IMG/VR virus record: IMGVR_UViG_3300029544_000210
Location: 20,406 to 84,405 of that record
Length of the DNA stretch: 64,000 nt
Source: a virus
Lineage: Duplodnaviria > Heunggongvirae > Uroviricota > Caudoviricetes
Direction: 5' to 3' (one strand)
In this document: in pieces, positions 1-64,000 of the stretch
Layout of the letters: the number at the start of each line of letters is the position of its first letter
Position numbering within the stretch: the first letter of the stretch is position 1
Translations under genes and position numbers: made by a program
Notes under the pieces: model-generated
The model's input: only the letters and a program-made list of their open reading frames with translations
What the model was told of the DNA's origin: nothing
The model's database searches: none

Positions 1-943
1 TTTCTGTACCTCTGCCAATTGCTCTCTACTTTCGGTATTAATGTCACCAGATGCCATTTTCTTCTTTGTGAGCTTAAAATATCTATTACGCTTTCCAAGT
101 AACCAAACCATGAATTTAATCTTGAATTTTTTGATATTCTCCTCATTGGAGATAATAAGAATTTTTCGATCATAATACAGAAGTGCCATAAGAATTGTAA
201 TCCACCAAGTAGATTTACCTGCACTTGAGAATCCACCCATCATTGTAAGTGTTCCTTCAAACAATCCCATAATCTGTCGTGATAAAAACGGAAAACAGTT
301 CATCTCTTCACCATTTTTATCATAGCCAGCAATATCAAATGGTACACCATTTTCTTCGCCATCTTTACAAGACTCTATGAATTCATCATCAAAATCAATT
401 TCTTCCTCTTCAAGTATTTTACTGCTATAACCAGTTCCATAACTAGATATACGAGCTTCATACCAATCTGTTACTTCTTCAGCAGTCATCTTTCTGAACA
501 ATTTAAAAGGTATTACCTTTTTATCTCCTACAGTTATTTCCTGCAAAAGATTGAAACCATCCTTATACATATTCAACATAATATTCTCTCTATAAAGAAT
601 ATCTATATATGTATCAAAATTCTGAGTATTGATAATATCAATTTGGTGTTGAATTGTATCCCAACCACCCTTATCCTCAAATTTCTCAATAACTTCTTCG
701 TTCATATTTGATAAAATAGTTATTTCATCTAAGGAATAAAAACCTTTCTTTCTCAGATTTTTCAATAATGAAAAATAAAAAAGACCATCTGCTGTAATAA
801 AATCTTTTTGTTCAAATGTTGTATCATCAAGTAAAAGCATATCCTTAAAAAAACAACTGATAACATTACCTTCGTACTCAATTCTACCTTTTAACAATTG
901 AGCAGGATATTTCTCTTTTACGCCTGTAATAAATTCACTTATG
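1..943 (-). CDS. DnaB-like replicative helicase. N-terminus is in the window; the C-terminal part runs off the window start
   Basis: Minus-strand reading frame is open from ~943 to position 1. Translation contains the Walker A motif MGGFSSAGKST, followed by ILIISNEEN, typical of DnaB/RecA-fold helicases. An in-frame stop lies immediately upstream of a GTG at 943. Confidence 0.55.
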
Positions 944-1423
944 TTAATCACCTACGCTTTCTTCAATTTCAGATAAGCTTCTACGTTTATTTCTTCTCTT
1001 ATAATGCATAATTGGTATATCAACTTCAACTTCTCTCGGGTTTTCAGGCTTTTTCATTCTAAAGTCAGCCAAATTATTTTTAAGTATCGCAGCGAAATAC
1101 CGAATTTTTGCATATTCACTTACAAAATCCTTTTCAAGAACCTTTGTTATATATTCTTTATTCTCTGTTAGATATGCCAAAATATGTTCATAAGAATACA
1201 CATCCAATAAAAGATTTATCTCTTTGAACAAAGCAGAATTCAAAACTTTATATCCAAATATCTGATTAATACATTCATATGTATTGTCTTTTATTTCCTT
1301 TTCGTGCAATACTTTCTGATATTCAACTTCATTGCAATAGTAGGTGTTCTTACCACCTACTACTACTTTGAATGCTTCATTTCTATCTACTTTAGTACCA
1401 CACAGTCTGCATTTAACCAGCAT
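944..1423 (-). CDS. hypothetical protein with N-terminal zinc-ribbon (CRLCG...YYCNE)
   Basis: ORF track entry. Cys pairs at the N-terminus. AAGGAG Shine-Dalgarno upstream of the ATG. Confidence 0.5.
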   Translation of the reverse strand: MLVKCRLCGTKVDRNEAFKVVVGGKNTYYCNEVEYQKVLHEKEIKDNTYECINQIFGYKVLNSALFKEINLLLDVYSYEHILAYLTENKEYITKVLEKDFVSEYAKIRYFAAILKNNLADFRMKKPENPREVEVDIPIMHYKRRNKRRSLSEIEESVGD

Positions 1424-1435
1424 GTGTTACTCCTT

Positions 1436-2575
1436 TTAGTTCATCATGTCATAGATTCTCTTTAATCCGTCCTCATCGACATCATTAAGCTTACCATACT
1501 CAGCAATTACATTCTTAACAGAAGCCTTGAGTTCTGCATCTTTGCACTCCTTATACATCTTACGAATAACAGCATCTAAATCATCTGGATATGTAGAAGT
1601 TTCTGTTGTCTCTTCGATTGTATCCTCTACGGGTGTGTCGATATCATCAATATCGTCTTCCTCAATAGGATCAGGTTCAGCAACCTTTTCTTCCTTAACT
1701 GGTGTTGCCTTCTTAGATGTAGGCTTCTTGGTGGAAACAGAATCGACACGACCATTCTTTAATGCAGTCTCAATTGTATCAATAAATGTCTGTCCCATAT
1801 TTAACTGGTCAAATGGGATATATTCAGGGATTGATAAATCCTTTAATCTACCACCAGCTTCAACAATTTCATTGCCACGGAAATATAATCTACGCTCTGT
1901 TTCTTTTACATAACGTTTTGTGCTATCACCTTCGCCTTTTTCCTCGATCTCTCTATCAATTAATCCAGTTGCAATAATATCAAAACAATCAGCAACTGCA
2001 CTCTCATAATCCGCAATAAGAGATGAACCCAATCTCTGAAATCCCTCTTCGTCAAGAGATGCTTTATCTTTTACTGTCTTTAATTTTGTGTGACCAATCA
2101 TCCAAGGCATAATTCCTGCATTATATAAGTCATTAAGAAACTTTTTAACTAACTTTGCACACTCTTTTTCGCCATTTGTATATCCACCATAAGCAGCTTT
2201 GATTGATTTAATCTTCTTTCCATTCTCAAGAATAGATAATCTAATTACCTCTGATTCTGCAATACCAAAAAACTCTTCTGCACTATCGAAACATACCATT
2301 TCAACATCATGCTCTTTACCCTTTTCTTTGATAAGCCAATCCTTTACTTCAACTAAATCTTTCCATGTATTTGCATGTGTTGTAAAAATATTATCAATCA
2401 TATTAGTACCGTGCTCCATACCACAAGATACTAACAATCCTTTTTCTGGATTTCCAAATTTGGCATTAATCATATCTGCCCATAAACTTGTCTTACCAAA
2501 CTTACGAACTCCCATAATAAATCCTGTAATCTTATTGATCTCTGTTGCTGATCTCTGTAATGTTGGTTTGTTCAT
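1436..2575 (-). CDS. AAA_24 / Sak4-like RecA-fold ATPase (phage recombination/replication)
   Basis: Walker A GVRKFGKTSLWADM near the N-terminus. Acidic Asp/Glu-rich C-terminal tail. GGAGGAA Shine-Dalgarno upstream. Confidence 0.6.
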   Translation of the reverse strand: MNKPTLQRSATEINKITGFIMGVRKFGKTSLWADMINAKFGNPEKGLLVSCGMEHGTNMIDNIFTTHANTWKDLVEVKDWLIKEKGKEHDVEMVCFDSAEEFFGIAESEVIRLSILENGKKIKSIKAAYGGYTNGEKECAKLVKKFLNDLYNAGIMPWMIGHTKLKTVKDKASLDEEGFQRLGSSLIADYESAVADCFDIIATGLIDREIEEKGEGDSTKRYVKETERRLYFRGNEIVEAGGRLKDLSIPEYIPFDQLNMGQTFIDTIETALKNGRVDSVSTKKPTSKKATPVKEEKVAEPDPIEEDDIDDIDTPVEDTIEETTETSTYPDDLDAVIRKMYKECKDAELKASVKNVIAEYGKLNDVDEDGLKRIYDMMN

Positions 2576-2639
2576 TAATATAATTCCTCCATATTTCTAT
2601 TTGTTATTATCGAGAGAGGGGCATTTGCCCTCATCTCTT

Positions 2640-3851
2640 TTAAAGTTCATCATCGTCATCTTCAAAGAGGTCTTCTGTTCCTTCTGGAAGCTCCTCTTCA
2701 AGTGGCTTAATTACCATATCATCTTCTGTATATACCGTGTCCTGTCTGCCCTTAGTGAATCCCTTTGCTGGCTTTAAGAACTGATACTCTCTAATTCTTT
2801 CACCATATACACTTCCACCAAGTTCTGCACGAATATCATCCATAGTAATAAGACCACACTCTAAGTCATCCTTCTGTTCATCAGTAAGCATGTCCTCTGT
2901 AATCTCTGTCTTCTGAGCACCATTAAGCATATTAACGACTGCACCATATTCCTTGAACGTATCATCATCAACAATAAATTTATGCTTGATTGACTCTGCT
3001 CTCTTCTTAGCCTTTTCATCAGCATCATCTGAAGGAACTGGAATTGTAATTGTAACTGGCACAGCAATATTACCCTTACGATTATTGTCATATTCCATCA
3101 TGTATCCATTCACATAATACTTACCCTTCTCTTCTACACTCATATCATCTAAACTCTCTGAGTTAAATAAGACATTAATTGTAGCTGTTGAACTCTCTTC
3201 TGCATCGTCTGCTGCGAGATAAATACGATTAGGAACATATGATTCATAAACTCTCTGATTTTTGTCTGAATACTGATACTCGCCATTTCCACGAATGAAG
3301 AACTTCTTATCAGAATACTCTCCACTATCAATAACCTTCTTAATAAAGTCGATGAAATCCCATTCTGAAATAAATTCATGTCTTCTTTTGTTACTCTTTT
3401 CAAGCTCCGCATTTACATCTGCTTCATTCTCAAGACCAATCTCTTTTAACTCTTCATTAGTAAGGCTTGTTCCTTCCTTAACCTTTTCAGCAGCCTTTTC
3501 AAGCTTATATCTACGACCTGGCTTTTCAAGATCAAAGATGAACTTCTTGAACTCTGCAACTTCTGCTAATTTTGATGATGTAAGTCTCTCCTTAAATGGA
3601 ATCTTTAATGATTCACCTTTAACCTTATTGCCATTTTCATCTACACCACTCTTAGAAAATGTGTACACATCACCATGACCATCCGCAAAAGCACCTGATG
3701 TAACAGTCATCATGTGTCTGTTATCTCCACAAGCTACATTAAACATTAACTGCTTGCGTACCCAACCAGAATCAAACTGCTTTTCCTGATAAGGATGGAA
3801 CTTTTCACTCTCCTTACCGATACTTAACTTTCCTGTCATTTCAAAATTCAT
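2640..3851 (-). CDS. hypothetical protein (403 aa) next to the AAA_24 ATPase. Possible recombination/ssDNA-binding partner
   Basis: Long ORF with an acidic C-terminus (EDDDDEL). No motif I can name with confidence. Confidence 0.4.
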   Translation of the reverse strand: MNFEMTGKLSIGKESEKFHPYQEKQFDSGWVRKQLMFNVACGDNRHMMTVTSGAFADGHGDVYTFSKSGVDENGNKVKGESLKIPFKERLTSSKLAEVAEFKKFIFDLEKPGRRYKLEKAAEKVKEGTSLTNEELKEIGLENEADVNAELEKSNKRRHEFISEWDFIDFIKKVIDSGEYSDKKFFIRGNGEYQYSDKNQRVYESYVPNRIYLAADDAEESSTATINVLFNSESLDDMSVEEKGKYYVNGYMMEYDNNRKGNIAVPVTITIPVPSDDADEKAKKRAESIKHKFIVDDDTFKEYGAVVNMLNGAQKTEITEDMLTDEQKDDLECGLITMDDIRAELGGSVYGERIREYQFLKPAKGFTKGRQDTVYTEDDMVIKPLEEELPEGTEDLFEDDDDEL

Positions 3852-4845
3852 TAAATGAATCCTCCTTATATGTAAATAATTTTTGATAACTTATATATAA
3901 ACGCCCACTTAGGACGGAACATGGAAGTAAATCTATATGAAAATTTATCCATAAACAGTGATTTTTGGTGTACTTAACCAAGGGTATGCTGTTTCACCAC
4001 CCATATTTTTATTCGCTGTTCAGTTATTTATTTTGGAAATTTTGACTTGATTAAGTCGGATCAACTATTCGATATGCCAATCTTTTATCTGTAAAGATTT
4101 CTTCTCCATTATCTTTTAATTTCGTTATGTTACAAGACAAATGCATTTCATCATATTCCAGATTTGAAATTTTACAATTAGATTGGATACTGTTTCCTTT
4201 CATAACTTTTGACTTGAAGAAAACTGCCTTACCATTATAATTCTTATGTGCATCACAATAAGTATCCCAACTGTCTGCCTCAACTACTCTTGACTGATGA
4301 TCTCTGATGATATTATTTTTATCAATGATTAGATTTGTTTCAATTACTTCTATGCATATCACCTCTATTCATATATTCTCTATTTTACATTTGGAAATTT
4401 TAAACTGAATTGTTCAAGACTAAGAACTTACTTTGTTGTTCATAATATTTAGTATTGTATTTAACATATTCTCTGTGGTTGCGAAGTCTCCACCTAAACA
4501 AGAAGCAGTTGTCTTTATTTCATAAGTCCAATCAGCTTTATTGCTTGTTGACTCTACTGGATAATTCATATATAATACTGTTCCCTTTGGAACAATAATA
4601 TCATGGTACTTATCTTTGTAATCTTCTTTCAAAACCTTTAACCACTTTTGACAACCTTTATTATATGATTTGTACTTTGCATCACTTGTATATACACGAA
4701 AATAAGGTTCAGACGGATATTCAATGCTCTTGAATTTGTTAATTACAAGTAATACTCCATCAGATATTCTATAAAGGTCTTGATAATCTGTTTCTGCTAA
4801 TATCTCTATTTATATCACCTCACTTATTTATTCTCTATTAGTAAA

Positions 4846-5112
4846 TTATTTATCACACATAACACTGCCATCAGAGTTTAGTCTTGGTGTCATACCACCC
4901 ATACCTGCATATCCTGCTGCATATGAATAAATCCAATAATGAACACCTGTATCTGGATCAATAAATTCATAAATGTCACTATTATAAATTTTAGGTGTTG
5001 TACCACTATTATTTGTTTGTGTACCTTCTGGAATGGTACATCCGACTAACGAAAACATTAAAACTAATGCTGTTGCGAGTACCATAAGTTTCTTTTTCAT
5101 ATCTTTTCTCAC
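4846..5112 (-). CDS. lipoprotein (signal peptide plus lipobox LVGC)
   Basis: N-terminus MRKDMKKKLMVLATALVLMFSLVGCT. Confidence 0.55.
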   Translation of the reverse strand: MRKDMKKKLMVLATALVLMFSLVGCTIPEGTQTNNSGTTPKIYNSDIYEFIDPDTGVHYWIYSYAAGYAGMGGMTPRLNSDGSVMCDK

Positions 5113-5545
5113 CTCTCGTCTTTTAAAATTAAATAGTATAAGAAACTTAGAAAAGTAAAACTAAGTCCCAATATTTTATTCTCTGTTTGATATGCGCACA
5201 TTGTTATTCCAACAGAAAAGCTAATGCTTGTTTTATGTATTGCTTCATATTATTACACCTCCAAGTTCAAATGAAACAGTGAATTCCACTGAATTACTTC
5301 ACTTACTTATTCTCCCGTTTTTAAATTTATTTAAGATAAACTTTCTTCAACTAATATATTTAATTTTTTCCAACAAGAAATACATATATGGAATGGCTGA
5401 CTTTGTAATCTGAACGATTTTAGATATATGATCTTTTCATTACTTAATTCTTTATCACAAATTTTACATCTACATTTTTTAGTATTTCTTACTTCAAATT
5501 CGTTAAATTCATGTATAAAGCTTTTATCCATTTCATCATCTCCAA

Positions 5546-5911
5546 CTATTTATTCTCTGTTTCAGGTTCTTCTAAAACTGCAATGCTCAAAGTTCCTGTA
5601 TCACAATTTCTACCCATTCTTGTCTTAAATCCAAGTTCATTCAATTCTTTGTCTAATTCGTATAGATCATTTTCATCTGTACTGTAAATCTTACTACCTT
5701 TACAAATCTCGACAGCTCTTACATAATTTTTATCTTGCCAAGCCGAACTAATATATAACCATTGGTCTGTATCTACTTTAGATATTTTATTTCGTGGAAC
5801 TACTGTGAATGGTTTAAGAATTTCTTCGATTTCATCTTTATGTTCTATGTAATTATCTACTGGATCTCGTATCAAATTAAGACACGCTCTACAACCTCTT
5901 TTATATTCCAT
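5546..5911 (-). CDS. hypothetical protein. Paralog of 21024..21563 (shared YKRGxRAxxNLIRDPxDNYxEHKxEIE N-terminal domain)
   Basis: Alignment of the two translations. The true start is probably the internal Met (MEYKRG...), which is preceded by GGAGAATAAT. Confidence 0.5.
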   Translation of the reverse strand: MEYKRGCRACLNLIRDPVDNYIEHKDEIEEILKPFTVVPRNKISKVDTDQWLYISSAWQDKNYVRAVEICKGSKIYSTDENDLYELDKELNELGFKTRMGRNCDTGTLSIAVLEEPETENK

Positions 5912-8900
5912 AATATTATTCTCCATTACTTTTATATAAAACATTAAAAGTTTTAATAACTTGTTCTCTAACTTCGTCCATGCTTTTTGCTTTCACTACA
6001 AGAACGATTGAATTATGATAAAAATCAGAAGCGTTTACTTCATCATAAAAATTTTCAATCATTTTTTGTGTTGGTTTTGGCTCAAAAGCCAGAGATAAAA
6101 CTCTTCCTATTCTTGTTGTAAGTGGTTCATACTGTACTAAAAACATATTATCCATAACTGTTTATTCTCCAATTTGTGCCAAGAAATGTCAGTTTCATTC
6201 GGTCTTGATTTCCATACCATATATAGTGTTTGTTGTGCTTTACGCTCACTATATATGGTATGTTATTTACTCTTCACCAATAAATACCAATCTATCAATA
6301 TATTCTCTACTTTTCAGAAGATTTCTTTAAGTCTGTTAATGCATAATCTAAATCCTTAACCGTCTGAATAGCTTCCTTCATACTATTCATACCAGCAACA
6401 GCACTTGAAAAAGCTTTAATACTTTCAAACTCCATCTCTGAAATAGTCTTTAAAACATCGACCAATTTCATATTGCCAATTCCAGATACCTTTGCTGCAT
6501 TTTCGATTGTTTCTTCTTCATTGACAAGTAAATCAATAAACTGTCTTACCTTATTATTCTCCATCGTGTTTAACTCCTTCATATATTCTTTTTAATCTTT
6601 CTTTGCATTCCTTACTTGGATAACCAGAATTAGATAAAGCTAGTTTTATCCATTCTATCGTCTGTTTATCTACTTGTTCTTTGTCAAGTTCAACATCTTT
6701 TACTTCACCATCATAAGACTCGTCATACTTCTTCATTTCTTCAACTAAGTAATTTGATACATCTTCGATACTTGGATATTTTTCGATATGTCATGCACCT
6801 CCCTAATAAGTTATTCTCCATACTTTTCAAATAATTCTGCCATTGTCATATCATTGTATTTTGCAAGATCCACACAACAAGCACATACATTTTTAGGTTG
6901 CGATGCTCCAATTCCATAGCATAGATAATCAGTCAATTTAGCATACTGAAAATTTTCATATTCTCCTCTTGTATTCCAACCTACCATTTCTTCACCACTA
7001 ATAATGAATTTTGTATCAGGAACACTAAGTACACTGCCATTACACTGTCTCCACCATGCCTCTTCACCTGCTAATTTAACAAATTCATCTTCTGACATAT
7101 CACACATCTTATTAAATAGGTTTTTAGATATTTCCCATACCTCATATCTATTCCCAGCATATGTAATTTCAGCATCATTTGGTGGATTATCTACAATGTC
7201 AAAAAATCTTTTTAATTTATTTCCTAAAATCTCCATTATTTTACCTCTCAAGGAAACCGATATTTATTCTTTGATTCAAATTCTTCAAGTGCTTTATAAA
7301 ATTCACTGCCTTTAATTTCTATAAAGCCTGTACTATCATCTGGTGTAATAGTTTCATATTTTGTTGTAGAAATTTTTAAATATAATTTATTCTCATGTTC
7401 AAATCTTGAAATTGAATATCCCCCTAAATGTAATTCTTTGAAATAATCTCCTTCTTGAATTGGATGATTATTAATAACAATTTCTTTTTCAACGCACAAA
7501 TCCTGGAACTCTTTTGATGTTTTGCTATTGGCTCTAAATTTTCTCATTAATACATTAGAATCGCAGAATAACTTAGTTGGTTTTAGTAATTCCTTACCAA
7601 ATTTCTGATTGTTTTCATCGCAATGGGCAATATATAATCTAATATTATGTTTCTCATGCTCTTTAAATGGACAATTTACAAATCCATCTCCACTAATATG
7701 ATATTCTTTTCCAGCAATACCTTTATTCTCAAAAAAATTATTTACTAATATTCTTCTTTCTTCCTCATGTTTTCTATAATCATCAATCTCTTTGAGGAAT
7801 TTCTCATTTGTTACAATATAAAATTTCTCCATTTTTTATCTCCACATTTCCACAAGAATCGAATCATTCTTATTAATTTATTCTCTCAATCCATCCAATA
7901 CTCTCATCAAAACGTGTCTTGTAAGTTTTTTAACATCACCACTGTACAATCCACATTCAATGTCACAAGCCTTTAGAACTTCATCAAGAGTTTTATTCTT
8001 CTCTTCACTTAGTAACCTCTTACAGTTCTCATATTCAATATCATTTGTCTCATGAGCATTTCTAAGATTACTTTCTAAGCAGCGAATAATATCAATTAGT
8101 TCATCTTTTGTCATAGATTTTAATGTACTGTCGGAATATGTTTTTCTTCCATCACCTATTGACATGTTCCACCTGCCTTTACTATCTCAATCGCCTTTTC
8201 AAGAGGAATAAGATAATTATTGCTGTTGCCACTTCCATACAGTTTTACAGAAGAGTCCGTTTTCAACTGTCCTACAACACCATCAATATAATAAGCTGTT
8301 GATTGGTCTTTTATGTCTCTATAATCTAACACATAGTTACTACACTCTTGGCAGTGTGATATATCTCCTGAACAATCACCTTCATAGTTGCAATAAAAAC
8401 TCAACTTATCTGCATCAATTAATCTCATTTTATTTCTCCTATTTGTAATCTTCTGGATGTTCTTTATAGTTATCTACCACGCTTTTCATATAACTAAAAT
8501 AATCTCTTACAGAATCACTACTATCAGAAAATCCACTTGTCACTTCGTATCCATTATCGAACACTGCAAAGGTTAAGAAACCTGAGCTATCTAGTCCTAC
8601 TTCTATGTCACAGCCTTTATATTTACCTTTCATGATGTTATTCTCCTAATCATCCTTATCTATAATGAACCAATATAAGAAACTTAAAAGTGTAAAAATG
8701 ATTCCAAGTATCTTATTTTCTGCTTGATATGAATACATCGTTACACCACTCCAGAACCATACCAAAAGAAATGCGATTGCTTGTCTATAATACTTTTTCA
8801 TTTCACACCTCCAATTTTCTCAGCTACTTTTGCCTCACATATTCCACAAATGCAGCCATTTTTCTCATCATACTTTTCAAGTTCACTAATGAGATTACTA

Positions 8901-9672
8901 CAACACCAGCTTGATTCATTAAGATGAAACTCAATCATGTCGTCATCCCAATCCGAAGGAAAATCCATTGGTAGATTTATTATCCACTGTATGGTTTTGG
9001 TCTGTCTATCTGCCATATTATTCTCCAATTTCTATCTTCTGACCGATAAACTTCTGAAGCTGTTCATTTACATCATCAGGATAAGTTTTCACAACATAAT
9101 CAGCGCAAACATGAATTTTTGTAATAATCTTATTCTCATCATACTCAATACTTCCAAGTGTTCCACCTGGAATTCTGATAGGCAAACAACTATTCTCATA
9201 ATCACAAAGCACATAATGTTTCCAATGTCCATTAGGATCAAGTCTAGCAAGTTTATCCAGCTCTGTTGTGATTTCACAATAATATTCATTCATTTTTGAA
9301 TATCTTGAATTCGCATATTTGTTAATCAGCTTCATAATGTTATTCTCCTAACTATGTTCATATATTTGTTGTTTATATCTTGATTTTATATACTCTGATT
9401 GGTTCTCCTTCACTTTTATTGCTTTCTTGTGGATAATACGTATTACCAACCCATTTAAATTTTAAATAGACCAACTCAAAATCGTTTTTATCAATACTAC
9501 ACTTTTCAAGTAATCCATGAAAATTTTTACTCAGCCTAAAACAAGTTTCTACATCATTGTCTTTGTACCAATTCATATTTATCAAAAATTGCGTTCTGTC
9601 ATTACTAATACCACTATAAAAATTTCTCATTCGCACCTCCAATCTATCCAAAGGAAAGAAAAAATTCATTCC

Positions 9673-10293
9673 TTACATATTGTCTATTTCTAACCACCTA
9701 ACAATTGGCTCAGATGTGCTACCTTTTTCCCACACGAACCATGCATGGCACATTGTAGTCGCCCACTTCTTTCCCGTTTTTGGATCTTTCTCTAATCCAC
9801 TATTCCAAGTTGCCATTCTATTCCTGAACACATATATGTACTTAGGTGGATATTTTTCAAATAATTCTTTTCTTTTTGCGCCCTCAAGAAATTGAATTTT
9901 AAGAAACATTGCCATCTGACCATTATCTGTTAATAAATCCATTCCTTTTTCTACAAATTCTTTTGCAAGTGAATATGGTGGATTGGTTATGATGCCTTCG
10001 TATTTTTTATCTGTTTCATATGTAAGAAAATTAGCAACAATTGTGTTAGGATATCCTCTATCGACTAAATCAAGTCCTGTAATTTCTCTTTTATTCTTAT
10101 AAAATTCATTTATTGCATTAGCAATATGACCACCACCTACACACGGTTCTAATATTGTCTGTGCAAAAAAATCATATTTTGAAAGCAGCATTTTTACTGC
10201 TTCAGGATTTGTCGCATAGTAGTCATTTTCTACTCTTTCATTTTCTGGATTACCACCAGCCAATTTAGCACCTGCTAATACTTTTTTCTCCAT
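9673..10293 (-). CDS. N6-adenine methyltransferase (NPPY motif, gamma-like motif order)
   Basis: EPCVGGGHI (motif I-like) followed by ITNPPYS (motif IV). Confidence 0.55.
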   Translation of the reverse strand: MEKKVLAGAKLAGGNPENERVENDYYATNPEAVKMLLSKYDFFAQTILEPCVGGGHIANAINEFYKNKREITGLDLVDRGYPNTIVANFLTYETDKKYEGIITNPPYSLAKEFVEKGMDLLTDNGQMAMFLKIQFLEGAKRKELFEKYPPKYIYVFRNRMATWNSGLEKDPKTGKKWATTMCHAWFVWEKGSTSEPIVRWLEIDNM

Positions 10294-10481
10294 TTTGTGT
10301 TACCAGAAAGCTCATATGATTTACAGTAGCTACACTTTACATCCTTTCTGATATTTATTCTCTTATTAATTGGGATTCCCATAACCGAATAGCTTAGATA
10401 TGATTAAAAATTCCCTATGAAAGATTGGTTTTAAGTGAAATCACTTCATCATTTCTTTCAGTTTTTTATTCTTATATTCTC

Positions 10482-11651
10482 CTATCCGTTGTGTTTTAAT
10501 AAATACTCCCTCGAAACATTTTTAAAACTTTTTTGCCCTGAAATATCTCTGTATACAAATCCCTCTCTCTTAACCTTTGGATTTAATTCACTATATCCAT
10601 CAGCTTCAAGTTTCATCTCTTCCATAGTCTTAGGTAACTCATAAGCCGTATCAATAATTGGCACACTTGTTAATCCATGGCTCTTACAGAAATCAGCCAT
10701 TTCTACAGTTCCCAGTCTTGTACCATCAATAATCAGATTGAATACAAATAACTTATTCTCCGTAAATTTATATGGATTTCCCTGAACCGAGCCAACTCCT
10801 TCACCTTGTAACACAACTCTGTTATAGTCATTCTCTGTTGCAAACTGCGTAAGAATCTTTTCAATGTCATATTTATCAGCCAATTCCCAATAAATATTTG
10901 ACTCGTGATAACAAGCCTGTTCTCTATCAGCCTGCCTTACATTTCTACTGCATACGATAAAATCAAATTTGTTCTTGCCCTTCTTCAATCTATCAACTGC
11001 AAATGTGCAGCTTGTACCATCGCATTTCTCAGTCTTAATCCACTTTTCTGTACTCTGAAGATAAAATGGTGCATTCTCAATTCTTGTCTCATCTGTTTTG
11101 ACAATCCAATCTGGAAACTTCTTTGGATTATCTTTCTTGCGACCAAACAATAGAAACATAATCTTACGACCAATGCTGTATCTCATAATCCTTCTTACAA
11201 TTGGGTTAGCGAATAACTTTGGTCTACGCTTTGCCATTGACTTATATTTAGCATTTGGATCAATCTTATTAGTCTTTCTTGCTGCATCCTCTTCTGAAGC
11301 ATATGTAATCTTCAAAGCTTCTGTAACATCATCACCAATATTTCTATCCTGTAATTCTGGGAAAAGTGATAATGGTAAGGCTAATCCCTGGCTAATTACT
11401 TTGAACTTGCCAAGTTTCATAGTCTTAACTTTGAATTTCTTATTTGCCAAAAATGCGAATCTCTCATCTGTTTCAGGACACTTGCTGTCAATTTCGATAT
11501 AAACAGCCATATCTCCTACATTAAACTCGCCTTTCTTAGCGATGCAAACCCATCCTAAAACTCCAATGAGTTCAATATTATCAGCTCCTTCAATCGGTCT
11601 GATCCACTCAATTTTTTCTACATGTGCTAATGCTCTCTCTTTGTTCTCCAA
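10482..11651 (-). CDS. ATP-dependent RNA ligase (Rnl-family nucleotidyltransferase)
   Basis: Covalent-nucleotidyltransferase motif I KxDG (TEKCDGTSC). Downstream EGFVYRD resembles ligase motif IV/V. Size (389 aa) fits Rnl-like enzymes. Confidence 0.6.
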   Translation of the reverse strand: MENKERALAHVEKIEWIRPIEGADNIELIGVLGWVCIAKKGEFNVGDMAVYIEIDSKCPETDERFAFLANKKFKVKTMKLGKFKVISQGLALPLSLFPELQDRNIGDDVTEALKITYASEEDAARKTNKIDPNAKYKSMAKRRPKLFANPIVRRIMRYSIGRKIMFLLFGRKKDNPKKFPDWIVKTDETRIENAPFYLQSTEKWIKTEKCDGTSCTFAVDRLKKGKNKFDFIVCSRNVRQADREQACYHESNIYWELADKYDIEKILTQFATENDYNRVVLQGEGVGSVQGNPYKFTENKLFVFNLIIDGTRLGTVEMADFCKSHGLTSVPIIDTAYELPKTMEEMKLEADGYSELNPKVKREGFVYRDISGQKSFKNVSREYLLKHNG

Positions 11652-11719
11652 GTTCCTCTTACCTTAGTAAGTAGTGCGCACTTTATCCTATAGGAACTTT
11701 TCTATTTTTCCTTTCTTAT

Positions 11720-12424
11720 TTAATCTTCTAATTTATTACCTTTAGCTTCATTACAAAGCTTACACATTGTTTGATAGTTACTAATATCATCAATACCACC
11801 TTTTGAACGTGGTAAAATATGATCTTTTGTCATTAAAATTTCATCACCATTATCATCAACTGCATACAGATTTAGATGATATGTTTTATCCTGCAAATGT
11901 CTTTCTTTTGCAAAATATTTGCCTTCAATTCCACAAAATACACACTTACAACCTTTTGTGAAAAATGTCTGGTATCTTTGGCTATTACCTTTTATTAAAT
12001 CTCCATCGAAATCAACCTTTGCATTTCTCTTATCTTTTTCAAATAAAACATTTTTCACTTTATTTCTAACTTCATCAATAGAATATACTTCCTTGCGAAT
12101 TAAGTCCTCATGCTTTGATTTTGATTTTTTTAGTTTTGGTTCACAAAACTGCTTATTCAATAAAGTATTGTAGACATCTTCGATGTTTAAAACATCAATC
12201 AAATCTTTTACCGTTCTGATGTTGTTAGGAATATAATCAGAAAGTAAATGTCTATTCCAAACAATCTTAAAAATTTCTGTATCCAAATTTGGTGATAATG
12301 GATTATTATTCTTGGGAAAACTCGTATTTAACAAATCTTCAATAGTTTCATATTTGTCTAATAACTCCTTATCATTAAAACGATAATGAAATTTAAGACC
12401 TTTAAAAAATTTCTTTTTGCTCAT
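11720..12424 (-). CDS. HNH endonuclease
   Basis: C-terminal CVFCG...DHILPRSKGG...NYQTMCKLCNEAKGN, an HNH/zinc-finger signature. Confidence 0.7.
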   Translation of the reverse strand: MSKKKFFKGLKFHYRFNDKELLDKYETIEDLLNTSFPKNNNPLSPNLDTEIFKIVWNRHLLSDYIPNNIRTVKDLIDVLNIEDVYNTLLNKQFCEPKLKKSKSKHEDLIRKEVYSIDEVRNKVKNVLFEKDKRNAKVDFDGDLIKGNSQRYQTFFTKGCKCVFCGIEGKYFAKERHLQDKTYHLNLYAVDDNGDEILMTKDHILPRSKGGIDDISNYQTMCKLCNEAKGNKLED

Positions 12425-13250
12425 AGTGACATCTCCTTTAAAATTTTATTGTCACTTATATATTCTCTCTTTTATTTGGAAATCGTGAGCAGAAATGCTC
12501 TAAGATAAAATCATTTGAAATGCTTCTTTCTTATTTCTCATATAAAGCTTTCTGAAATTGTTTTCTAAATTTCTTACAAGCTGATTCATTTTGACTATCT
12601 GTTAATACTCCATGTATATAACAATACTGAATTGAATATAATAACTTTTGTAATCTCTCAGCGTCTTTACTGAGAGTACACCCTTGTTTATTCACATACT
12701 TTTCCAAATTATCAAATAACGGATCAAAATTACTCATATCTACAACTTTACCCATATTCTTATTCCCCCATCTGATCTACAATACTTTGTAACTTGTCAA
12801 TATACATCTGTGCATATTTTTTATGTGATAACTGTTTAATATTAGCAGGTACAAAAGCTAACTTTGCTTCACCAAAAACATCATTATTTGAATAAACTTT
12901 CATAAACTGGCACATAGTTTCAGCATCAACCCGATCTAAATCTAGCTGAAAACAAATTACATCGCCCTTCTGTGGATGCAGTTTTCTAACCTTAATAAGT
13001 GTCTGTTTAAATAACTTCTTTTTCTGTCTCTTGTTCAATTTCTCACCTACTTTCACAACCGAATGAATCGTGGTTTTCCTACTTTATTCTTGCAGCACAG
13101 GGTTTGCATATATATACCTTTATTTTTTAAATCGTGTTTTAGATATAATATTTTTAATTTTACAGATATTACACTCTACCAAAACACATGATACTCTTTG
13201 TTTAAAATTATTTTTATAATATATTTTTCCTAAATCTTCAATTATATTAA

Positions 13251-13778
13251 TCATTCCATATATAACTCCTCAAATACAATTTGTTTAGGTAATAATTTAT
13301 AGCACCAATAAGCACTCATAAAAGTGATTTTATTTTGAATAACACCATTATTTAAAAATTTCATTCTCTTGTTAAAAGATAATATTTGTAATTCTTTATC
13401 TTTAAACAAATGATATGGAGCTGCATCATTCCACCAAGTATTGGGTGCAATAAGCGCAAATGGTTTGCCAAAACTTAATGCTCTTTCAAAGATTTTTCTT
13501 TTATTAGTAAATGGTGGATTAGACACAATACAATCCCAGTTCTCATCAGGTTCATATGTATAGAAGTCTTGTCCATTATCTATATGAGTAGCGATTACTT
13601 TGTGACCTGCTTCTCTAATTTGTTTAACAAATTCACTATTTTCCATGTCAAATGGACACCAAACCGTTGCTTCTTTTGGTATATATTTTACTATCGGTTT
13701 AACACCGTAATTTGGTGTCATACATTCGTCATTGTTTCCTTTGCTATATAATACTTCTTGACTATTAATCTTTGTCAT
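13251..13778 (-). CDS. phage-type DNA N6-adenine methyltransferase (small Dam-like, NPPF)
   Basis: ECMTP near the N-terminus and IVSNPPF. 175 aa. Confidence 0.55.
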   Translation of the reverse strand: MTKINSQEVLYSKGNNDECMTPNYGVKPIVKYIPKEATVWCPFDMENSEFVKQIREAGHKVIATHIDNGQDFYTYEPDENWDCIVSNPPFTNKRKIFERALSFGKPFALIAPNTWWNDAAPYHLFKDKELQILSFNKRMKFLNNGVIQNKITFMSAYWCYKLLPKQIVFEELYME

Positions 13779-13926
13779 TTTTCAAAAAGGTACAACGTTG
13801 TTTTATTCTTGCAAGAAACCTATACCTTTCTTAATATTTTTTGTAATTACATTTATATATTCTTTTAATTCTTGTTGTCTCCAACCTCTGAAGCCTTGAT
13901 TTTAGGGAATTTCAGAGATTGAGATT

Positions 13927-14757
13927 TTAATAATTTGTGATTAATACCTCACAATCGGCACTCTTGTCCTTTTTCTGATAATTGCAGTTGCTATAATCAT
14001 GCTTTAAATAATGAACTATGTATTTATCTTTCCATTTATCAAGTAATGGATTGTCATATTTGAGATTATTACTTAATGCAAACTTAACACCTTTATCATT
14101 CAACATATCAAGAGTCTCTAGTAATTTATTCTCCATTTCTTCTGTCCAGCCACCGTTTTCATTGTATGTAGCAACAGAATTGAAATATGGTGGATCTGCA
14201 TAAACAAAATCGCCTTCCGTAAAATCGGAAAAATCAAATCTCTCAAATGGAATATTTAAGAAACTACAGTCTATTTCATTTAGCCGCTTATGAAAATCTA
14301 TAAATTTTTGTCTAAGAGTGGGATTAAAACTTGACCTATCTTTACCAAAAGGCATATTGTATTCACCTTTGGAATTGAATCTGATTTGATTATTGAACGC
14401 ATAACATAAAAGCGTATAGAATTTAATTGGGTCTTTAATACCTGTGTTATATTCTTCTCTAAACAGTAAATATCCTTCTTTGTTTTCTTTAGTTAATCCA
14501 TACTTATTAATATATGAATCAATCTTATGTAATACTTCTTCAATATTTGAACCTTGTAAATATCTTAGAAAACCAACTACCTGTTCACATATATCATTGT
14601 AGATAATGTGATCAGCCTTTACATTAATACCAACATTAAAACCTCCACCAAATAAATCCACGAAAGTATTTATCTTATCTGGAAACATCGGTATAATGAT
14701 TGGTAGTAACTTATACTTGCCACCTACATAATTAAGTGGACTCTTTATATTACTCAA
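13927..14757 (-). CDS. Dam-family (D12 class) DNA N6-adenine methyltransferase
   Basis: NYVGGK, DLFGGGFNV (motif I), YADPPY (motif IV). Confidence 0.8.
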   Translation of the reverse strand: MSNIKSPLNYVGGKYKLLPIIIPMFPDKINTFVDLFGGGFNVGINVKADHIIYNDICEQVVGFLRYLQGSNIEEVLHKIDSYINKYGLTKENKEGYLLFREEYNTGIKDPIKFYTLLCYAFNNQIRFNSKGEYNMPFGKDRSSFNPTLRQKFIDFHKRLNEIDCSFLNIPFERFDFSDFTEGDFVYADPPYFNSVATYNENGGWTEEMENKLLETLDMLNDKGVKFALSNNLKYDNPLLDKWKDKYIVHYLKHDYSNCNYQKKDKSADCEVLITNY

Positions 14758-14930
14758 TTTTTGTTCACCAATAGTAGCTGCGCAGCTTTACTCACATGTG
14801 AACATTTTCCTTTCTTTAATTGTACTTATATTGTTATATTCTCTTGTTTTGTCCTGAATATTGTATAATTTTCGTGACAAGCCAAGAAACCAAAATTTCT
14901 TCTTGTTTTATTCTTTACCTACTTGTTATT

Positions 14931-15437
14931 TTAATATGGATTGACTTTAATGATTTCTTTTCCAACCTTTTCAGCATACTTAACACAATTTGCAGTACCA
15001 CCTTTTGTGCCATCCCAAACCGCAATAACTTTATCTGCCAAATCAACCATATATTCATTTCTTTTCTGCATTAGCCAAGGCTTATATTCTTCATCAGATA
15101 CCAACTTCACTGTATCTGCTTTTGAAAGAATATCGTTATATTGGTCAATACTTTCCTTAATCCATTTACAAGAATGATTCTTACGAGGAATTGCACAATG
15201 TAATTTAATGTCATAACCTTCGTCTTTGAGTTCTAATACTGCCAATGCAAATACTGTATCAACTCCAAGAGCCATTCCTGTAATCGCTTCTGTACAATTA
15301 TTCTCTTTTAGAATTGATTTAAACTGTTTTTTTAAGTTCTGCCAACGTAGATCAGATAAGTTGTAACCATATAATTTACTTGGTCTGTGACCTGTTACAC
15401 ATATTTTCATATTTTGTCCTTTCACGGTTGGATTCAC
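14931..15437 (-). CDS. SLOG / YpsA-like (DUF1273-like) Rossmann-fold protein
   Basis: ICVTGHRP and ITGMALGVD motifs, plus Gly-rich GTKGG near the C-terminus. The SLOG superfamily is predicted to bind nucleotide-derived ligands. Confidence 0.45.
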   Translation of the reverse strand: MNPTVKGQNMKICVTGHRPSKLYGYNLSDLRWQNLKKQFKSILKENNCTEAITGMALGVDTVFALAVLELKDEGYDIKLHCAIPRKNHSCKWIKESIDQYNDILSKADTVKLVSDEEYKPWLMQKRNEYMVDLADKVIAVWDGTKGGTANCVKYAEKVGKEIIKVNPY

Positions 15438-15759
15438 TTCTCAACCTCAATACTTTTTAAGCTGCCAAGAATGTTCATTGATTGTAGATACAACTTTTTT
15501 GTTACAATTTTAATGGCTTTTTCTAGCACTTCATCGTATGTTATGTATCTCAAATCAATTTTGGTTCTATCATTATCTCTATATATCTTAGGAAGAAAGT
15601 ATAGATAAGCATAATCAACACCTACAAGCTGTGTAGTTAATTGAGCTACCAATTCTTCTCCAATATAGAAATCATATTCACCATATACCCATCTATTTTT
15701 TACTCTGTGCTTTCTTACTTCCATAATCCTTCCTTCCTAATGAAATATCGCATTCATTT

Positions 15760-16092
15760 TTATTTTAGTCTGTTCTTATATCGCTCAATACCATATCTTT
15801 CAAGCGAACTACTTGTCATAGTAGCCATTTCCACGTTTGTATTTAACAGAATTGACAACACAAGTGGAAGCTCATCGATCAGAATATTTTTATCTCTTTT
15901 CATTGCATCAATATCAGCAAATTCATATGCAGAATAAATCTTAACCTCTTTATCAGTAATTCTTTCTGCTAAATCACAAAGATACTGTTTCATACTCTCC
16001 GTTCCTACGATAATTGGATATCCCGTCTCTACTGCTTTCATAATAAGTCTTGTTGATTTACCGTATCCTCTTGGTACATTTAAAATTTCCAT
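15760..16092 (-). CDS. small P-loop NTPase (110 aa)
   Basis: Walker A GYGKST, Walker B-like ILIDELP. Confidence 0.4.
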   Translation of the reverse strand: MEILNVPRGYGKSTRLIMKAVETGYPIIVGTESMKQYLCDLAERITDKEVKIYSAYEFADIDAMKRDKNILIDELPLVLSILLNTNVEMATMTSSSLERYGIERYKNRLK

Positions 16093-16113
16093 GTGTATAT
16101 TCTCCTATCGTTT

Positions 16114-16857
16114 TTAGAAATTTGGATAGAATGAAGGCATAAGCTGAAGCTTGAATAAATTCTTCTCATGCATTGAATCAATCTTCGCTTTTACATCCTC
16201 ATCATTAATCTCTCCTGTTCTGATATACCTATCAAGAGTGTCATAAGTGAATCCAAGGTTGTCCTCGTCAGTCTTTCCACAAAGACCGTCAGTAGGTGTC
16301 TTATCTACTAACTCAGATGGAAGTCCTAATTCACGACCAATCGCCTTAACTTCCGAAACTGTGAGCTGCGATAGTGGACTGAAATCACCTGCTGCGTCTC
16401 CATATCTGGTAGCATATCCTACCCAATCCTCTGAAAGATTACATGTATTTGCAACACGACCATTGATTGTCTGAGATACTGCATAAAGTGTAGCCATTCT
16501 GATACGAGCAGGAAGGTTTGTTGTTGTTTGTATAGATAAATTTTCGTCTAATGATGTTTTAATTTCATATTCAGCAACATTAACAATTGTTCCAATTGGA
16601 ATGATCGTTCGAGGAATATCTAAAAAGTTGCATAGCATATGACTATATTCGATATCAGATTGTCTTCCCTGCGGCATAAGTACACCAAACACTCTATCTT
16701 TCCCAAGAGCTTCTACACACAGAGCAGCTACAACGCTTGAGTCCTTACCTCCTGAAATTCCAACTACTGCATTACAATCCTTACCATTCTTATCAAACCA
16801 ATCTCTGATCCACTGTACTACTTCGTTCTTTACTGTCTTTACATCAAAATTACTCAT
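16114..16857 (-). CDS. nadE: NH3-dependent NAD+ synthetase
   Basis: PP-loop SGGKDS. TRYGDAAGDFSP and TPTDGL...DEDNLGFTYDTLD line up with the E. coli NadE motifs TKYGDGGTDINP and APTADLEDD...LGVTYDNIDD. Confidence 0.85.
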   Translation of the reverse strand: MSNFDVKTVKNEVVQWIRDWFDKNGKDCNAVVGISGGKDSSVVAALCVEALGKDRVFGVLMPQGRQSDIEYSHMLCNFLDIPRTIIPIGTIVNVAEYEIKTSLDENLSIQTTTNLPARIRMATLYAVSQTINGRVANTCNLSEDWVGYATRYGDAAGDFSPLSQLTVSEVKAIGRELGLPSELVDKTPTDGLCGKTDEDNLGFTYDTLDRYIRTGEINDEDVKAKIDSMHEKNLFKLQLMPSFYPNF

Positions 16858-17296
16858 GTTTTATCTCTCCTTTTTCAATCTTCTCAATCAATGTAAGTAA
16901 TTCATTGTATACCTGAATTAAACCGCCTCTGTCATCAATATAAACATTTGCATATATTTTTCTACCTGCAAAAGCTACAGATGCGTCACAATTGATACCT
17001 CTATACTTGATATTGTTGTCCTTTAGATACTGCTCAATCATTCCGTATTTATCTTCACCATTCCCAGTAAAAATAATTATCTCTGAATAATTCTCCCATC
17101 TTTGTAAAAGATTAATGACATTCTCATATGTCCTACCCTTCTTATGGAAATCATAAATCGTATCATCGAAATCTACACAAAAGATAAGCCTGCCATATTT
17201 CTTAAATTCTTCCTCTAATCTATTGTAGGAATTATTGGCTTGAAGATAAAAATCCATATTACTTTCCTCCATACATTCTGTTCCTAATGTCCTCAA
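16850..17296 (-). CDS. HAD-superfamily phosphatase-like protein
   Basis: DxDxT motif CVDFDDTIYDF near the N-terminus. Confidence 0.5.
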   Translation of the reverse strand: MRTLGTECMEESNMDFYLQANNSYNRLEEEFKKYGRLIFCVDFDDTIYDFHKKGRTYENVINLLQRWENYSEIIIFTGNGEDKYGMIEQYLKDNNIKYRGINCDASVAFAGRKIYANVYIDDRGGLIQVYNELLTLIEKIEKGEIKHE

Positions 17297-18761
17297 ATGT
17301 ATCCTCTCTTACTAATTCTCCATTCTTGAATACAGTTGTAAGCAAACTATCTTCATTCATATCGAGTAACTGATCCTGACACTTCAGTTCTCCATCTTCT
17401 TCATATACTTTGCAACACCCCTTATGAGATTTCTTTAAATGGCTTGTATCAGTCTTCGGATCTTTGAAGATCATAAGCCTCTTACCATCAATAACTCCAT
17501 AAGTAGCCTTCATTGCAATTCCAAAAGTATCTCTTGTAACAACAATCATCTTTCCATTCTCGACAATAGCTGTAAAACAAAATGCACCTACACCATAAGC
17601 AATGTTATTAGCTGCAAATCCACGCCTTTCTAACTCTCTCCAAATAGTCTCTACATTAGAAAGAGTACATCCGTCACCATAGATAATACCAATATGAGGA
17701 TCTAACACCTTATAACCCTTACCGTTGATAGAACCACCAAAGATATCCCATAATCTTTCTACTGTCTTAACTGAAATCTCTACAATATCACCACTGTCAG
17801 GACGAACAAGCAACTTGCCATTGTGATTCATAATCTCTTCCTTACACTGTGGAAGAATATTGTTTACCATATTCCAATAATCATAGGTATCTGAAACCAT
17901 ACTAAATGAAGTATTTGGATATAATTCTGTAAGTAATCTCTTAACGAATGTAATCTCATCACCATCAATTGAGTAATTTGCTCCCATTACGGAATGCTCT
18001 GTTGATACTGCACCAATTCCAATACCACTATTCTTACAATCAGCATTGTAATATTTATCAATATATGTAATGGCAGGAATAGTTGAAGTCTTATTGAAAG
18101 ATAATAACCATGAAGCAGAACATCTTGTAGCTTCGTCCATACAAGACATACCTCTCATACCAAAATCGGCACAAGCCATATTGCCAGGTAAACCGTCTGT
18201 TGTTTTGTTATACCAATAATCTGCAATCTCACGATACATATGACCAATAGTTGCGTGACAGCAAGGCTTCCATAATTCAACCTGAAGGATACACTCAATC
18301 CACTGAACAAGCCATGCAAATTTGTCATCTGTATTGGTAATTTCAATACAAGGAACTCCCATTGGTACAAGTGTTCCCTCTGGTAAAGCTCTAATTTTAA
18401 GTGGCAGATAACCAAGTCTGTGAAGTTCTACAATCTTCTCTAAGTCGTAATTATCTCTGCCAATCTGCACATCCATTGAATCTGTATAAAGAGATAACAT
18501 CTCATTCTCTGATAATTCAAAGAAATTCTTCTGGAAATATCCCATTAGATATTCCTTAATAAAAGCCTGTAATCCGAAGAAAACCATATGATTCTGATTT
18601 TCCAACATTGATTTACGAGGCACCCAATATGAGACTAACTTAGTTAATCCCTTTGGGTACATACGATCATGACACTGCTTATAAGTATCACTAAGTAATA
18701 AAGCCATTGTGTTATCCATAATTTTAAACCTCCATAACTGTAATCTTTTCATGACTACCAT
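17259..18761 (-). CDS. nicotinamide phosphoribosyltransferase family (NAMPT; Namat-like in the NARP1 context)
   Basis: 500 aa. Matches the human NAMPT layout throughout: DTYK, ALPEGTLVP, DFGMRG, VRPDSGD, IIYGDG, and C-terminal LLTTVFKNGELVREDTFEDIRNRM. Confidence 0.85.
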   Translation of the reverse strand: MVVMKRLQLWRFKIMDNTMALLLSDTYKQCHDRMYPKGLTKLVSYWVPRKSMLENQNHMVFFGLQAFIKEYLMGYFQKNFFELSENEMLSLYTDSMDVQIGRDNYDLEKIVELHRLGYLPLKIRALPEGTLVPMGVPCIEITNTDDKFAWLVQWIECILQVELWKPCCHATIGHMYREIADYWYNKTTDGLPGNMACADFGMRGMSCMDEATRCSASWLLSFNKTSTIPAITYIDKYYNADCKNSGIGIGAVSTEHSVMGANYSIDGDEITFVKRLLTELYPNTSFSMVSDTYDYWNMVNNILPQCKEEIMNHNGKLLVRPDSGDIVEISVKTVERLWDIFGGSINGKGYKVLDPHIGIIYGDGCTLSNVETIWRELERRGFAANNIAYGVGAFCFTAIVENGKMIVVTRDTFGIAMKATYGVIDGKRLMIFKDPKTDTSHLKKSHKGCCKVYEEDGELKCQDQLLDMNEDSLLTTVFKNGELVREDTFEDIRNRMYGGK

Positions 18762-19560
18762 TAAACAAACTGTTTGTAGTAAATAATCTGTTCACTGTAT
18801 TATTCTCCAAAGACTTGATCAACGTTCCTTTTTCTTTATCAAGAATTGAATTCTCTGTATGTGTTGCATACGCATAAATCTCAGTTACACCATGTTTCTT
18901 TAATTCTTCTGCGCTATAATAAAGTGAACCGCCATATGCGATAATATCATCAATCATTAACACAGCTTTGTCCTTCAAATCAATACCATTTGTTATAATG
19001 TCTAATCCAAGGATTTTGCCAGTCTTCCAATCTCTTTTCTTTTCACCATAACAATATGGTAACTCAGGGAATAAATCTGAATATCTCTTAGCTGCACCTG
19101 CGTCTGGGAAATAAAGTACAAGATTTCTCATGCCAATCTTTGAAATAGCTTTATCAACATACTCTTTTGGATTTTCTTTTACACAATTATTGAGTAATGC
19201 AGTAGAAACATCGCTATGAGCATCTAAAACATAAACTGATGAAAATCCTAACCAATTGATAAAATCGCAAAAATACTTCAATGTGAATACTTCATCATCA
19301 TTTTTTACTCTATCCATTCGTGCATTAGGAATATATGGAAGATATAAATAATAATCCACATTAGTAAAAAATCTTTCAAGATGTTTCCTTACTAACATCA
19401 GATAAAACATCTCATCGTTACTCTCATAAATCCATTCAATCCAAATGCAAGGAGAGCCATCATAAGTGTCTTCCTCAATGTTGTTTGTATCAATATTTAC
19501 TCTTGGTGTTCCATCTGGGAACTTGTTGATTGCTACAATTTCACCATTAATTTTAATCAT
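18724..19560 (-). CDS. ribose-phosphate pyrophosphokinase homolog (Prs-like; candidate ADPR-PP synthetase Adps)
   Basis: PRPP-binding loop VLMIDDIIAYGGSL. Shorter than cellular Prs (278 aa). Overlaps the NAMPT-like gene by 38 nt. Confidence 0.7.
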   Translation of the reverse strand: MIKINGEIVAINKFPDGTPRVNIDTNNIEEDTYDGSPCIWIEWIYESNDEMFYLMLVRKHLERFFTNVDYYLYLPYIPNARMDRVKNDDEVFTLKYFCDFINWLGFSSVYVLDAHSDVSTALLNNCVKENPKEYVDKAISKIGMRNLVLYFPDAGAAKRYSDLFPELPYCYGEKKRDWKTGKILGLDIITNGIDLKDKAVLMIDDIIAYGGSLYYSAEELKKHGVTEIYAYATHTENSILDKEKGTLIKSLENNTVNRLFTTNSLFNGSHEKITVMEV

Positions 19561-19563
19561 ATT

Positions 19564-20076
19564 CTACTCTCCAATCACGTTAATCTGACACATCTTCATT
19601 GTCTCTAATGCAGCCTTATGCGTCTCAGGTGTAACACCTGCACAGCAACTTGCATCCACTGTAATATCAATATTAGGATAATTTGCTCTAATCATAAGTG
19701 CATTTGACACTACACAAATGTCTGTACAAAGACCACAAACTTCTACTTCTGTAAAATCAAAATCATCCCAATGTGTCCATCCGAAAGTCGGCTTATCAAT
19801 AACTACGTCATTCTCAATATCAAAATCTAACTTATCTGAAATCTGCCATCCGATTGTATTTTTTACACAATGGACAACTGGGAGATGCTTTCCTTCATAT
19901 GTTTCTAAATAATTATTTGGGTGTGTATCTCTTGTAAAAATTACACTATCACCATTTTCTCTGTACTCCTTGATTTTCTTTGCCACATTAAGTACAATAC
20001 TCTGTGCTTCATTTGTGCCAAGTGAGCCATCAATAAAGTCATTCTGCATATCAATTACAATTAGTGTTTTACTCAT
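19564..20076 (-). CDS. isochorismatase-family hydrolase, PncA-like nicotinamidase
   Basis: VIDMQNDF (catalytic Asp) and CGLCTDICV (catalytic Cys). Confidence 0.7.
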   Translation of the reverse strand: MSKTLIVIDMQNDFIDGSLGTNEAQSIVLNVAKKIKEYRENGDSVIFTRDTHPNNYLETYEGKHLPVVHCVKNTIGWQISDKLDFDIENDVVIDKPTFGWTHWDDFDFTEVEVCGLCTDICVVSNALMIRANYPNIDITVDASCCAGVTPETHKAALETMKMCQINVIGE

Positions 20077-20480
20077 AATGTTTTTCCTTTCTATACTATA
20101 TCTTGTTATTATTATTTTATCTAACCAGTATATGTAGTGTTAAACTTACCATGAAATGTCGGTTTCAATTCTCGTCATCTTGAAATGCTTTTATTCTATT
20201 TTCAAGATAATCTATCTCATCTTTCCAATGCTCAACTAACATATCTTCAATCTGTTGTTTTGCATCTTCTATGCTATCAGCAATAATTGTGTCATATTCT
20301 ACATTTAATTCTTCTGAAACATAAATATAAACATTCTCATCCGTTTCATCTTGAACAAATCCAGCTACTACATTCTCATTTTCTTCTTCATAGAACTGAC
20401 TGAAATGTAGTTTATAACATTCTTTGCCAAATTCGTTTTTCTCTCCTACTTCCCAATATTTATTCATAAACACCTCACAA

Positions 20481-20705
20481 TTAATTATTCTCTTCATATT
20501 TCTGATCAAATAAGATCATTACAAAAGTAAAAGTGAATATACCTAAAACAATACCACCAACTAAGGCAATTGATTGTGGCAGGAATAAAGATAGTAAAAG
20601 ACTAAATCCTAAAACTAATCCAATTGCCATAGCACATATAATTGCAACTACTAATAATACAGTACAAGTCATTTTAAACGCTTCCTTCAAGTTATCACCT
20701 CCCAA
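20481..20705 (-). CDS. small membrane protein (two TM helices)
   Basis: Hydrophobic stretches VLLVVAIICAMAIGLVLGF and IALVGGIVLGIFTFTFVMI. Confidence 0.45.
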   Translation of the reverse strand: MGGDNLKEAFKMTCTVLLVVAIICAMAIGLVLGFSLLLSLFLPQSIALVGGIVLGIFTFTFVMILFDQKYEENN

Positions 20706-21023
20706 TGAAAGACAGGGTTCTTGTCAAATTTTTATTATTCATATGCTGTCATTTCTATAAAATTCTCATTCAAATCAAATACAATAGCTGCTTGACAATA
20801 AGTACCACCAATAATTAATTCTTTTACATTAGGATTCCATGTTTTCTCTTCGTACTTGATTTTCCATTTATCTAACCAATTCTTCCATTGAATGTAATCT
20901 GATACACATTTTTGACTGCCAAGAATTTGCATCACATCAGACTTTCTTACAAAGCCCATTTCAGATGGTAGCTTGGACAATTCTTTTCGTAATACTGCTT
21001 TATCAATTAATTGTCCCATATGG

Positions 21024-21563
21024 TTATTCTCCTTCTCTACGAGTATATGGTTCACAAAACTCCAACATTTCTTCATTTATATGTCCTTCTTTAATAAGCT
21101 GTTCATACAAATCAATCCAACCTTGTGCAGATAGGTTATGATAATATCCAATACAGTTTCTCCAATGTTTACAATCAAATGTCGATGGATAAGTTTTAAT
21201 TTCAATGTATGTTCTACACTTTTCATATAGATTCTTAGAATAACAATTTGACGCACTTTTAACATAACTATTACATTCAATAAAAGCTTCTGTTGGATCA
21301 TACTTACTTCTCATGTCTGTTAATATTCTGTCATATAATTCTGTCTTAGCGATATATATGCAATGGATTAGAAAATAGATATCATCATCTTCATATGAAG
21401 AACTTGTATAGAATATTTGATTGTGATTGACTTGTTTGTGAGTATCTTGTGGTGTAAACGTTGCTAAAACCTTTTCGATTTCTTCTTTGTGTTCCAAATA
21501 ATTATCAATAGGATCTCTGATTAAATTACACTCAGCTCTATATCCTCGTTTATAATCTGACAT
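21024..21563 (-). CDS. hypothetical protein. Paralog of 5546..5911
   Basis: Shared N-terminal domain YKRGYRAECNLIRDPIDNYLEHKEEIE. Confidence 0.5.
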   Translation of the reverse strand: MSDYKRGYRAECNLIRDPIDNYLEHKEEIEKVLATFTPQDTHKQVNHNQIFYTSSSYEDDDIYFLIHCIYIAKTELYDRILTDMRSKYDPTEAFIECNSYVKSASNCYSKNLYEKCRTYIEIKTYPSTFDCKHWRNCIGYYHNLSAQGWIDLYEQLIKEGHINEEMLEFCEPYTRREGE

Positions 21564-22068
21564 ACTGTTATTCTCCTAATCAATTTCTTCAAATGCAACA
21601 CTATTAAATTCCACATCTGGAAACTCTTTTATATATACAATTGTGTGCCAAGAATGAACTACAATATCTTCCAATGTATATTCTTTATCAACTTCCAATA
21701 AGTGATGATTTTCACCGCCACCACCCCATACGTCATCATCGTTTCTAACACATTTAATTTTTCTTCGTTTTGTATTATAAATATCCATTTAATTTCCACT
21801 CCTCTTCCAAACACCTATATATTCCTGTGACTCCTGTTTGAATCTTTTTAACATATCAATTAATGCATCTACTTCTGTCAAATCATTAAAAACAATCTCA
21901 ACTGGATCTTTTTCTTTTAAATCCAATCTTTCTGCGTAAGGAAATGGTTTGATAAAACATTCAAATTTAATATCTCTGCCCTTATGTCTGAGTGTGATTT
22001 CATTAACATTTTCTTTGTCACCAATCTTCAATATTTTGCCTCCTTGTGAAATGCGAGTTTCATTTGAA

Positions 22069-22815
22069 CTAAATCTCAAACAACTTCTCTACAGCTTTCT
22101 CACCTGTAACTCTATCTGACTTCTGTAACACTTTGCGTTCTTTCTGCCAGATACATTTAAAATCATCAGGCATATTATATTCACTTATCAACACTATATT
22201 ATTTTCTGAAAGTTTACGAAGAAAATCGTAGAATTCGCTATAGTCGATTGACTGTTTAGAATACTGTTTTGTATTTTTATAAGGTGGATCGAAGTAAAAG
22301 AGGCAGTTCTTATAATCTGCAAAGTCTTTGTAATCACAACATCTAAATTCAATATCATTTAAATCAGGAATTTGTGTTCTAAAATTCTTCAGTCTTTCAT
22401 TATAAATACTTCTACCACCCTTAGAATCTCTGCCATATCCACCATCAAAATATCTGCCACCATAAGATGCACAATATCCAATAAGTGCTATATACTCTTT
22501 TGAATACTTATGTGTTCCAAGTTTTCTATCTTCTCTCACATCGGCATAATGTTCAAATGTACATACATCTGGTGCAATAGATAAATCATTATCAGACTGA
22601 GCATATTTCAATAAAGCAATTAGTTCTTCATTAATGTCAGCCCCTATCTTCTTATCACATTTAATCTTATCAATTAAATTCGCTCCACCAACCATAGGTT
22701 CTATGTAAGTTTTAATATTATTGTCATCAATATACTTCTGAATAATTGGCACTAAAAATTTTGCCAATCTATTTTTACTTCCTTGATATACCATTCCATT
22801 ACCAGAAAGTGACAT
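22069..22815 (-). CDS. Dam-family DNA N6-adenine methyltransferase
   Basis: YQGSKNRL, EPMVGGANL (motif I), YFDPPY (motif IV). Paralog of 28735..29460. Confidence 0.75.
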   Translation of the reverse strand: MSLSGNGMVYQGSKNRLAKFLVPIIQKYIDDNNIKTYIEPMVGGANLIDKIKCDKKIGADINEELIALLKYAQSDNDLSIAPDVCTFEHYADVREDRKLGTHKYSKEYIALIGYCASYGGRYFDGGYGRDSKGGRSIYNERLKNFRTQIPDLNDIEFRCCDYKDFADYKNCLFYFDPPYKNTKQYSKQSIDYSEFYDFLRKLSENNIVLISEYNMPDDFKCIWQKERKVLQKSDRVTGEKAVEKLFEI

Positions 22816-22860
22816 GTCCTTAGTAGCTACCTAACTTTTTCCTTTCTGTTTTAATATTTT

Positions 22861-23685
22861 CTACTTCACATATAAACTTTCATACACAATACTATCATTT
22901 GATTTACCAATAGTACGCTTAAAGCTGCTATTACCACTAAGTAAATATTCGTGTCGTGTATATACATCTTCTGGAACATTCCATGTATTGTCTATATCCC
23001 CACTCTTACCATCGAATGATAAAGCATACTTGCAAGGTAAACTCCTCAAATAATTCCAAAACTTCTCATAATCAATTGTTCCATAATACATACCCTTTGT
23101 ATTGGCATAAGGTGGATCAAGATACAAGAAGTCGTTATCTGTTGGGTTAATATCTTCATAAGAACAACTGATAAACTCTACATTATTTTTCTTCAGCATA
23201 TGACTCCACTCAAAAATAATCTTTTCAAAAGTTTCAGGAATAATACCATTTCTTGTTACATGAAAAGAATTATTAAATTCACCATCACGATTATATCTTG
23301 GCATACCATTAGTAGTAGTTCTCATAATGAACATAAAATCTAATGGATTATGTTCTTTATTGTATCGTTCTCTTACACTTGCAAAATATTCTTTTTTACG
23401 TTGTTTGTCATCATCAACATTTAACTCATTCCAGAGTTTCTTATAATAAAAATAAACTTCTAATGGATTATTGATAATCTCTTTCCATAAATCAATTAAC
23501 CCGCTATTCAAATCACTACATACATAATGATTAACTTTGATGTCGCTATCTAATAATCTCCTTAATACAGACGCTCCACCACAAAACGGTTCATAATATG
23601 TATCAATTTCTTTTGGAAAGAATGTCAGTATCTTTTCTGCCTGACTTCTTTTACTTCCACTCCATTTAATTACTGGTTCGTACAT
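22861..23685 (-). CDS. Dam-family DNA N6-adenine methyltransferase
   Basis: IKWSGSKRS, EPFCGGASV, LYLDPPY. Confidence 0.8.
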   Translation of the reverse strand: MYEPVIKWSGSKRSQAEKILTFFPKEIDTYYEPFCGGASVLRRLLDSDIKVNHYVCSDLNSGLIDLWKEIINNPLEVYFYYKKLWNELNVDDDKQRKKEYFASVRERYNKEHNPLDFMFIMRTTTNGMPRYNRDGEFNNSFHVTRNGIIPETFEKIIFEWSHMLKKNNVEFISCSYEDINPTDNDFLYLDPPYANTKGMYYGTIDYEKFWNYLRSLPCKYALSFDGKSGDIDNTWNVPEDVYTRHEYLLSGNSSFKRTIGKSNDSIVYESLYVK

Positions 23686-24186
23686 TTAATCTACTCAGAG
23701 CGAAATTTCTTTAAGGCTGCCACTCACTCCTTTCGTATTTTGTTCACATATATATTTTCTATTTATTCAACAAATCCAAGAATAATTTTTGCAATACACT
23801 TTGCATTATGAGAATCCATATCTTGAATAATCGCTTTTGCAAGATTGATATTATGATATTCTATAATTTCAATCTCTTCGTCTGTTGGATTATTACGATC
23901 TTCAATCGCTGAGTTAAACTTCTGACAAGTTGATATAATATTTTCAAGCATATTTTTCACCTCGCTAACTTCAAATGAAAGATTTCTTTCAATGTATTAT
24001 TTGAATTCTATCTTATTTCTTTTTAATACCTTAACTGCCTTGTCATAATCAGTTTCAGCTACTTTGATGTTTTTCATCTTGGTAGGCTTTGGTTTTATCC
24101 AATAGCGACATTCTGTAATATCTTCGTCATACCACATCAAACCACCTTCACAATATTTATGATACTGGCAGTCATTGTTACCACAT

Positions 24187-25041
24187 CTACTCATTTATAT
24201 ATTCTCTCACTCTCTTATTTCCAACCTCAAAAATTTCCTTATCTTTCTCAAAACATATGTAATTCCTATTTGTATTCATAGCTGCAATCGCAGTTGTACA
24301 ACTTCCTGCACACGAATCAAGAACCAAATCACCTGGATTTGTGTATGTCTTGATAAAATACTCACACGCTTCAACAGGCTTTTGGCACTGATGTAAGCTA
24401 CTTTTCTGAGTATCCCATTTAAACTGCAAAACATCTCTTGGATATCTTTGTGTACTACCACCACCTGAAATACCAATCTTTGTAGCACCATAACAGTTAC
24501 CATCTGTTGTATGTTTTGTATAAGAATGAACAGGCGTATGTCCTTCTGTCATTTGTGGATTGTAAGTAGGGAGTTTCTTATAGAAAATCAAGACATTTTC
24601 GTGTGCCTTCATAGGCATTTTCTTAGCGTTTAGATGACCAGTTGCTTTGGTCTTTTCGATAATCCATTCATAGCGATATAGCTTTTCATTACTACAAGCG
24701 AGCCTCTTATCAAATGGTGACTGCGCCCATAATGCAATACAACCATTATCTTTGATAATTCGATTGTAGTGAGTCCATAAACCATCTTTTTTGTTCTCAT
24801 AAAACCAATCTCTTGTATATTCAAGACTGCTATCTATTACTTGAGCTAACTCGAACAAATCTGTTTCATAAAAATATTGACCTGATAATTCCACATAATC
24901 ATTTAACGGCATTTCACATTCCCAAGAATTATTAGTCGTATTATAAGGCAGATCCGTGAAGATGAAATCGACTGACTTATCATCAATCTTTTTCATACCT
25001 TCAAGACAGTCTTCGTTGTATATTTTGTTAATCTCTAACAT
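24187..25041 (-). CDS. beta-class N6/N4 DNA methyltransferase (pfam N6_N4_Mtase-like)
   Basis: Motif IV-like FTDLPYN precedes motif I VLDSCAGSCTT, which is the beta-class circular permutation. Confidence 0.65.
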   Translation of the reverse strand: MLEINKIYNEDCLEGMKKIDDKSVDFIFTDLPYNTTNNSWECEMPLNDYVELSGQYFYETDLFELAQVIDSSLEYTRDWFYENKKDGLWTHYNRIIKDNGCIALWAQSPFDKRLACSNEKLYRYEWIIEKTKATGHLNAKKMPMKAHENVLIFYKKLPTYNPQMTEGHTPVHSYTKHTTDGNCYGATKIGISGGGSTQRYPRDVLQFKWDTQKSSLHQCQKPVEACEYFIKTYTNPGDLVLDSCAGSCTTAIAAMNTNRNYICFEKDKEIFEVGNKRVREYINE

Positions 25042-25171
25042 TTCTTACTCAGAGCAAATCCAGATTTAATGCTGCAGCAAATCTCTCGCTCCTTTCATTG
25101 TATTAATTCTCTTAATAAATCTCTGTCCATTCACTAATTTCTACTTTATTATCAGGATAACCAGACAAACT

Positions 25172-25552
25172 TCATTCATTATCGTTATATACTACTTTCC
25201 ACATAGCATTTTCTCCATGTGGATTACCTTTAATTTTTCCATAATATAATCCCGAACATGGAGGTACTTCTTCGTCAACATTCTTCCAAATTGGCTTTTC
25301 ATATACCTTATTAATGTCATCTACCGCTTTTGCCAAATTCGTCATTGTATTTGTAAAATATTTTTCCTCTGTTTTAAGCATAGAATCAAAATAACTCTTC
25401 ATAATGTCTAAAAGATTTTTTGTAAATTTTTCAGATGTGTCATTCATTCCAAGTATGTAAGTATGATTAATCTTAAAAGAAATTCCAAGTCCAATAAGTG
25501 TTCCAACACAAAGTCCTAATAATCCAATTAATACCATTAAACAAATATCCAT
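25172..25552 (-). CDS. membrane-anchored hypothetical protein
   Basis: N-terminal TM helix MDICLMVLIGLLGLCVGTLIGLGI. Confidence 0.4.
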   Translation of the reverse strand: MDICLMVLIGLLGLCVGTLIGLGISFKINHTYILGMNDTSEKFTKNLLDIMKSYFDSMLKTEEKYFTNTMTNLAKAVDDINKVYEKPIWKNVDEEVPPCSGLYYGKIKGNPHGENAMWKVVYNDNE

Positions 25553-25623
25553 ATTTTACCTCTCTTTCTTATCATCCGAAGGAAACTTCGGTTTACTGTG
25601 TCTTTTGTAATATCATTTATTTA

Positions 25624-25983
25624 CTATGGTAAGTCAACAATATTGTATCTAACAGTACCATCGTCATATTTCTTGGTTTCTAATATTCCATCAACATATT
25701 CTCCAATTTTGTCTGAATATTTGTTATATGTATTACTACCAGAAATATTATATTCTACACTGTTATATTCAACAGTAATTCTATAAACTGCTGAATGCGA
25801 TTGTGGCATCATCGTTTTAGTCGCAGGATTATAATGCATTGTTGTATAAGCAGCCCTGTGATATTCGTCTGTTATTTTTACTTGAACCGTAGATGTTTCG
25901 GTGCTAATGCATTTTGCACAGCCGGTTAATATAAACATAAATGCTAATAGTAAAGCCAAACTATATAAAATTTTCTTCTTCAT
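25624..25983 (-). CDS. lipoprotein
   Basis: Signal peptide with lipobox LTGCAKC. Confidence 0.5.
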   Translation of the reverse strand: MKKKILYSLALLLAFMFILTGCAKCISTETSTVQVKITDEYHRAAYTTMHYNPATKTMMPQSHSAVYRITVEYNSVEYNISGSNTYNKYSDKIGEYVDGILETKKYDDGTVRYNIVDLP

Positions 25984-28734
25984 ATGGTTTATTCGACCTC
26001 CTTTAACACAAGAATTGCTTTATAGTATCTACTATTACATGAGCTGGACTCTACTTTATATCCAGCATCTAAATAATCATCCATAGCATTCTCAAAATCA
26101 TTGCTATTTTCCATTTCTAAAATTACACATTTCTTCATATGGCTTATTCTCCTTTACTATATCCAGTCTCTTCAAGGAATTTATCAAATTCCTCTTTTTT
26201 CATACAGTTTGGATAATACATATCTACCACCATATCAAACGGCTTTAAATAATTATCCAATACATCTTCAGCATTCTCTTTTGCTTCCTGCATTTTCATA
26301 TTGATATAATCTTCTCTCGTCATATTCCATGCTGTAGGACAATCCGTGACACTCGAAAATCTACAATATAATCCATTCGGTTGTTTTGATATAAATCCTG
26401 CCATATTATTCTCCTAATTCTTTTAGTGCATTAACAAGTTCAGCGAGTCTTGGATTCTCAGGATGCTCCTTTGCCATCTTTTCATATAAAGCAATATTAT
26501 TCATCTTTTCAATCTCAGACTTTAGCTCCTCCTCAATAGAGGCTTTTTGCTTTGCAATTTCTTTCTGACGATTTTCCTCGTCAGTTCTTGCATTGTATGC
26601 GTTCATATTAACTACACCAACAACCTGAGCTGTCACACCTTTTCCATACTCTTCGACTGTCTTAATTTCTTTTAAAATTCCAAGAACTCTATTGCCTTTC
26701 CCTCTTGCATTTACAACCAGATACAACGGATGATTGGTATCATACTTAAGAATTTCATTAATATCTTTATCATATAAAGCAAATCCATAATCTTTCTTAT
26801 TGTAATCATCTACCAAATTTACAATCGCCACTTTACTAAATCCTGTCATTTTATTATCCTCACTTTCATCTCTAATAATATTCAATTCACTTCTACTGAA
26901 CCAATATAATCCATTGGAACTTGCTGCATTATACATTCCGTCAATCTGAACAGCTATTGATCCGTTTGTAGTTTTAATAACTTGTCCATATAGCCCAACA
27001 ATGTTTTCTTCTCTGTATTTTCTTTTATCAGTATATGTAACTTTTACTCGTTGATTTTGATATTCTTCATAATCGTAAATCTTGCTCATCGCATCACCTC
27101 CTGTTAATATATTCTCGTATCATTTACAATTTTTTGACAATTTTCAATTACCCTACAAATCAATCTCTTTCCATTATCACTAAAATAATCATTATTTTTC
27201 TGTTGATTATAGTAATCTTCAAGTTTATTGTTAGCAGATTTTAACCTTCGAGATATATTAGCATAGTCGCACTTATTATCACATTCCGATGAATATTCTT
27301 TATTGTATCTTAATTTACATTCCATACATGGACTGTACATTTTGCACCTCCTGTTAATTTATTCTCCTAATCCATATCTTCTTAACCATTCTTTTTTGCT
27401 TAATGTGGTTACACCACGTTTCTTTTGTTGCTTCCATACCTTGATAGCATATTCTTTTGTCATTCCTGGCACTGGATAATGTATTACGGATTTTGAGATT
27501 GTATATGGTTTTCCTATAGAAGCCATCTTCAACAAATCTAATAAGTTAGTCATAAATATAGCCTCCTAATCCTCAATATAATTTATTTCTTCCAAAATTG
27601 AACTTCCTATAACATATAGTTTCTTTGAAATTATCCTTGTTACTCTTTTAAGGAATTCTTTATGAAGTTCATTCTCTTGCTCATACACAACCATTTTTTG
27701 ATTCCCATTTCTATGACAGCAAGCATATGTTCCTTCCTCATACTCAGCTCCATAATAATAAAAATACAGATTGTATTTATGATTATGTTTACTAAATAAC
27801 CACGGATGAAGCGTTGCAATAGTTATATAGTTATTTCCGATTTTTATTCTAAAATCATAATGTGACTTATTTTGTACGATTTTCAAAAACTTCACCTCTT
27901 TTCATATTAAGAGTACATTCATTTCTATACTCTATGAGAGCATACTTGTTCCTTATCATTACATGTTAGGATCGAGGTTTATTCCAAGGCATTATATTCT
28001 CAAATGAGTTTCAGCCTATACGCTCATCGGTTGACTGACTTGTTAATTTCAGCCTTCACCTTTACTTTTTCACCATCTCAGGTTTTCAGTTCGTTTTACC
28101 TCATTTATATATTCTCTGCTAGAGCAGAAGAAATCTATGATTCTTGTTCTTCTACAACCTTATTATTTTATGTCATCTCTTTCATAAAAACATAAAAGCT
28201 CCGCAGCATGATTCCTTTGAATAGTAAGATTATCTACTTCCTCCTTTAGTTCTTTATTCTTTTTTTCAAGTTCGGCTATTCTATTTCTCAACACATCTTC
28301 TGTTAAAAACTTCTGAGTTCCAATTTGCTTATAATCAAACGGAACAGATTTAACAGAATAATTGCTGATATAATCTGTTGTCCCATCGGTATATGTAATA
28401 GTTGGCTCAAAAAATCCACGATTCTTACAATTGTCACAATGGCAGATAGATGAAATATACCCAATCTTGCCATCATTGTTTTCTACAAAATCACCTTCAT
28501 GAAATTGAATGTCTGTTATATTATTCTCTTTAGGAATAACTGGCTCTCTAAATATAAGTTTTAAATATCCTTCACCTACATTTTCTTCACCGATAAACGT
28601 ATAACCACGATCTTCGTATTTTTTAACTGTTTCTTTTGCTTTGCATATCTTTACGCCAACAGTCATCTATTCATTCTCCTTTTTCTTTGTTTTTGTATAT
28701 ATTTATTCTCTGAAAATCAAAAAGAAATTCCGCT

Positions 28735-29460
28735 TTACTTGGAATTTTTATTTTTATACATAAACAGCTTTTCTCTTCGAAAATCCTTAATGTTATTACA
28801 TTCTCTATTGCTGTCAAATGTAATCTTAACTTGTTTCTCCCAAATGCAATCAAAGTCATCTGGCATTGAATATTCACTTATAATGACAACATTATCTTTA
28901 GACATTTCTCTACACCATTGATAAAATTGTTCATATGGAAATTCACCTGTTTTGTATTTGGTTGTATTTTTATACGGTGGATCACAATATATTACATACC
29001 CATGTAAATTAGAATAATCTAAAAATGAAGCTGTTCTAAAATGGATATCTTTAAGATTTGGAGCTTGCTTCATGCATGATTTGTAAGAATAAATATCTCC
29101 CCGATGTTTAGCATCATCACGCTTTGCATAACCACCAAACCACTTTGCTCCAAAACTAAGTTCATATCCTATATACCCTGTTATAAAATCAGAATATTTG
29201 TCAGGATTATTTTTTACATCAATATAAAATTCTTTCGATACTTCTTTTGGTGGTTCAATTCCTTGCTGCAAACCAATAAGTACAGAAATTACATATTTAT
29301 CAATATCGCTTCCTATCTTATTGTCACATTCAATTTTATCAATAATATTTGCACCACCTACGAATGGTTCTAAATAACCATTGCATCCCTTGTCTATATA
29401 ATTCTGTATAATCGGTACAATTTGTTTTGATAACCGATTTTTGCTTCCCATGTAAATCAT
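28735..29460 (-). CDS. Dam-family DNA N6-adenine methyltransferase
   Basis: GSKNRL, EPFVGGANI, YCDPPY. Paralog of 22069..22815. Confidence 0.75.
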   Translation of the reverse strand: MIYMGSKNRLSKQIVPIIQNYIDKGCNGYLEPFVGGANIIDKIECDNKIGSDIDKYVISVLIGLQQGIEPPKEVSKEFYIDVKNNPDKYSDFITGYIGYELSFGAKWFGGYAKRDDAKHRGDIYSYKSCMKQAPNLKDIHFRTASFLDYSNLHGYVIYCDPPYKNTTKYKTGEFPYEQFYQWCREMSKDNVVIISEYSMPDDFDCIWEKQVKITFDSNRECNNIKDFRREKLFMYKNKNSK

Positions 29461-29517
29461 TATGTATCAGGAGTAAACGCTGCGTTTTCGGTATACCAAA
29501 CCTCTTACTCCTTTCTT

Positions 29518-30441
29518 TTATTCTCTTAACCCACTCAAAATCCATTCAATAGTAGGTTCATTCCATCCATTGCCCATCAAACTACATCTTTTTGAGTATG
29601 ATAACCAACGATTGTTAAGCTGAATTTTTGTAAAATTATCAGGCAATCCCTGTAATCTTTCATATTCAACTTCTGTAAGTTTTCGTGGTCTACCACTATC
29701 TAATACTTTCTTTTCGTGATATCCACCATTGATACAAGTCAATGTGCAGCACTTAAAATCTGGATTATAAATTCTTCTATTCATTTCCATAGAATTAACT
29801 TTTAACTCTGCGCATACACGTTTGTTCATATCCAAGATTTCAAAATCTTTCTTATAGAAATATTTCTCATCTACACTATTCTCCATAATATCTTTCAAAA
29901 CTAATGGAGATTCATCAGGTAATTTACCTAATGGTATGTTTGTCCAATAATATCTTTCACGATTTTGAGACGAAAATCTTCCTGAATCAATCAAAATAGG
30001 TTCTACACCAATACATTCTGTCATTGTCTTCAGATCTTCGTCACAACTTGGTATTACATTCTCAAACATGAAATATTTGGGCTGAATTGCCCTAAGACAC
30101 TCAATTGCTTTAAAGAAAATTCCTGACTTACCATCAAGACCATTATTGACCTCTTTGCTTTCAATTCGTACTCTTGAAATTGACTGGCAACAAGTTCCTG
30201 CCAACAGTAAATCAAATCCTTTGAACTGTTCAAAATCCGCTTCATATAAATCGCCATGATGTACCACAAACGGAAAATGGTACTGAGAAACTGCTATGGC
30301 TTCTGGCAAAATTTCATATGTATGATATTCTCTTATAGGTATTCCGAGCTGCTGTAACGCATACAATCCTGTTTCAACGCCACCACATAAACTTAACACT
30401 CGTAGCCCCTTGAGAATTATTTTTTCATTATTCTCTGTCAA
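29518..30441 (-). CDS. DNA (cytosine-5)-methyltransferase
   Basis: Motif I LSLCGGVETG, catalytic motif IV GTCCQSIS (PCQ-type Cys), and ENV (motif VI). Confidence 0.7.
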   Translation of the reverse strand: MTENNEKIILKGLRVLSLCGGVETGLYALQQLGIPIREYHTYEILPEAIAVSQYHFPFVVHHGDLYEADFEQFKGFDLLLAGTCCQSISRVRIESKEVNNGLDGKSGIFFKAIECLRAIQPKYFMFENVIPSCDEDLKTMTECIGVEPILIDSGRFSSQNRERYYWTNIPLGKLPDESPLVLKDIMENSVDEKYFYKKDFEILDMNKRVCAELKVNSMEMNRRIYNPDFKCCTLTCINGGYHEKKVLDSGRPRKLTEVEYERLQGLPDNFTKIQLNNRWLSYSKRCSLMGNGWNEPTIEWILSGLRE

Positions 30442-30951
30442 AATACACTATTTTACAGAGGTTATATAACCATAATTACCTAGGAGTTACTGCTTAATTC
30501 CTTTCTTCTTGATTATTTTGTTGTAAAATCCTATGGAATTTGCACGTCTGCAAAAACCATAAGAAAAAAATATTTCTTGTTACTTTTATTTGGAAATTTT
30601 GGCTGAATTGCCAAGATAGAAATTTCTATATATGATTATTCTCTACATACTTTCTAATAAAACTGTTTCCAGTTCGATAGAACCCCAATTATTATTTGGT
30701 TTAATATAAGCAATTGATAAAACAGAACACTCATAGCCAGGAGAATCAAATGCGTCCGTAACATCCAGCTTAAAAGAAATGTTCTTTTTAGTCAATTCCT
30801 GCTTCAGCTCGTCAACAACATCATAATAATTTTCTTCATCTTCTCTGTAACGATGATAATATTCATGTTCTTCATCAAAATACTTGTCCAAAATTTCTTC
30901 TATAATATCCATCCTTTTCACCTCACAATCCAAAGAAAGAGAATTTTAATC

Positions 30952-31404
30952 CTAAAATGCAGTACCACTCTCACCCTGATTAATTTCTTTACACTTCTGA
31001 TCACACTCTTCCAATGTCTTAAACAAAGAAGTCTCTCCTCTATTTCTTACATTTACATATTCTCCAACAGAATTAACTTTATATTTAATTGTGGTTACAT
31101 CATTCCAAATACTAGCCACAATTCTTCTAATTTTAACTTTATGAGGTACAACCACTGTCTGTTTACATACAATCTTCCCTGTTGTATTACACTGTTTACA
31201 TGGAATTTCATATCCGTTGTAAAGAATCTTCTTTGTTCCTTTACATATTGGACAAATAATTTCTACATTTTCTCTTGCGTATGTATAACATTCTTCCCCA
31301 ATTTCAAACTTATTGTCTATTGTTTTCATTTTAAAATACCTCCTAATATAATAAATAATGTGCCATACGAGGTTTGAACTCGTAACATCTTGATTAAAAG
31401 TCAA
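30952..31404 (-). CDS. zinc-ribbon hypothetical protein
   Basis: CPICKG...CKQCNTTGKIVCKQ. Confidence 0.4.
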   Translation of the reverse strand: MTFNQDVTSSNLVWHIIYYIRRYFKMKTIDNKFEIGEECYTYARENVEIICPICKGTKKILYNGYEIPCKQCNTTGKIVCKQTVVVPHKVKIRRIVASIWNDVTTIKYKVNSVGEYVNVRNRGETSLFKTLEECDQKCKEINQGESGTAF

Positions 31405-31431
31405 GTGCTCTACCTATTGAGATAATGGCAC
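31359..31431 (-). tRNA. tRNA-Lys (anticodon UUU)
   Basis: Minus-strand cloverleaf. Acceptor GTGCCAT/ATGGCAC, anticodon stem CTTGA/TCAAG with loop CTTTTAA, T-arm ACGAG-TTCAAAC-CTCGT. The D/anticodon region is close to E. coli tRNA-Lys. No encoded CCA. Confidence 0.8.
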
Positions 31432-31435
31432 ACAG

Positions 31436-31507
31436 CTAGGATGGTGGGATTCGAACCACGAATGTCAGAATCAAAATCTGATGTGTTGACCACTTCACCA
31501 CATCCCA
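31436..31507 (-). tRNA. tRNA-Gln (anticodon UUG), with an atypical T-arm
   Basis: Minus strand. Acceptor TGGGATG/CATCCTA (one G-U pair), D-arm GTGA...CAC, anticodon stem TCAGA/TCTGA with loop TTTTGAT, T-loop TTCGAAT. The T-stem pairs imperfectly (only 4 bp, or an 8-nt loop). Confidence 0.55.
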
Positions 31508-31553
31508 TTAGTAAGGTGTGAGTTATATCACACCTTTTAATTAATATTAATAA

Positions 31554-32423
31554 TTACTTATCTGTTACAACTGTATTGTTAGTTCCAGAAATAGTAACCC
31601 AACCAAATTTATTTCTTGCTTCGGCTTCCTTCATTCTTATAAGCTCATCTGTAATAGAAGAACTTAACTTATTATTCGCCTCTGCCTGTGCTTTAGCTTC
31701 GATTAACTGTGCATCAGCCTTTGCTTGTGCTTCTGCCTTAGTTACTTCTGCATCAGCCTTTGCCTTATTAATAGCTGTCTGATTATTAATTTCCTGAGTT
31801 TCGGCTGCCTGCTGTGCTGTAATCTTTGCATTAATAGCTTCCTGTGTCTTTGTATCAACGGAAATATTAATCAATGATACATTACTAATCGCTATACCAT
31901 ATGGTTCAAACTTCTTATTAAGATAATCAGTTAATGCTGTATTTACATTTGCTCTTTCAGAACCAAGAATATCTGACACCTTATAGTTAGCAACAATTTC
32001 TTTAGTCCAAGAAATAATGTTAGGTTTAATAAAACTGTCTCTTACTTCCTTTCCAGATTGTCCTCTAAATCTTGTAAATAGATCAGCTACCTTATCAGGA
32101 CTATACTGATATGTAAATGTAAGATCTATCTGCATAGCCTTACCCTCAGATGAACTCGCTGAAAAGCTGTCATCATCTTTAGAGTCTCCGTCCTTACCAG
32201 ATGTTAAATAACTCTGTTCAAGACTCACCGAGTAAAGTGTCGTTTTTACAGTTGGTGACTTTAAATGCCATCCTTGTGTAAGAATATCGCCTTTTACTCC
32301 ACCCGACATACTGTACTGTACGGCAATATAGCCAGCAGGTACACGCACACTTGACATAAATAATAATATTGCTACAACAACAATTACTACTACTGTTACT
32401 ACTCCTCCGATTGTTTTCTTCAT
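31554..32423 (-). CDS. SPFH/band-7 (prohibitin/HflK-like) membrane protein
   Basis: N-terminal TM helix, then PAGYIAVQYSMSGGVKGDILTQGWHLKSP, typical of PHB/SPFH domains. C-terminal Ala/Lys/Glu-rich coiled coil. Confidence 0.65.
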   Translation of the reverse strand: MKKTIGGVVTVVVIVVVAILLFMSSVRVPAGYIAVQYSMSGGVKGDILTQGWHLKSPTVKTTLYSVSLEQSYLTSGKDGDSKDDDSFSASSSEGKAMQIDLTFTYQYSPDKVADLFTRFRGQSGKEVRDSFIKPNIISWTKEIVANYKVSDILGSERANVNTALTDYLNKKFEPYGIAISNVSLINISVDTKTQEAINAKITAQQAAETQEINNQTAINKAKADAEVTKAEAQAKADAQLIEAKAQAEANNKLSSSITDELIRMKEAEARNKFGWVTISGTNNTVVTDK

Positions 32424-32581
32424 TCTTTTGTCTCCTTTTCTTCGTTATTATTTATTTCATCTGTCGAAAATACTTTATTTATAACATTGATAACAAACTT
32501 ACCAATTTTTTCAAATAAAGGTGACAGTAGAAACCATAAAATTATTAATCCTATTAAAACTAATATAAAAAATACTGACAT
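32420..32581 (-). CDS. small membrane protein (~52 aa), translationally coupled to the SPFH gene (ATGA overlap)
   Basis: Minus-strand ORF MSVFFILVLIGLIILWFLLSPLFEKIGKF..., not in the supplied track (under 60 aa). Its stop overlaps the SPFH start codon. Confidence 0.4.
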   Translation of the reverse strand: MSVFFILVLIGLIILWFLLSPLFEKIGKFVINVINKVFSTDEINNNEEKETKE

Positions 32582-32694
32582 TTAACTATTCTCCTTTTCG
32601 TATTATATTTTTCTTCCATTAGCTTGATAATCTCAACATTTCTGTAGTATATATTGAATAATCATTTTACTGAGTAAAATGTTGTCTTAACCGT

Positions 32695-32796
32695 GTTTTG
32701 TATCTATGTTAAATTAAACATATCTAAAACAAAGAACATAGTATATTGTTGGTTAAAGTAGTTTTGTATCTATGTTAAATTAAACATATCTAAAAC
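32695..32796. CRISPR. mini CRISPR-like array 1: two 36-nt direct repeats (GTTTTGTATCTATGTTAAATTAAACATATCTAAAAC) flanking one 30-nt spacer
   Basis: Exact 36-nt repeat at 32695..32730 and 32761..32796. Spacer 32731..32760 is AAAGAACATAGTATATTGTTGGTTAAAGTA. Lies directly downstream of the Cas12/TnpB-like gene's 3' end. Confidence 0.75.
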
Positions 32797-32900
32797 CTCA
32801 AATCACACAGATACTATTAACATAGATTCTAACGAGTGCCATTAATTAACAACCTCGCCATTCAGGTGCAAAATCACCTGCAATCTTACGATTGATTAAG
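32797..32900 (-). ncRNA. candidate tracrRNA/omegaRNA-like scaffold 1 (conserved in all three cassettes; contains an anti-repeat)
   Basis: Begins CTCAAA right after the repeat. Contains TTAACATAGAT, complementary to ATCTATGTTAA inside the repeat. Shares CTCAAA...ACATAGATT...GAGTGC...AAAAT...GCAAT...GATTGAT blocks with 34479..34560. Sits where a TnpB omegaRNA would be, abutting the gene's 3' end. Confidence 0.55.
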
Positions 32901-32906
32901 TAGCAC

Positions 32907-34295
32907 TTAAGCTACTTTATTATTCTCTGAACCATTCTTACTTTGTTCATATTTTTCAGAGATATCATAATATTCTCTTGCTTCCTGTTTACTCTTTTCA
33001 GTAACTTGTCCACTTCCCATCCAAAGAGTTGACATTGCAATGTTTCTGGCAGCATTGAAGTCTGCATTAAAACCAGTTTTTTCATATTTTTTATGACTAT
33101 CACAATTCTCATTTGCACATTCAAATACTGACTGTGACTTTCTCTGACCAAACTCCCAATTACCACATACACTACAAATCTGTGATGTATAACAAGGATT
33201 GATTTTTCTTACTTCTATTCCGTATTTAGCTGCTTTATATGTAATATAATCTTGAAGTTTATAATAACTCCAATTTCTCAGGATAAAATCACTTGTATCA
33301 TATCCTGTTAAATTCTCAATATTTATGTATTTAGCATTATGTTTTAAAGCAAAATCAACGACTCTTTTACTTATCATATGACAATATGTTTCAACAAAAT
33401 GTACTTCTGCTTTCTGCAATCTTTCTAATGCTTTCAGTTTCTTTGCTCTACCATGACCACCAGAAGTATTTCGTAATGACTTCTGTAATCTTTTTCTCTG
33501 AGCTTGCATTTTAGTTCTTATTCTTAGAAAATCATCTGCATTTCCAATTGCCAATCTCTCGTAAAGATTATTGTTTAAAGCACACATAGCAGGAACTGCA
33601 ATGCCTAAATCAACACCTACTACTATATTTTCATCCAGCTCTCTAAGTTGTTTTGGAATAGATATTGAGAGATTTAAAATGATTGACTTACCATCAATTT
33701 CAATGCTACTTCCTTGCACTTTATAATTCTCTTCTAATATATTCTGAATAACAGATCTTAACTCTAATGACCTATGCGGATTGCCAAACACAACCTTAAA
33801 TACAATTTTATTAACCCACTTGACATATACCGCCAAATCAGAATCATTAATCTTGTCTAAAAAATCATGATATGTTTCATACTCATGATAAAAAGTTAAG
33901 TTTCTGCCTCTTGTAATAAGTGGATTAGTTCTCTTATAATTTGTTACAGTTCGTTCACCTTTAGCCAATCCATTCTTTAAAGCTGTGCTGAAATCCTGCT
34001 TGACTTTCTGAGTAACGGCTGATGGAGTGTCTACACCAGTTGCAAAATCAATATCTTTTAATATGATATTAGAGTTTGTCATTATTTCTTTCTGTCTTGC
34101 CTTAAATTCTTCATTCTTAATATCACGATTATATTTGTAATATTCACTCATAAGCTGTCCCATAAGCAGGTTACAAGCCTGATATTGAGCATACTGACCA
34201 TTTCTAATAAAGTTATATACTCTATTGATTTCATCCTTATCTCCTACTGGAAATAATTTAATTTTTCTACAAATTGTCATTCTATTGTTTCCCAT
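32907..34295 (-). CDS. TnpB / Cas12-like RuvC nuclease (462 aa), candidate compact type V effector
   Basis: RuvC-I VGVDLGIAVP; RuvC-II KYINIENLTGYD; zinc finger CYTSQICSVCG...C..ENC; RuvC-III FNADFNAARNIAM (the DxNAAxNI signature of TnpB/Cas12). No TnpA (Y1 HuH) ORF nearby. Confidence 0.85.
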   Translation of the reverse strand: MGNNRMTICRKIKLFPVGDKDEINRVYNFIRNGQYAQYQACNLLMGQLMSEYYKYNRDIKNEEFKARQKEIMTNSNIILKDIDFATGVDTPSAVTQKVKQDFSTALKNGLAKGERTVTNYKRTNPLITRGRNLTFYHEYETYHDFLDKINDSDLAVYVKWVNKIVFKVVFGNPHRSLELRSVIQNILEENYKVQGSSIEIDGKSIILNLSISIPKQLRELDENIVVGVDLGIAVPAMCALNNNLYERLAIGNADDFLRIRTKMQAQRKRLQKSLRNTSGGHGRAKKLKALERLQKAEVHFVETYCHMISKRVVDFALKHNAKYINIENLTGYDTSDFILRNWSYYKLQDYITYKAAKYGIEVRKINPCYTSQICSVCGNWEFGQRKSQSVFECANENCDSHKKYEKTGFNADFNAARNIAMSTLWMGSGQVTEKSKQEAREYYDISEKYEQSKNGSENNKVA

Positions 34296-34376
34296 AATTT
34301 GTAAATCTCCTTTTATATTTTTTGTAATTTTAAATATCTCTAAAATTAAACAGCTTACAAGTACAACAACGCAAGT

Positions 34377-34478
34377 GTTTTATACCTATGTAATTTTATA
34401 TGTATCTAAAACTTCTATATCTTCAACAATTTCAACAGGTTTGTTTTATACCTATGTAATTTTATATGTATCTAAAAC
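34377..34478. CRISPR. mini CRISPR-like array 2: two 36-nt repeats (GTTTTATACCTATGTAATTTTATATGTATCTAAAAC) flanking one 30-nt spacer
   Basis: Exact repeats at 34377..34412 and 34443..34478. Spacer 34413..34442 is TTCTATATCTTCAACAATTTCAACAGGTTT. The repeat shares GTTTT...ATCTAAAAC termini with array 1. Confidence 0.75.
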
Positions 34479-34560
34479 CTCAAACTTATTACATAGATTT
34501 TCATGAGTTGCATTGCACTCACGATTCGGCAGTAAAATCTACCGCAATAGAATTGATTTT
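34479..34560 (-). ncRNA. candidate tracrRNA/omegaRNA-like scaffold 2
   Basis: CTCAAACTTATTACATAGATTTTCATGAGTTGCATTGCACTCACGATTCGGCAGTAAAATCTACCGCAATAGAATTGAT. Contains the anti-repeat ATTACATAG (complementary to the repeat's CTATGTAAT) and a short hairpin TGAGT..ACTCA. Confidence 0.5.
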
Positions 34561-34585
34561 AATTTCATTTATATATTCTTTTAAT

Positions 34586-34741
34586 GAGATGTAATTTTAT
34601 ATACTTCTAAAAATTTATAACTTGTGTCGATACATATTATGTAATTTTGCTAGTATGTAACTATACTTCCAAAACAACTGAAACATCTCCTCTCTGTTGC
34701 CAGATATTTTGTTAGTATGTAATTTCATATACTTCCAAAAC
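34586..34741. CRISPR. degenerate mini-array 3: three imperfect ~25-35-nt repeats (..GTAATTT(T)ATATACTTCCAAAAC) with ~27- and 31-nt spacers
   Basis: Repeat-like copies at 34586..34613, 34641..34675 and 34707..34741. Spacers 34614..34640 and 34676..34706 (AACTGAAACATCTCCTCTCTGTTGCCAGATA). Confidence 0.5.
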
Positions 34742-34840
34742 TTCAAATTACATATAAATTACATACTTTTCAGTGAGTGATATAATCCTCACTATTCGGA
34801 CTCAAAATAGCCCGTAGTCAAAAGACTAATTGTTATAGGA
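34742..34840 (-). ncRNA. candidate tracrRNA/omegaRNA-like scaffold 3
   Basis: TTCAAATTACATATAAATTACATACTTTTCAGTGAGTGATATAATCCTCACTATTCGGACTCAAAATAGCCCGTAGTC... AAATTACATACT is an exact 12-nt complement of the array-3 repeat core. Hairpin GTGAG..CTCAC. Ends with ATTCGG..CAAAAT..G blocks shared with scaffold 2. Confidence 0.5.
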
Positions 34841-35507
34841 TAAACTGGCTTGAATTAGCCAAATAGATTTGTTATAATAGAACATATATAGTTTATCCTA
34901 TATTTTATTCTCTGAGCAGATTGTTTAGGTCGGTAAACTTGTGCAATCTGTTCTCTTCTATTTAATATCTTCCCAATCGGTTTCATCCTTATCATTAGCA
35001 AAATTCATGAATAAGTGAATATATAATTCAATAATTCGCTCCTTTGATAAGGCTTGTAACTGTTTTCTAAGTTCATTTCGCTTATTTGTATCTTTATCCA
35101 TTTTATTATTCTCCTGTATTTTAGCATCTTACTAACAAGCTACTTATATCATCAGCAAGTACTTCTCTGTCAGTAACAATCCATTGACACCTAAAATCTC
35201 TATCTGCACATAACGAAGTAAAATCAGCATAACTTTGTATCTTATCTGGCTTTGCTATTGCTCTATAACACTGTTTTCTTCTTTCACATGTTTTGCTTGT
35301 ACACATTGTAATATCTGGCATAGTTATTTTTCTCCCTTATACTCTTTTAAAATATCCTGTAAATTGCTATAGTGTGTATACATAAATTGACCATACCCAT
35401 TATCTTTTTTGAATCCGTCTAATTGCATATATAAACAAATATCAGACAAGGTTTCCATTATTTCAATTTGCATTTTCTTTTTTAATACAATACTTTTTAA
35501 CAATGTT

Positions 35508-37052
35508 TTAATTAACACTAGCTGTTCTTCCTTTCTCCATATTATTTAAGAAATTTATGTAATTATCAAAATCTCTCTTCATATATCTATAATTTACTTC
35601 CTGCGAAGAACTATATGTCTTATCAATTGAATTCTTCTGATACTGTTCAATCCAAGTTGCAAGTTCTTCATCCTTATCAGTTTTATAAGCATAAGCTGTT
35701 AATGCCATTAACGCTGCTTCACACTGTTTATATAACGATGAATTTATATCAATATATACATCAACAAAATCTTGATATTCACTTATATCTTCATTCTCTA
35801 TATCTTCTGCCACACTATTTTGAACAAACTGTAATACATCAGAACTACCCGTATTCTGTTCTGATATATTACTATCTGTTTCATCGTCTTCATTAGAAGA
35901 CATAGTATTATTCTCTGTTTCAGAGATAATTTGTACTGTGTTTTCTGTTGTATTTTCAACAACTTCTTCGATTTCTGAATGAGTTTCTTCCTTATTTATA
36001 TGTAAATATTCTTCCATAAGCTTAGTAACCATATCTAACTTAGCCATTACAACTTTTTTATCCTTTGTGCTTCGGTTGCTATCATATGTATCAAATGATT
36101 CATTATCATATTCTTTAAATGTCTTGCTATGTAATATTCCCTGAAATTCATTTAAGAAATCAGCAAATTTAATATCTTCTATGTTATATGAAGTAAACTT
36201 ATGAAAAGCTGCCAACCAAATAAAGCTATTCTTGCTATTAAATAACTGTCCGTTAGTATCTTGATCTATTACTTTTTGTAATCTATTAAGTTCCTCTTCT
36301 AATATATTGAATTCCTCTTCTGCGGCATTTTCATTAAGATACTTAGCCATAGCTACGTTTTTCTTCCAAGAATCAGAATGGAACATTAACATTAATGACT
36401 CTTCAACTACTCTATTTAATACTTCTTTCTTTCTTTCAGGTGCTGTATATTCACCACAGTCCAAGAAGAATCTATTCTTTGTAACCCTTTTAAGTGAATC
36501 TACCACTTTATACATCATCAAAACATTTTTCTGATTTGTATTCATACTTGTCTGCTTATTATATCTATCAATATGATAAGCTATCTCTTCATTAGTACAA
36601 TCAAGATGCTTAACTATATCTACCTGGAAATTATCAAATTCTTCTCTTAACTCATCTGGAAGGTCTTTGTATTTCTTACCTCTTAAATCATACTCAACAA
36701 CATTACCACTTCCATCTTCAGCTTGATAAGCTATCATAGACATTCTCAATGATTTTCCCATTGCAAAGACATTATTTTTAAACTCTTCCAATACAGTTAA
36801 TCTCTGTAATCCATCAATAAGCCAGTTTGTGAAACTATTTTCGTAAATCTGTTCACATAATTTAATTGAATCAATATCTTCATGTTTAATTACACTGGCA
36901 GCAAGTCCAGATTTTGCTTCGTCCGACCACTGATCAGGTTTTCTCTGTAATGGATGATTCTTATTGATTACATTTGTTCTAAACTGCTTAATCACCGTTC
37001 CTAACATTAATTGTGTCTTTACTACCTTATCTCTTCCTAACATTACTGCCAT
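35508..37052 (-). CDS. DUF262 / ParB-like nuclease-superfamily protein (514 aa)
   Basis: LIDGLQRLTVL matches the DUF262 DGQQR-type motif seen in GmrSD/DndB/BrxU-like proteins. Acidic Ser/Asp/Glu-rich C-terminal region. Confidence 0.55.
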   Translation of the reverse strand: MAVMLGRDKVVKTQLMLGTVIKQFRTNVINKNHPLQRKPDQWSDEAKSGLAASVIKHEDIDSIKLCEQIYENSFTNWLIDGLQRLTVLEEFKNNVFAMGKSLRMSMIAYQAEDGSGNVVEYDLRGKKYKDLPDELREEFDNFQVDIVKHLDCTNEEIAYHIDRYNKQTSMNTNQKNVLMMYKVVDSLKRVTKNRFFLDCGEYTAPERKKEVLNRVVEESLMLMFHSDSWKKNVAMAKYLNENAAEEEFNILEEELNRLQKVIDQDTNGQLFNSKNSFIWLAAFHKFTSYNIEDIKFADFLNEFQGILHSKTFKEYDNESFDTYDSNRSTKDKKVVMAKLDMVTKLMEEYLHINKEETHSEIEEVVENTTENTVQIISETENNTMSSNEDDETDSNISEQNTGSSDVLQFVQNSVAEDIENEDISEYQDFVDVYIDINSSLYKQCEAALMALTAYAYKTDKDEELATWIEQYQKNSIDKTYSSSQEVNYRYMKRDFDNYINFLNNMEKGRTASVN

Positions 37053-37070
37053 TGTAATATTCTCCCTTCT

Positions 37071-37727
37071 TTAATTAAATAATAATGATATGTATTCGTA
37101 TGACTTTAGAATCTTCATACAGTCTAATAATTGTTGTTCTGTTATATGTAATAATTCCATAATTTCATCTCGATTGTATTCTTGAGAAAATAACTTTGCT
37201 ACGCCTCTAACTCTTTTAGGTAAATTGCTAAGATATAGTTCAACCTTATCTGTATATTCCTCCGCAATGAGAATATCTTCTATGTTTATCTTGGATGATA
37301 GTGTTTCTTTTAAATTCTGTGTTTCGTCACTATCCAAGTCAAATGAAACATTGTCAATTCTTATAGGTCTTTTCTTGCCATTAACATCTTCATATATAAT
37401 CTTTCCATTACCATCTCTGGCAAGATTATTTCGGCAGCCTGTATATTTATTATCCCGAAACCAACTGTAAGACGATCTTGAAATATTACCCGTTAGGTAA
37501 GTTTCAAATTTTGCCTTACTTTTAGCGTCATATGTAACTAAAGATTCTATTAATACTTCTATAGCATCGTCAAGCAATTCATCTTCTTCGTAATTATCAA
37601 CCTTACCTTTCCATATTTTATAGCAAATATTTTTTAACTTCTTCATTTCATTTGCCATATATAAATCAAGTATTTCTGACAATTTAGGATTGTTTTTAAT
37701 AACCAACATCATTTCTTTATTAATCAT
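37071..37727 (-). CDS. sigma-70-family sigma-factor-like protein (region 4 HTH)
   Basis: C-terminal LSNLPKRVRGVAKLFSQEYNRDEIMELLHITEQQLLD resembles sigma region 4. Confidence 0.45.
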   Translation of the reverse strand: MINKEMMLVIKNNPKLSEILDLYMANEMKKLKNICYKIWKGKVDNYEEDELLDDAIEVLIESLVTYDAKSKAKFETYLTGNISRSSYSWFRDNKYTGCRNNLARDGNGKIIYEDVNGKKRPIRIDNVSFDLDSDETQNLKETLSSKINIEDILIAEEYTDKVELYLSNLPKRVRGVAKLFSQEYNRDEIMELLHITEQQLLDCMKILKSYEYISLLFN

Positions 37728-37763
37728 GCCATCTACCTACCTTTCCATTTATATATTCTCGAT

Positions 37764-38471
37764 TTACTTCGCACTTTTTTCATCTTCTTCTATTTCCGTA
37801 ACACGATACTTATATTTTCTATGTAATAATCCATCAACAGCTTTCTGAATACGCTCTTTTTGAAATTTTGATGGTTGCTTTATTTCATCCAATACATCAG
37901 ATATAATCATTAGTTCATCCTTTAATTCACGTCTTCTTCTACGATTCTTACGAAGTCTGACATATAACAGATATCCTTTATACATATTCATATCATTCTC
38001 TAATTCAGCATCATGAACAATATCTATAAGTTCATCATCACAAGTATTAAGTTCAGCTATGAGTATGTTACTTCTCGCTTCCGCTTCATTTAACGTCTGT
38101 CCAATTGAACCGAATTTATCAATCCATTGTGAAACGGATTCGGGTATTTTATATGTATTATTTTCTATGGTTTTAGGTGGTATATCAGGTATTGCTTCGA
38201 TATGAAAACCATATCTCTTTAATGTTTTTGGTAATGAATGTAATATATTTCTTGCTTTTGTTTCACTAAATATACCTTTCATTTTTTCTGCACAAGTTTC
38301 TGTTTTCCCATTATTGACACGGATATAAACTTTGCCACTTCTTATTACATAATCCAAAAAAATCACTCCCTTCTGACTTTTGGCGTACTTTAATAAACTT
38401 TGGGTATACCAAAGAAAAATTAAAACACTATTAAATTTGGTAATTTTTGGAAAAAATGTACGAAAGTACAT
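37764..38471 (-). CDS. hypothetical basic protein (235 aa)
   Basis: ORF track entry. Arg/Lys-rich (KNRRRRREL). Upstream is a 340-bp non-coding region. Confidence 0.4.
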   Translation of the reverse strand: MYFRTFFPKITKFNSVLIFLWYTQSLLKYAKSQKGVIFLDYVIRSGKVYIRVNNGKTETCAEKMKGIFSETKARNILHSLPKTLKRYGFHIEAIPDIPPKTIENNTYKIPESVSQWIDKFGSIGQTLNEAEARSNILIAELNTCDDELIDIVHDAELENDMNMYKGYLLYVRLRKNRRRRRELKDELMIISDVLDEIKQPSKFQKERIQKAVDGLLHRKYKYRVTEIEEDEKSAK

Positions 38472-38812
38472 TGACTAAAAATAAAGAAATATCATATAAT
38501 AAATGTGAGTAGAGTACATTGTTGCTCTTCTCCTTCGTAGAAAGAGGCTATATATGATGATGTTCAAAAAGTGTTTGGTCGCACGAGCATCCGTATAGTC
38601 TCTTTTATTTCTTATTTCCATTTCCATATTGCATATTATAATCCGAACATGTATTCGATGTCAATAGAACACAAACATATATTCGAAACAATTTTGCATT
38701 TTATTTTATACACACTGCATAAAATCTCAAATTATGTAAAGATAAAATATAGCAGAATTATTACGAATACTATATTTTATCATATTTTCTATTCTATTAT
38801 CTGGACAAATTA

Positions 38813-39112
38813 TTATAATAGTATGTCATGCATTATTCCTCTTCTAATGATATTCTTTATATTCTGTTCTGTATTAAAAAGCTGCATGTGTGGAATATAT
38901 TCATCTTCATTCATAATAATTGTCTTTGACTTCTTTACTAAAAGACATCCATCATCAGGTGACGCAATTTTTTTTGACGAAGTATTATTATCAAAATCCA
39001 TTGTAAGTATTACTACATTTTTAGGATTTTTACCTTCAGTTTTCAACTTCTGTAATCTTTCTATAGCTTCATCAATTGTTGAATAATCATATGCTTCTGT
39101 CTTCATAAACAT
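38813..39112 (-). CDS. hypothetical protein immediately downstream of the MazF-like toxin
   Basis: ORF track entry. 16 nt after the mazF-like stop. Confidence 0.4.
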   Translation of the reverse strand: MFMKTEAYDYSTIDEAIERLQKLKTEGKNPKNVVILTMDFDNNTSSKKIASPDDGCLLVKKSKTIIMNEDEYIPHMQLFNTEQNIKNIIRRGIMHDILL

Positions 39113-39127
39113 ATTCTCTCCTCTCTC

Positions 39128-39478
39128 CTATATCATAGCCAGACTTATTTTCATCGCTTCCATAACACGAACATTATCATCATTAGATAAATTACCAATC
39201 TTAAACTTTAGTCTATCTTTATCTATTGTGGTAATTTGTTCAAGAGCTACAACAGAATCGTGTTTTAATCCGTTGAATTTATCTTTATGTAACTCAACGT
39301 GAGTTGGTAATTCCCTTTTAGACTTCGTAGTTATAATGGCAATAATAGTGGTAGGGCTAAATTTATTTCCAATGTCATTCTGAAGTATTAACACTGGTCT
39401 TCTACCACTCTGTTCAGAACCCTGAGAATCATATCTACCTACATCTGCGAAGTATATTTCACCACGTTTTATGTCCAT
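39128..39478 (-). CDS. MazF/PemK-family mRNA interferase toxin
   Basis: IKRGEIYFADVG...GSEQSGRRPVLILQND...PTTIIAIITT...DSVVALEQITTIDKDRL. Start taken at MDIKRGE, which is preceded by AAGGAGG. Confidence 0.8.
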   Translation of the reverse strand: MDIKRGEIYFADVGRYDSQGSEQSGRRPVLILQNDIGNKFSPTTIIAIITTKSKRELPTHVELHKDKFNGLKHDSVVALEQITTIDKDRLKFKIGNLSNDDNVRVMEAMKISLAMI

Positions 39479-39501
39479 TGCTTTAGCCCTCCTTTCTCTG
39501 T

Positions 39502-39530
39502 TTGTTCCTTTGATATTTTGTATTATATAC
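39502..39530 (-). promoter_or_regulatory. consensus sigma70-type promoter for the mazF-like gene (TTGACA, 17 nt, TATAAT)
   Basis: On the minus strand: TTGACA (39530..39525), a 17-nt spacer, then TATAAT (39507..39502), roughly 25 nt upstream of the SD/ATG. Confidence 0.6.
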
Positions 39531-39626
39531 TTCACTATATATATTGTCAAGTATTATTACAATTATTTTTTATATTTATTTTTTCTTTTATATATGGTAC
39601 TCTATGTATATAGGAGGATTGCATTT

Positions 39627-39893
39627 ATGAGATTATCTATTCAAAATAAGTTAAAAGAAAAAAATATGACACGTTATGAACTGGCTAAAAAAATAGGAGT
39701 AACATATCCAACAATCGACAAAATCTATAAAGGTGAATCAACCTCGATTAAATTTGATATTTTAGAATCAATCTGCAAAGAATTAAACTGTTCACCAATT
39801 GAAATACTTGATACAGATGATGCTCAAATGAAACGATTACTAGCTTATACAAATGAATTTTATAAATTAAATAATAAGGACGACACAAACTAA
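39627..39893 (+). CDS. XRE-family HTH transcriptional regulator (Cro/CI-like)
   Basis: MTRYELAKKIGVTYPTIDKIYKGE...ILESICKELNCSPIEIL. Start at ATG 39627, preceded by TAGGAGGA. Divergent from the mazF-like gene. Confidence 0.7.
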   Translation: MRLSIQNKLKEKNMTRYELAKKIGVTYPTIDKIYKGESTSIKFDILESICKELNCSPIEILDTDDAQMKRLLAYTNEFYKLNNKDDTN

Positions 39894-39913
39894 TCTGTAT
39901 TGTCCTTTACATA

Positions 39914-40930
39914 TCACATATTATTTAGTACATTTTTCATTCCCACTGCTCCATTTGCATAATTTTTGACAGTTGTTTTTACACTACTATGCCCAAGCTG
40001 CTGTTGTACGAATGCAAGATTTCCATTTTGATTCATTACAGTAGCATAATAATGTCTCATCATATGTGCAGTAATACCATTTCCGTAATTTTCAAATATC
40101 TGCTTAATATTTTTCTCTGTTGTACGTGTTCCGTTTTTATTAATAAAAACTGCTTCTGTATCAATAATATTATCCAATGTCAACCTATACTCTAACCACT
40201 CTTTCAATGCTTTTAAGGCTGATCCGCTAAGATATACGGTTCTATTTTGCATTTCTCTGTACACACCTTTGCCAAGAATAGTAATGTATGGCATTTCTTC
40301 CTTCAAATGTAAATCAGATAAATCTAAGCCAGCAAGCTCTGACTCTCTTATACCAGTGCCCCTTAATACCCTAAAGATAGCAATATTCCTATTTTTTACT
40401 GCAATATCCTTTTTCCACATTATCTTCTCTTCCATGTCATTAAGCTGCTTTTCTGTTGGAAGTTTTTTTATTAAGTTGTTTCCAGATGGGATTCCCTTAT
40501 ATTTAATCATTTTGTAAAAATCTTCTATATTACTATAAACTTCTCTTAACAAACACTCTCTGTATGAATAAATATCCTGTATAAAACTTTTAATGATATT
40601 TTTCCTTGTTTCTGTTGTGGTTGGTGACATTCCATTTGTTTCCTTATATCTAAGATATGAACTAATATTTTGTGGTCTTAGGTCATTAAAATCAGAAACT
40701 TCTATTTCAGAAATTGATTTCTTATTAATAATATTACTTTCAATCAACCACTGTAAAAAATCTTTAATTGCCACTAAATAATTTAGCGCTCCGTTTTTGC
40801 TTTCCAACTCATTTAAGTAATCTCTTAAAAATTGTGGTGCATTTAACTCATCTAATTTTTTATTAAGCTTCTCCGCATTTTTATTCTGCACTTCTATTTT
40901 ATAACACATTATCATCAACCTACCTTTCAT
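39914..40930 (-). CDS. tyrosine recombinase / phage integrase family
   Basis: C-terminal HMMRHYYATVM...LGHSSVKTTVKNY catalytic box (R..H-R-H..Y). Confidence 0.8.
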   Translation of the reverse strand: MKGRLMIMCYKIEVQNKNAEKLNKKLDELNAPQFLRDYLNELESKNGALNYLVAIKDFLQWLIESNIINKKSISEIEVSDFNDLRPQNISSYLRYKETNGMSPTTTETRKNIIKSFIQDIYSYRECLLREVYSNIEDFYKMIKYKGIPSGNNLIKKLPTEKQLNDMEEKIMWKKDIAVKNRNIAIFRVLRGTGIRESELAGLDLSDLHLKEEMPYITILGKGVYREMQNRTVYLSGSALKALKEWLEYRLTLDNIIDTEAVFINKNGTRTTEKNIKQIFENYGNGITAHMMRHYYATVMNQNGNLAFVQQQLGHSSVKTTVKNYANGAVGMKNVLNNM

Positions 40931-41200
40931 AATTGTCTATGTAATAATTCTCTCTTTTTATCTTTGCAACCTCAAAAATTTCTTCATAAGAATCACAAAA
41001 TCTTACTTCGATGCACTTCGTTACCTCTCCACACTTCAAACAATACAAATCCTTAATATGTTTTCGTTCTCTTTGTCTCTGTCTCTGAATTCCACTGGCT
41101 AACATATTTTCATTCATACATTTTAAACATATGAATCGACTTGCATGTTTTGGGTTTCCATTCTTATATCTACTCAAACATTATTCACCTCATTTTTGCA

Positions 41201-41229
41201 ATAAAAAAGAAGCAGTTGATTTCTGCTTC
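41201..41229 (-). terminator. rho-independent terminator (stem GAAGCAG/CTGCTTC followed by a U tract on the minus strand)
   Basis: 7-bp GC-containing stem, 7-nt loop, then TTTTTTAT on the minus strand. Located after the stop of 41237..41572. Confidence 0.55.
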
Positions 41230-41236
41230 CTTATGA

Positions 41237-41572
41237 TTAATATTTATTACTCTTTCTTTCTTTTACTTTATCAATTATTTCTTCTCTATGATCTTTATAG
41301 TATTGATCTGAAATTTCCTTTACATGTATTTTATGTGCTTTCTCAGAACACTCTTCTGAACAATATGTTCTTCTAAGTGTTTCAAACTTTTCTCCACAAA
41401 TAGGACAGATTTTAATTATTGGTGTATTCGATTCCTTACTATATCTTCTTTTATTCGAATTTTCATCTTGTCGTTTCTTTTTTTCTATTTTACATTGTTC
41501 ACTACATACATTTATTCCATGGTAACTTGTAAACCTCTTACCACAAATAACACAATCTCTAATTCTTGGCAT
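41237..41572 (-). CDS. zinc-ribbon protein (two CxxC...C pairs)
   Basis: CVICGKRF...CSEQC and CPICGEKF...CSEEC. Confidence 0.45.
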   Translation of the reverse strand: MPRIRDCVICGKRFTSYHGINVCSEQCKIEKKKRQDENSNKRRYSKESNTPIIKICPICGEKFETLRRTYCSEECSEKAHKIHVKEISDQYYKDHREEIIDKVKERKSNKY

Positions 41573-41589
41573 TTTTCCTTCCTTTCAAA

Positions 41590-42204
41590 TCAGTCTTTTT
41601 TATACTTATCTATAATCGGTTTAAAAAATCTATCTTCTGCATCTTTTCTAGCTTTTTCTGCATCTTCAATTTTTTTAAATTTACCGAGACTATAATTCTT
41701 TCCTTGAAATCCAATTTGAGCAACCCACAATTTTCTGGTTTTGTCAAAAGAAACTCCTTTTATACCTGAAGTATTATTTTTTGAAACTTTTTGAGTTAAA
41801 GTTTGTACAATCGTTCCATCGACCTGTGTACGCTTTTTTCTATTTTCATTTAATGTTTTCCCATCTCTATGATTTCCACAAGTACCAACCTTTTTTGCCT
41901 CAGATACCGTTCTGTAGCACATTCTTCCACATTTTAGACATTTACATTTCCATATAACTTTTCCATTTTCATAGCCAAAAGGCTCTAAAAACAATAAATC
42001 TTTTACGATTTTCCTAGTCATATCTAATTTTCTTTTACAACCACAAGACTTAGACTTTCCTGAAATTAATTTTCCTTTGTTAATTGCTCTAATTGTCCCA
42101 CACACACATTGACATGTGTAATACTTATTGTGTGACGAATCCGTTTTATCTGACAAAGCTAGTACAGTCCAATTACCAAATTTATCACCTATATTTATTT
42201 CCAT
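41590..42204 (-). CDS. AP2-domain DNA-binding protein with N-terminal Cys-rich region
   Basis: SGIKGVSFDKTRKLWVAQIGFQGKNYSLGKFKKIEDAEKARKDAE matches the AP2/HNH-associated domain pattern. Confidence 0.55.
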   Translation of the reverse strand: MEINIGDKFGNWTVLALSDKTDSSHNKYYTCQCVCGTIRAINKGKLISGKSKSCGCKRKLDMTRKIVKDLLFLEPFGYENGKVIWKCKCLKCGRMCYRTVSEAKKVGTCGNHRDGKTLNENRKKRTQVDGTIVQTLTQKVSKNNTSGIKGVSFDKTRKLWVAQIGFQGKNYSLGKFKKIEDAEKARKDAEDRFFKPIIDKYKKD

Positions 42205-43939
42205 ATAATTACTTTCCTCTTGAAAACAATCTTCAACTGTCTTTATTTTACCACTATAGTATCAACTTGGAAAGGAGCTTCTTCTAAACTATCCAAAAAC
42301 TAATTCATCAACTGTTTGTCCATGAAACAAATCTTTGTCATCAACCGTTATTGTCACTTCTACAATGTACTGTCTTTCCATTTTTATTATCCTCCGTTCT
42401 GCTATTGAAAGCAATTTTTCTTTGGGTTTATAATCCAACCAAACTTCCGAACAAATTCATTGCTTCCTCTCTCGTATATCTTTCCTTATTGTATATTACT
42501 ATTGTATCAAACTTATATTCTTTTAATTTATTTCTATCTAATTTGAATACACCATATGCAATCATATCATTTATTTCGCTCACTCTAACAAAGGATTCTT
42601 GTGATTTATTTTCCGACATGTTAAAATCTGAAGGATATACTCTTTCCATAATTACACCTCCCATTTGAAATAACTCTTTCACTCTATTCTATTTATTAGT
42701 TCAATAATTTCTCTTTGATATATCACTTCTCCAGCGTCAGTTCTCGCACAATATGGGTTCTCGAAATGTTCCAAGATTGCTTCAAAAATTTTATTTTTAT
42801 ACTCTTTTAGTTCATTTTTTATAGGCTGATTTTCATACTGATACAGTTTTTGTAGTGGTTCTTGCATTTTTTGATTAGAATCTAAATCAGCATCTGCATA
42901 AACAAACATACACTGATTTTTTATAAATGGCATATCCCAATTTAATTTTTGTACCAAATTATCCATCATCTTTCACCTCCAAGGAAAGTTAAATTTCTTT
43001 GCCTTTTACTCACAAAAATTTTTAGCCCATAAGATACTCCCATCATTGTTGCAGGTTAATTCAATCCCATATTTTGTTTTAAACCATATGTCAAGCCATT
43101 CAAGGAAGTCTTTTGTAACATTAATAATGTAGCTACTAACACAATTCATATTTGGTAATGCAATTTCCATATGTGGAATACGTGAATATTCTGTTTCCCC
43201 CTCATACTCATATCTGAATGGACAACCCTTAACCGCTAATTCGTTATTCAATTCTATTACCATTTCTCTTGTTATCTTCATACTATTACCTCCATTCTTA
43301 AACGCATAGCAAACTTAGATTTCATTTAAATTACACTTCACTTTCTAAATACTTTATAAATCGCTCATCGCATTCTTCTGTTCGTTCAGATTCAACGCAT
43401 TTTCCATATAATCTCCTACAATCTTCACAAGTAAATATTGCAGCTTTATTAACATACCCATGATTAAAGTCATATTCTTCACACAATATATCGTTTAATC
43501 TTTCAAATTGTTCTGTTGTCATATTTGTAATCTGATCTATAAGAGCCAGCTTCATTCTATCAATATTCTTCATACTAAATTCTCCTTGTGTTTTTAATTA
43601 ACTATAACACATCAGAGATTTTCTGCCTACGGACATCGTTACCGTTTTATGAAAACTTGGATTCTTGTTACCCTATATCCCGACAATATTCATACTTTCC
43701 ATTTTCAAAATCATTAACAAAAGTATTTGTAATATCATTGCCATAATTTAATTCGTCAATCGTTGTTCCGTCCCCACTACGAAGTTCATCAATATCATAT
43801 CCTTTACTTTCAAAATAATCATTGATTTCTTTATCAAGCATAGCTGCTTGTGAAGTCAGTTGTGCTAATTTATGCATTTTTCTTTGTATATCTTTAGATA
43901 TTCTCATAATTTCTCAACTCCCATCTTCCAATGAAACTA

Positions 43940-44554
43940 TTATTTATTGACTATAGCCTGATTAATAATTCCTATGTCATAACCGGTACTATCTAATCTT
44001 TTTAGTTCATCTTCTAAATCGCTTGCGATACTTGTTATAATACCGACTTTTATGTAATCTATAAGTATTTCATCCCATTCATTGCAATATAATTTTTCTG
44101 GATTATCTTCAACAATTTCCATTGTAGATTCTATAAAATCAGAAAATTGTATTTGTCTTCCAAAGAATGTTTCTATCATATCTTCACAAATTATTTGTAG
44201 ATATTCCTCTATATTATGAGTATAAATCTTATTTCTATTTTCCGCTTCTTCATTAAATTTATATTCTTTGCTTATTTTATTGAATACATTCATATCAGTA
44301 AAAAGCCACCATTCTTTGTTGCTTGACAAATAGCAACTTGTTTCTTTTTTCAACCTAACTTCAATATCCTCCGTTAAATTATCACTCATTACAGTTCTCA
44401 TAGTATCTACATCCCTTCTTATTAAATATTCTAAATAAGCTGTTACACTCATATTATTCTCTTTTGCTTTAGATTCAACAGTCGATTTCATTTTATCGGT
44501 ACAACGAAACTTTAAATAATTATCTTTCGCCATTGTGGTCACACTCCTTCCCAT
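43940..44554 (-). CDS. ribbon-helix-helix (CopG/Arc-like) N-terminal domain protein
   Basis: N-terminus KDNYLKFRCTDKMKSTVESKAKENNMSVTAYLEYLIRRDV has the RHH pattern. Confidence 0.4.
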   Translation of the reverse strand: MGRSVTTMAKDNYLKFRCTDKMKSTVESKAKENNMSVTAYLEYLIRRDVDTMRTVMSDNLTEDIEVRLKKETSCYLSSNKEWWLFTDMNVFNKISKEYKFNEEAENRNKIYTHNIEEYLQIICEDMIETFFGRQIQFSDFIESTMEIVEDNPEKLYCNEWDEILIDYIKVGIITSIASDLEDELKRLDSTGYDIGIINQAIVNK

Positions 44555-44902
44555 AAAGATGTTACCACAATAATATCATTGTGTAAAGAAAAAGAGAATT
44601 GCATTTTATACAATTCTCTTTTTGTATTCATATTATTCTTACACAACATCACTTAGCAACTCAATCACTTCATCAAGTTTCTCACTCGCTTCTTCCATAC
44701 TATCAACAGCATCTTCAGAACACATCCCTCTATAACTGCTCTGCAATCCTTCGGGCATATTATCAAATGCTTCCTGTTCTTCATTCAATATAGAAGATAA
44801 CTCACTTGAAGCTTTCTTCAAATCGGTTTTAATCAAATCAATTTGAGTTTTGAGTTGCCTTATCTTTTCTCTTCTCTGCTTATTCATTTTATGACCTCCC
44901 AA

Positions 44903-45541
44903 CTAATGAAAACAAGTATATCCCCATAATTTATTTAACACTTGTCCATCACTAGGAATATTACTATAACTGCTCAATACCGTCTTGAGCTTATTATATT
45001 CATCTTCTGTGATATCAATGCCATAATCTCCCTTGGCAGTATTCCTCCAATCATATTTATCCTGGCATTCTGGACGGAAATACCATTTCTTATAAATCAT
45101 TTTTCCTGTTTCTGGATCTTTACCAGAAAATAGACAAGTAATTGTTCTACCAGTGGCAATTTCCGTTGTAACTTGTCTGCCGAAGTAAGGATTGTACTGC
45201 ATATAAGCCAATTTACCACGCTCAATTGCATCTTGCTTTTCATGTTCACTCATTTCAAACAACTGCTGTGTACCCCTTCCATAAGAAGTGTTATACACTT
45301 TACTGCTATTCACACCAACTGTAGAATATAACTTGACTCCGTTTTTATCAGTTGTCTCAACTCTTTTTACTCGTTCTCCATTGATGTAATCATTGCAAAG
45401 TCTGTCCATATAATGTACATTTCCATCTTTATCAACTGTACGAGTTGTCTTCTTCATATCATAATTGTCATACGCTGCTTTCGCAGCACTTCCTGCATAA
45501 ATCCCTAAGAATGCTAATAGTCCTCCGAACATAATTATCAA
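44903..45541 (-). CDS. membrane-anchored hypothetical protein (212 aa)
   Basis: N-terminal TM helix MIIMFGGLLAFLGIYAGSAA. Confidence 0.4.
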   Translation of the reverse strand: MIIMFGGLLAFLGIYAGSAAKAAYDNYDMKKTTRTVDKDGNVHYMDRLCNDYINGERVKRVETTDKNGVKLYSTVGVNSSKVYNTSYGRGTQQLFEMSEHEKQDAIERGKLAYMQYNPYFGRQVTTEIATGRTITCLFSGKDPETGKMIYKKWYFRPECQDKYDWRNTAKGDYGIDITEDEYNKLKTVLSSYSNIPSDGQVLNKLWGYTCFH

Positions 45542-46341
45542 CCACCTTTCTTATATTATCTTCTCCATTTATCCATTTCATCAACAGACTTTTTATTGAG
45601 ATTGTTATACATATCTATTCTTTTTCTTGCCTCTTCTTCCTTACCACTTCTCCAAAATGCAAACATTAATACTAAAAATATTATACTTATAACTGTACCC
45701 ATAAATTAAATCCTCCTATTTAACTATTCACGTCTCATTGTTACTATTCTAATTCTATCATACAATTTTAAATCTTGCACTATATATCCAAGTGTTAAAA
45801 TGATGCATATAAATAAGTCTTAATTCATACTCAAATCCTTTAATGACATCTGATGCATATAAAAATCCTTTGTTATATCCTTCATAATTATTATTGGGTT
45901 CAATAGTTATATAATCTCCATGTTTATGTACTTCATGTCCTCTTTTACACATTTCCTTCTTAAATTCTTTGTAATCAAACATAGTAATCACCGTTCCTTT
46001 ACATAAAAATAAGAGACTTGTTTATTACAAGTCTCTTACTATATTCTCTATTATTCTATTTGTTACTTTAATTCATTAACATTGCCATTTGTCTTAATAT
46101 AATTATAGATAGGCATTTGTATCTTTAGCATAATTTCCTTTAATTTTTCTTTTGACAAATTATCATCTTGAGCTTTAATTAACTCTGCCGCCTCCCTTGG
46201 TATCTGAACACCATACTCAACAGAAAATATTATTAAAGCTTCTTCAAATTTTGTAACATTTACTGTTTCGACAGCATATTGAAACGCTTCTAATAACCCC
46301 AATTTTGTCATATTGTACCTCCAAAAATAATTATATACATA

Positions 46342-46545
46342 TTATATCGCCAATGATAATATTTGTACAGCCTTTTCTCTTCCTTCAGAGATAGTTGCAC
46401 AACTACACAACCTAATCCAACCATTATATTTTTGTGAAAAACACCTAACTTCATATTTTTGATTATATTTGTTAATTTCCAGATTGCCAGTATTACGATT
46501 TACTATCGCACATTTTGTTTTATTTACTTTAAATTCTCTTCTCAT
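46342..46545 (-). CDS. hypothetical protein (start revised to the internal Met preceded by GGAGTGAT)
   Basis: The ORF track start at 46599 would overlap a terminator hairpin. The internal ATG at 46545 has a good SD. Confidence 0.4.
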   Translation of the reverse strand: MRREFKVNKTKCAIVNRNTGNLEINKYNQKYEVRCFSQKYNGWIRLCSCATISEGREKAVQILSLAI

Positions 46546-46561
46546 AATATCACTCCAATCC

Positions 46562-46596
46562 AATAAAAAAGACAGATAATATATAATTATCCGTCT
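46562..46596 (-). terminator. rho-independent terminator (11-bp stem AGACAGATAAT/ATTATCCGTCT with one mismatch, plus a U tract)
   Basis: Hairpin 46570..46596 followed on the minus strand by TTTTTTATTG (46569..46561). Confidence 0.5.
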
Positions 46597-49500
46597 CAAT
46601 TTAATTAATATTATATTTTATTCTTAATTACAAAATTTCATTTTGTTTTTCTAGTAATATTAATAATGCACTCATTGTCATTTTTTGTATGTATTCATCT
46701 TTGTCTACTTCTTTTTCAGTTATTGGCTGTTCTTCATTAATAAAATCATAATTTACATATAATGTAACTCCTGAATTATCCTTACACCAAACAGCAACAA
46801 CTGTGTCGCCACCAAATTCAGTAATATCTTCTTTAAGTTCTTTGATTAAATCTGAACATTCAAAACTAATTTTTATTCCTTGTTCGTTTATAAATGCCAT
46901 TATTATCATTCCTCCAATTTTTTAATAAATTCAAACCCATTTGCTGTTGTTTTCTTTTTAGTTCCATTTTTACGATAGAACCAATCGCCTTTTACAATAC
47001 CCTCTTCGACTATTTCTTTTGCAACTGGATGTTTTCTAGTTCCAGACCATTCTAAAAAAGCACATCTCCATTTCTCTTCAGTAGGCTTTTCTTCATTCTT
47101 TTTCTCTGCCTTGTAATCTGCAAGTAATCTATCAATTTTTTCATCTGTTAAATTTTCTATTCTGCTTATATCCAAAGAATAAAAATCTGTCTGATTATAA
47201 TGATTACTTGTATGATGCCACGAAGAATACCTCAAACAAACTTCTTTTAAAACTTTCACAGGTAGTTTCTTAAATTTTTCCATTGAGCATTTTAATTCAA
47301 TTTCCTGTTCTTCTATTGTATCAAAAATATCTGCCTTTGTCCATTTACTTAATGGTTTCTCCCCATTTGAATAAGCATCAACCGCATTGTTACTCATTGA
47401 CCATCCGCTATATCCTGCCATATTCATCAACCTTCTTTCTTACATATTATATCACACTTTATTTCTCATCCTCAATATCTTCTAAGCTGTCAATTCCTAA
47501 TTCTTCCATAATATCATCACAAAGACAACTTCCATCACATTCAGTTCCATCGTATATAACAGTCATCTCTTCAATATTTAAAACATAACGACTTTCTTTT
47601 TGTTGCTTAAATAACTTTAGTACCTGTCTTAATAAATATTCTTTCCTATCCATAAATTTTACCACCATTTCTAATAGTATCTAATTGTTTACTTAATCAT
47701 AACACATAATACTTTTGCATATTTATCACCATACCAATCTTCAAAATCTGCATAAATATCACAATTTGCCATTATAGTATTATTGTATTCTTCTTCATCC
47801 ATCAGCTCATATAGACCTACTTCCATATCCTCAGTATAGTTTCCATATGGTGAATCTTCTCCTAATGATCTGCAATTATCCGTATGAAAATTACTAGGAT
47901 AATATTTTCCATTACTCACTGCTTCATATACTTCTAATTCTATATATTTATTTTTATATTCTTCTTTTACATCCTTGATTGTCATTTCATCTTCCCCCTT
48001 TTGAAATTTCCGTTTCCTATGCTTTCTTTCCAAAATAATACTTAACAATTTTCTTAAAATCTTTATTACTTGCATAAGCAACTCTAGGCTTACTTCCATC
48101 AATGTTAAATTCTGTTACGCTTAAAATTGCATATCCTTGTACCGTTAATGTGGCAAGATATACAAGTAAGTTCAATTTGTATCCAATACTGTCAAACTGG
48201 ATTTCTTTTCTTAGTTTCTGTACTTCTTCATCATAATTATCATCTACTTCAATAATGTGTGCAGAAGCATATGTATTAACTTTATACAATCTATTGTTAA
48301 TTTTTCTTATCATATTATTTCCTCGCTTTCAAATAAATCATCGTTTCATTAGATTTTATATTCTAAATCTACTTTATTTCCATCAAATGCATTCCACCGT
48401 ATATCAATATGCTTTAAATCTAAGCACTTAGCAATTGTTATAGTGGCAGGAATATTATCGTTTCTGTTATTCACTATTGATATACTAGCCCCACAATACA
48501 TATTTCTATACTCATTTAAGTTTATCTCTGGCTCGCCAGTTCTTTTATTCATATCATTAATAGATTCAAGAGATTTTAAATCGTAATCCCATTTTGTCTC
48601 AATAGAGATATTTGTTTCTTTTATAAGCTCATTAAAATCTGAAACATTGATTGTAACCAATCTTGTATGTTCTTTATCATATTTTTTAAATTCATTGATC
48701 ATTTTATCTACCTCCGTTCTTACTAATAAATCCTCAGTTCATATTATTCTCAATTTCTTTTAGTCTCTCTTCTGAACCGCCAAATTCGTAACACTTACAT
48801 GGTTCATTATCAACAGATACATCTTTCCCATATTTCTTTCCGAAACATCTTCCAAGCCATTCTTTTCTACATAATTGACAATTATGCATATTCATTTCCT
48901 TTGTTATGTGCATATAATTCACCTCATTTTTAAAATTGTGTTCTAATAGTTATTTTTAAGACATTATCAATAATTTTCCATTCTCTGACTGTATAATAAC
49001 CAAATTGTCTTATAGCTTCATTTGCATTATTATATCTATGCGTATCAAAGCTATGCATATCATAAATTTTAATATGATTATCTCCTGTGAAATTTTCTAA
49101 AAATTCTTTTACTTTCATATATTTGCCTTTCCCTTGAAACTCTTGTTTCATACTTTGCATTCTCTATATTCTTTTTCAGTTAATAGTCCTTCATAGCACA
49201 TATCTTCAAGCGTTCTATATACAGCATTAGCTCTCCAACTTGCATATGAAAAACCATCAAATTCTCCAATAAGTGCATCTCTGTTTTCTTCACTTTGTTT
49301 TTCTAATTTTTCTGCTAATATGGAATTACGAAAGAAATATGCTTTATACATAGCTGCTTTAATTCTAAGATTCTCAACTTCATATTCCTGAGAAACTAAT
49401 TTCTCTTGAGCTTCTAATAACTGTAACCCCATATTTCCTAATGGGCTTCTTTCAATTCTGTTTCCAAAATAAGTATAATTCATATATCATCACTCCATTT

Positions 49501-52500
49501 CTACACTAATTCATCGACTTCAACTACATCAGGATTATCCCTAAACCATGAATCATCCTCTGCAATTTCCTTTAACTCAATAAAATCTCTTTCAGAATCA
49601 AAGCAATCATTGTGTTTCAAATAAGCTGCTTTCACCTTTTCTCTTGCATCCTCATACGATTTTGCCTTTACTATCCCAACAGCCAATTCTTCAATCCTGT
49701 AAGCATATAAATTTGTAATATCCAACATGTTAAGCACTCCTTTCCGCACTACAGAAAAAATCATCTTCTGTAAAACTATATCTATCATAGTGTTCATAAA
49801 TAAATTCATCACTAACATATTCATCAATACTTGCAATCATTTCATATGACGGCTCATTGATATTAACTCCCATCACTTCTGCAAAAGTTCCTTCATTTAC
49901 AAGTTCTGAATAATACGCCTGTTTCAGTTCGTGTAACTGATCTCTATTTAATTCTTTTACTGTCATTTTTATCACTCCATTCTCTAATTCCTGATTCTAA
50001 CATCTTCTTATATAATGTTCTCTTTTGCGAATTAGTCATACATCTGATAGTAAGATCAATTCTGTTTTCAAGTTTTCTTTCATCAATTCCACAACTTAAA
50101 GCATATTTTTCCAACAAGTCATTGATTGCAAAATCTTTTTCGCAATTACAATATGCACATGCTTCCCAATATTCCATGATCTGTTTATATAATTTATCTA
50201 CTGTTTTCATATCTCATCACTCCATTTTCATCCATTTATTAGGTTTAATCACAATACATAATCTGTCGTAATCAAACCTCATATAATCAACTACATAATC
50301 CATAATGTTTTCTCTGCCTTCATATAATTGGTGCACATGTCTCACATTAATTTTATGTTTCTCTCCACTTTCAAATGTATCAGTGTATTTTTCAAGCAAC
50401 CACAAATCAATACTCTGCTTTGCATTTAAGCAATCAATTACATTTCTGAATTCTGTATCAGCTTCGATAAATCCATATGGTCTATTCATATCATATACTT
50501 CCTTTCTTATAACTTTATCTTTCCATAATCGGGAATCATCTGAATAAATTCATCTGCATTTGTAAACTGTTCATTGATTTCAACCCAATACTGTTCGTTA
50601 TTTGTATCTGTACAACAAGCTTCTAATTTAAAATCATGCTGTGCGTAAATCGTTAAGCATAGTTCTACTTTCTGAACAGATACACCTTTTGGAACTTCTT
50701 CAACAGTTGCGTACTCTTCCAAAAAGCTATTAATTTCATTTTCTTTTAAATCATAATTATAAAATGCCTGTAATGGCTTGTCTGTGTTGTCTAACTCATT
50801 AAATGTAATTTTTGTATAATCTAACATTTTAAGCACTCCATTTCTATAAATCCATTTCTCTTTAAATACTCTATATAATCTTCAATATCTGATTTCTTTT
50901 TAACTTCAATGTCGTCTGGATGATAATATCCATAAAAGGCATTCGTATATACCTTATATGTTTTATTTTTCATATCAATAACGAGGTTATAATTGTTGGC
51001 ACAATCACCACGTTTCTTCCAATTCTTATCAAGCCAAAATAGATGTAATCTCATAAGACCAACTATCCTTTCTACAAGCTATTCCATACCCAAGTCAAGC
51101 ACTCCTCAAATGATTCACTTGAATATACTTCTTCCGCCTCTGTATCTTCTGTTCCGCTTTTATAAACTTCATATCCTATTACACCATTAGTAATAATGTA
51201 TTCGTCATTTATAATCCAGTTGTCCATTTCCAATCTTATGTTCATAAAATTGACCTCCTTAATCAATTACATTTCCGTTTTCATCTTCTGTGTAGTCGTA
51301 CTCCCAATCACCAGCTCCATCTTCAATAAATTCTCCACCGTCTGTATTTTCTGCAATTTCCTTTGCTTCTTCCAATGAATCAGCCTCAACATCCAAATAT
51401 ACATAATCCGTTGATTTATACATAACTCTAAATTTTGCCATAATTATTATCCTCCAATCTTAAAATGAAATTGCTATTTACTGTGCTTCTTCAATATTCT
51501 TTTCCAACATAAATACAAGTCCATCCTTATATGTAATTCTGAACTTATACATTTCTTCAAGCCAATCGTTAAACCCATCATCAAAATATGTTTTTTCTGT
51601 TCCTCTTCTTGGCTTAATATCATCTAATAGTTCCATAAAACAACCTGTAATCCCAGATACAGACTCTGCAATTACTATTGGGTTTTCCATAAATGCAAGT
51701 GTTGATGGAACTGCTATGAATCTGCACCTATTGATATTCGGGTTACTACTTTCTGTTCTTTCAACTACAATAGCTGCCTGGTTGCAATTACTATTCATAA
51801 ACATATTATAAAATCTATTTACATTTTCTTTTCGTTCTTTTTTGGTTGTTCTTCTCATTTCCATCACTCCAATCTATACTTCATAATCAAATTCGCTTAA
51901 TCCACCACTTGCAAATACATATTCTGCTACATCTGGAACAAATATCATAAGATTATCGGGATATTTTCTTTCATCCTTAATTGCAAAATATCCTCTTTCT
52001 TTTACATCATCGTCTTCAAAGTAATAACCAAAAATCATTTCTATTAAATTTTTCATTGATGTTTTTGGCTCGTATTTCTGTTCTCTGATCCATGTTGCAA
52101 CATAATCCATATCACACCATTTTTCTTTTGGGTAAGTAGAATAATCCTTTTCTTCTTTCCATCCATAATTATCTACCATTTTAATCACTCTCCATTTCTG
52201 ATTCTAATAATTCATATACTTCATATCTATTGTCATACATATACTGATTAAATGCTTCATAATCTCCATCTTTATCAGGAAATTCTTCAACAAATCTTTC
52301 GTACATTGTATCTGATACAATATTTTCATTGAACAACTTGCCTTTGTATTCAAGTTCTGCATCAGCCCATTCTCCATGTGAAATATATCCAATATTCTCC
52401 ATTCCACAATAATTTGGATATTCTTTCATAGGAAAACTTGCAATTCCGTTTTTAACTACAAAATCTCTCGTTATTGTGCTTGTCATACCTATACCTCGCT

Positions 52501-52625
52501 TTCTATAACAGATACATGATACTCAGGATGATCTTCTAAATATTTTTCATTTTCCACATCAGAATAATCACTGCAATATCTCTTAATAGTTCCACATTCA
52601 TCTACAATTACGCTCCGTAATTCCA

Positions 52626-52820
52626 TCATTTCACCTCCATTAAGTTATTCTCTTTAATCAACCGTAACTGCACCATCTTATTCAGATCCTTATTCACTGT
52701 AATCTGATTTTTACCATTCCCATAAATAAAATGACTACCACGACTTCTAATTTCGTGATAGCCATTTGCCTTGAGAATTGGTTCAAATTCTCGTAATCTT
52801 TTCGGTTTATGTTTGCACAT
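52626..52820 (-). CDS. HicA-family toxin (YcfA-like mRNA interferase)
   Basis: LREFEPILKANGYHEIRSRGSHFIY...ITVNKDLNKMVQLRLIKE matches HicA. Confidence 0.55.
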   Translation of the reverse strand: MCKHKPKRLREFEPILKANGYHEIRSRGSHFIYGNGKNQITVNKDLNKMVQLRLIKENNLMEVK

Positions 52821-52826
52821 TTTTAA

Positions 52827-53030
52827 TCACACCTCCACAATTTCAATACAGAAATCATCAGGATTATATTCACTGCCTTCAATATCCCAACCATTCATAT
52901 ATTCTTCCTTTGCATCATTGGCAGCTTCTTCTGCTTCACCATAGGAATCAAATAATCCCCATTCAAAATCACTGCTATCTCTTAACTGACCGCCGTCATA
53001 ACTGATAATATATTTATACATCTTAATCAC
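52827..53030 (-). CDS. small acidic HicB-like / UPF0150-fold protein (candidate antitoxin)
   Basis: YKYIISYDGG...FDSYGEAEEAANDAKEE pattern. Sits immediately upstream of the HicA-like gene. Confidence 0.4.
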   Translation of the reverse strand: MIKMYKYIISYDGGQLRDSSDFEWGLFDSYGEAEEAANDAKEEYMNGWDIEGSEYNPDDFCIEIVEV

Positions 53031-53881
53031 TCTCCTTTAAACAAAATCTCTTGCAATATCTTCTCGACTTCCACAATTTGAACAACCTTCTGTATCATGT
53101 TTTTCAAGTATGCTCCATATTGCATTTTCCTCTTCTTCTGAAAGATTAAAACCTTCCCAATATTCTATATTTCCGTTCTTATGTGTCTGAAGAATTCCGC
53201 TAATCCATGTATCATTTGTCGTTTTTCTTACATAATCTTCAGGATTTTTGAGTGAAATATAATCTGGCTTAATCATTACAACCGCACCATATCCATTTAC
53301 ACATAATCCAAATGCTACATCTTCTGCATAAGACTTACTGTCAAATACCTTTGCTTCCTTATCTGATTCCCACTTTGCAATATTGGTATTTGTATCAATA
53401 CTTGTTACATATTTAATTGTATTTACATTCTCATTGCCACCAATAATTCCTATCACATATTTGATTTTCTTTGCCATAATTCTTACCTTCCTTTTCGTTA
53501 TTCTGCACAGTCTGTAATTACAATATAATTTCCATTACCTTTGAGGTATAAAAGCTCATATACTTCTCCATCATATCCACCGTCATTCATATTGTAATCT
53601 TCTAATGTTTCGTACTTCTCATAGTTGATAATGTAGTCACATATACCCCACAAACCCAATTCTTTTGCCTCTTTCTTTCTGTACTCAACTTCATGCTTAT
53701 CTTTATATTTATGACTATTTACATCATCATAACTACATCTTACAAATGGGATTTTGAGATATTTAGCCAAGTCCTTTTCAATTTCTCGTAACTCTTTTTC
53801 ATTCCTTTTTAATTCATATCTGTTTCCAATCATAATTCTTACCTTCCTTTCTTAATATGATGAATCGGTTCTTTCATTGCC

Positions 53882-54982
53882 TTATGCTACTGACTTCATA
53901 TCATCATATAATGTTTCGCTTATGCCAAAATCAGAAGCAATTTCCTGGACAAGCTCATCGCCCCATTTGTCACTAAAATATCCCCAACATGAATCTTTTT
54001 CTTCCCAGTCATCAGTGTCTGTATCATATTCTTCTGTGATAATTCCATACACTTCGTCTTGAAGATACATATTGTACAATTCAATCTCTCCTTTAAGATT
54101 TTCTATTGCAGCTTCTCTCCAATTTTCTTCCGTTACATCAACAAGATTTCCGTTTTTATCTTTGTACTTTGCACCCCAATTGATAAGTGTTTCTTTTACA
54201 TTTTCTTTTGTTGTATAAACCCAACCTGCTTGACCAGAATCCCATCTGTCTCCAAATTTAGATACACTTATTGATGTTCCACTATGTTCAAATACAAATA
54301 CTGGAAGAATTACAACGTCTGATCCTTTTAACATCTCCATTGCTTCTTTATACATTCCTGCACTAGCATAGAAAATATCTCCGTCAAGTAATCCCTCTCT
54401 TAATTCTCCGTTGATATAATCTTCGCACTGTTCTTTTGTTCCCTTATACTGAAACCATCCAATATCATTTGCTACTTTGTATTCTTTGGAAAGTCGTAAG
54501 TTTTTCTCGAACTCATCTTCTCGATTTCTTTTATATGCATTAGCCATGTTTATGTATCTGGCTACATCATCTGACAGTTCAAGCTCTTTTGCTTTTTCAG
54601 CCATAGCATTATATTTAAAGACCGTACTTCTAATATCCTTTTCATACTCTGCTTTATTTGGTTTTTCTACAGCAGGTAATTCAATCGAAACAATTTCCAT
54701 ACGCTTATTAACAAGTGATTCAACCTGTTCTTCTGTTAAATGTTTCATACAAAGTTCTTTAAAGAAATCCTCTGCGTCATCCCATTTATTCTGTTTATCC
54801 CCAAGATAACCCCAATTATTTCCCCAACATACAATTTTCCCTATATTGCAATCAAAATCTACTCGTGGATTGAGTGGATCATTATCTTGTTCAATATGTA
54901 ATCTCATCAATTTTCCATTTTCTTTGTAATATTTATATTCGCTACTCATATCAATCAACCTCACTTTCTTTCCATAAATCAA
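53882..54982 (-). CDS. hypothetical protein (366 aa)
   Basis: Long ORF. No motif recognised. Confidence 0.35.
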   Translation of the reverse strand: MIYGKKVRLIDMSSEYKYYKENGKLMRLHIEQDNDPLNPRVDFDCNIGKIVCWGNNWGYLGDKQNKWDDAEDFFKELCMKHLTEEQVESLVNKRMEIVSIELPAVEKPNKAEYEKDIRSTVFKYNAMAEKAKELELSDDVARYINMANAYKRNREDEFEKNLRLSKEYKVANDIGWFQYKGTKEQCEDYINGELREGLLDGDIFYASAGMYKEAMEMLKGSDVVILPVFVFEHSGTSISVSKFGDRWDSGQAGWVYTTKENVKETLINWGAKYKDKNGNLVDVTEENWREAAIENLKGEIELYNMYLQDEVYGIITEEYDTDTDDWEEKDSCWGYFSDKWGDELVQEIASDFGISETLYDDMKSVA

Positions 54983-57438
54983 TCAAACCAGGTAATACAT
55001 AACCTAAGTCTATCCAGCTAAATTCGTCAAACTCTTCAAGTTCTTTAAGTTCGTCTTCTGTTGGAATTTCCGCACCCATAATTCGCTTTACATCATTTTC
55101 TGTTCCACCAACTTCAAGTATTCTATGTAATGTCATTTCTAATGCACCAGAAATATCATCACTTCCTTTTACTGTGATTGCATTCCGTGACCAATATTCA
55201 TTACAAAGATGAAATGTCACAATTGTTTCATTTTCTTCTAGTAAATCTTTCAACTCAATCATTTCGCTTGCCTCCTTAATGAAATCCTAAATGCTGTTTC
55301 ATATATAAAGCACCGCTAAGGAACATAAACAAATTCTTTTTACGTTCATCATTATCATAATCCCATACTGGAATCCCGTTATCATCACAGATCACCATTC
55401 CACCAAAGGCTTCATTACTACATTCTGTAAAACGTAGTGCTTCTAATAACTCTTTCCAGTTCTGCTCGTTATACTCCATTTCATTCACTCCTTCCATTAC
55501 AAAAGGCAGACACAATTATTTGCATCTGCCTTTATTTATTCTCTGTTTGATTTACACTTCAATTACTTCCCAAGTCCATTCATATTCTCCATCGTAAGAT
55601 GAAAGATATGCTGAACCATCATCACTTATTGTAAAATCAATCGAATCCTTATCTTCTTCGCTTGCATTATTTATTTCTTCTTCATAAGTATTCTGTGCAT
55701 CCTTTTCGAGAAATGCATAAGCATCATCCTCATTATCGAATGCATCATGACTTGCAATTTCTTTATTATGAACCGAATAACAAATTACTACATATTTTTT
55801 CATAATTACTACCTTTGCCTTTCTATTTATATATTTCTTGTTTACTCGTTAACTTTCTTTACTTCAAGGATTTCATACTCAACATCTCCATTATCAAGTC
55901 CATAAATTCTTTTACACTCTTCAACGGATGATACTGTGCAACTTTGCGTTCTCCATTCCCAATTACTCATTGCGTCTTTGTATCTGAATGTTATATTAAG
56001 CATCTGCATTTTCCTCCTTTGGTGTAATTAAACTCATAAGATTCTCTCTAATATAGCCACAGAAAGCATCAATACTTCCATTTCCAATAGTCCAACAACT
56101 ATCCTCGTCATAGTTCCAATGAATAATTACTTCATGCCCTGCTGTGATATTAGGTAAATCAACATCTTCCTTTCTCGCATATGAATTATTTGAAAGAGCT
56201 TTAAGATATACATATCTTCTGATATTCTCAATATCTCTTTCTGTTTCTGCATTGAAAATCTCTACCAAAAATTCGTCAGAACATTCATCATAAATATCAT
56301 ATTCAGAAGCTCCATTTTTCTTATTATCAAGTCTCTTCAACTCTTTGCTGATTACAAACAGTGCTGATTCCTCATACTTTTTGCATTCCTCTTCACTTCT
56401 AAATACAGTTCCATCTTCTGCAATGTACTCTGTTCTTACCACTACTTCTCTTGTTTCTTTTACTTCGTTTGTTCTCATAATATTTACCTTTTACCTTTCT
56501 CAGTCTTTGATTTCTATAATTCCATTATCTTCAAGAATTGTCTTTACCATTTCAAATTGCATATCTCTATCTTCTGTATTTTCAACTGCATCTACAATAG
56601 ATTCAATTAGCAACTCCATACTTTCACTTGTCAATCTAAATTCCATTTCAATCACACTCTTTCTAAGTAAATTACAATTTCCTTTGATTACATTTCTTCA
56701 TTATTATATGTATAATCAAAATCTCCATATGTTAATCTTGAATTAATTGTAGCTCTTGTTTCAGTTTTCCAGTCTTTGCGAAACTTTTTAGCTTGCTCTT
56801 TTTGAGATAAGTCGCCATCATAATATTCCATATTGCCTTCTTCAATCTCTTTCGAGATTTTCATCTTTAACTTCTGTTGTGATGTGCCAATGAATAAAAG
56901 ACTCATACTAGAATATTCTTTCCATTCATTGCAGCTATGCAAGTAATATATTTGTTGTGCCATATAATCATCCTTTCTATGGTTGCTGATAAATCCAGTT
57001 TCCATGTCTTACCTTGTCGCTATATTTACTCCAAAATCCTAACTTTACCATACCTCTAACACTACCTGTTACATGAATACAACTACAATTTGTTGTAAAT
57101 CTTTTACCTGTTGCGTTTTCATACTTTCGTGGACTACTGTAATATGCCATATAATCACGCTCCTATCTAAAGACCATGCAATATTTATTATGATTACTAT
57201 TGTCTGCTACAAATTCAAACAAGATTACGTCATAACCCTTTTTCTTGATATATTCCTTACGTTCTTTAGAATTATATTCCTTCGTAAGACCTTCTAAAGT
57301 TTCAAAGAAATAATGCTCAAGCCCAGAATCTAACACTTCTGCTTCTTCTCGTGTATCATGTCCGTTACGAATCTTACCTGCTTCTTCTTTCGTAATGTTA
57401 AAATAATCTGTAGTTTTGTGAATTTCCATTATGACCTC

Positions 57439-59073
57439 CTATTCTGCCATATCCAACATCAACATACTGTTTGTGTCTGCCAGATAATAACTTGTGTTGC
57501 ACATTACCTTGTTGTATTCAACTTCACCTTCAAAGTCATTTACAACTGCTTTTTCTTCTAATGTCATATCAGAATATTTTTTCTTTCCATATGAAGGTGG
57601 CAGCCATCCTTTATGTTGTGCTCCAAATATATTGAACTTTTTCAATAACTCTTCATTTGTAAATGTAATGTGGCAAGTTCCCTTCTTATAAAAAGTTACA
57701 TTGAAATACTTCAATACAATATCTTTTGACTCTCCATATTCTTCAGCAAATTCTAGTGACTGGAATAAATCAACTGCTTCTGTCAAGCCGCCATCAAGAT
57801 AATTGAAGCACTTTTCAATATCTCTTAATTTGCTTACTACATCGTGATCGGTTGGTTTAAATCCACCCCATGAATATTCCAAATCTCTCCATCCTCTTAA
57901 TGGAATGATTACTTTTTTATTTATAATCCATGCTTTATTTGTTTTCCATCCATTAAAATAATGAATGTTCTTACTGCATTCATCATAATAGGAATATTTA
58001 TTACTCAGTTCTTCAAAGAGTGAAATAATTGTATCTTCAATTCCCTTTATGATTTTCTTGCTCATATCAATTTTCAGTTCGTATATATTGTGCAGCGAAA
58101 ATTCATAGTCTTTTAATTCTTCGACCTTGTTATAGTATTCTCTCTGCAAATTATTTGTGAGCTGACCAATGAACTTCGGATTATCAAATAATGCTGACCA
58201 ATATTTACCACGAATTTCTCTTATATATCCGTTTACTGATGCACTATCTTTTCCAATACTAAGATTTAACACGCAACCGCCAGTCTGTATTGTCTGTCCT
58301 GTCTGCTTGTCTTTTCCAAACTGATATAGGATATGTGGTGACATTGCATAATACTCTTTAATGAGTTTCACGCCTGCTTCAACTTCCATTTTATACTGTT
58401 CGACTATTGCCTTTAAAAAATCATTTTCTGCAAGCTGCGTGTTTTCTGTGTTATATGTATATTCTCTCTGTTCCTTGGCTTTCTCTAAGCTATCAAAGAT
58501 AAAAGAATCTCTCTGTACATCTGGAAGTTTTACTTTTATCAATGCAATTTCAACGTTTGTTTTTCTCTCTGCATCCATAAAAGCATCCTGAATATACTGA
58601 ATGTCTGCATTGTATTCTTCTAACATTCTATTCAGCATTATTCTTTCATTGTTGCATTCATTTTTTAATGTCTCTGCGTTAAGTAGACAAATAACAGCAC
58701 CGCCATTTCTCTGTTGCATTTCCAATGCTTTTAACAGATGTTTACATCCATTTGAGAACGGAGGATTCATAATAATTAAGTCATATTCCTTCATTGTGTC
58801 GTATGTCAAAAAATCATCATGTACAACTCTGAAATTCTTTTCCTTTAATACTGCTCGTAAGTTTACGTCATTCTCTATACAGTCAATATTTAACTTGATT
58901 GTTGTGTACCATCTGTTATTAAAATCTTCCTTTTTCTTTAATGCTTCAACAATATTTCCCTTACCTGCTGATGGTTCAAGAACTGTATGTATCATTTTCC
59001 AATCCAATCCATCAAGCATTTTATCTATAAGATTTTGTGGCGTTGGGTAGAAATCTTTGTTATCTGTAAACAT
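57439..59073 (-). CDS. gamma-class N6-adenine DNA methyltransferase with a long C-terminal (TRD-like) extension
   Basis: FYPTP, EPSAGKGNI (motif I), IIMNPPFS (motif IV). 544 aa. Confidence 0.7.
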   Translation of the reverse strand: MFTDNKDFYPTPQNLIDKMLDGLDWKMIHTVLEPSAGKGNIVEALKKKEDFNNRWYTTIKLNIDCIENDVNLRAVLKEKNFRVVHDDFLTYDTMKEYDLIIMNPPFSNGCKHLLKALEMQQRNGGAVICLLNAETLKNECNNERIMLNRMLEEYNADIQYIQDAFMDAERKTNVEIALIKVKLPDVQRDSFIFDSLEKAKEQREYTYNTENTQLAENDFLKAIVEQYKMEVEAGVKLIKEYYAMSPHILYQFGKDKQTGQTIQTGGCVLNLSIGKDSASVNGYIREIRGKYWSALFDNPKFIGQLTNNLQREYYNKVEELKDYEFSLHNIYELKIDMSKKIIKGIEDTIISLFEELSNKYSYYDECSKNIHYFNGWKTNKAWIINKKVIIPLRGWRDLEYSWGGFKPTDHDVVSKLRDIEKCFNYLDGGLTEAVDLFQSLEFAEEYGESKDIVLKYFNVTFYKKGTCHITFTNEELLKKFNIFGAQHKGWLPPSYGKKKYSDMTLEEKAVVNDFEGEVEYNKVMCNTSYYLADTNSMLMLDMAE

Positions 59074-59326
59074 AATCTATACCTCTTTTCCATATTCTCT
59101 ATGTTGATTTACGAATTTTTGTATCTCATCTTTTGTTTTGAACCATTCTGTTATATGTGCATCATTTTTGTCATTAATATTTTCTTTATATGCACCATAT
59201 CTATAACCATCTTTATAAGCCATACAATTATCTGGAAGATAACTAATTCCATATTCATAATTTCCAATTACCATATTTACCATTTCCTTTCACTATAAAA
59301 GGTGGTATATTTTAACCACCTTTGTT

Positions 59327-60955
59327 TTATACTGTACTAAGTTTTTCAGTTGGATCATATTTGAATATAAATCCCTTCTTAAAGCTACTGTAAAATCCCT
59401 GTAATGTTGCCAGCTTTCGCTTTACATCTGCAAAGTCTGATTTTGATAATTCTGTATCAGGCTTTACTACAAATAGCTTTTCACCTGTCTTTGTGTGTAC
59501 ATCTTCTGTTACAGTGTATGTGATTTGTGTTTCTGTACGTTCTGTTGCATCGTCCACTGTATTATTCTCTGTCTCTTTAATAGTTACATTTAATTTTTCA
59601 CATGGATTCTCTTTGAATAAGAAAGCATGTTTGAACTTACTATAATAGCCTCCAAGAGATTTGATATACTGATTTACCTTGATATATTCTTCACGGCTTA
59701 ATTTCTCAATTACCTTTGCAAGATATATCTTTTCTCCTGTTCGTGTGTCTGTATCTTCTGTTACTTCGTAGGTATATTTATTTACGTCCACATCAGTTTC
59801 AGTCGCCTTTGTTTCTGTCTTATTTGTATTAGACTTGATAACTTTCTTTACAACCTTTTCAACCTCATAAGGTGTTTTAACTTCCTGAATTTCACACCAT
59901 GCAATAGCACCTTTATTTACCCACTTCATAAATCCATCGGTCATAGTACCAATAAACCAGTGATTAGCCTGATTTGCATTTCCTGTACATTCTTTTGTAA
60001 GTTTTCCATTAAGTTTATATGCATGATAAGAAGTTTTTCCATCCTCATACACAGTTGCTTTAATTCTGTAAACATATCCCTTATTTCTGCCATAATTGAA
60101 TGATGTTTTTAAGATAAAGCACTGACCATCTTTGACACATCCGTTTTCTGTTTCAACAGCTTTGTTTTCCTTTTTATATTCAGTAACTTTTACCTTCTCA
60201 TATACAACTCCATCTCCTTCTCCAAGCATTCCACCACAAGTAGTATCAATTTTATTGATAAATGCCTCGAACTGATCCATAAGTGCCTTATCTTTTTCCA
60301 TTGATTCAATATGACTGTCTGCCTGTCGTGCTGCACTTTCTTCATCATCATTCCATCTACCCATATAGGTTGTTATCAAAGATTTTTTATATTCTTCTCG
60401 CTTCATAGTTCTGAAATTCTGCATATCTTTCATGTAGCCTTCATATCTATAATAGTTATCAATATGAGCGAACTTTAAAATTCCATTTCCTTTCGCTACA
60501 TAGACACCATCTTTTTCAATATGCCAATTCATTCTAGGTGGGTTTGCCATATGTCCAGGAATAATACCAGTTACAATATATTTTTCAGAAGTTTCGTTTG
60601 CCTTACTCCGTAACTTCTCAATCATTTTCTTTGCTGATTCTTCTTCCTGTTCACTTGCTCCTCTTTCCATTGTCATCTGTTCAAGCTTTGCAATCTTTTC
60701 TGAAATACTTCTATCCTGAAGTATTCCATCATAATTATATTTGCGTATTTCTTCTGGCTTTGCATCTCTGCTCCAATTTACAACTAATATATATCCATTC
60801 TTTGTAGCAATTCCACCCCAATAAGCAGGATCATAATAATCTGTCATCATGTCGCTATGGTCTGCATGATATCCGAACACTTCCCATCCGTCCATTGCCA
60901 TAAGCTTATGTGCCATCATTACGCCTACATCCTGATATTCATAATAGGTACTCAT
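59327..60955 (-). CDS. hypothetical protein (542 aa) with a C-terminal ~62-aa tandem duplication
   Basis: Repeat 1 YTYEVTEDTDTRTGEKIYLAKV...GGYYSKFKHAFLFKENPCEKL; repeat 2 ITYTVTEDVHTKTGEKLFVVKP...QGFYSSFKKGFIFKYDPTEKL. Confidence 0.45.
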   Translation of the reverse strand: MSTYYEYQDVGVMMAHKLMAMDGWEVFGYHADHSDMMTDYYDPAYWGGIATKNGYILVVNWSRDAKPEEIRKYNYDGILQDRSISEKIAKLEQMTMERGASEQEEESAKKMIEKLRSKANETSEKYIVTGIIPGHMANPPRMNWHIEKDGVYVAKGNGILKFAHIDNYYRYEGYMKDMQNFRTMKREEYKKSLITTYMGRWNDDEESAARQADSHIESMEKDKALMDQFEAFINKIDTTCGGMLGEGDGVVYEKVKVTEYKKENKAVETENGCVKDGQCFILKTSFNYGRNKGYVYRIKATVYEDGKTSYHAYKLNGKLTKECTGNANQANHWFIGTMTDGFMKWVNKGAIAWCEIQEVKTPYEVEKVVKKVIKSNTNKTETKATETDVDVNKYTYEVTEDTDTRTGEKIYLAKVIEKLSREEYIKVNQYIKSLGGYYSKFKHAFLFKENPCEKLNVTIKETENNTVDDATERTETQITYTVTEDVHTKTGEKLFVVKPDTELSKSDFADVKRKLATLQGFYSSFKKGFIFKYDPTEKLSTV

Positions 60956-61981
60956 AAAATCAACCTCGCTTTCTTGTAATAAAATAGGCAGCTAGTAGAT
61001 TATTCTCCTAACTGCCTTGCGGTTACTATAAATTTATTGCTTTTCCGTTCTCATCATATTCAATCGGTGCAATGTGAACTGCATAACCGATTTCTTTTTC
61101 TTTGTCGTAAATCTCCATTGTGCCACCTGCACAAAATTCAAATGAGAACCGCTTGTCATCCGATTCAAGCAGCTTAATCAGATGATCCGTGAGTTCATTT
61201 AAGTTCCGTGCATCCTCTTTTGACTTTTCAATAGTTGTCATTTCGCTTCACTCCTTTTCATAAATTTCTAACTTATGTAACAAATCAAACATTGCTACAT
61301 ATCTACCCTGATTCCGTTCTTTGAGTTTATCATTGTCGTTCTGCATTGCATCATCATAATCCTTATTTACTTTTCTAAATTCCTCTGCAATAATTTCAAG
61401 AATTTCATCCTTTGTCTTGCTACATGTATATTTTGCCATTTCCCTTCACTCCTTCCTAAAAAATCTTAGTTTCATCAGTTATCTTCTCTTGCACATAATG
61501 TATAAATCTCTGCATCAAGTACAACTTCTCCACAATCCTCACATTCTAAGCATACATCTTCTGGATTATCCCAATCTCCATATGATACAATACTCACCTT
61601 ATGTCCTCTGTGTTTCTTTAGTTCGTTCCATAAAATCATATTCATATCATCTGATTTCTCTTTATCACATGCATATTTTTCTTCCAAAAATGCTTTATAA
61701 TATTCAACTTCATCAAATTCATTCTTTTCCATATCCTGCAATGTTGAATAAATCATTTCTGTAAGTTGTTCTTTGGTATATGACTCATACACTTCATCAG
61801 GTGTTAAATCTTCATCTTCGCTTCCAATAAAGTAAAACCAAAATTCTCCAATCTGACAAGCAATACAATCATCATTTGGATTACTGATAATCTTTACTGT
61901 TCCATCACATAAGCCTTTAAAAACCATCTCTTTAAATGTCATAATCTTTCCTCCAATCTTCTAAAGAAATGCGAATTTCTT

Positions 61982-62212
61982 TTACTCTTTTACTTCTTCA
62001 AAATAATCTGGTGTACATGAATATTCAACACCTACAATTCCTTTTGTACCCATATTTGTTTCAACTGTATATGTTCCGTCATGATGCTTAATTGCTCCAT
62101 ATACTTTACCAGCCGTCCAAACCGTAGCAAAATCATCATCGCCTGTTAAATCTTCTTCATAATCCTTTATACATCTTAACTGTCTTTTATATTTCATTTC
62201 TCTTACCTCCAA
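61982..62212 (-). CDS. hypothetical protein (the true start is probably the second Met; MEVREM is RBS read-through)
   Basis: The same GGAGGTAAGAGAAATG context occurs upstream of 62231..62467. Confidence 0.4.
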   Translation of the reverse strand: MEVREMKYKRQLRCIKDYEEDLTGDDDFATVWTAGKVYGAIKHHDGTYTVETNMGTKGIVGVEYSCTPDYFEEVKE

Positions 62213-62925
62213 TCAATAAGAAACACATATTTAGTGCCAACTTTCGCAAGTAGAATTTCTGTCAACTAATCCTTCTACTTCTGCACAATATCCTTCATAA
62301 GTTGTACAAGGATTGTACGCACTGCATCCGTCACAACGCTTGCACTTTCGCTTTGAACTGCTTACAATATGATACATATTCGGTTCTACATATTTCTCTT
62401 TAATGTCTTCCCATTGTTTTTGAGTTACTTTTAAATAAGCATTTACAATCATTTCTCTTACCTCCATTCTAAGAGAACACGAATTTTTTACAGTTGAATT
62501 AATTTATCTCCAATCAATAACTGGTCTAATCTTAAATTACTTTGTTCAACCTCAAGCATATCTTCAAAACCGTTTTCTTCAAGAATTTGCATTGCCTTTT
62601 CTGCCTTTTCTTTGGTAGAACACTGTGCAAAACAAGTGCCTTCTAAATCATCAATTCCATTTACTTCCCATATCTGCATTCCGTTCATCTTTTTTACCTA
62701 CCTTTCTAATCCAAGAAAACACGCATTTACTATTCTATAGGTATTATTTCTAATACCTCACCTTCATCTCCGTTATATTTTAAATCAAACCACAAGGCTA
62801 CATCTTCGCAAGTTGCTTCGTCATTAGATGTCCAGAAATGATCCTTTTGTTCTCCATTTTTAAATGTAACTATATTCCATTCTTTCATATCACTCGTCAT
62901 CTCCTATTCACTATGAAATATCCAT

Positions 62926-63390
62926 TTACTCTTCTATGCTGTTTGCTCCATCTGCAAATCCGTCATCGTAACCCTTGTTATACATAGGATTCTCAAATTT
63001 TGTATTTGCAATAGGTGAATCTTCTTCAATACCAAAGAAAGATTTCTCTTCCTCTGACATCTCGCAATATTCATCAAAATATTCCATTGCACTTTCTCTG
63101 TCGTCAGAGATAAGTCTATCCGCAAAGAATGTTGCAAGTTCTTCAAGCCTGCAACGTGGGATAAAATTCTCTTCTACCTTTTGCCTAAAACAGTCTAAGG
63201 CGTTTGCAAGGTATAGTGTTTTTAATTCTACATTTTTACCAAACAATCCATAAGAGAAATAATTTCCATTCGCCCATTGCTGATTTTCAGGTTGTGTTGG
63301 ATCATATCCACTAACAACCGCATACTGTGTATCGCTTTCGCTTTGTAACAAAGCATATTTGTCATTCCGTAAAATTGTTATCCATTTCAT
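62926..63390 (-). CDS. hypothetical acidic protein
   Basis: ORF track entry. Confidence 0.4.
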   Translation of the reverse strand: MKWITILRNDKYALLQSESDTQYAVVSGYDPTQPENQQWANGNYFSYGLFGKNVELKTLYLANALDCFRQKVEENFIPRCRLEELATFFADRLISDDRESAMEYFDEYCEMSEEEKSFFGIEEDSPIANTKFENPMYNKGYDDGFADGANSIEE

Positions 63391-63463
63391 ATTGATTCAA
63401 TCCTTTCCTTATTATAATGTGACCGTATAGCCGTTATCACAGCTTTATATATGATTATTCTCG

Positions 63464-63946
63464 TTAAGCGGTTCTCTTTTTAATGAATATAACTTTAGTG
63501 CCTTCAATCTGTCTTGACTGTTCAAGTCCAAGTCCTTCAACAATTATATCTTCCACATAAAGAAATACAGCAGTTCTAAAGTCGAGAACAGGATACTTTG
63601 TTAAAGCATTTGCCTTAAGATTTTCAGGTGTAATCTGTCTGAAATTATTTGACAAAAATTCCTTAGTTTCATTTCTATCCTGTGCATATAGTTTATACAT
63701 ATCTCGCAATGCTCTTGTAACATAACTTACATATCCACTGTGTTTTCTATTGAAGCCACTATCACGGATAATATCATATACATATTCTGCACAAGCTCCA
63801 TTGTCGATTGCACAAAGACTTAATGCTTCTGTATATGAGCCAAGAACGCCCATTCCTCTGTTACCTGCCTTTTCTCTGTAAGCAAAACCATATATATTCT
63901 TCATTTTCTCAAGAGTTTCCGTTGCTGGATCATGTAATACAAGCAT
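63464..63946 (-). CDS. hypothetical protein
   Basis: ORF track entry. Confidence 0.4.
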   Translation of the reverse strand: MLVLHDPATETLEKMKNIYGFAYREKAGNRGMGVLGSYTEALSLCAIDNGACAEYVYDIIRDSGFNRKHSGYVSYVTRALRDMYKLYAQDRNETKEFLSNNFRQITPENLKANALTKYPVLDFRTAVFLYVEDIIVEGLGLEQSRQIEGTKVIFIKKRTA

Positions 63947-64000
63947 TGCTCCATGTCTCTGTATTGGAGTTACCTTGCGAACTGATATTCCCTGAAAAGC

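Follow-up and report, generated by a model that had tools for sequence, protein, structure and literature searches.

The window analyzed here, 64 kb of viral DNA, encodes a 462-aa protein with a split RuvC nuclease domain, and repeat-spacer units lie on both sides of its gene. The question raised by this locus is whether the protein is the TnpB of an insertion sequence that has landed in a phage or the effector of a CRISPR-Cas system carried by the phage, and, in the latter case, against which DNA the system is directed. A preliminary description, made from the sequence, had placed the protein between typical TnpB and Cas12f/Cas12n-like effectors, and had suggested inter-phage competition or host takeover as possible roles.

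Identification of the nuclease as Cas12f1

The gene (32907..34295, minus strand) starts with an ATG preceded by an AAAGGAG ribosome-binding site. The RuvC triad reported in the preliminary description is intact, and all three motifs, VGVDLGI (D229), INIENL (E327), and NADFNAARNIA (D412), were found. The zinc finger reported there is also real and all four cysteines are kept; its first pair is C374-x2-C377 as described, but the second pair is of the Cx4C and not the CxxC type (C393-x4-C398). In a sub-clade of close homologues sharing 65-73% identity (P0019, P0021, P0022, P0026, P0037, and P0105), D229 has been lost (D229N/A).

Searches against TnpB and Cas12 family profiles assigned the protein to PADLOC Cas12u3 (E 7.3e-111). 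In Pfam, Cas12f1-like_TNB was identified (E 1.7e-15), with OrfB_IS605 under threshold, and among the NCBIfam models guided_TnpB scored 161 bits (cut-off 100). The NCBIfam Cas12f2 model was not reached (107 bits versus a cut-off of 450), and the window protein is therefore not V-F2. The effector's family carries the label 'transposase' in PHROGs. A sequence search of the PDB gave CnCas12f1 (8HR5, E 7.8e-88) and RhCas12f (9NZP, E 1.8e-81), and a far weaker similarity to ISDra2 TnpB (E 2.3e-3). An AF2 model of the protein (pLDDT 88.4, pTM 0.79) was compared with solved structures using Foldseek, where the best match was 8HR5_A (CnCas12f1; E 4.9e-33, TM 0.70, 38% identity), ranks 1-24 were Cas12f chains throughout, and the first TnpB appeared at rank 25 with a TM of 0.53. 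Cas12n, Cas12k, Cas12m, and Cas-lambda were only distant matches in the fold search, and an identity with the Cas12 'hacker'/Cas12p (bioRxiv 2025.01.20.633832; PDB 9JFS) was rejected (E 2.4e-3, 741 aa).

Judged by sequence, profile, and predicted fold, the 462-aa protein is a regular Cas12f1 (type V-F1, formerly V-U3) of the C-rich-PAM CnCas12f1/RhCas12f1 subgroup and not an intermediate between TnpB and Cas12f/Cas12n, its length falling within the 422-603 aa published for Cas12f (PMC7229846). It presumably forms an asymmetric homodimer on one guide RNA, as do the solved relatives 8HR5 and 9NZP, and by analogy would be capable of RNA-guided cleavage of dsDNA.

Organization of the locus

The CRISPR-Cas12f1 locus spans about 32695-34953, with all features on the minus strand. 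In total, three cassettes were identified at cas12f, each consisting of a tracrRNA-like scaffold followed by a mini-array of 36-nt repeats and 30-nt spacers. Two of them (A and B) are located upstream and one (C) downstream of the gene, in agreement with the CRISPR-like units noted earlier on both sides. Scaffold A (34742..34823) has a stem 1 of ACGGGCT-ATTTT-GAGTCC, a stem 2 of GAAT-AGTGAGG...CACTCAC, and an anti-repeat (GTATGTAATTTATATGTAATTTGAA) for which pairing is possible with almost all of repeat A. Array A (34578..34741) contains one intact repeat (34741-34706; GTTTTGGAAGTATATGAAATTACATACTAACAAAAT), a spacer common to sister phages (34705-34676; ATCTGGCAACAGAGAGGAGATGTTTCAGTT), and decayed repeats extending to 34578. 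Scaffold B (34479..34552) has a stem 1 of GCGGTAG-ATTT-TACTGCC, a stem 2 of GAATCGTGAG...ACTCATG, and the anti-repeat ATCTATGTAAT. The following array B (34311..34478) contains two repeats (34478-34443 and 34412-34377; GTTTTAGATACATATAAAATTACATAGGTATAAAAC) and a decayed terminal repeat (34346-34311), which overlaps into the ribosome-binding site of cas12f. Spacer B1 (34442-34413) was found in this phage alone and has no target match, while spacer B2 (34376-34347) is old and present in other phages too.

Scaffold C (32797..32918) occupies the canonical position, with cas12f on one side and its array on the other. It includes a hairpin across the stop codon, a CAATC-GTAA-GATTG hairpin, a stem 1 of CAGGTG-ATTTTG-CACCTG, a stem 2 of GGCGAGG...CACTCGTT, and the anti-repeat ATCTATGTTAATAGTATCTGT. 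Array C (32695..32796) consists of two repeats (32796-32761 and 32730-32695; GTTTTAGATATGTTTAATTTAACATAGATACAAAAC) separated by spacer C1 (32760-32731; TACTTTAACCAACAATATACTATGTTCTTT). Upstream of scaffold A, a conserved structured non-coding stretch (34824..34953), with a CAGATTG...CAATCTG hairpin and a long stem (AGGATAAACT...AGTTTATCCT), may serve as a leader/promoter region or extend tracr A at its 5' end. An Rfam search of 32000-35500 (E≤1) gave zero families, and a promoter and terminator scan of the locus, where the DNA is AT-rich, was at chance level. The genes adjoining the locus encode an unannotated 514-aa protein, a sigma-like protein, an SPFH protein, and methyltransferases.

Predicted guide scaffolds and anti-repeat:repeat pairing

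Arrays and scaffolds constantly accompany the cas12f gene in about 25 loci, and in these the same two-stem scaffold precedes every array. Compensatory changes were observed in nine of the 12 predicted scaffold pairs, and the 14-bp anti-repeat:repeat helix obtained a covariation score of 0.376, compared with 0.141 in shuffles (0/500) and at most 0.105 when slid; these covariation counts are not independent events, as the cassettes are related by duplication. The fold of unit C has a predicted energy of -47.4 kcal/mol (z -3.4). Because duplex energies discriminate just moderately (cognate -15.2 versus non-cognate -10.8 kcal/mol, the cognate repeat being the best partner in 4/10 rows), we relied on position-wise covariation, and on this comparative evidence the anti-repeat of each cassette covaries with its own repeat. 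The 5' half of the phage scaffold is similar to published tracrRNAs of C-rich-PAM Cas12f1. Sequence and covariation together point to a putative tracrRNA next to each array, with an anti-repeat predicted to pair with the repeat.

Spacer turnover in sister phages

Loci in which Cas12f is 95-100% identical were compared as sister phages. Their arrays contain 1-4 repeats of 36 nt and spacers of 29-31 nt, and 59 distinct spacers were parsed automatically among them, or 66 when those read by eye are included. Sister phages have their trailer-end spacers in common, and those nearest the scaffold are unique and mark the end at which turnover takes place. The repeats on either side of cas12f form genuine CRISPR arrays, and they behave as such in related genomes. 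The sister phages vary in spacer content and not in the presence or absence of a bounded element; the sequence 3' of the ORF consists of the scaffold and a repeat-spacer-repeat unit, and neither an insertion boundary nor an empty site devoid of the locus was found among these phages.

Cas1, Cas2, and Cas4 Pfam families were absent from the 103 ORFs of the window (E≤1e-5), and V-U3 systems typically lack adaptation genes (PMC7229846). A host array with the same repeats is unsupported as well, a degenerate pattern for repeats A, B, and C being unmatched in 185,579 species genomes. Neither the window, which lacks adaptation genes, nor these genomes, which lack a same-repeat array, revealed a source of spacer integration.

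Spacer targets and PAM

A target was identified for one of the four window spacers. C1 matches, over 30/30 positions, a circular plasmid of ~2533 bp encoding Rep3_N/Rep3_C, represented by five human gut metagenome contigs. The same ~2.5-kb Rep_3 plasmid is matched perfectly by three other spacers, from sister phages, and the four perfect spacers stem from different phages and different cassettes. Their protospacers cluster in and near the rep gene and a conserved non-coding, origin-like region. Contig L037, in which the plasmid is joined to Bacteroides-like glycosidase genes of much higher GC, was taken as an assembly chimera rather than as a pointer to a Bacteroides host. In addition, two overlapping opposite-strand spacers from sister phages match a recombinase gene of a 28.6-kb element that carries TubZ and an integrase. 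That four spacers fall on a single 2.5-kb plasmid, and two others at a single site of the TubZ element, looks like recurrent selection. High-copy plasmids are favored spacer donors and are over-sampled by adaptation, and for this reason a bias in acquisition, rather than selection, may lie behind the plasmid spacers.

The C1 protospacer adjoins 5'-CCA, and this trinucleotide was found at 7/7 protospacers, for which the chance expectation is about 1e-15. Based on the protospacers, we infer a 5'-CCA PAM for the window system, which fits RhCas12f1-like enzymes; the PAM of RhCas12f1 is 5'-NCCD with CCA as the best, and NCCA has been predicted for the C-rich-PAM subgroup of Cas12f1 (PMC10090079).

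Family-wide, only 6-8 of about 66 spacers could be placed, and about 58/66 have no identified target. All 66 spacers, searched as a concatenate, gave no match in 50,697 GenBank phages and none in PLSDB plasmids, and the same applies to the four window spacers in GenBank phages and PLSDB. Spacer B1 had zero matches in IMG/VR and the GTDB species genomes, spacers B2 and A1 were found in IMG/VR in arrays of related phages only, and the recurrent spacer GTAAAAGG... was likewise found in arrays only. Four spacer patterns scanned in IMG/VR gave no protospacer beyond arrays, the TubZ element excepted; such negative collection scans carry little weight because one of the scans missed contig L001, which demonstrably holds the pattern searched for. 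No spacer matches the window, its relatives, or any of the 185,579 species genomes, and no host gene was found as a target, so that the suggested role in host takeover was not borne out. As to inter-phage competition, the spacers do point to conflict between mobile elements, but those whose targets were identified lead to a small plasmid and a plasmid-like element rather than to phages.

Phage context and distribution

The same locus was identified on 24 IMG/VR viral contigs of 7-186 kb. ORFs of the window match 76 PHROG families, and orthologues sit inside phage structural modules (in one case terminase/capsid/scaffold), in line with the phage genome assumed in the preliminary description. 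No capsid or terminase gene was found in the 64-kb window, and since structural genes are lacking there, the phage status of the window itself is indirect. A Y1 HuH transposase (TnpA) domain is, as described earlier, absent from the 103 ORFs of the window (E≤1e-5), which contains only one TNB-domain protein. A DNA similarity search with the locus gave no GenBank phage match. Carrier genomes of the clade are between about 42 kb and about 233 kb in size; metagenomes yielded over 1,600 homologous proteins, and the carriers include human and mouse gut phages. The locus has a viral carrier and spacers to foreign mobile DNA, with none to the carrier, as a virus-borne CRISPR-Cas system should. The phage carrier, the arrays, and the Cas12f1 identity also support the earlier proposal of a mobile-element-encoded, probably RNA-guided RuvC nuclease.

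Proposed function and alternative explanations

We consider it likely that this is a phage-borne type V-F1 CRISPR-Cas12f1 system that helps the phage in its conflict with plasmids and plasmid-like elements resident in the host, because the identifiable targets are resident extrachromosomal replicons. The locus would be transcribed in the direction of the cas12f gene, and each of the three cassettes would yield a tracrRNA-like scaffold and a repeat-spacer RNA. The scaffold anti-repeat would pair with its own repeat, and for the first spacer this pairing could take place in cis, so that a single-guide RNA would arise naturally. The guide RNA would be loaded by Cas12f1, presumably a homodimer, which would read the 5'-CCA (NCCN-type) PAM and cut matching dsDNA with its single RuvC site. 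The targets would be extrachromosomal replicons of the same gut bacteria, here the ~2.5-kb Rep_3 plasmid and the 28.6-kb TubZ/integrase element, which may be competitors, parasites, or defense carriers. Spacers would be renewed at the scaffold-proximal end with PAM-correct protospacers, though the window lacks Cas1, Cas2, and Cas4.

An ordinary IS200/IS605-family TnpB transposon gene that has landed in a phage, with the downstream RNA as its omega-RNA and the repeats as incidental, would account for the guided_TnpB score, the weak Pfam OrfB_IS605 match, the PHROGs label, and the omega-RNA-like start of a structured RNA at the 3' end of the ORF. The probability of this explanation is nevertheless close to negligible, as the 64 kb contain no TnpA and a single TNB-domain protein, no IS ends were found, the best PADLOC profile is Cas12u3, and the best sequence and fold matches are all Cas12f with TnpB far lower. 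Moreover, the 3' RNA is followed by repeat-spacer-repeat units whose spacers are gained and lost between near-identical phages and match foreign replicons with a PAM, and it is in these spacers, not in a bounded element, that the sister phages differ. The arrays could also be imagined as decoys or hijackers of host CRISPR, that is, as viral mini-arrays or RNA anti-CRISPRs using host Cas proteins, with the adjacent gene unrelated. Many viral mini-arrays act so (PMC11656645), and the present arrays, with 1-4 repeats, are very short; yet the repeat pattern is unmatched in the species genomes, the cas12f gene is always accompanied by arrays and scaffolds, and the inferred PAM is that expected for this Cas12f subgroup (PMC10090079), which makes such a role extremely improbable.

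Among explanations that accept a functional system, we regard it as very unlikely that the nuclease binds without cutting, as a transcriptional or replication roadblock of the Cas12m, dCas12f, or TldR type. The loss of D229 in the sub-clade of close homologues and the grouping of plasmid protospacers around the rep gene and the origin-like region would suit a roadblock, but the window protein retains D229, E327, D412, and the zinc finger, and dsDNA nuclease activity is known for its closest solved relatives, CnCas12f1 and RhCas12f1 (PMC10090079). The real role could instead be the exclusion of competing phages during co-infection, the plasmid spacers then reflecting a bias towards high-copy replicons, which adaptation is generally known to over-sample. 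Published phage-borne arrays target mostly other phages (PMC7162821, PMC11656645), and the roughly 58 targetless spacers could match phages poorly represented in the searched collections. Against this stand the 0/66 spacers matching GenBank phages, the lack of any IMG/VR protospacer for four spacer patterns outside arrays save that on the TubZ element, and the four independent perfect spacers on one 2.5-kb plasmid together with two on one site of the TubZ element, and we find phage exclusion rather unlikely as the main role.

Comparison with known systems

CnCas12f1 (8HR5), RhCas12f1, Cb3Cas12f1, and Cs1Cas12f1 are bacterial V-F1 (V-U3) effectors of the C-rich-PAM subgroup from Clostridia and Bacilli, and share family and fold with the phage Cas12f1. 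The CnCas12f1/RhCas12f1 group also shares with it identical catalytic residues and zinc finger, the order of nuclease gene, tracrRNA, and array without cas1/cas2, and a 5' C-rich PAM (inferred CCA in the phage; NCCD for RhCas12f1 and predicted NCCA for the others). In bacterial Cas12f1 tracrRNAs, as in the phage scaffold, the 5' half is a stem with a GATTT-type loop followed by GAA-GGTGAG...CTCAC. However, the bacterial systems reside on chromosomes and not on a phage, and their repeats are 29-30 nt, ending in GGAATGTAAAT, whereas the phage repeats are 36 nt (GTTTTAGA...AAAAC). The phage scaffold also lacks the AAGGGTTAA-plus-stem module found before the anti-repeat in bacterial Cas12f1 tracrRNAs, and the phage gene is accompanied by three cassettes (relatives have as many as six), two of which lie upstream of it, and every cassette has an anti-repeat/repeat pair of its own.

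IS200/IS605 TnpB, such as ISDra2 TnpB (PDB 8H1J/8EXA), shares common ancestry and the RuvC and zinc-finger core with the phage protein, and in both cases the guide follows a structured RNA scaffold beginning at the 3' end of the ORF. In contrast to these elements, the phage locus has no TnpA and no transposon ends, and in place of an omega-RNA whose guide is fixed by the flanking DNA it has exchangeable array spacers and a guide RNA that appears to be split into tracrRNA and crRNA with an anti-repeat duplex.

Vibrio phage ICP1 uses a type I-F CRISPR-Cas system against the PLE satellite. Like the present system, this is a lytic-type phage with its own CRISPR directed against a host-resident mobile element and with spacer turnover between isolates. 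However, the ICP1 system has multiple subunits and is complete with an adaptation module, whereas here a miniature single-protein effector is found with no adaptation genes seen in the window; and the target of ICP1 is a known anti-phage satellite, whereas the plasmid and the plasmid-like element targeted here may or may not harm the phage (the topic is reviewed in PMC11656645). V-F and V-U systems lacking adaptation modules have been described from phages (PMC7162821). The V-F, V-U, and Cas-Phi systems of huge phages (Al-Shayeb et al. 2020, PMC7162821) resemble the present one in having a phage-borne class 2 type V effector with catalytic residues kept, compact arrays, no Cas1/Cas2/Cas4, and a presumed part in conflicts between mobile elements. 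The cassette architecture of this clade is not described there, and for the huge phages most reported targets are other phages or genes of host transcription and translation, whereas the spacers placed here lead to a small plasmid and a plasmid-like element.

Implications

Neither the effector family and its mechanism nor the occurrence of V-F systems on phages is new. New details are the arrangement in several cassettes, the plasmids as targets, and the turnover of spacers with no adaptation module in the window. More speculatively, and we are doubtful of it, this phage lineage may have made Cas12f1 a modular multi-guide weapon by copying entire tracrRNA-array cassettes, whose anti-repeat/repeat pairs are mutually adapted and partly orthogonal, rather than lengthening one array. 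It would also renew spacers in a polarized, PAM-correct manner without its own Cas1-Cas2 or same-repeat host arrays; the targeted small plasmids would then be phage parasites or defense carriers, as in the ICP1-PLE conflict. If true, this would imply an unrecognized route of spacer integration, either through an unrelated adaptation module borrowed from the host or through a recombinase encoded by the phage.

That spacers with correct PAMs turn over at the leader end although the genome region has no adaptation genes sharpens the question of how V-U3-type systems acquire spacers, and several tracrRNA-array cassettes per nuclease with co-evolved anti-repeats bear on tracr/crRNA diversification and on multiplex guide design. 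If the proposed function is correct, a widespread phage family of the human and mouse gut would possess a C-rich-PAM Cas12f1 that is compact by nature and comes with its guide scaffolds ready-made, and the system would be among the clearest computational cases of a phage CRISPR directed against plasmids rather than phages. It would offer a concrete and testable instance of phage-plasmid antagonism in gut Clostridia-like hosts.

The nuclease is a Cas12f1

The cas12f gene (32907-34295, minus strand) encodes a protein of 462 aa, and its ATG start is preceded by AAAGGAG. The RuvC motifs quoted in the preliminary description, VGVDLGI, INIENL and NADFNAARNIA, are present and correspond in an alignment of 47 homologues to D229, E327 and D412. 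The same alignment confirmed the zinc finger cysteines, of which the first pair has the described CxxC spacing (C374-x2-C377) and the second pair is a Cx4C (C393-x4-C398). Six homologues sharing 65-73% identity with the window protein (P0019, P0021, P0022, P0026, P0037, and P0105; alignment A1) have lost D229, which is replaced by N or A, and in two members of this sub-clade D412 is also altered. Judged from these substitutions, the sub-clade may represent naturally nuclease-dead Cas12f proteins, acting as binders instead of cutters.

Profile searches and a structural comparison, both proposed in the preliminary description, were used to classify the protein. Pfam gave a match to the Cas12f1-like TNB domain (1.7e-15) and a sub-threshold match to OrfB_IS605, while NCBIfam assigned the protein to the generic guided_TnpB subfamily with 161 bits (cut-off 100) and gave a partial match, below cut-off, to the Cas12f2 model. 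The PADLOC profile Cas12u3, the older name for the bacterial branch of Cas12f1, matched with an E-value of 7.3e-111. Among all PDB sequences, the top match was CnCas12f1 (8HR5, E 7.8e-88), followed by RhCas12f (9NZP, E 1.8e-81; assigned via PMC13186708) and then Al3Cas12f, AsCas12f, and Un1Cas12f; ISDra2 TnpB was matched at an E-value of only 2.3e-3. An AlphaFold2 model built from the alignment of the 47 homologues was confident (pLDDT 88.4, pTM 0.79), and in a Foldseek search of the PDB with this model ranks 1-24 were all Cas12f chains, with CnCas12f1 as the best match (E 4.9e-33, TM 0.70, 38% identity) and TnpB at rank 25 (TM 0.53, 13% identity).

The protein had been placed between TnpB and Cas12 by its size, which is not borne out. 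Its length lies within the published Cas12f range of 422-603 aa (PMC7229846), and an evolutionary intermediate between TnpB and Cas12 is ruled out by the PADLOC profile, the PDB sequence search and Foldseek, which all point to Cas12f1. The nearest relatives, the lack of TnpA and the lack of transposon ends all speak against a TnpB transposon. As noted previously from the sequence, no Y1 transposase (TnpA) is found; this holds for a Pfam scan of 103 ORFs over the whole 64-kb window, in which the protein is the only one with a TNB domain. On every testable feature the window protein is a regular Cas12f1 of type V-F1/V-U3.

Three scaffold and mini-array cassettes surround the gene

Repeat-spacer units are indeed seen on both sides of the gene, and they are organized in three cassettes, each consisting of a scaffold and a mini-array with 36-nt repeats and 30-nt spacers. 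In the reading direction of the gene, cassette A comprises a scaffold (34823-34742, minus strand), an intact repeat (34741-34706), one spacer, and decayed repeats. Cassette B consists of a scaffold (34552-34479), two perfect repeats, and two spacers, and its decayed terminal repeat overlaps into the cas12f ribosome-binding site. Cassette C lies past the gene, where a scaffold (32918-32797) is followed by two perfect repeats with a single spacer. No further cassettes were identified in the window.

The scaffolds share a common plan, which precedes every array in ~25 loci of related elements: an initial stem whose loop is of the ATTTT type, a second stem GAA-n-GTGAG...CTCAC, a short linker rich in A, a segment complementary to the repeat of the same cassette, and TTTGAG abutting the first repeat. 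Both stems were predicted by RNAalifold from 30 non-identical scaffolds, and two-sided changes preserve nine of the 12 stem pairs. For the anti-repeat:repeat helix, 14 bp were counted in 40 distinct cassettes, with the anti-repeat anchored on an invariant TGT and the repeat on a fixed register; 78% of the cells were paired, as compared with 65% in shuffles. The covariation score was 0.376 versus 0.141 in shuffles (none of 500 reached 0.376) and did not exceed 0.105 with the partner slid by 1-3 columns, and individual column pairs were composed of, for example, CG 26, GC 8, and AU 3, or AU 15, UG 10, UA 8, and CG 4, counts that are not independent events as the cassettes are duplication descendants. 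In cassettes A and C the anti-repeat complementarity spans most of the repeat, and a folding energy of -47.4 kcal/mol (z -3.4) was obtained for cassette C together with its first repeat and spacer. Duplex energies separated cognate from non-cognate partners only moderately, and a promoter scan of the locus was uninformative in this AT-rich DNA. Judged by their conserved and covarying sequences, the scaffolds behave as tracrRNAs. Their 5' half resembles the tracrRNAs published for the Cas12f1 group with a C-rich PAM (Rh, Cs1, Bc2, and Cb3), in which a stem with a GATTT-type loop is followed by GAA-GGTGAG...CTCAC (PMC10090079, Supplementary Data 1). However, the phage scaffolds lack the AAGGGTTAA-plus-stem module of these tracrRNAs, and the phage repeat is different and longer.

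Variations of this layout are seen in other loci. In two IMG/VR contigs encoding ~50% identical orthologues (L020 and L022, 5460-6490), up to 5-6 separate cassettes stand in line downstream of the gene, and every cassette has a repeat variant of its own. A mouse-gut phage with the orthologue P0089 (L053, 11254-11400) has a conserved scaffold 3' of the gene and one decayed repeat-like unit but no array, which may be a fixed single guide, omega-RNA-like, or a decayed array.

Spacer turnover

An IMG/VR scan showed that 24 viral contigs (7-186 kb) hold orthologues, 18 of them at 95-100% protein identity, and an 87% identical orthologue is present in Hadza gut metagenome contigs. Arrays in the sister loci contain 1-4 repeats; automatic parsing gave 59 distinct spacers, or 66 including those read by eye. 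The trailer spacer of array B (ACTTGCG...) is common to the window and the sister phages L001, L002, and L018, in contrast to varying scaffold-proximal spacers, and array A has the same polarised pattern in L002, L013, L014, and L017. Spacer turnover is thus polarised, and the repeats behave as arrays. The spacer GTAAAAGGAAAGTGGTCTGATGCTGATCTT, for which no target was found, occurs as two consecutive copies in array B of L002 (3723-3818) and as one copy in array C of L018 (5536-5565), implying either that the repeats mediated its duplication and its exchange between cassettes or that it was acquired more than once.

The Pfam scan of the 103 ORFs identified no Cas1, Cas2, or Cas4 in the window; these are typically absent from V-U3 loci (PMC7229846) and from phage-borne CRISPR systems (PMC7162821). 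Among 185,579 species-representative genomes, none matched a degenerate pattern for repeats A, B, and C, and therefore no host array was found that could lend adaptation machinery via common repeats.

Spacer targets and PAM

The cassette C spacer of the window, TACTTTAACCAACAATATACTATGTTCTTT, is matched at 30/30 positions by five contigs from human-gut metagenomes. One of these (L038; 2610 bp, 27% GC) has a 77-nt terminal overlap and is therefore a circle of ~2533 bp. The target plasmid encodes a 308-aa Rep3_N/Rep3_C initiator, and a 340-nt non-coding stretch (1578-1920 in the plasmid contig L039) shares 71-79% identity with unannotated parts of small plasmids of Waltera intestinalis, Mediterraneibacter gnavus, Butyricicoccus, and Clostridium perfringens. 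This stretch may be a common origin or RNA element, and its similarity hints at a gut clostridial lineage as host. A metagenome contig (L037, 1-9156) is probably a chimera from assembly, since it joins 27%-GC Rep_3 plasmid sequence to glycoside-hydrolase genes that are Bacteroides-like and far higher in GC.

Three more spacers, from cassettes A and B of other phages, match the same Rep_3 plasmid perfectly, and a fifth matches with 6-7 mismatches. In addition, two overlapping spacers of different phages match, on opposite strands, one site in a 28.6-kb IMG/VR contig, located in the gene for a 192-aa tyrosine recombinase. Other proteins encoded on this contig include a TubZ-like partition protein, a serine recombinase and a CI-like repressor, along with an HNH nuclease and ECF-type sigma factors; the contig looks like a plasmid or phage-plasmid. 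No spacer matched the window itself or the flanks of related loci. Most spacers, including the newest of the window (B1), had no target in the collection scans, which are non-exhaustive: a scan of viral contigs for ACTTGCGTTGTTGTACTTGTAA missed L001, which holds the exact pattern (3920-3941), and negative scans are therefore no proof of absence.

The sequence 5'-CCA stands before each of the seven protospacers. With a CCA frequency of 0.0065 for the plasmid and 0.010 for the 28.6-kb element, the chance expectation of this is ~1e-15. RhCas12f1 recognizes 5'-NCCD, with CCA as the best, and NCCA is predicted for its relatives (PMC10090079). The inferred PAM is thus the one expected for the subgroup of the window protein, which ties the arrays to the window nuclease.

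Carrier genome and neighbouring genes

The window has 31% GC, is transcribed in one direction and matches 76 PHROG families. It contains an RNA ligase, a Sak4-like annealing protein, and two tRNA genes; no structural genes were identified in it. The tRNA genes, tRNA-Lys(ttt) and tRNA-Gln(ttg) (31358-31507, minus strand), are located 1.2 kb downstream of array C, and in the sister phage L013 a tRNA-like sequence is found immediately 3' of array C. More distant orthologues are located between terminase/minor-capsid and scaffold genes in 42-45 kb mouse-gut phages, and on a phage-like contig of 233 kb from an NCBI MAG. The phages that carry this Cas12f clade differ widely in genome size.

The 514-aa protein encoded ~550 nt upstream of where the locus begins (35508-37052, minus strand) has no Pfam or PHROG match; by eye, the DGLQR motif at its N-terminus recalls ParB/DUF262-type nucleases. 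A 338-aa tyrosine recombinase (39914-40930, minus strand; Phage_integrase 1.2e-27 and a SAM-like N-terminal domain) may indicate a temperate phage, or may serve dimer resolution as in a plasmid-like prophage. The window has no fewer than seven genes for DNA methyltransferases (four D12 N6-adenine, one C5-cytosine, one N6_N4, and one large fused), in the intervals 13927-14757, 22069-23685, 24187-25041, 28735-30441, and 57439-59073, and the accessory region is heavily invested in evading restriction. Genes for NAD synthase (16114-16857), nicotinamide phosphoribosyltransferase (17259-18761), a phosphoribosyltransferase/PRPP-synthetase-like protein (18724-19560), and an isochorismatase/nicotinamidase-like protein (19564-20076), all on the minus strand, form a NAD salvage/synthesis cluster (16114-20076) resembling the NAD+ reconstitution pathways with which phages counter defences that deplete NAD.

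Proposed function

Phage-encoded V-F and V-U systems without adaptation modules have been described from huge phages (PMC7162821), and Cas12f-like proteins have been noted in oral huge phages (PMC12297358). Our literature search found no description of multiple co-evolved tracr-array cassettes around one Cas12f, of a phage Cas12f recurrently targeting a small Rep_3 plasmid, or of active, polarised spacer turnover in a phage Cas12f system.

The system described here combines an intact Cas12f1 active site with three tracr-array cassettes having covarying anti-repeats, polarised spacer turnover, and matches to foreign replicons beside a CCA PAM. By analogy with solved and tested relatives, the cassettes and the gene would be transcribed through, and each scaffold would pair with its repeat, in cis for the first spacer to give a natural single guide. 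The guide RNA would then be loaded onto a Cas12f dimer, and the plasmid would be cut in a PAM-dependent manner. From the identity of the targets and their recurrence, we infer that the benefit to the phage could be the removal of competitors, parasites or defence carriers.
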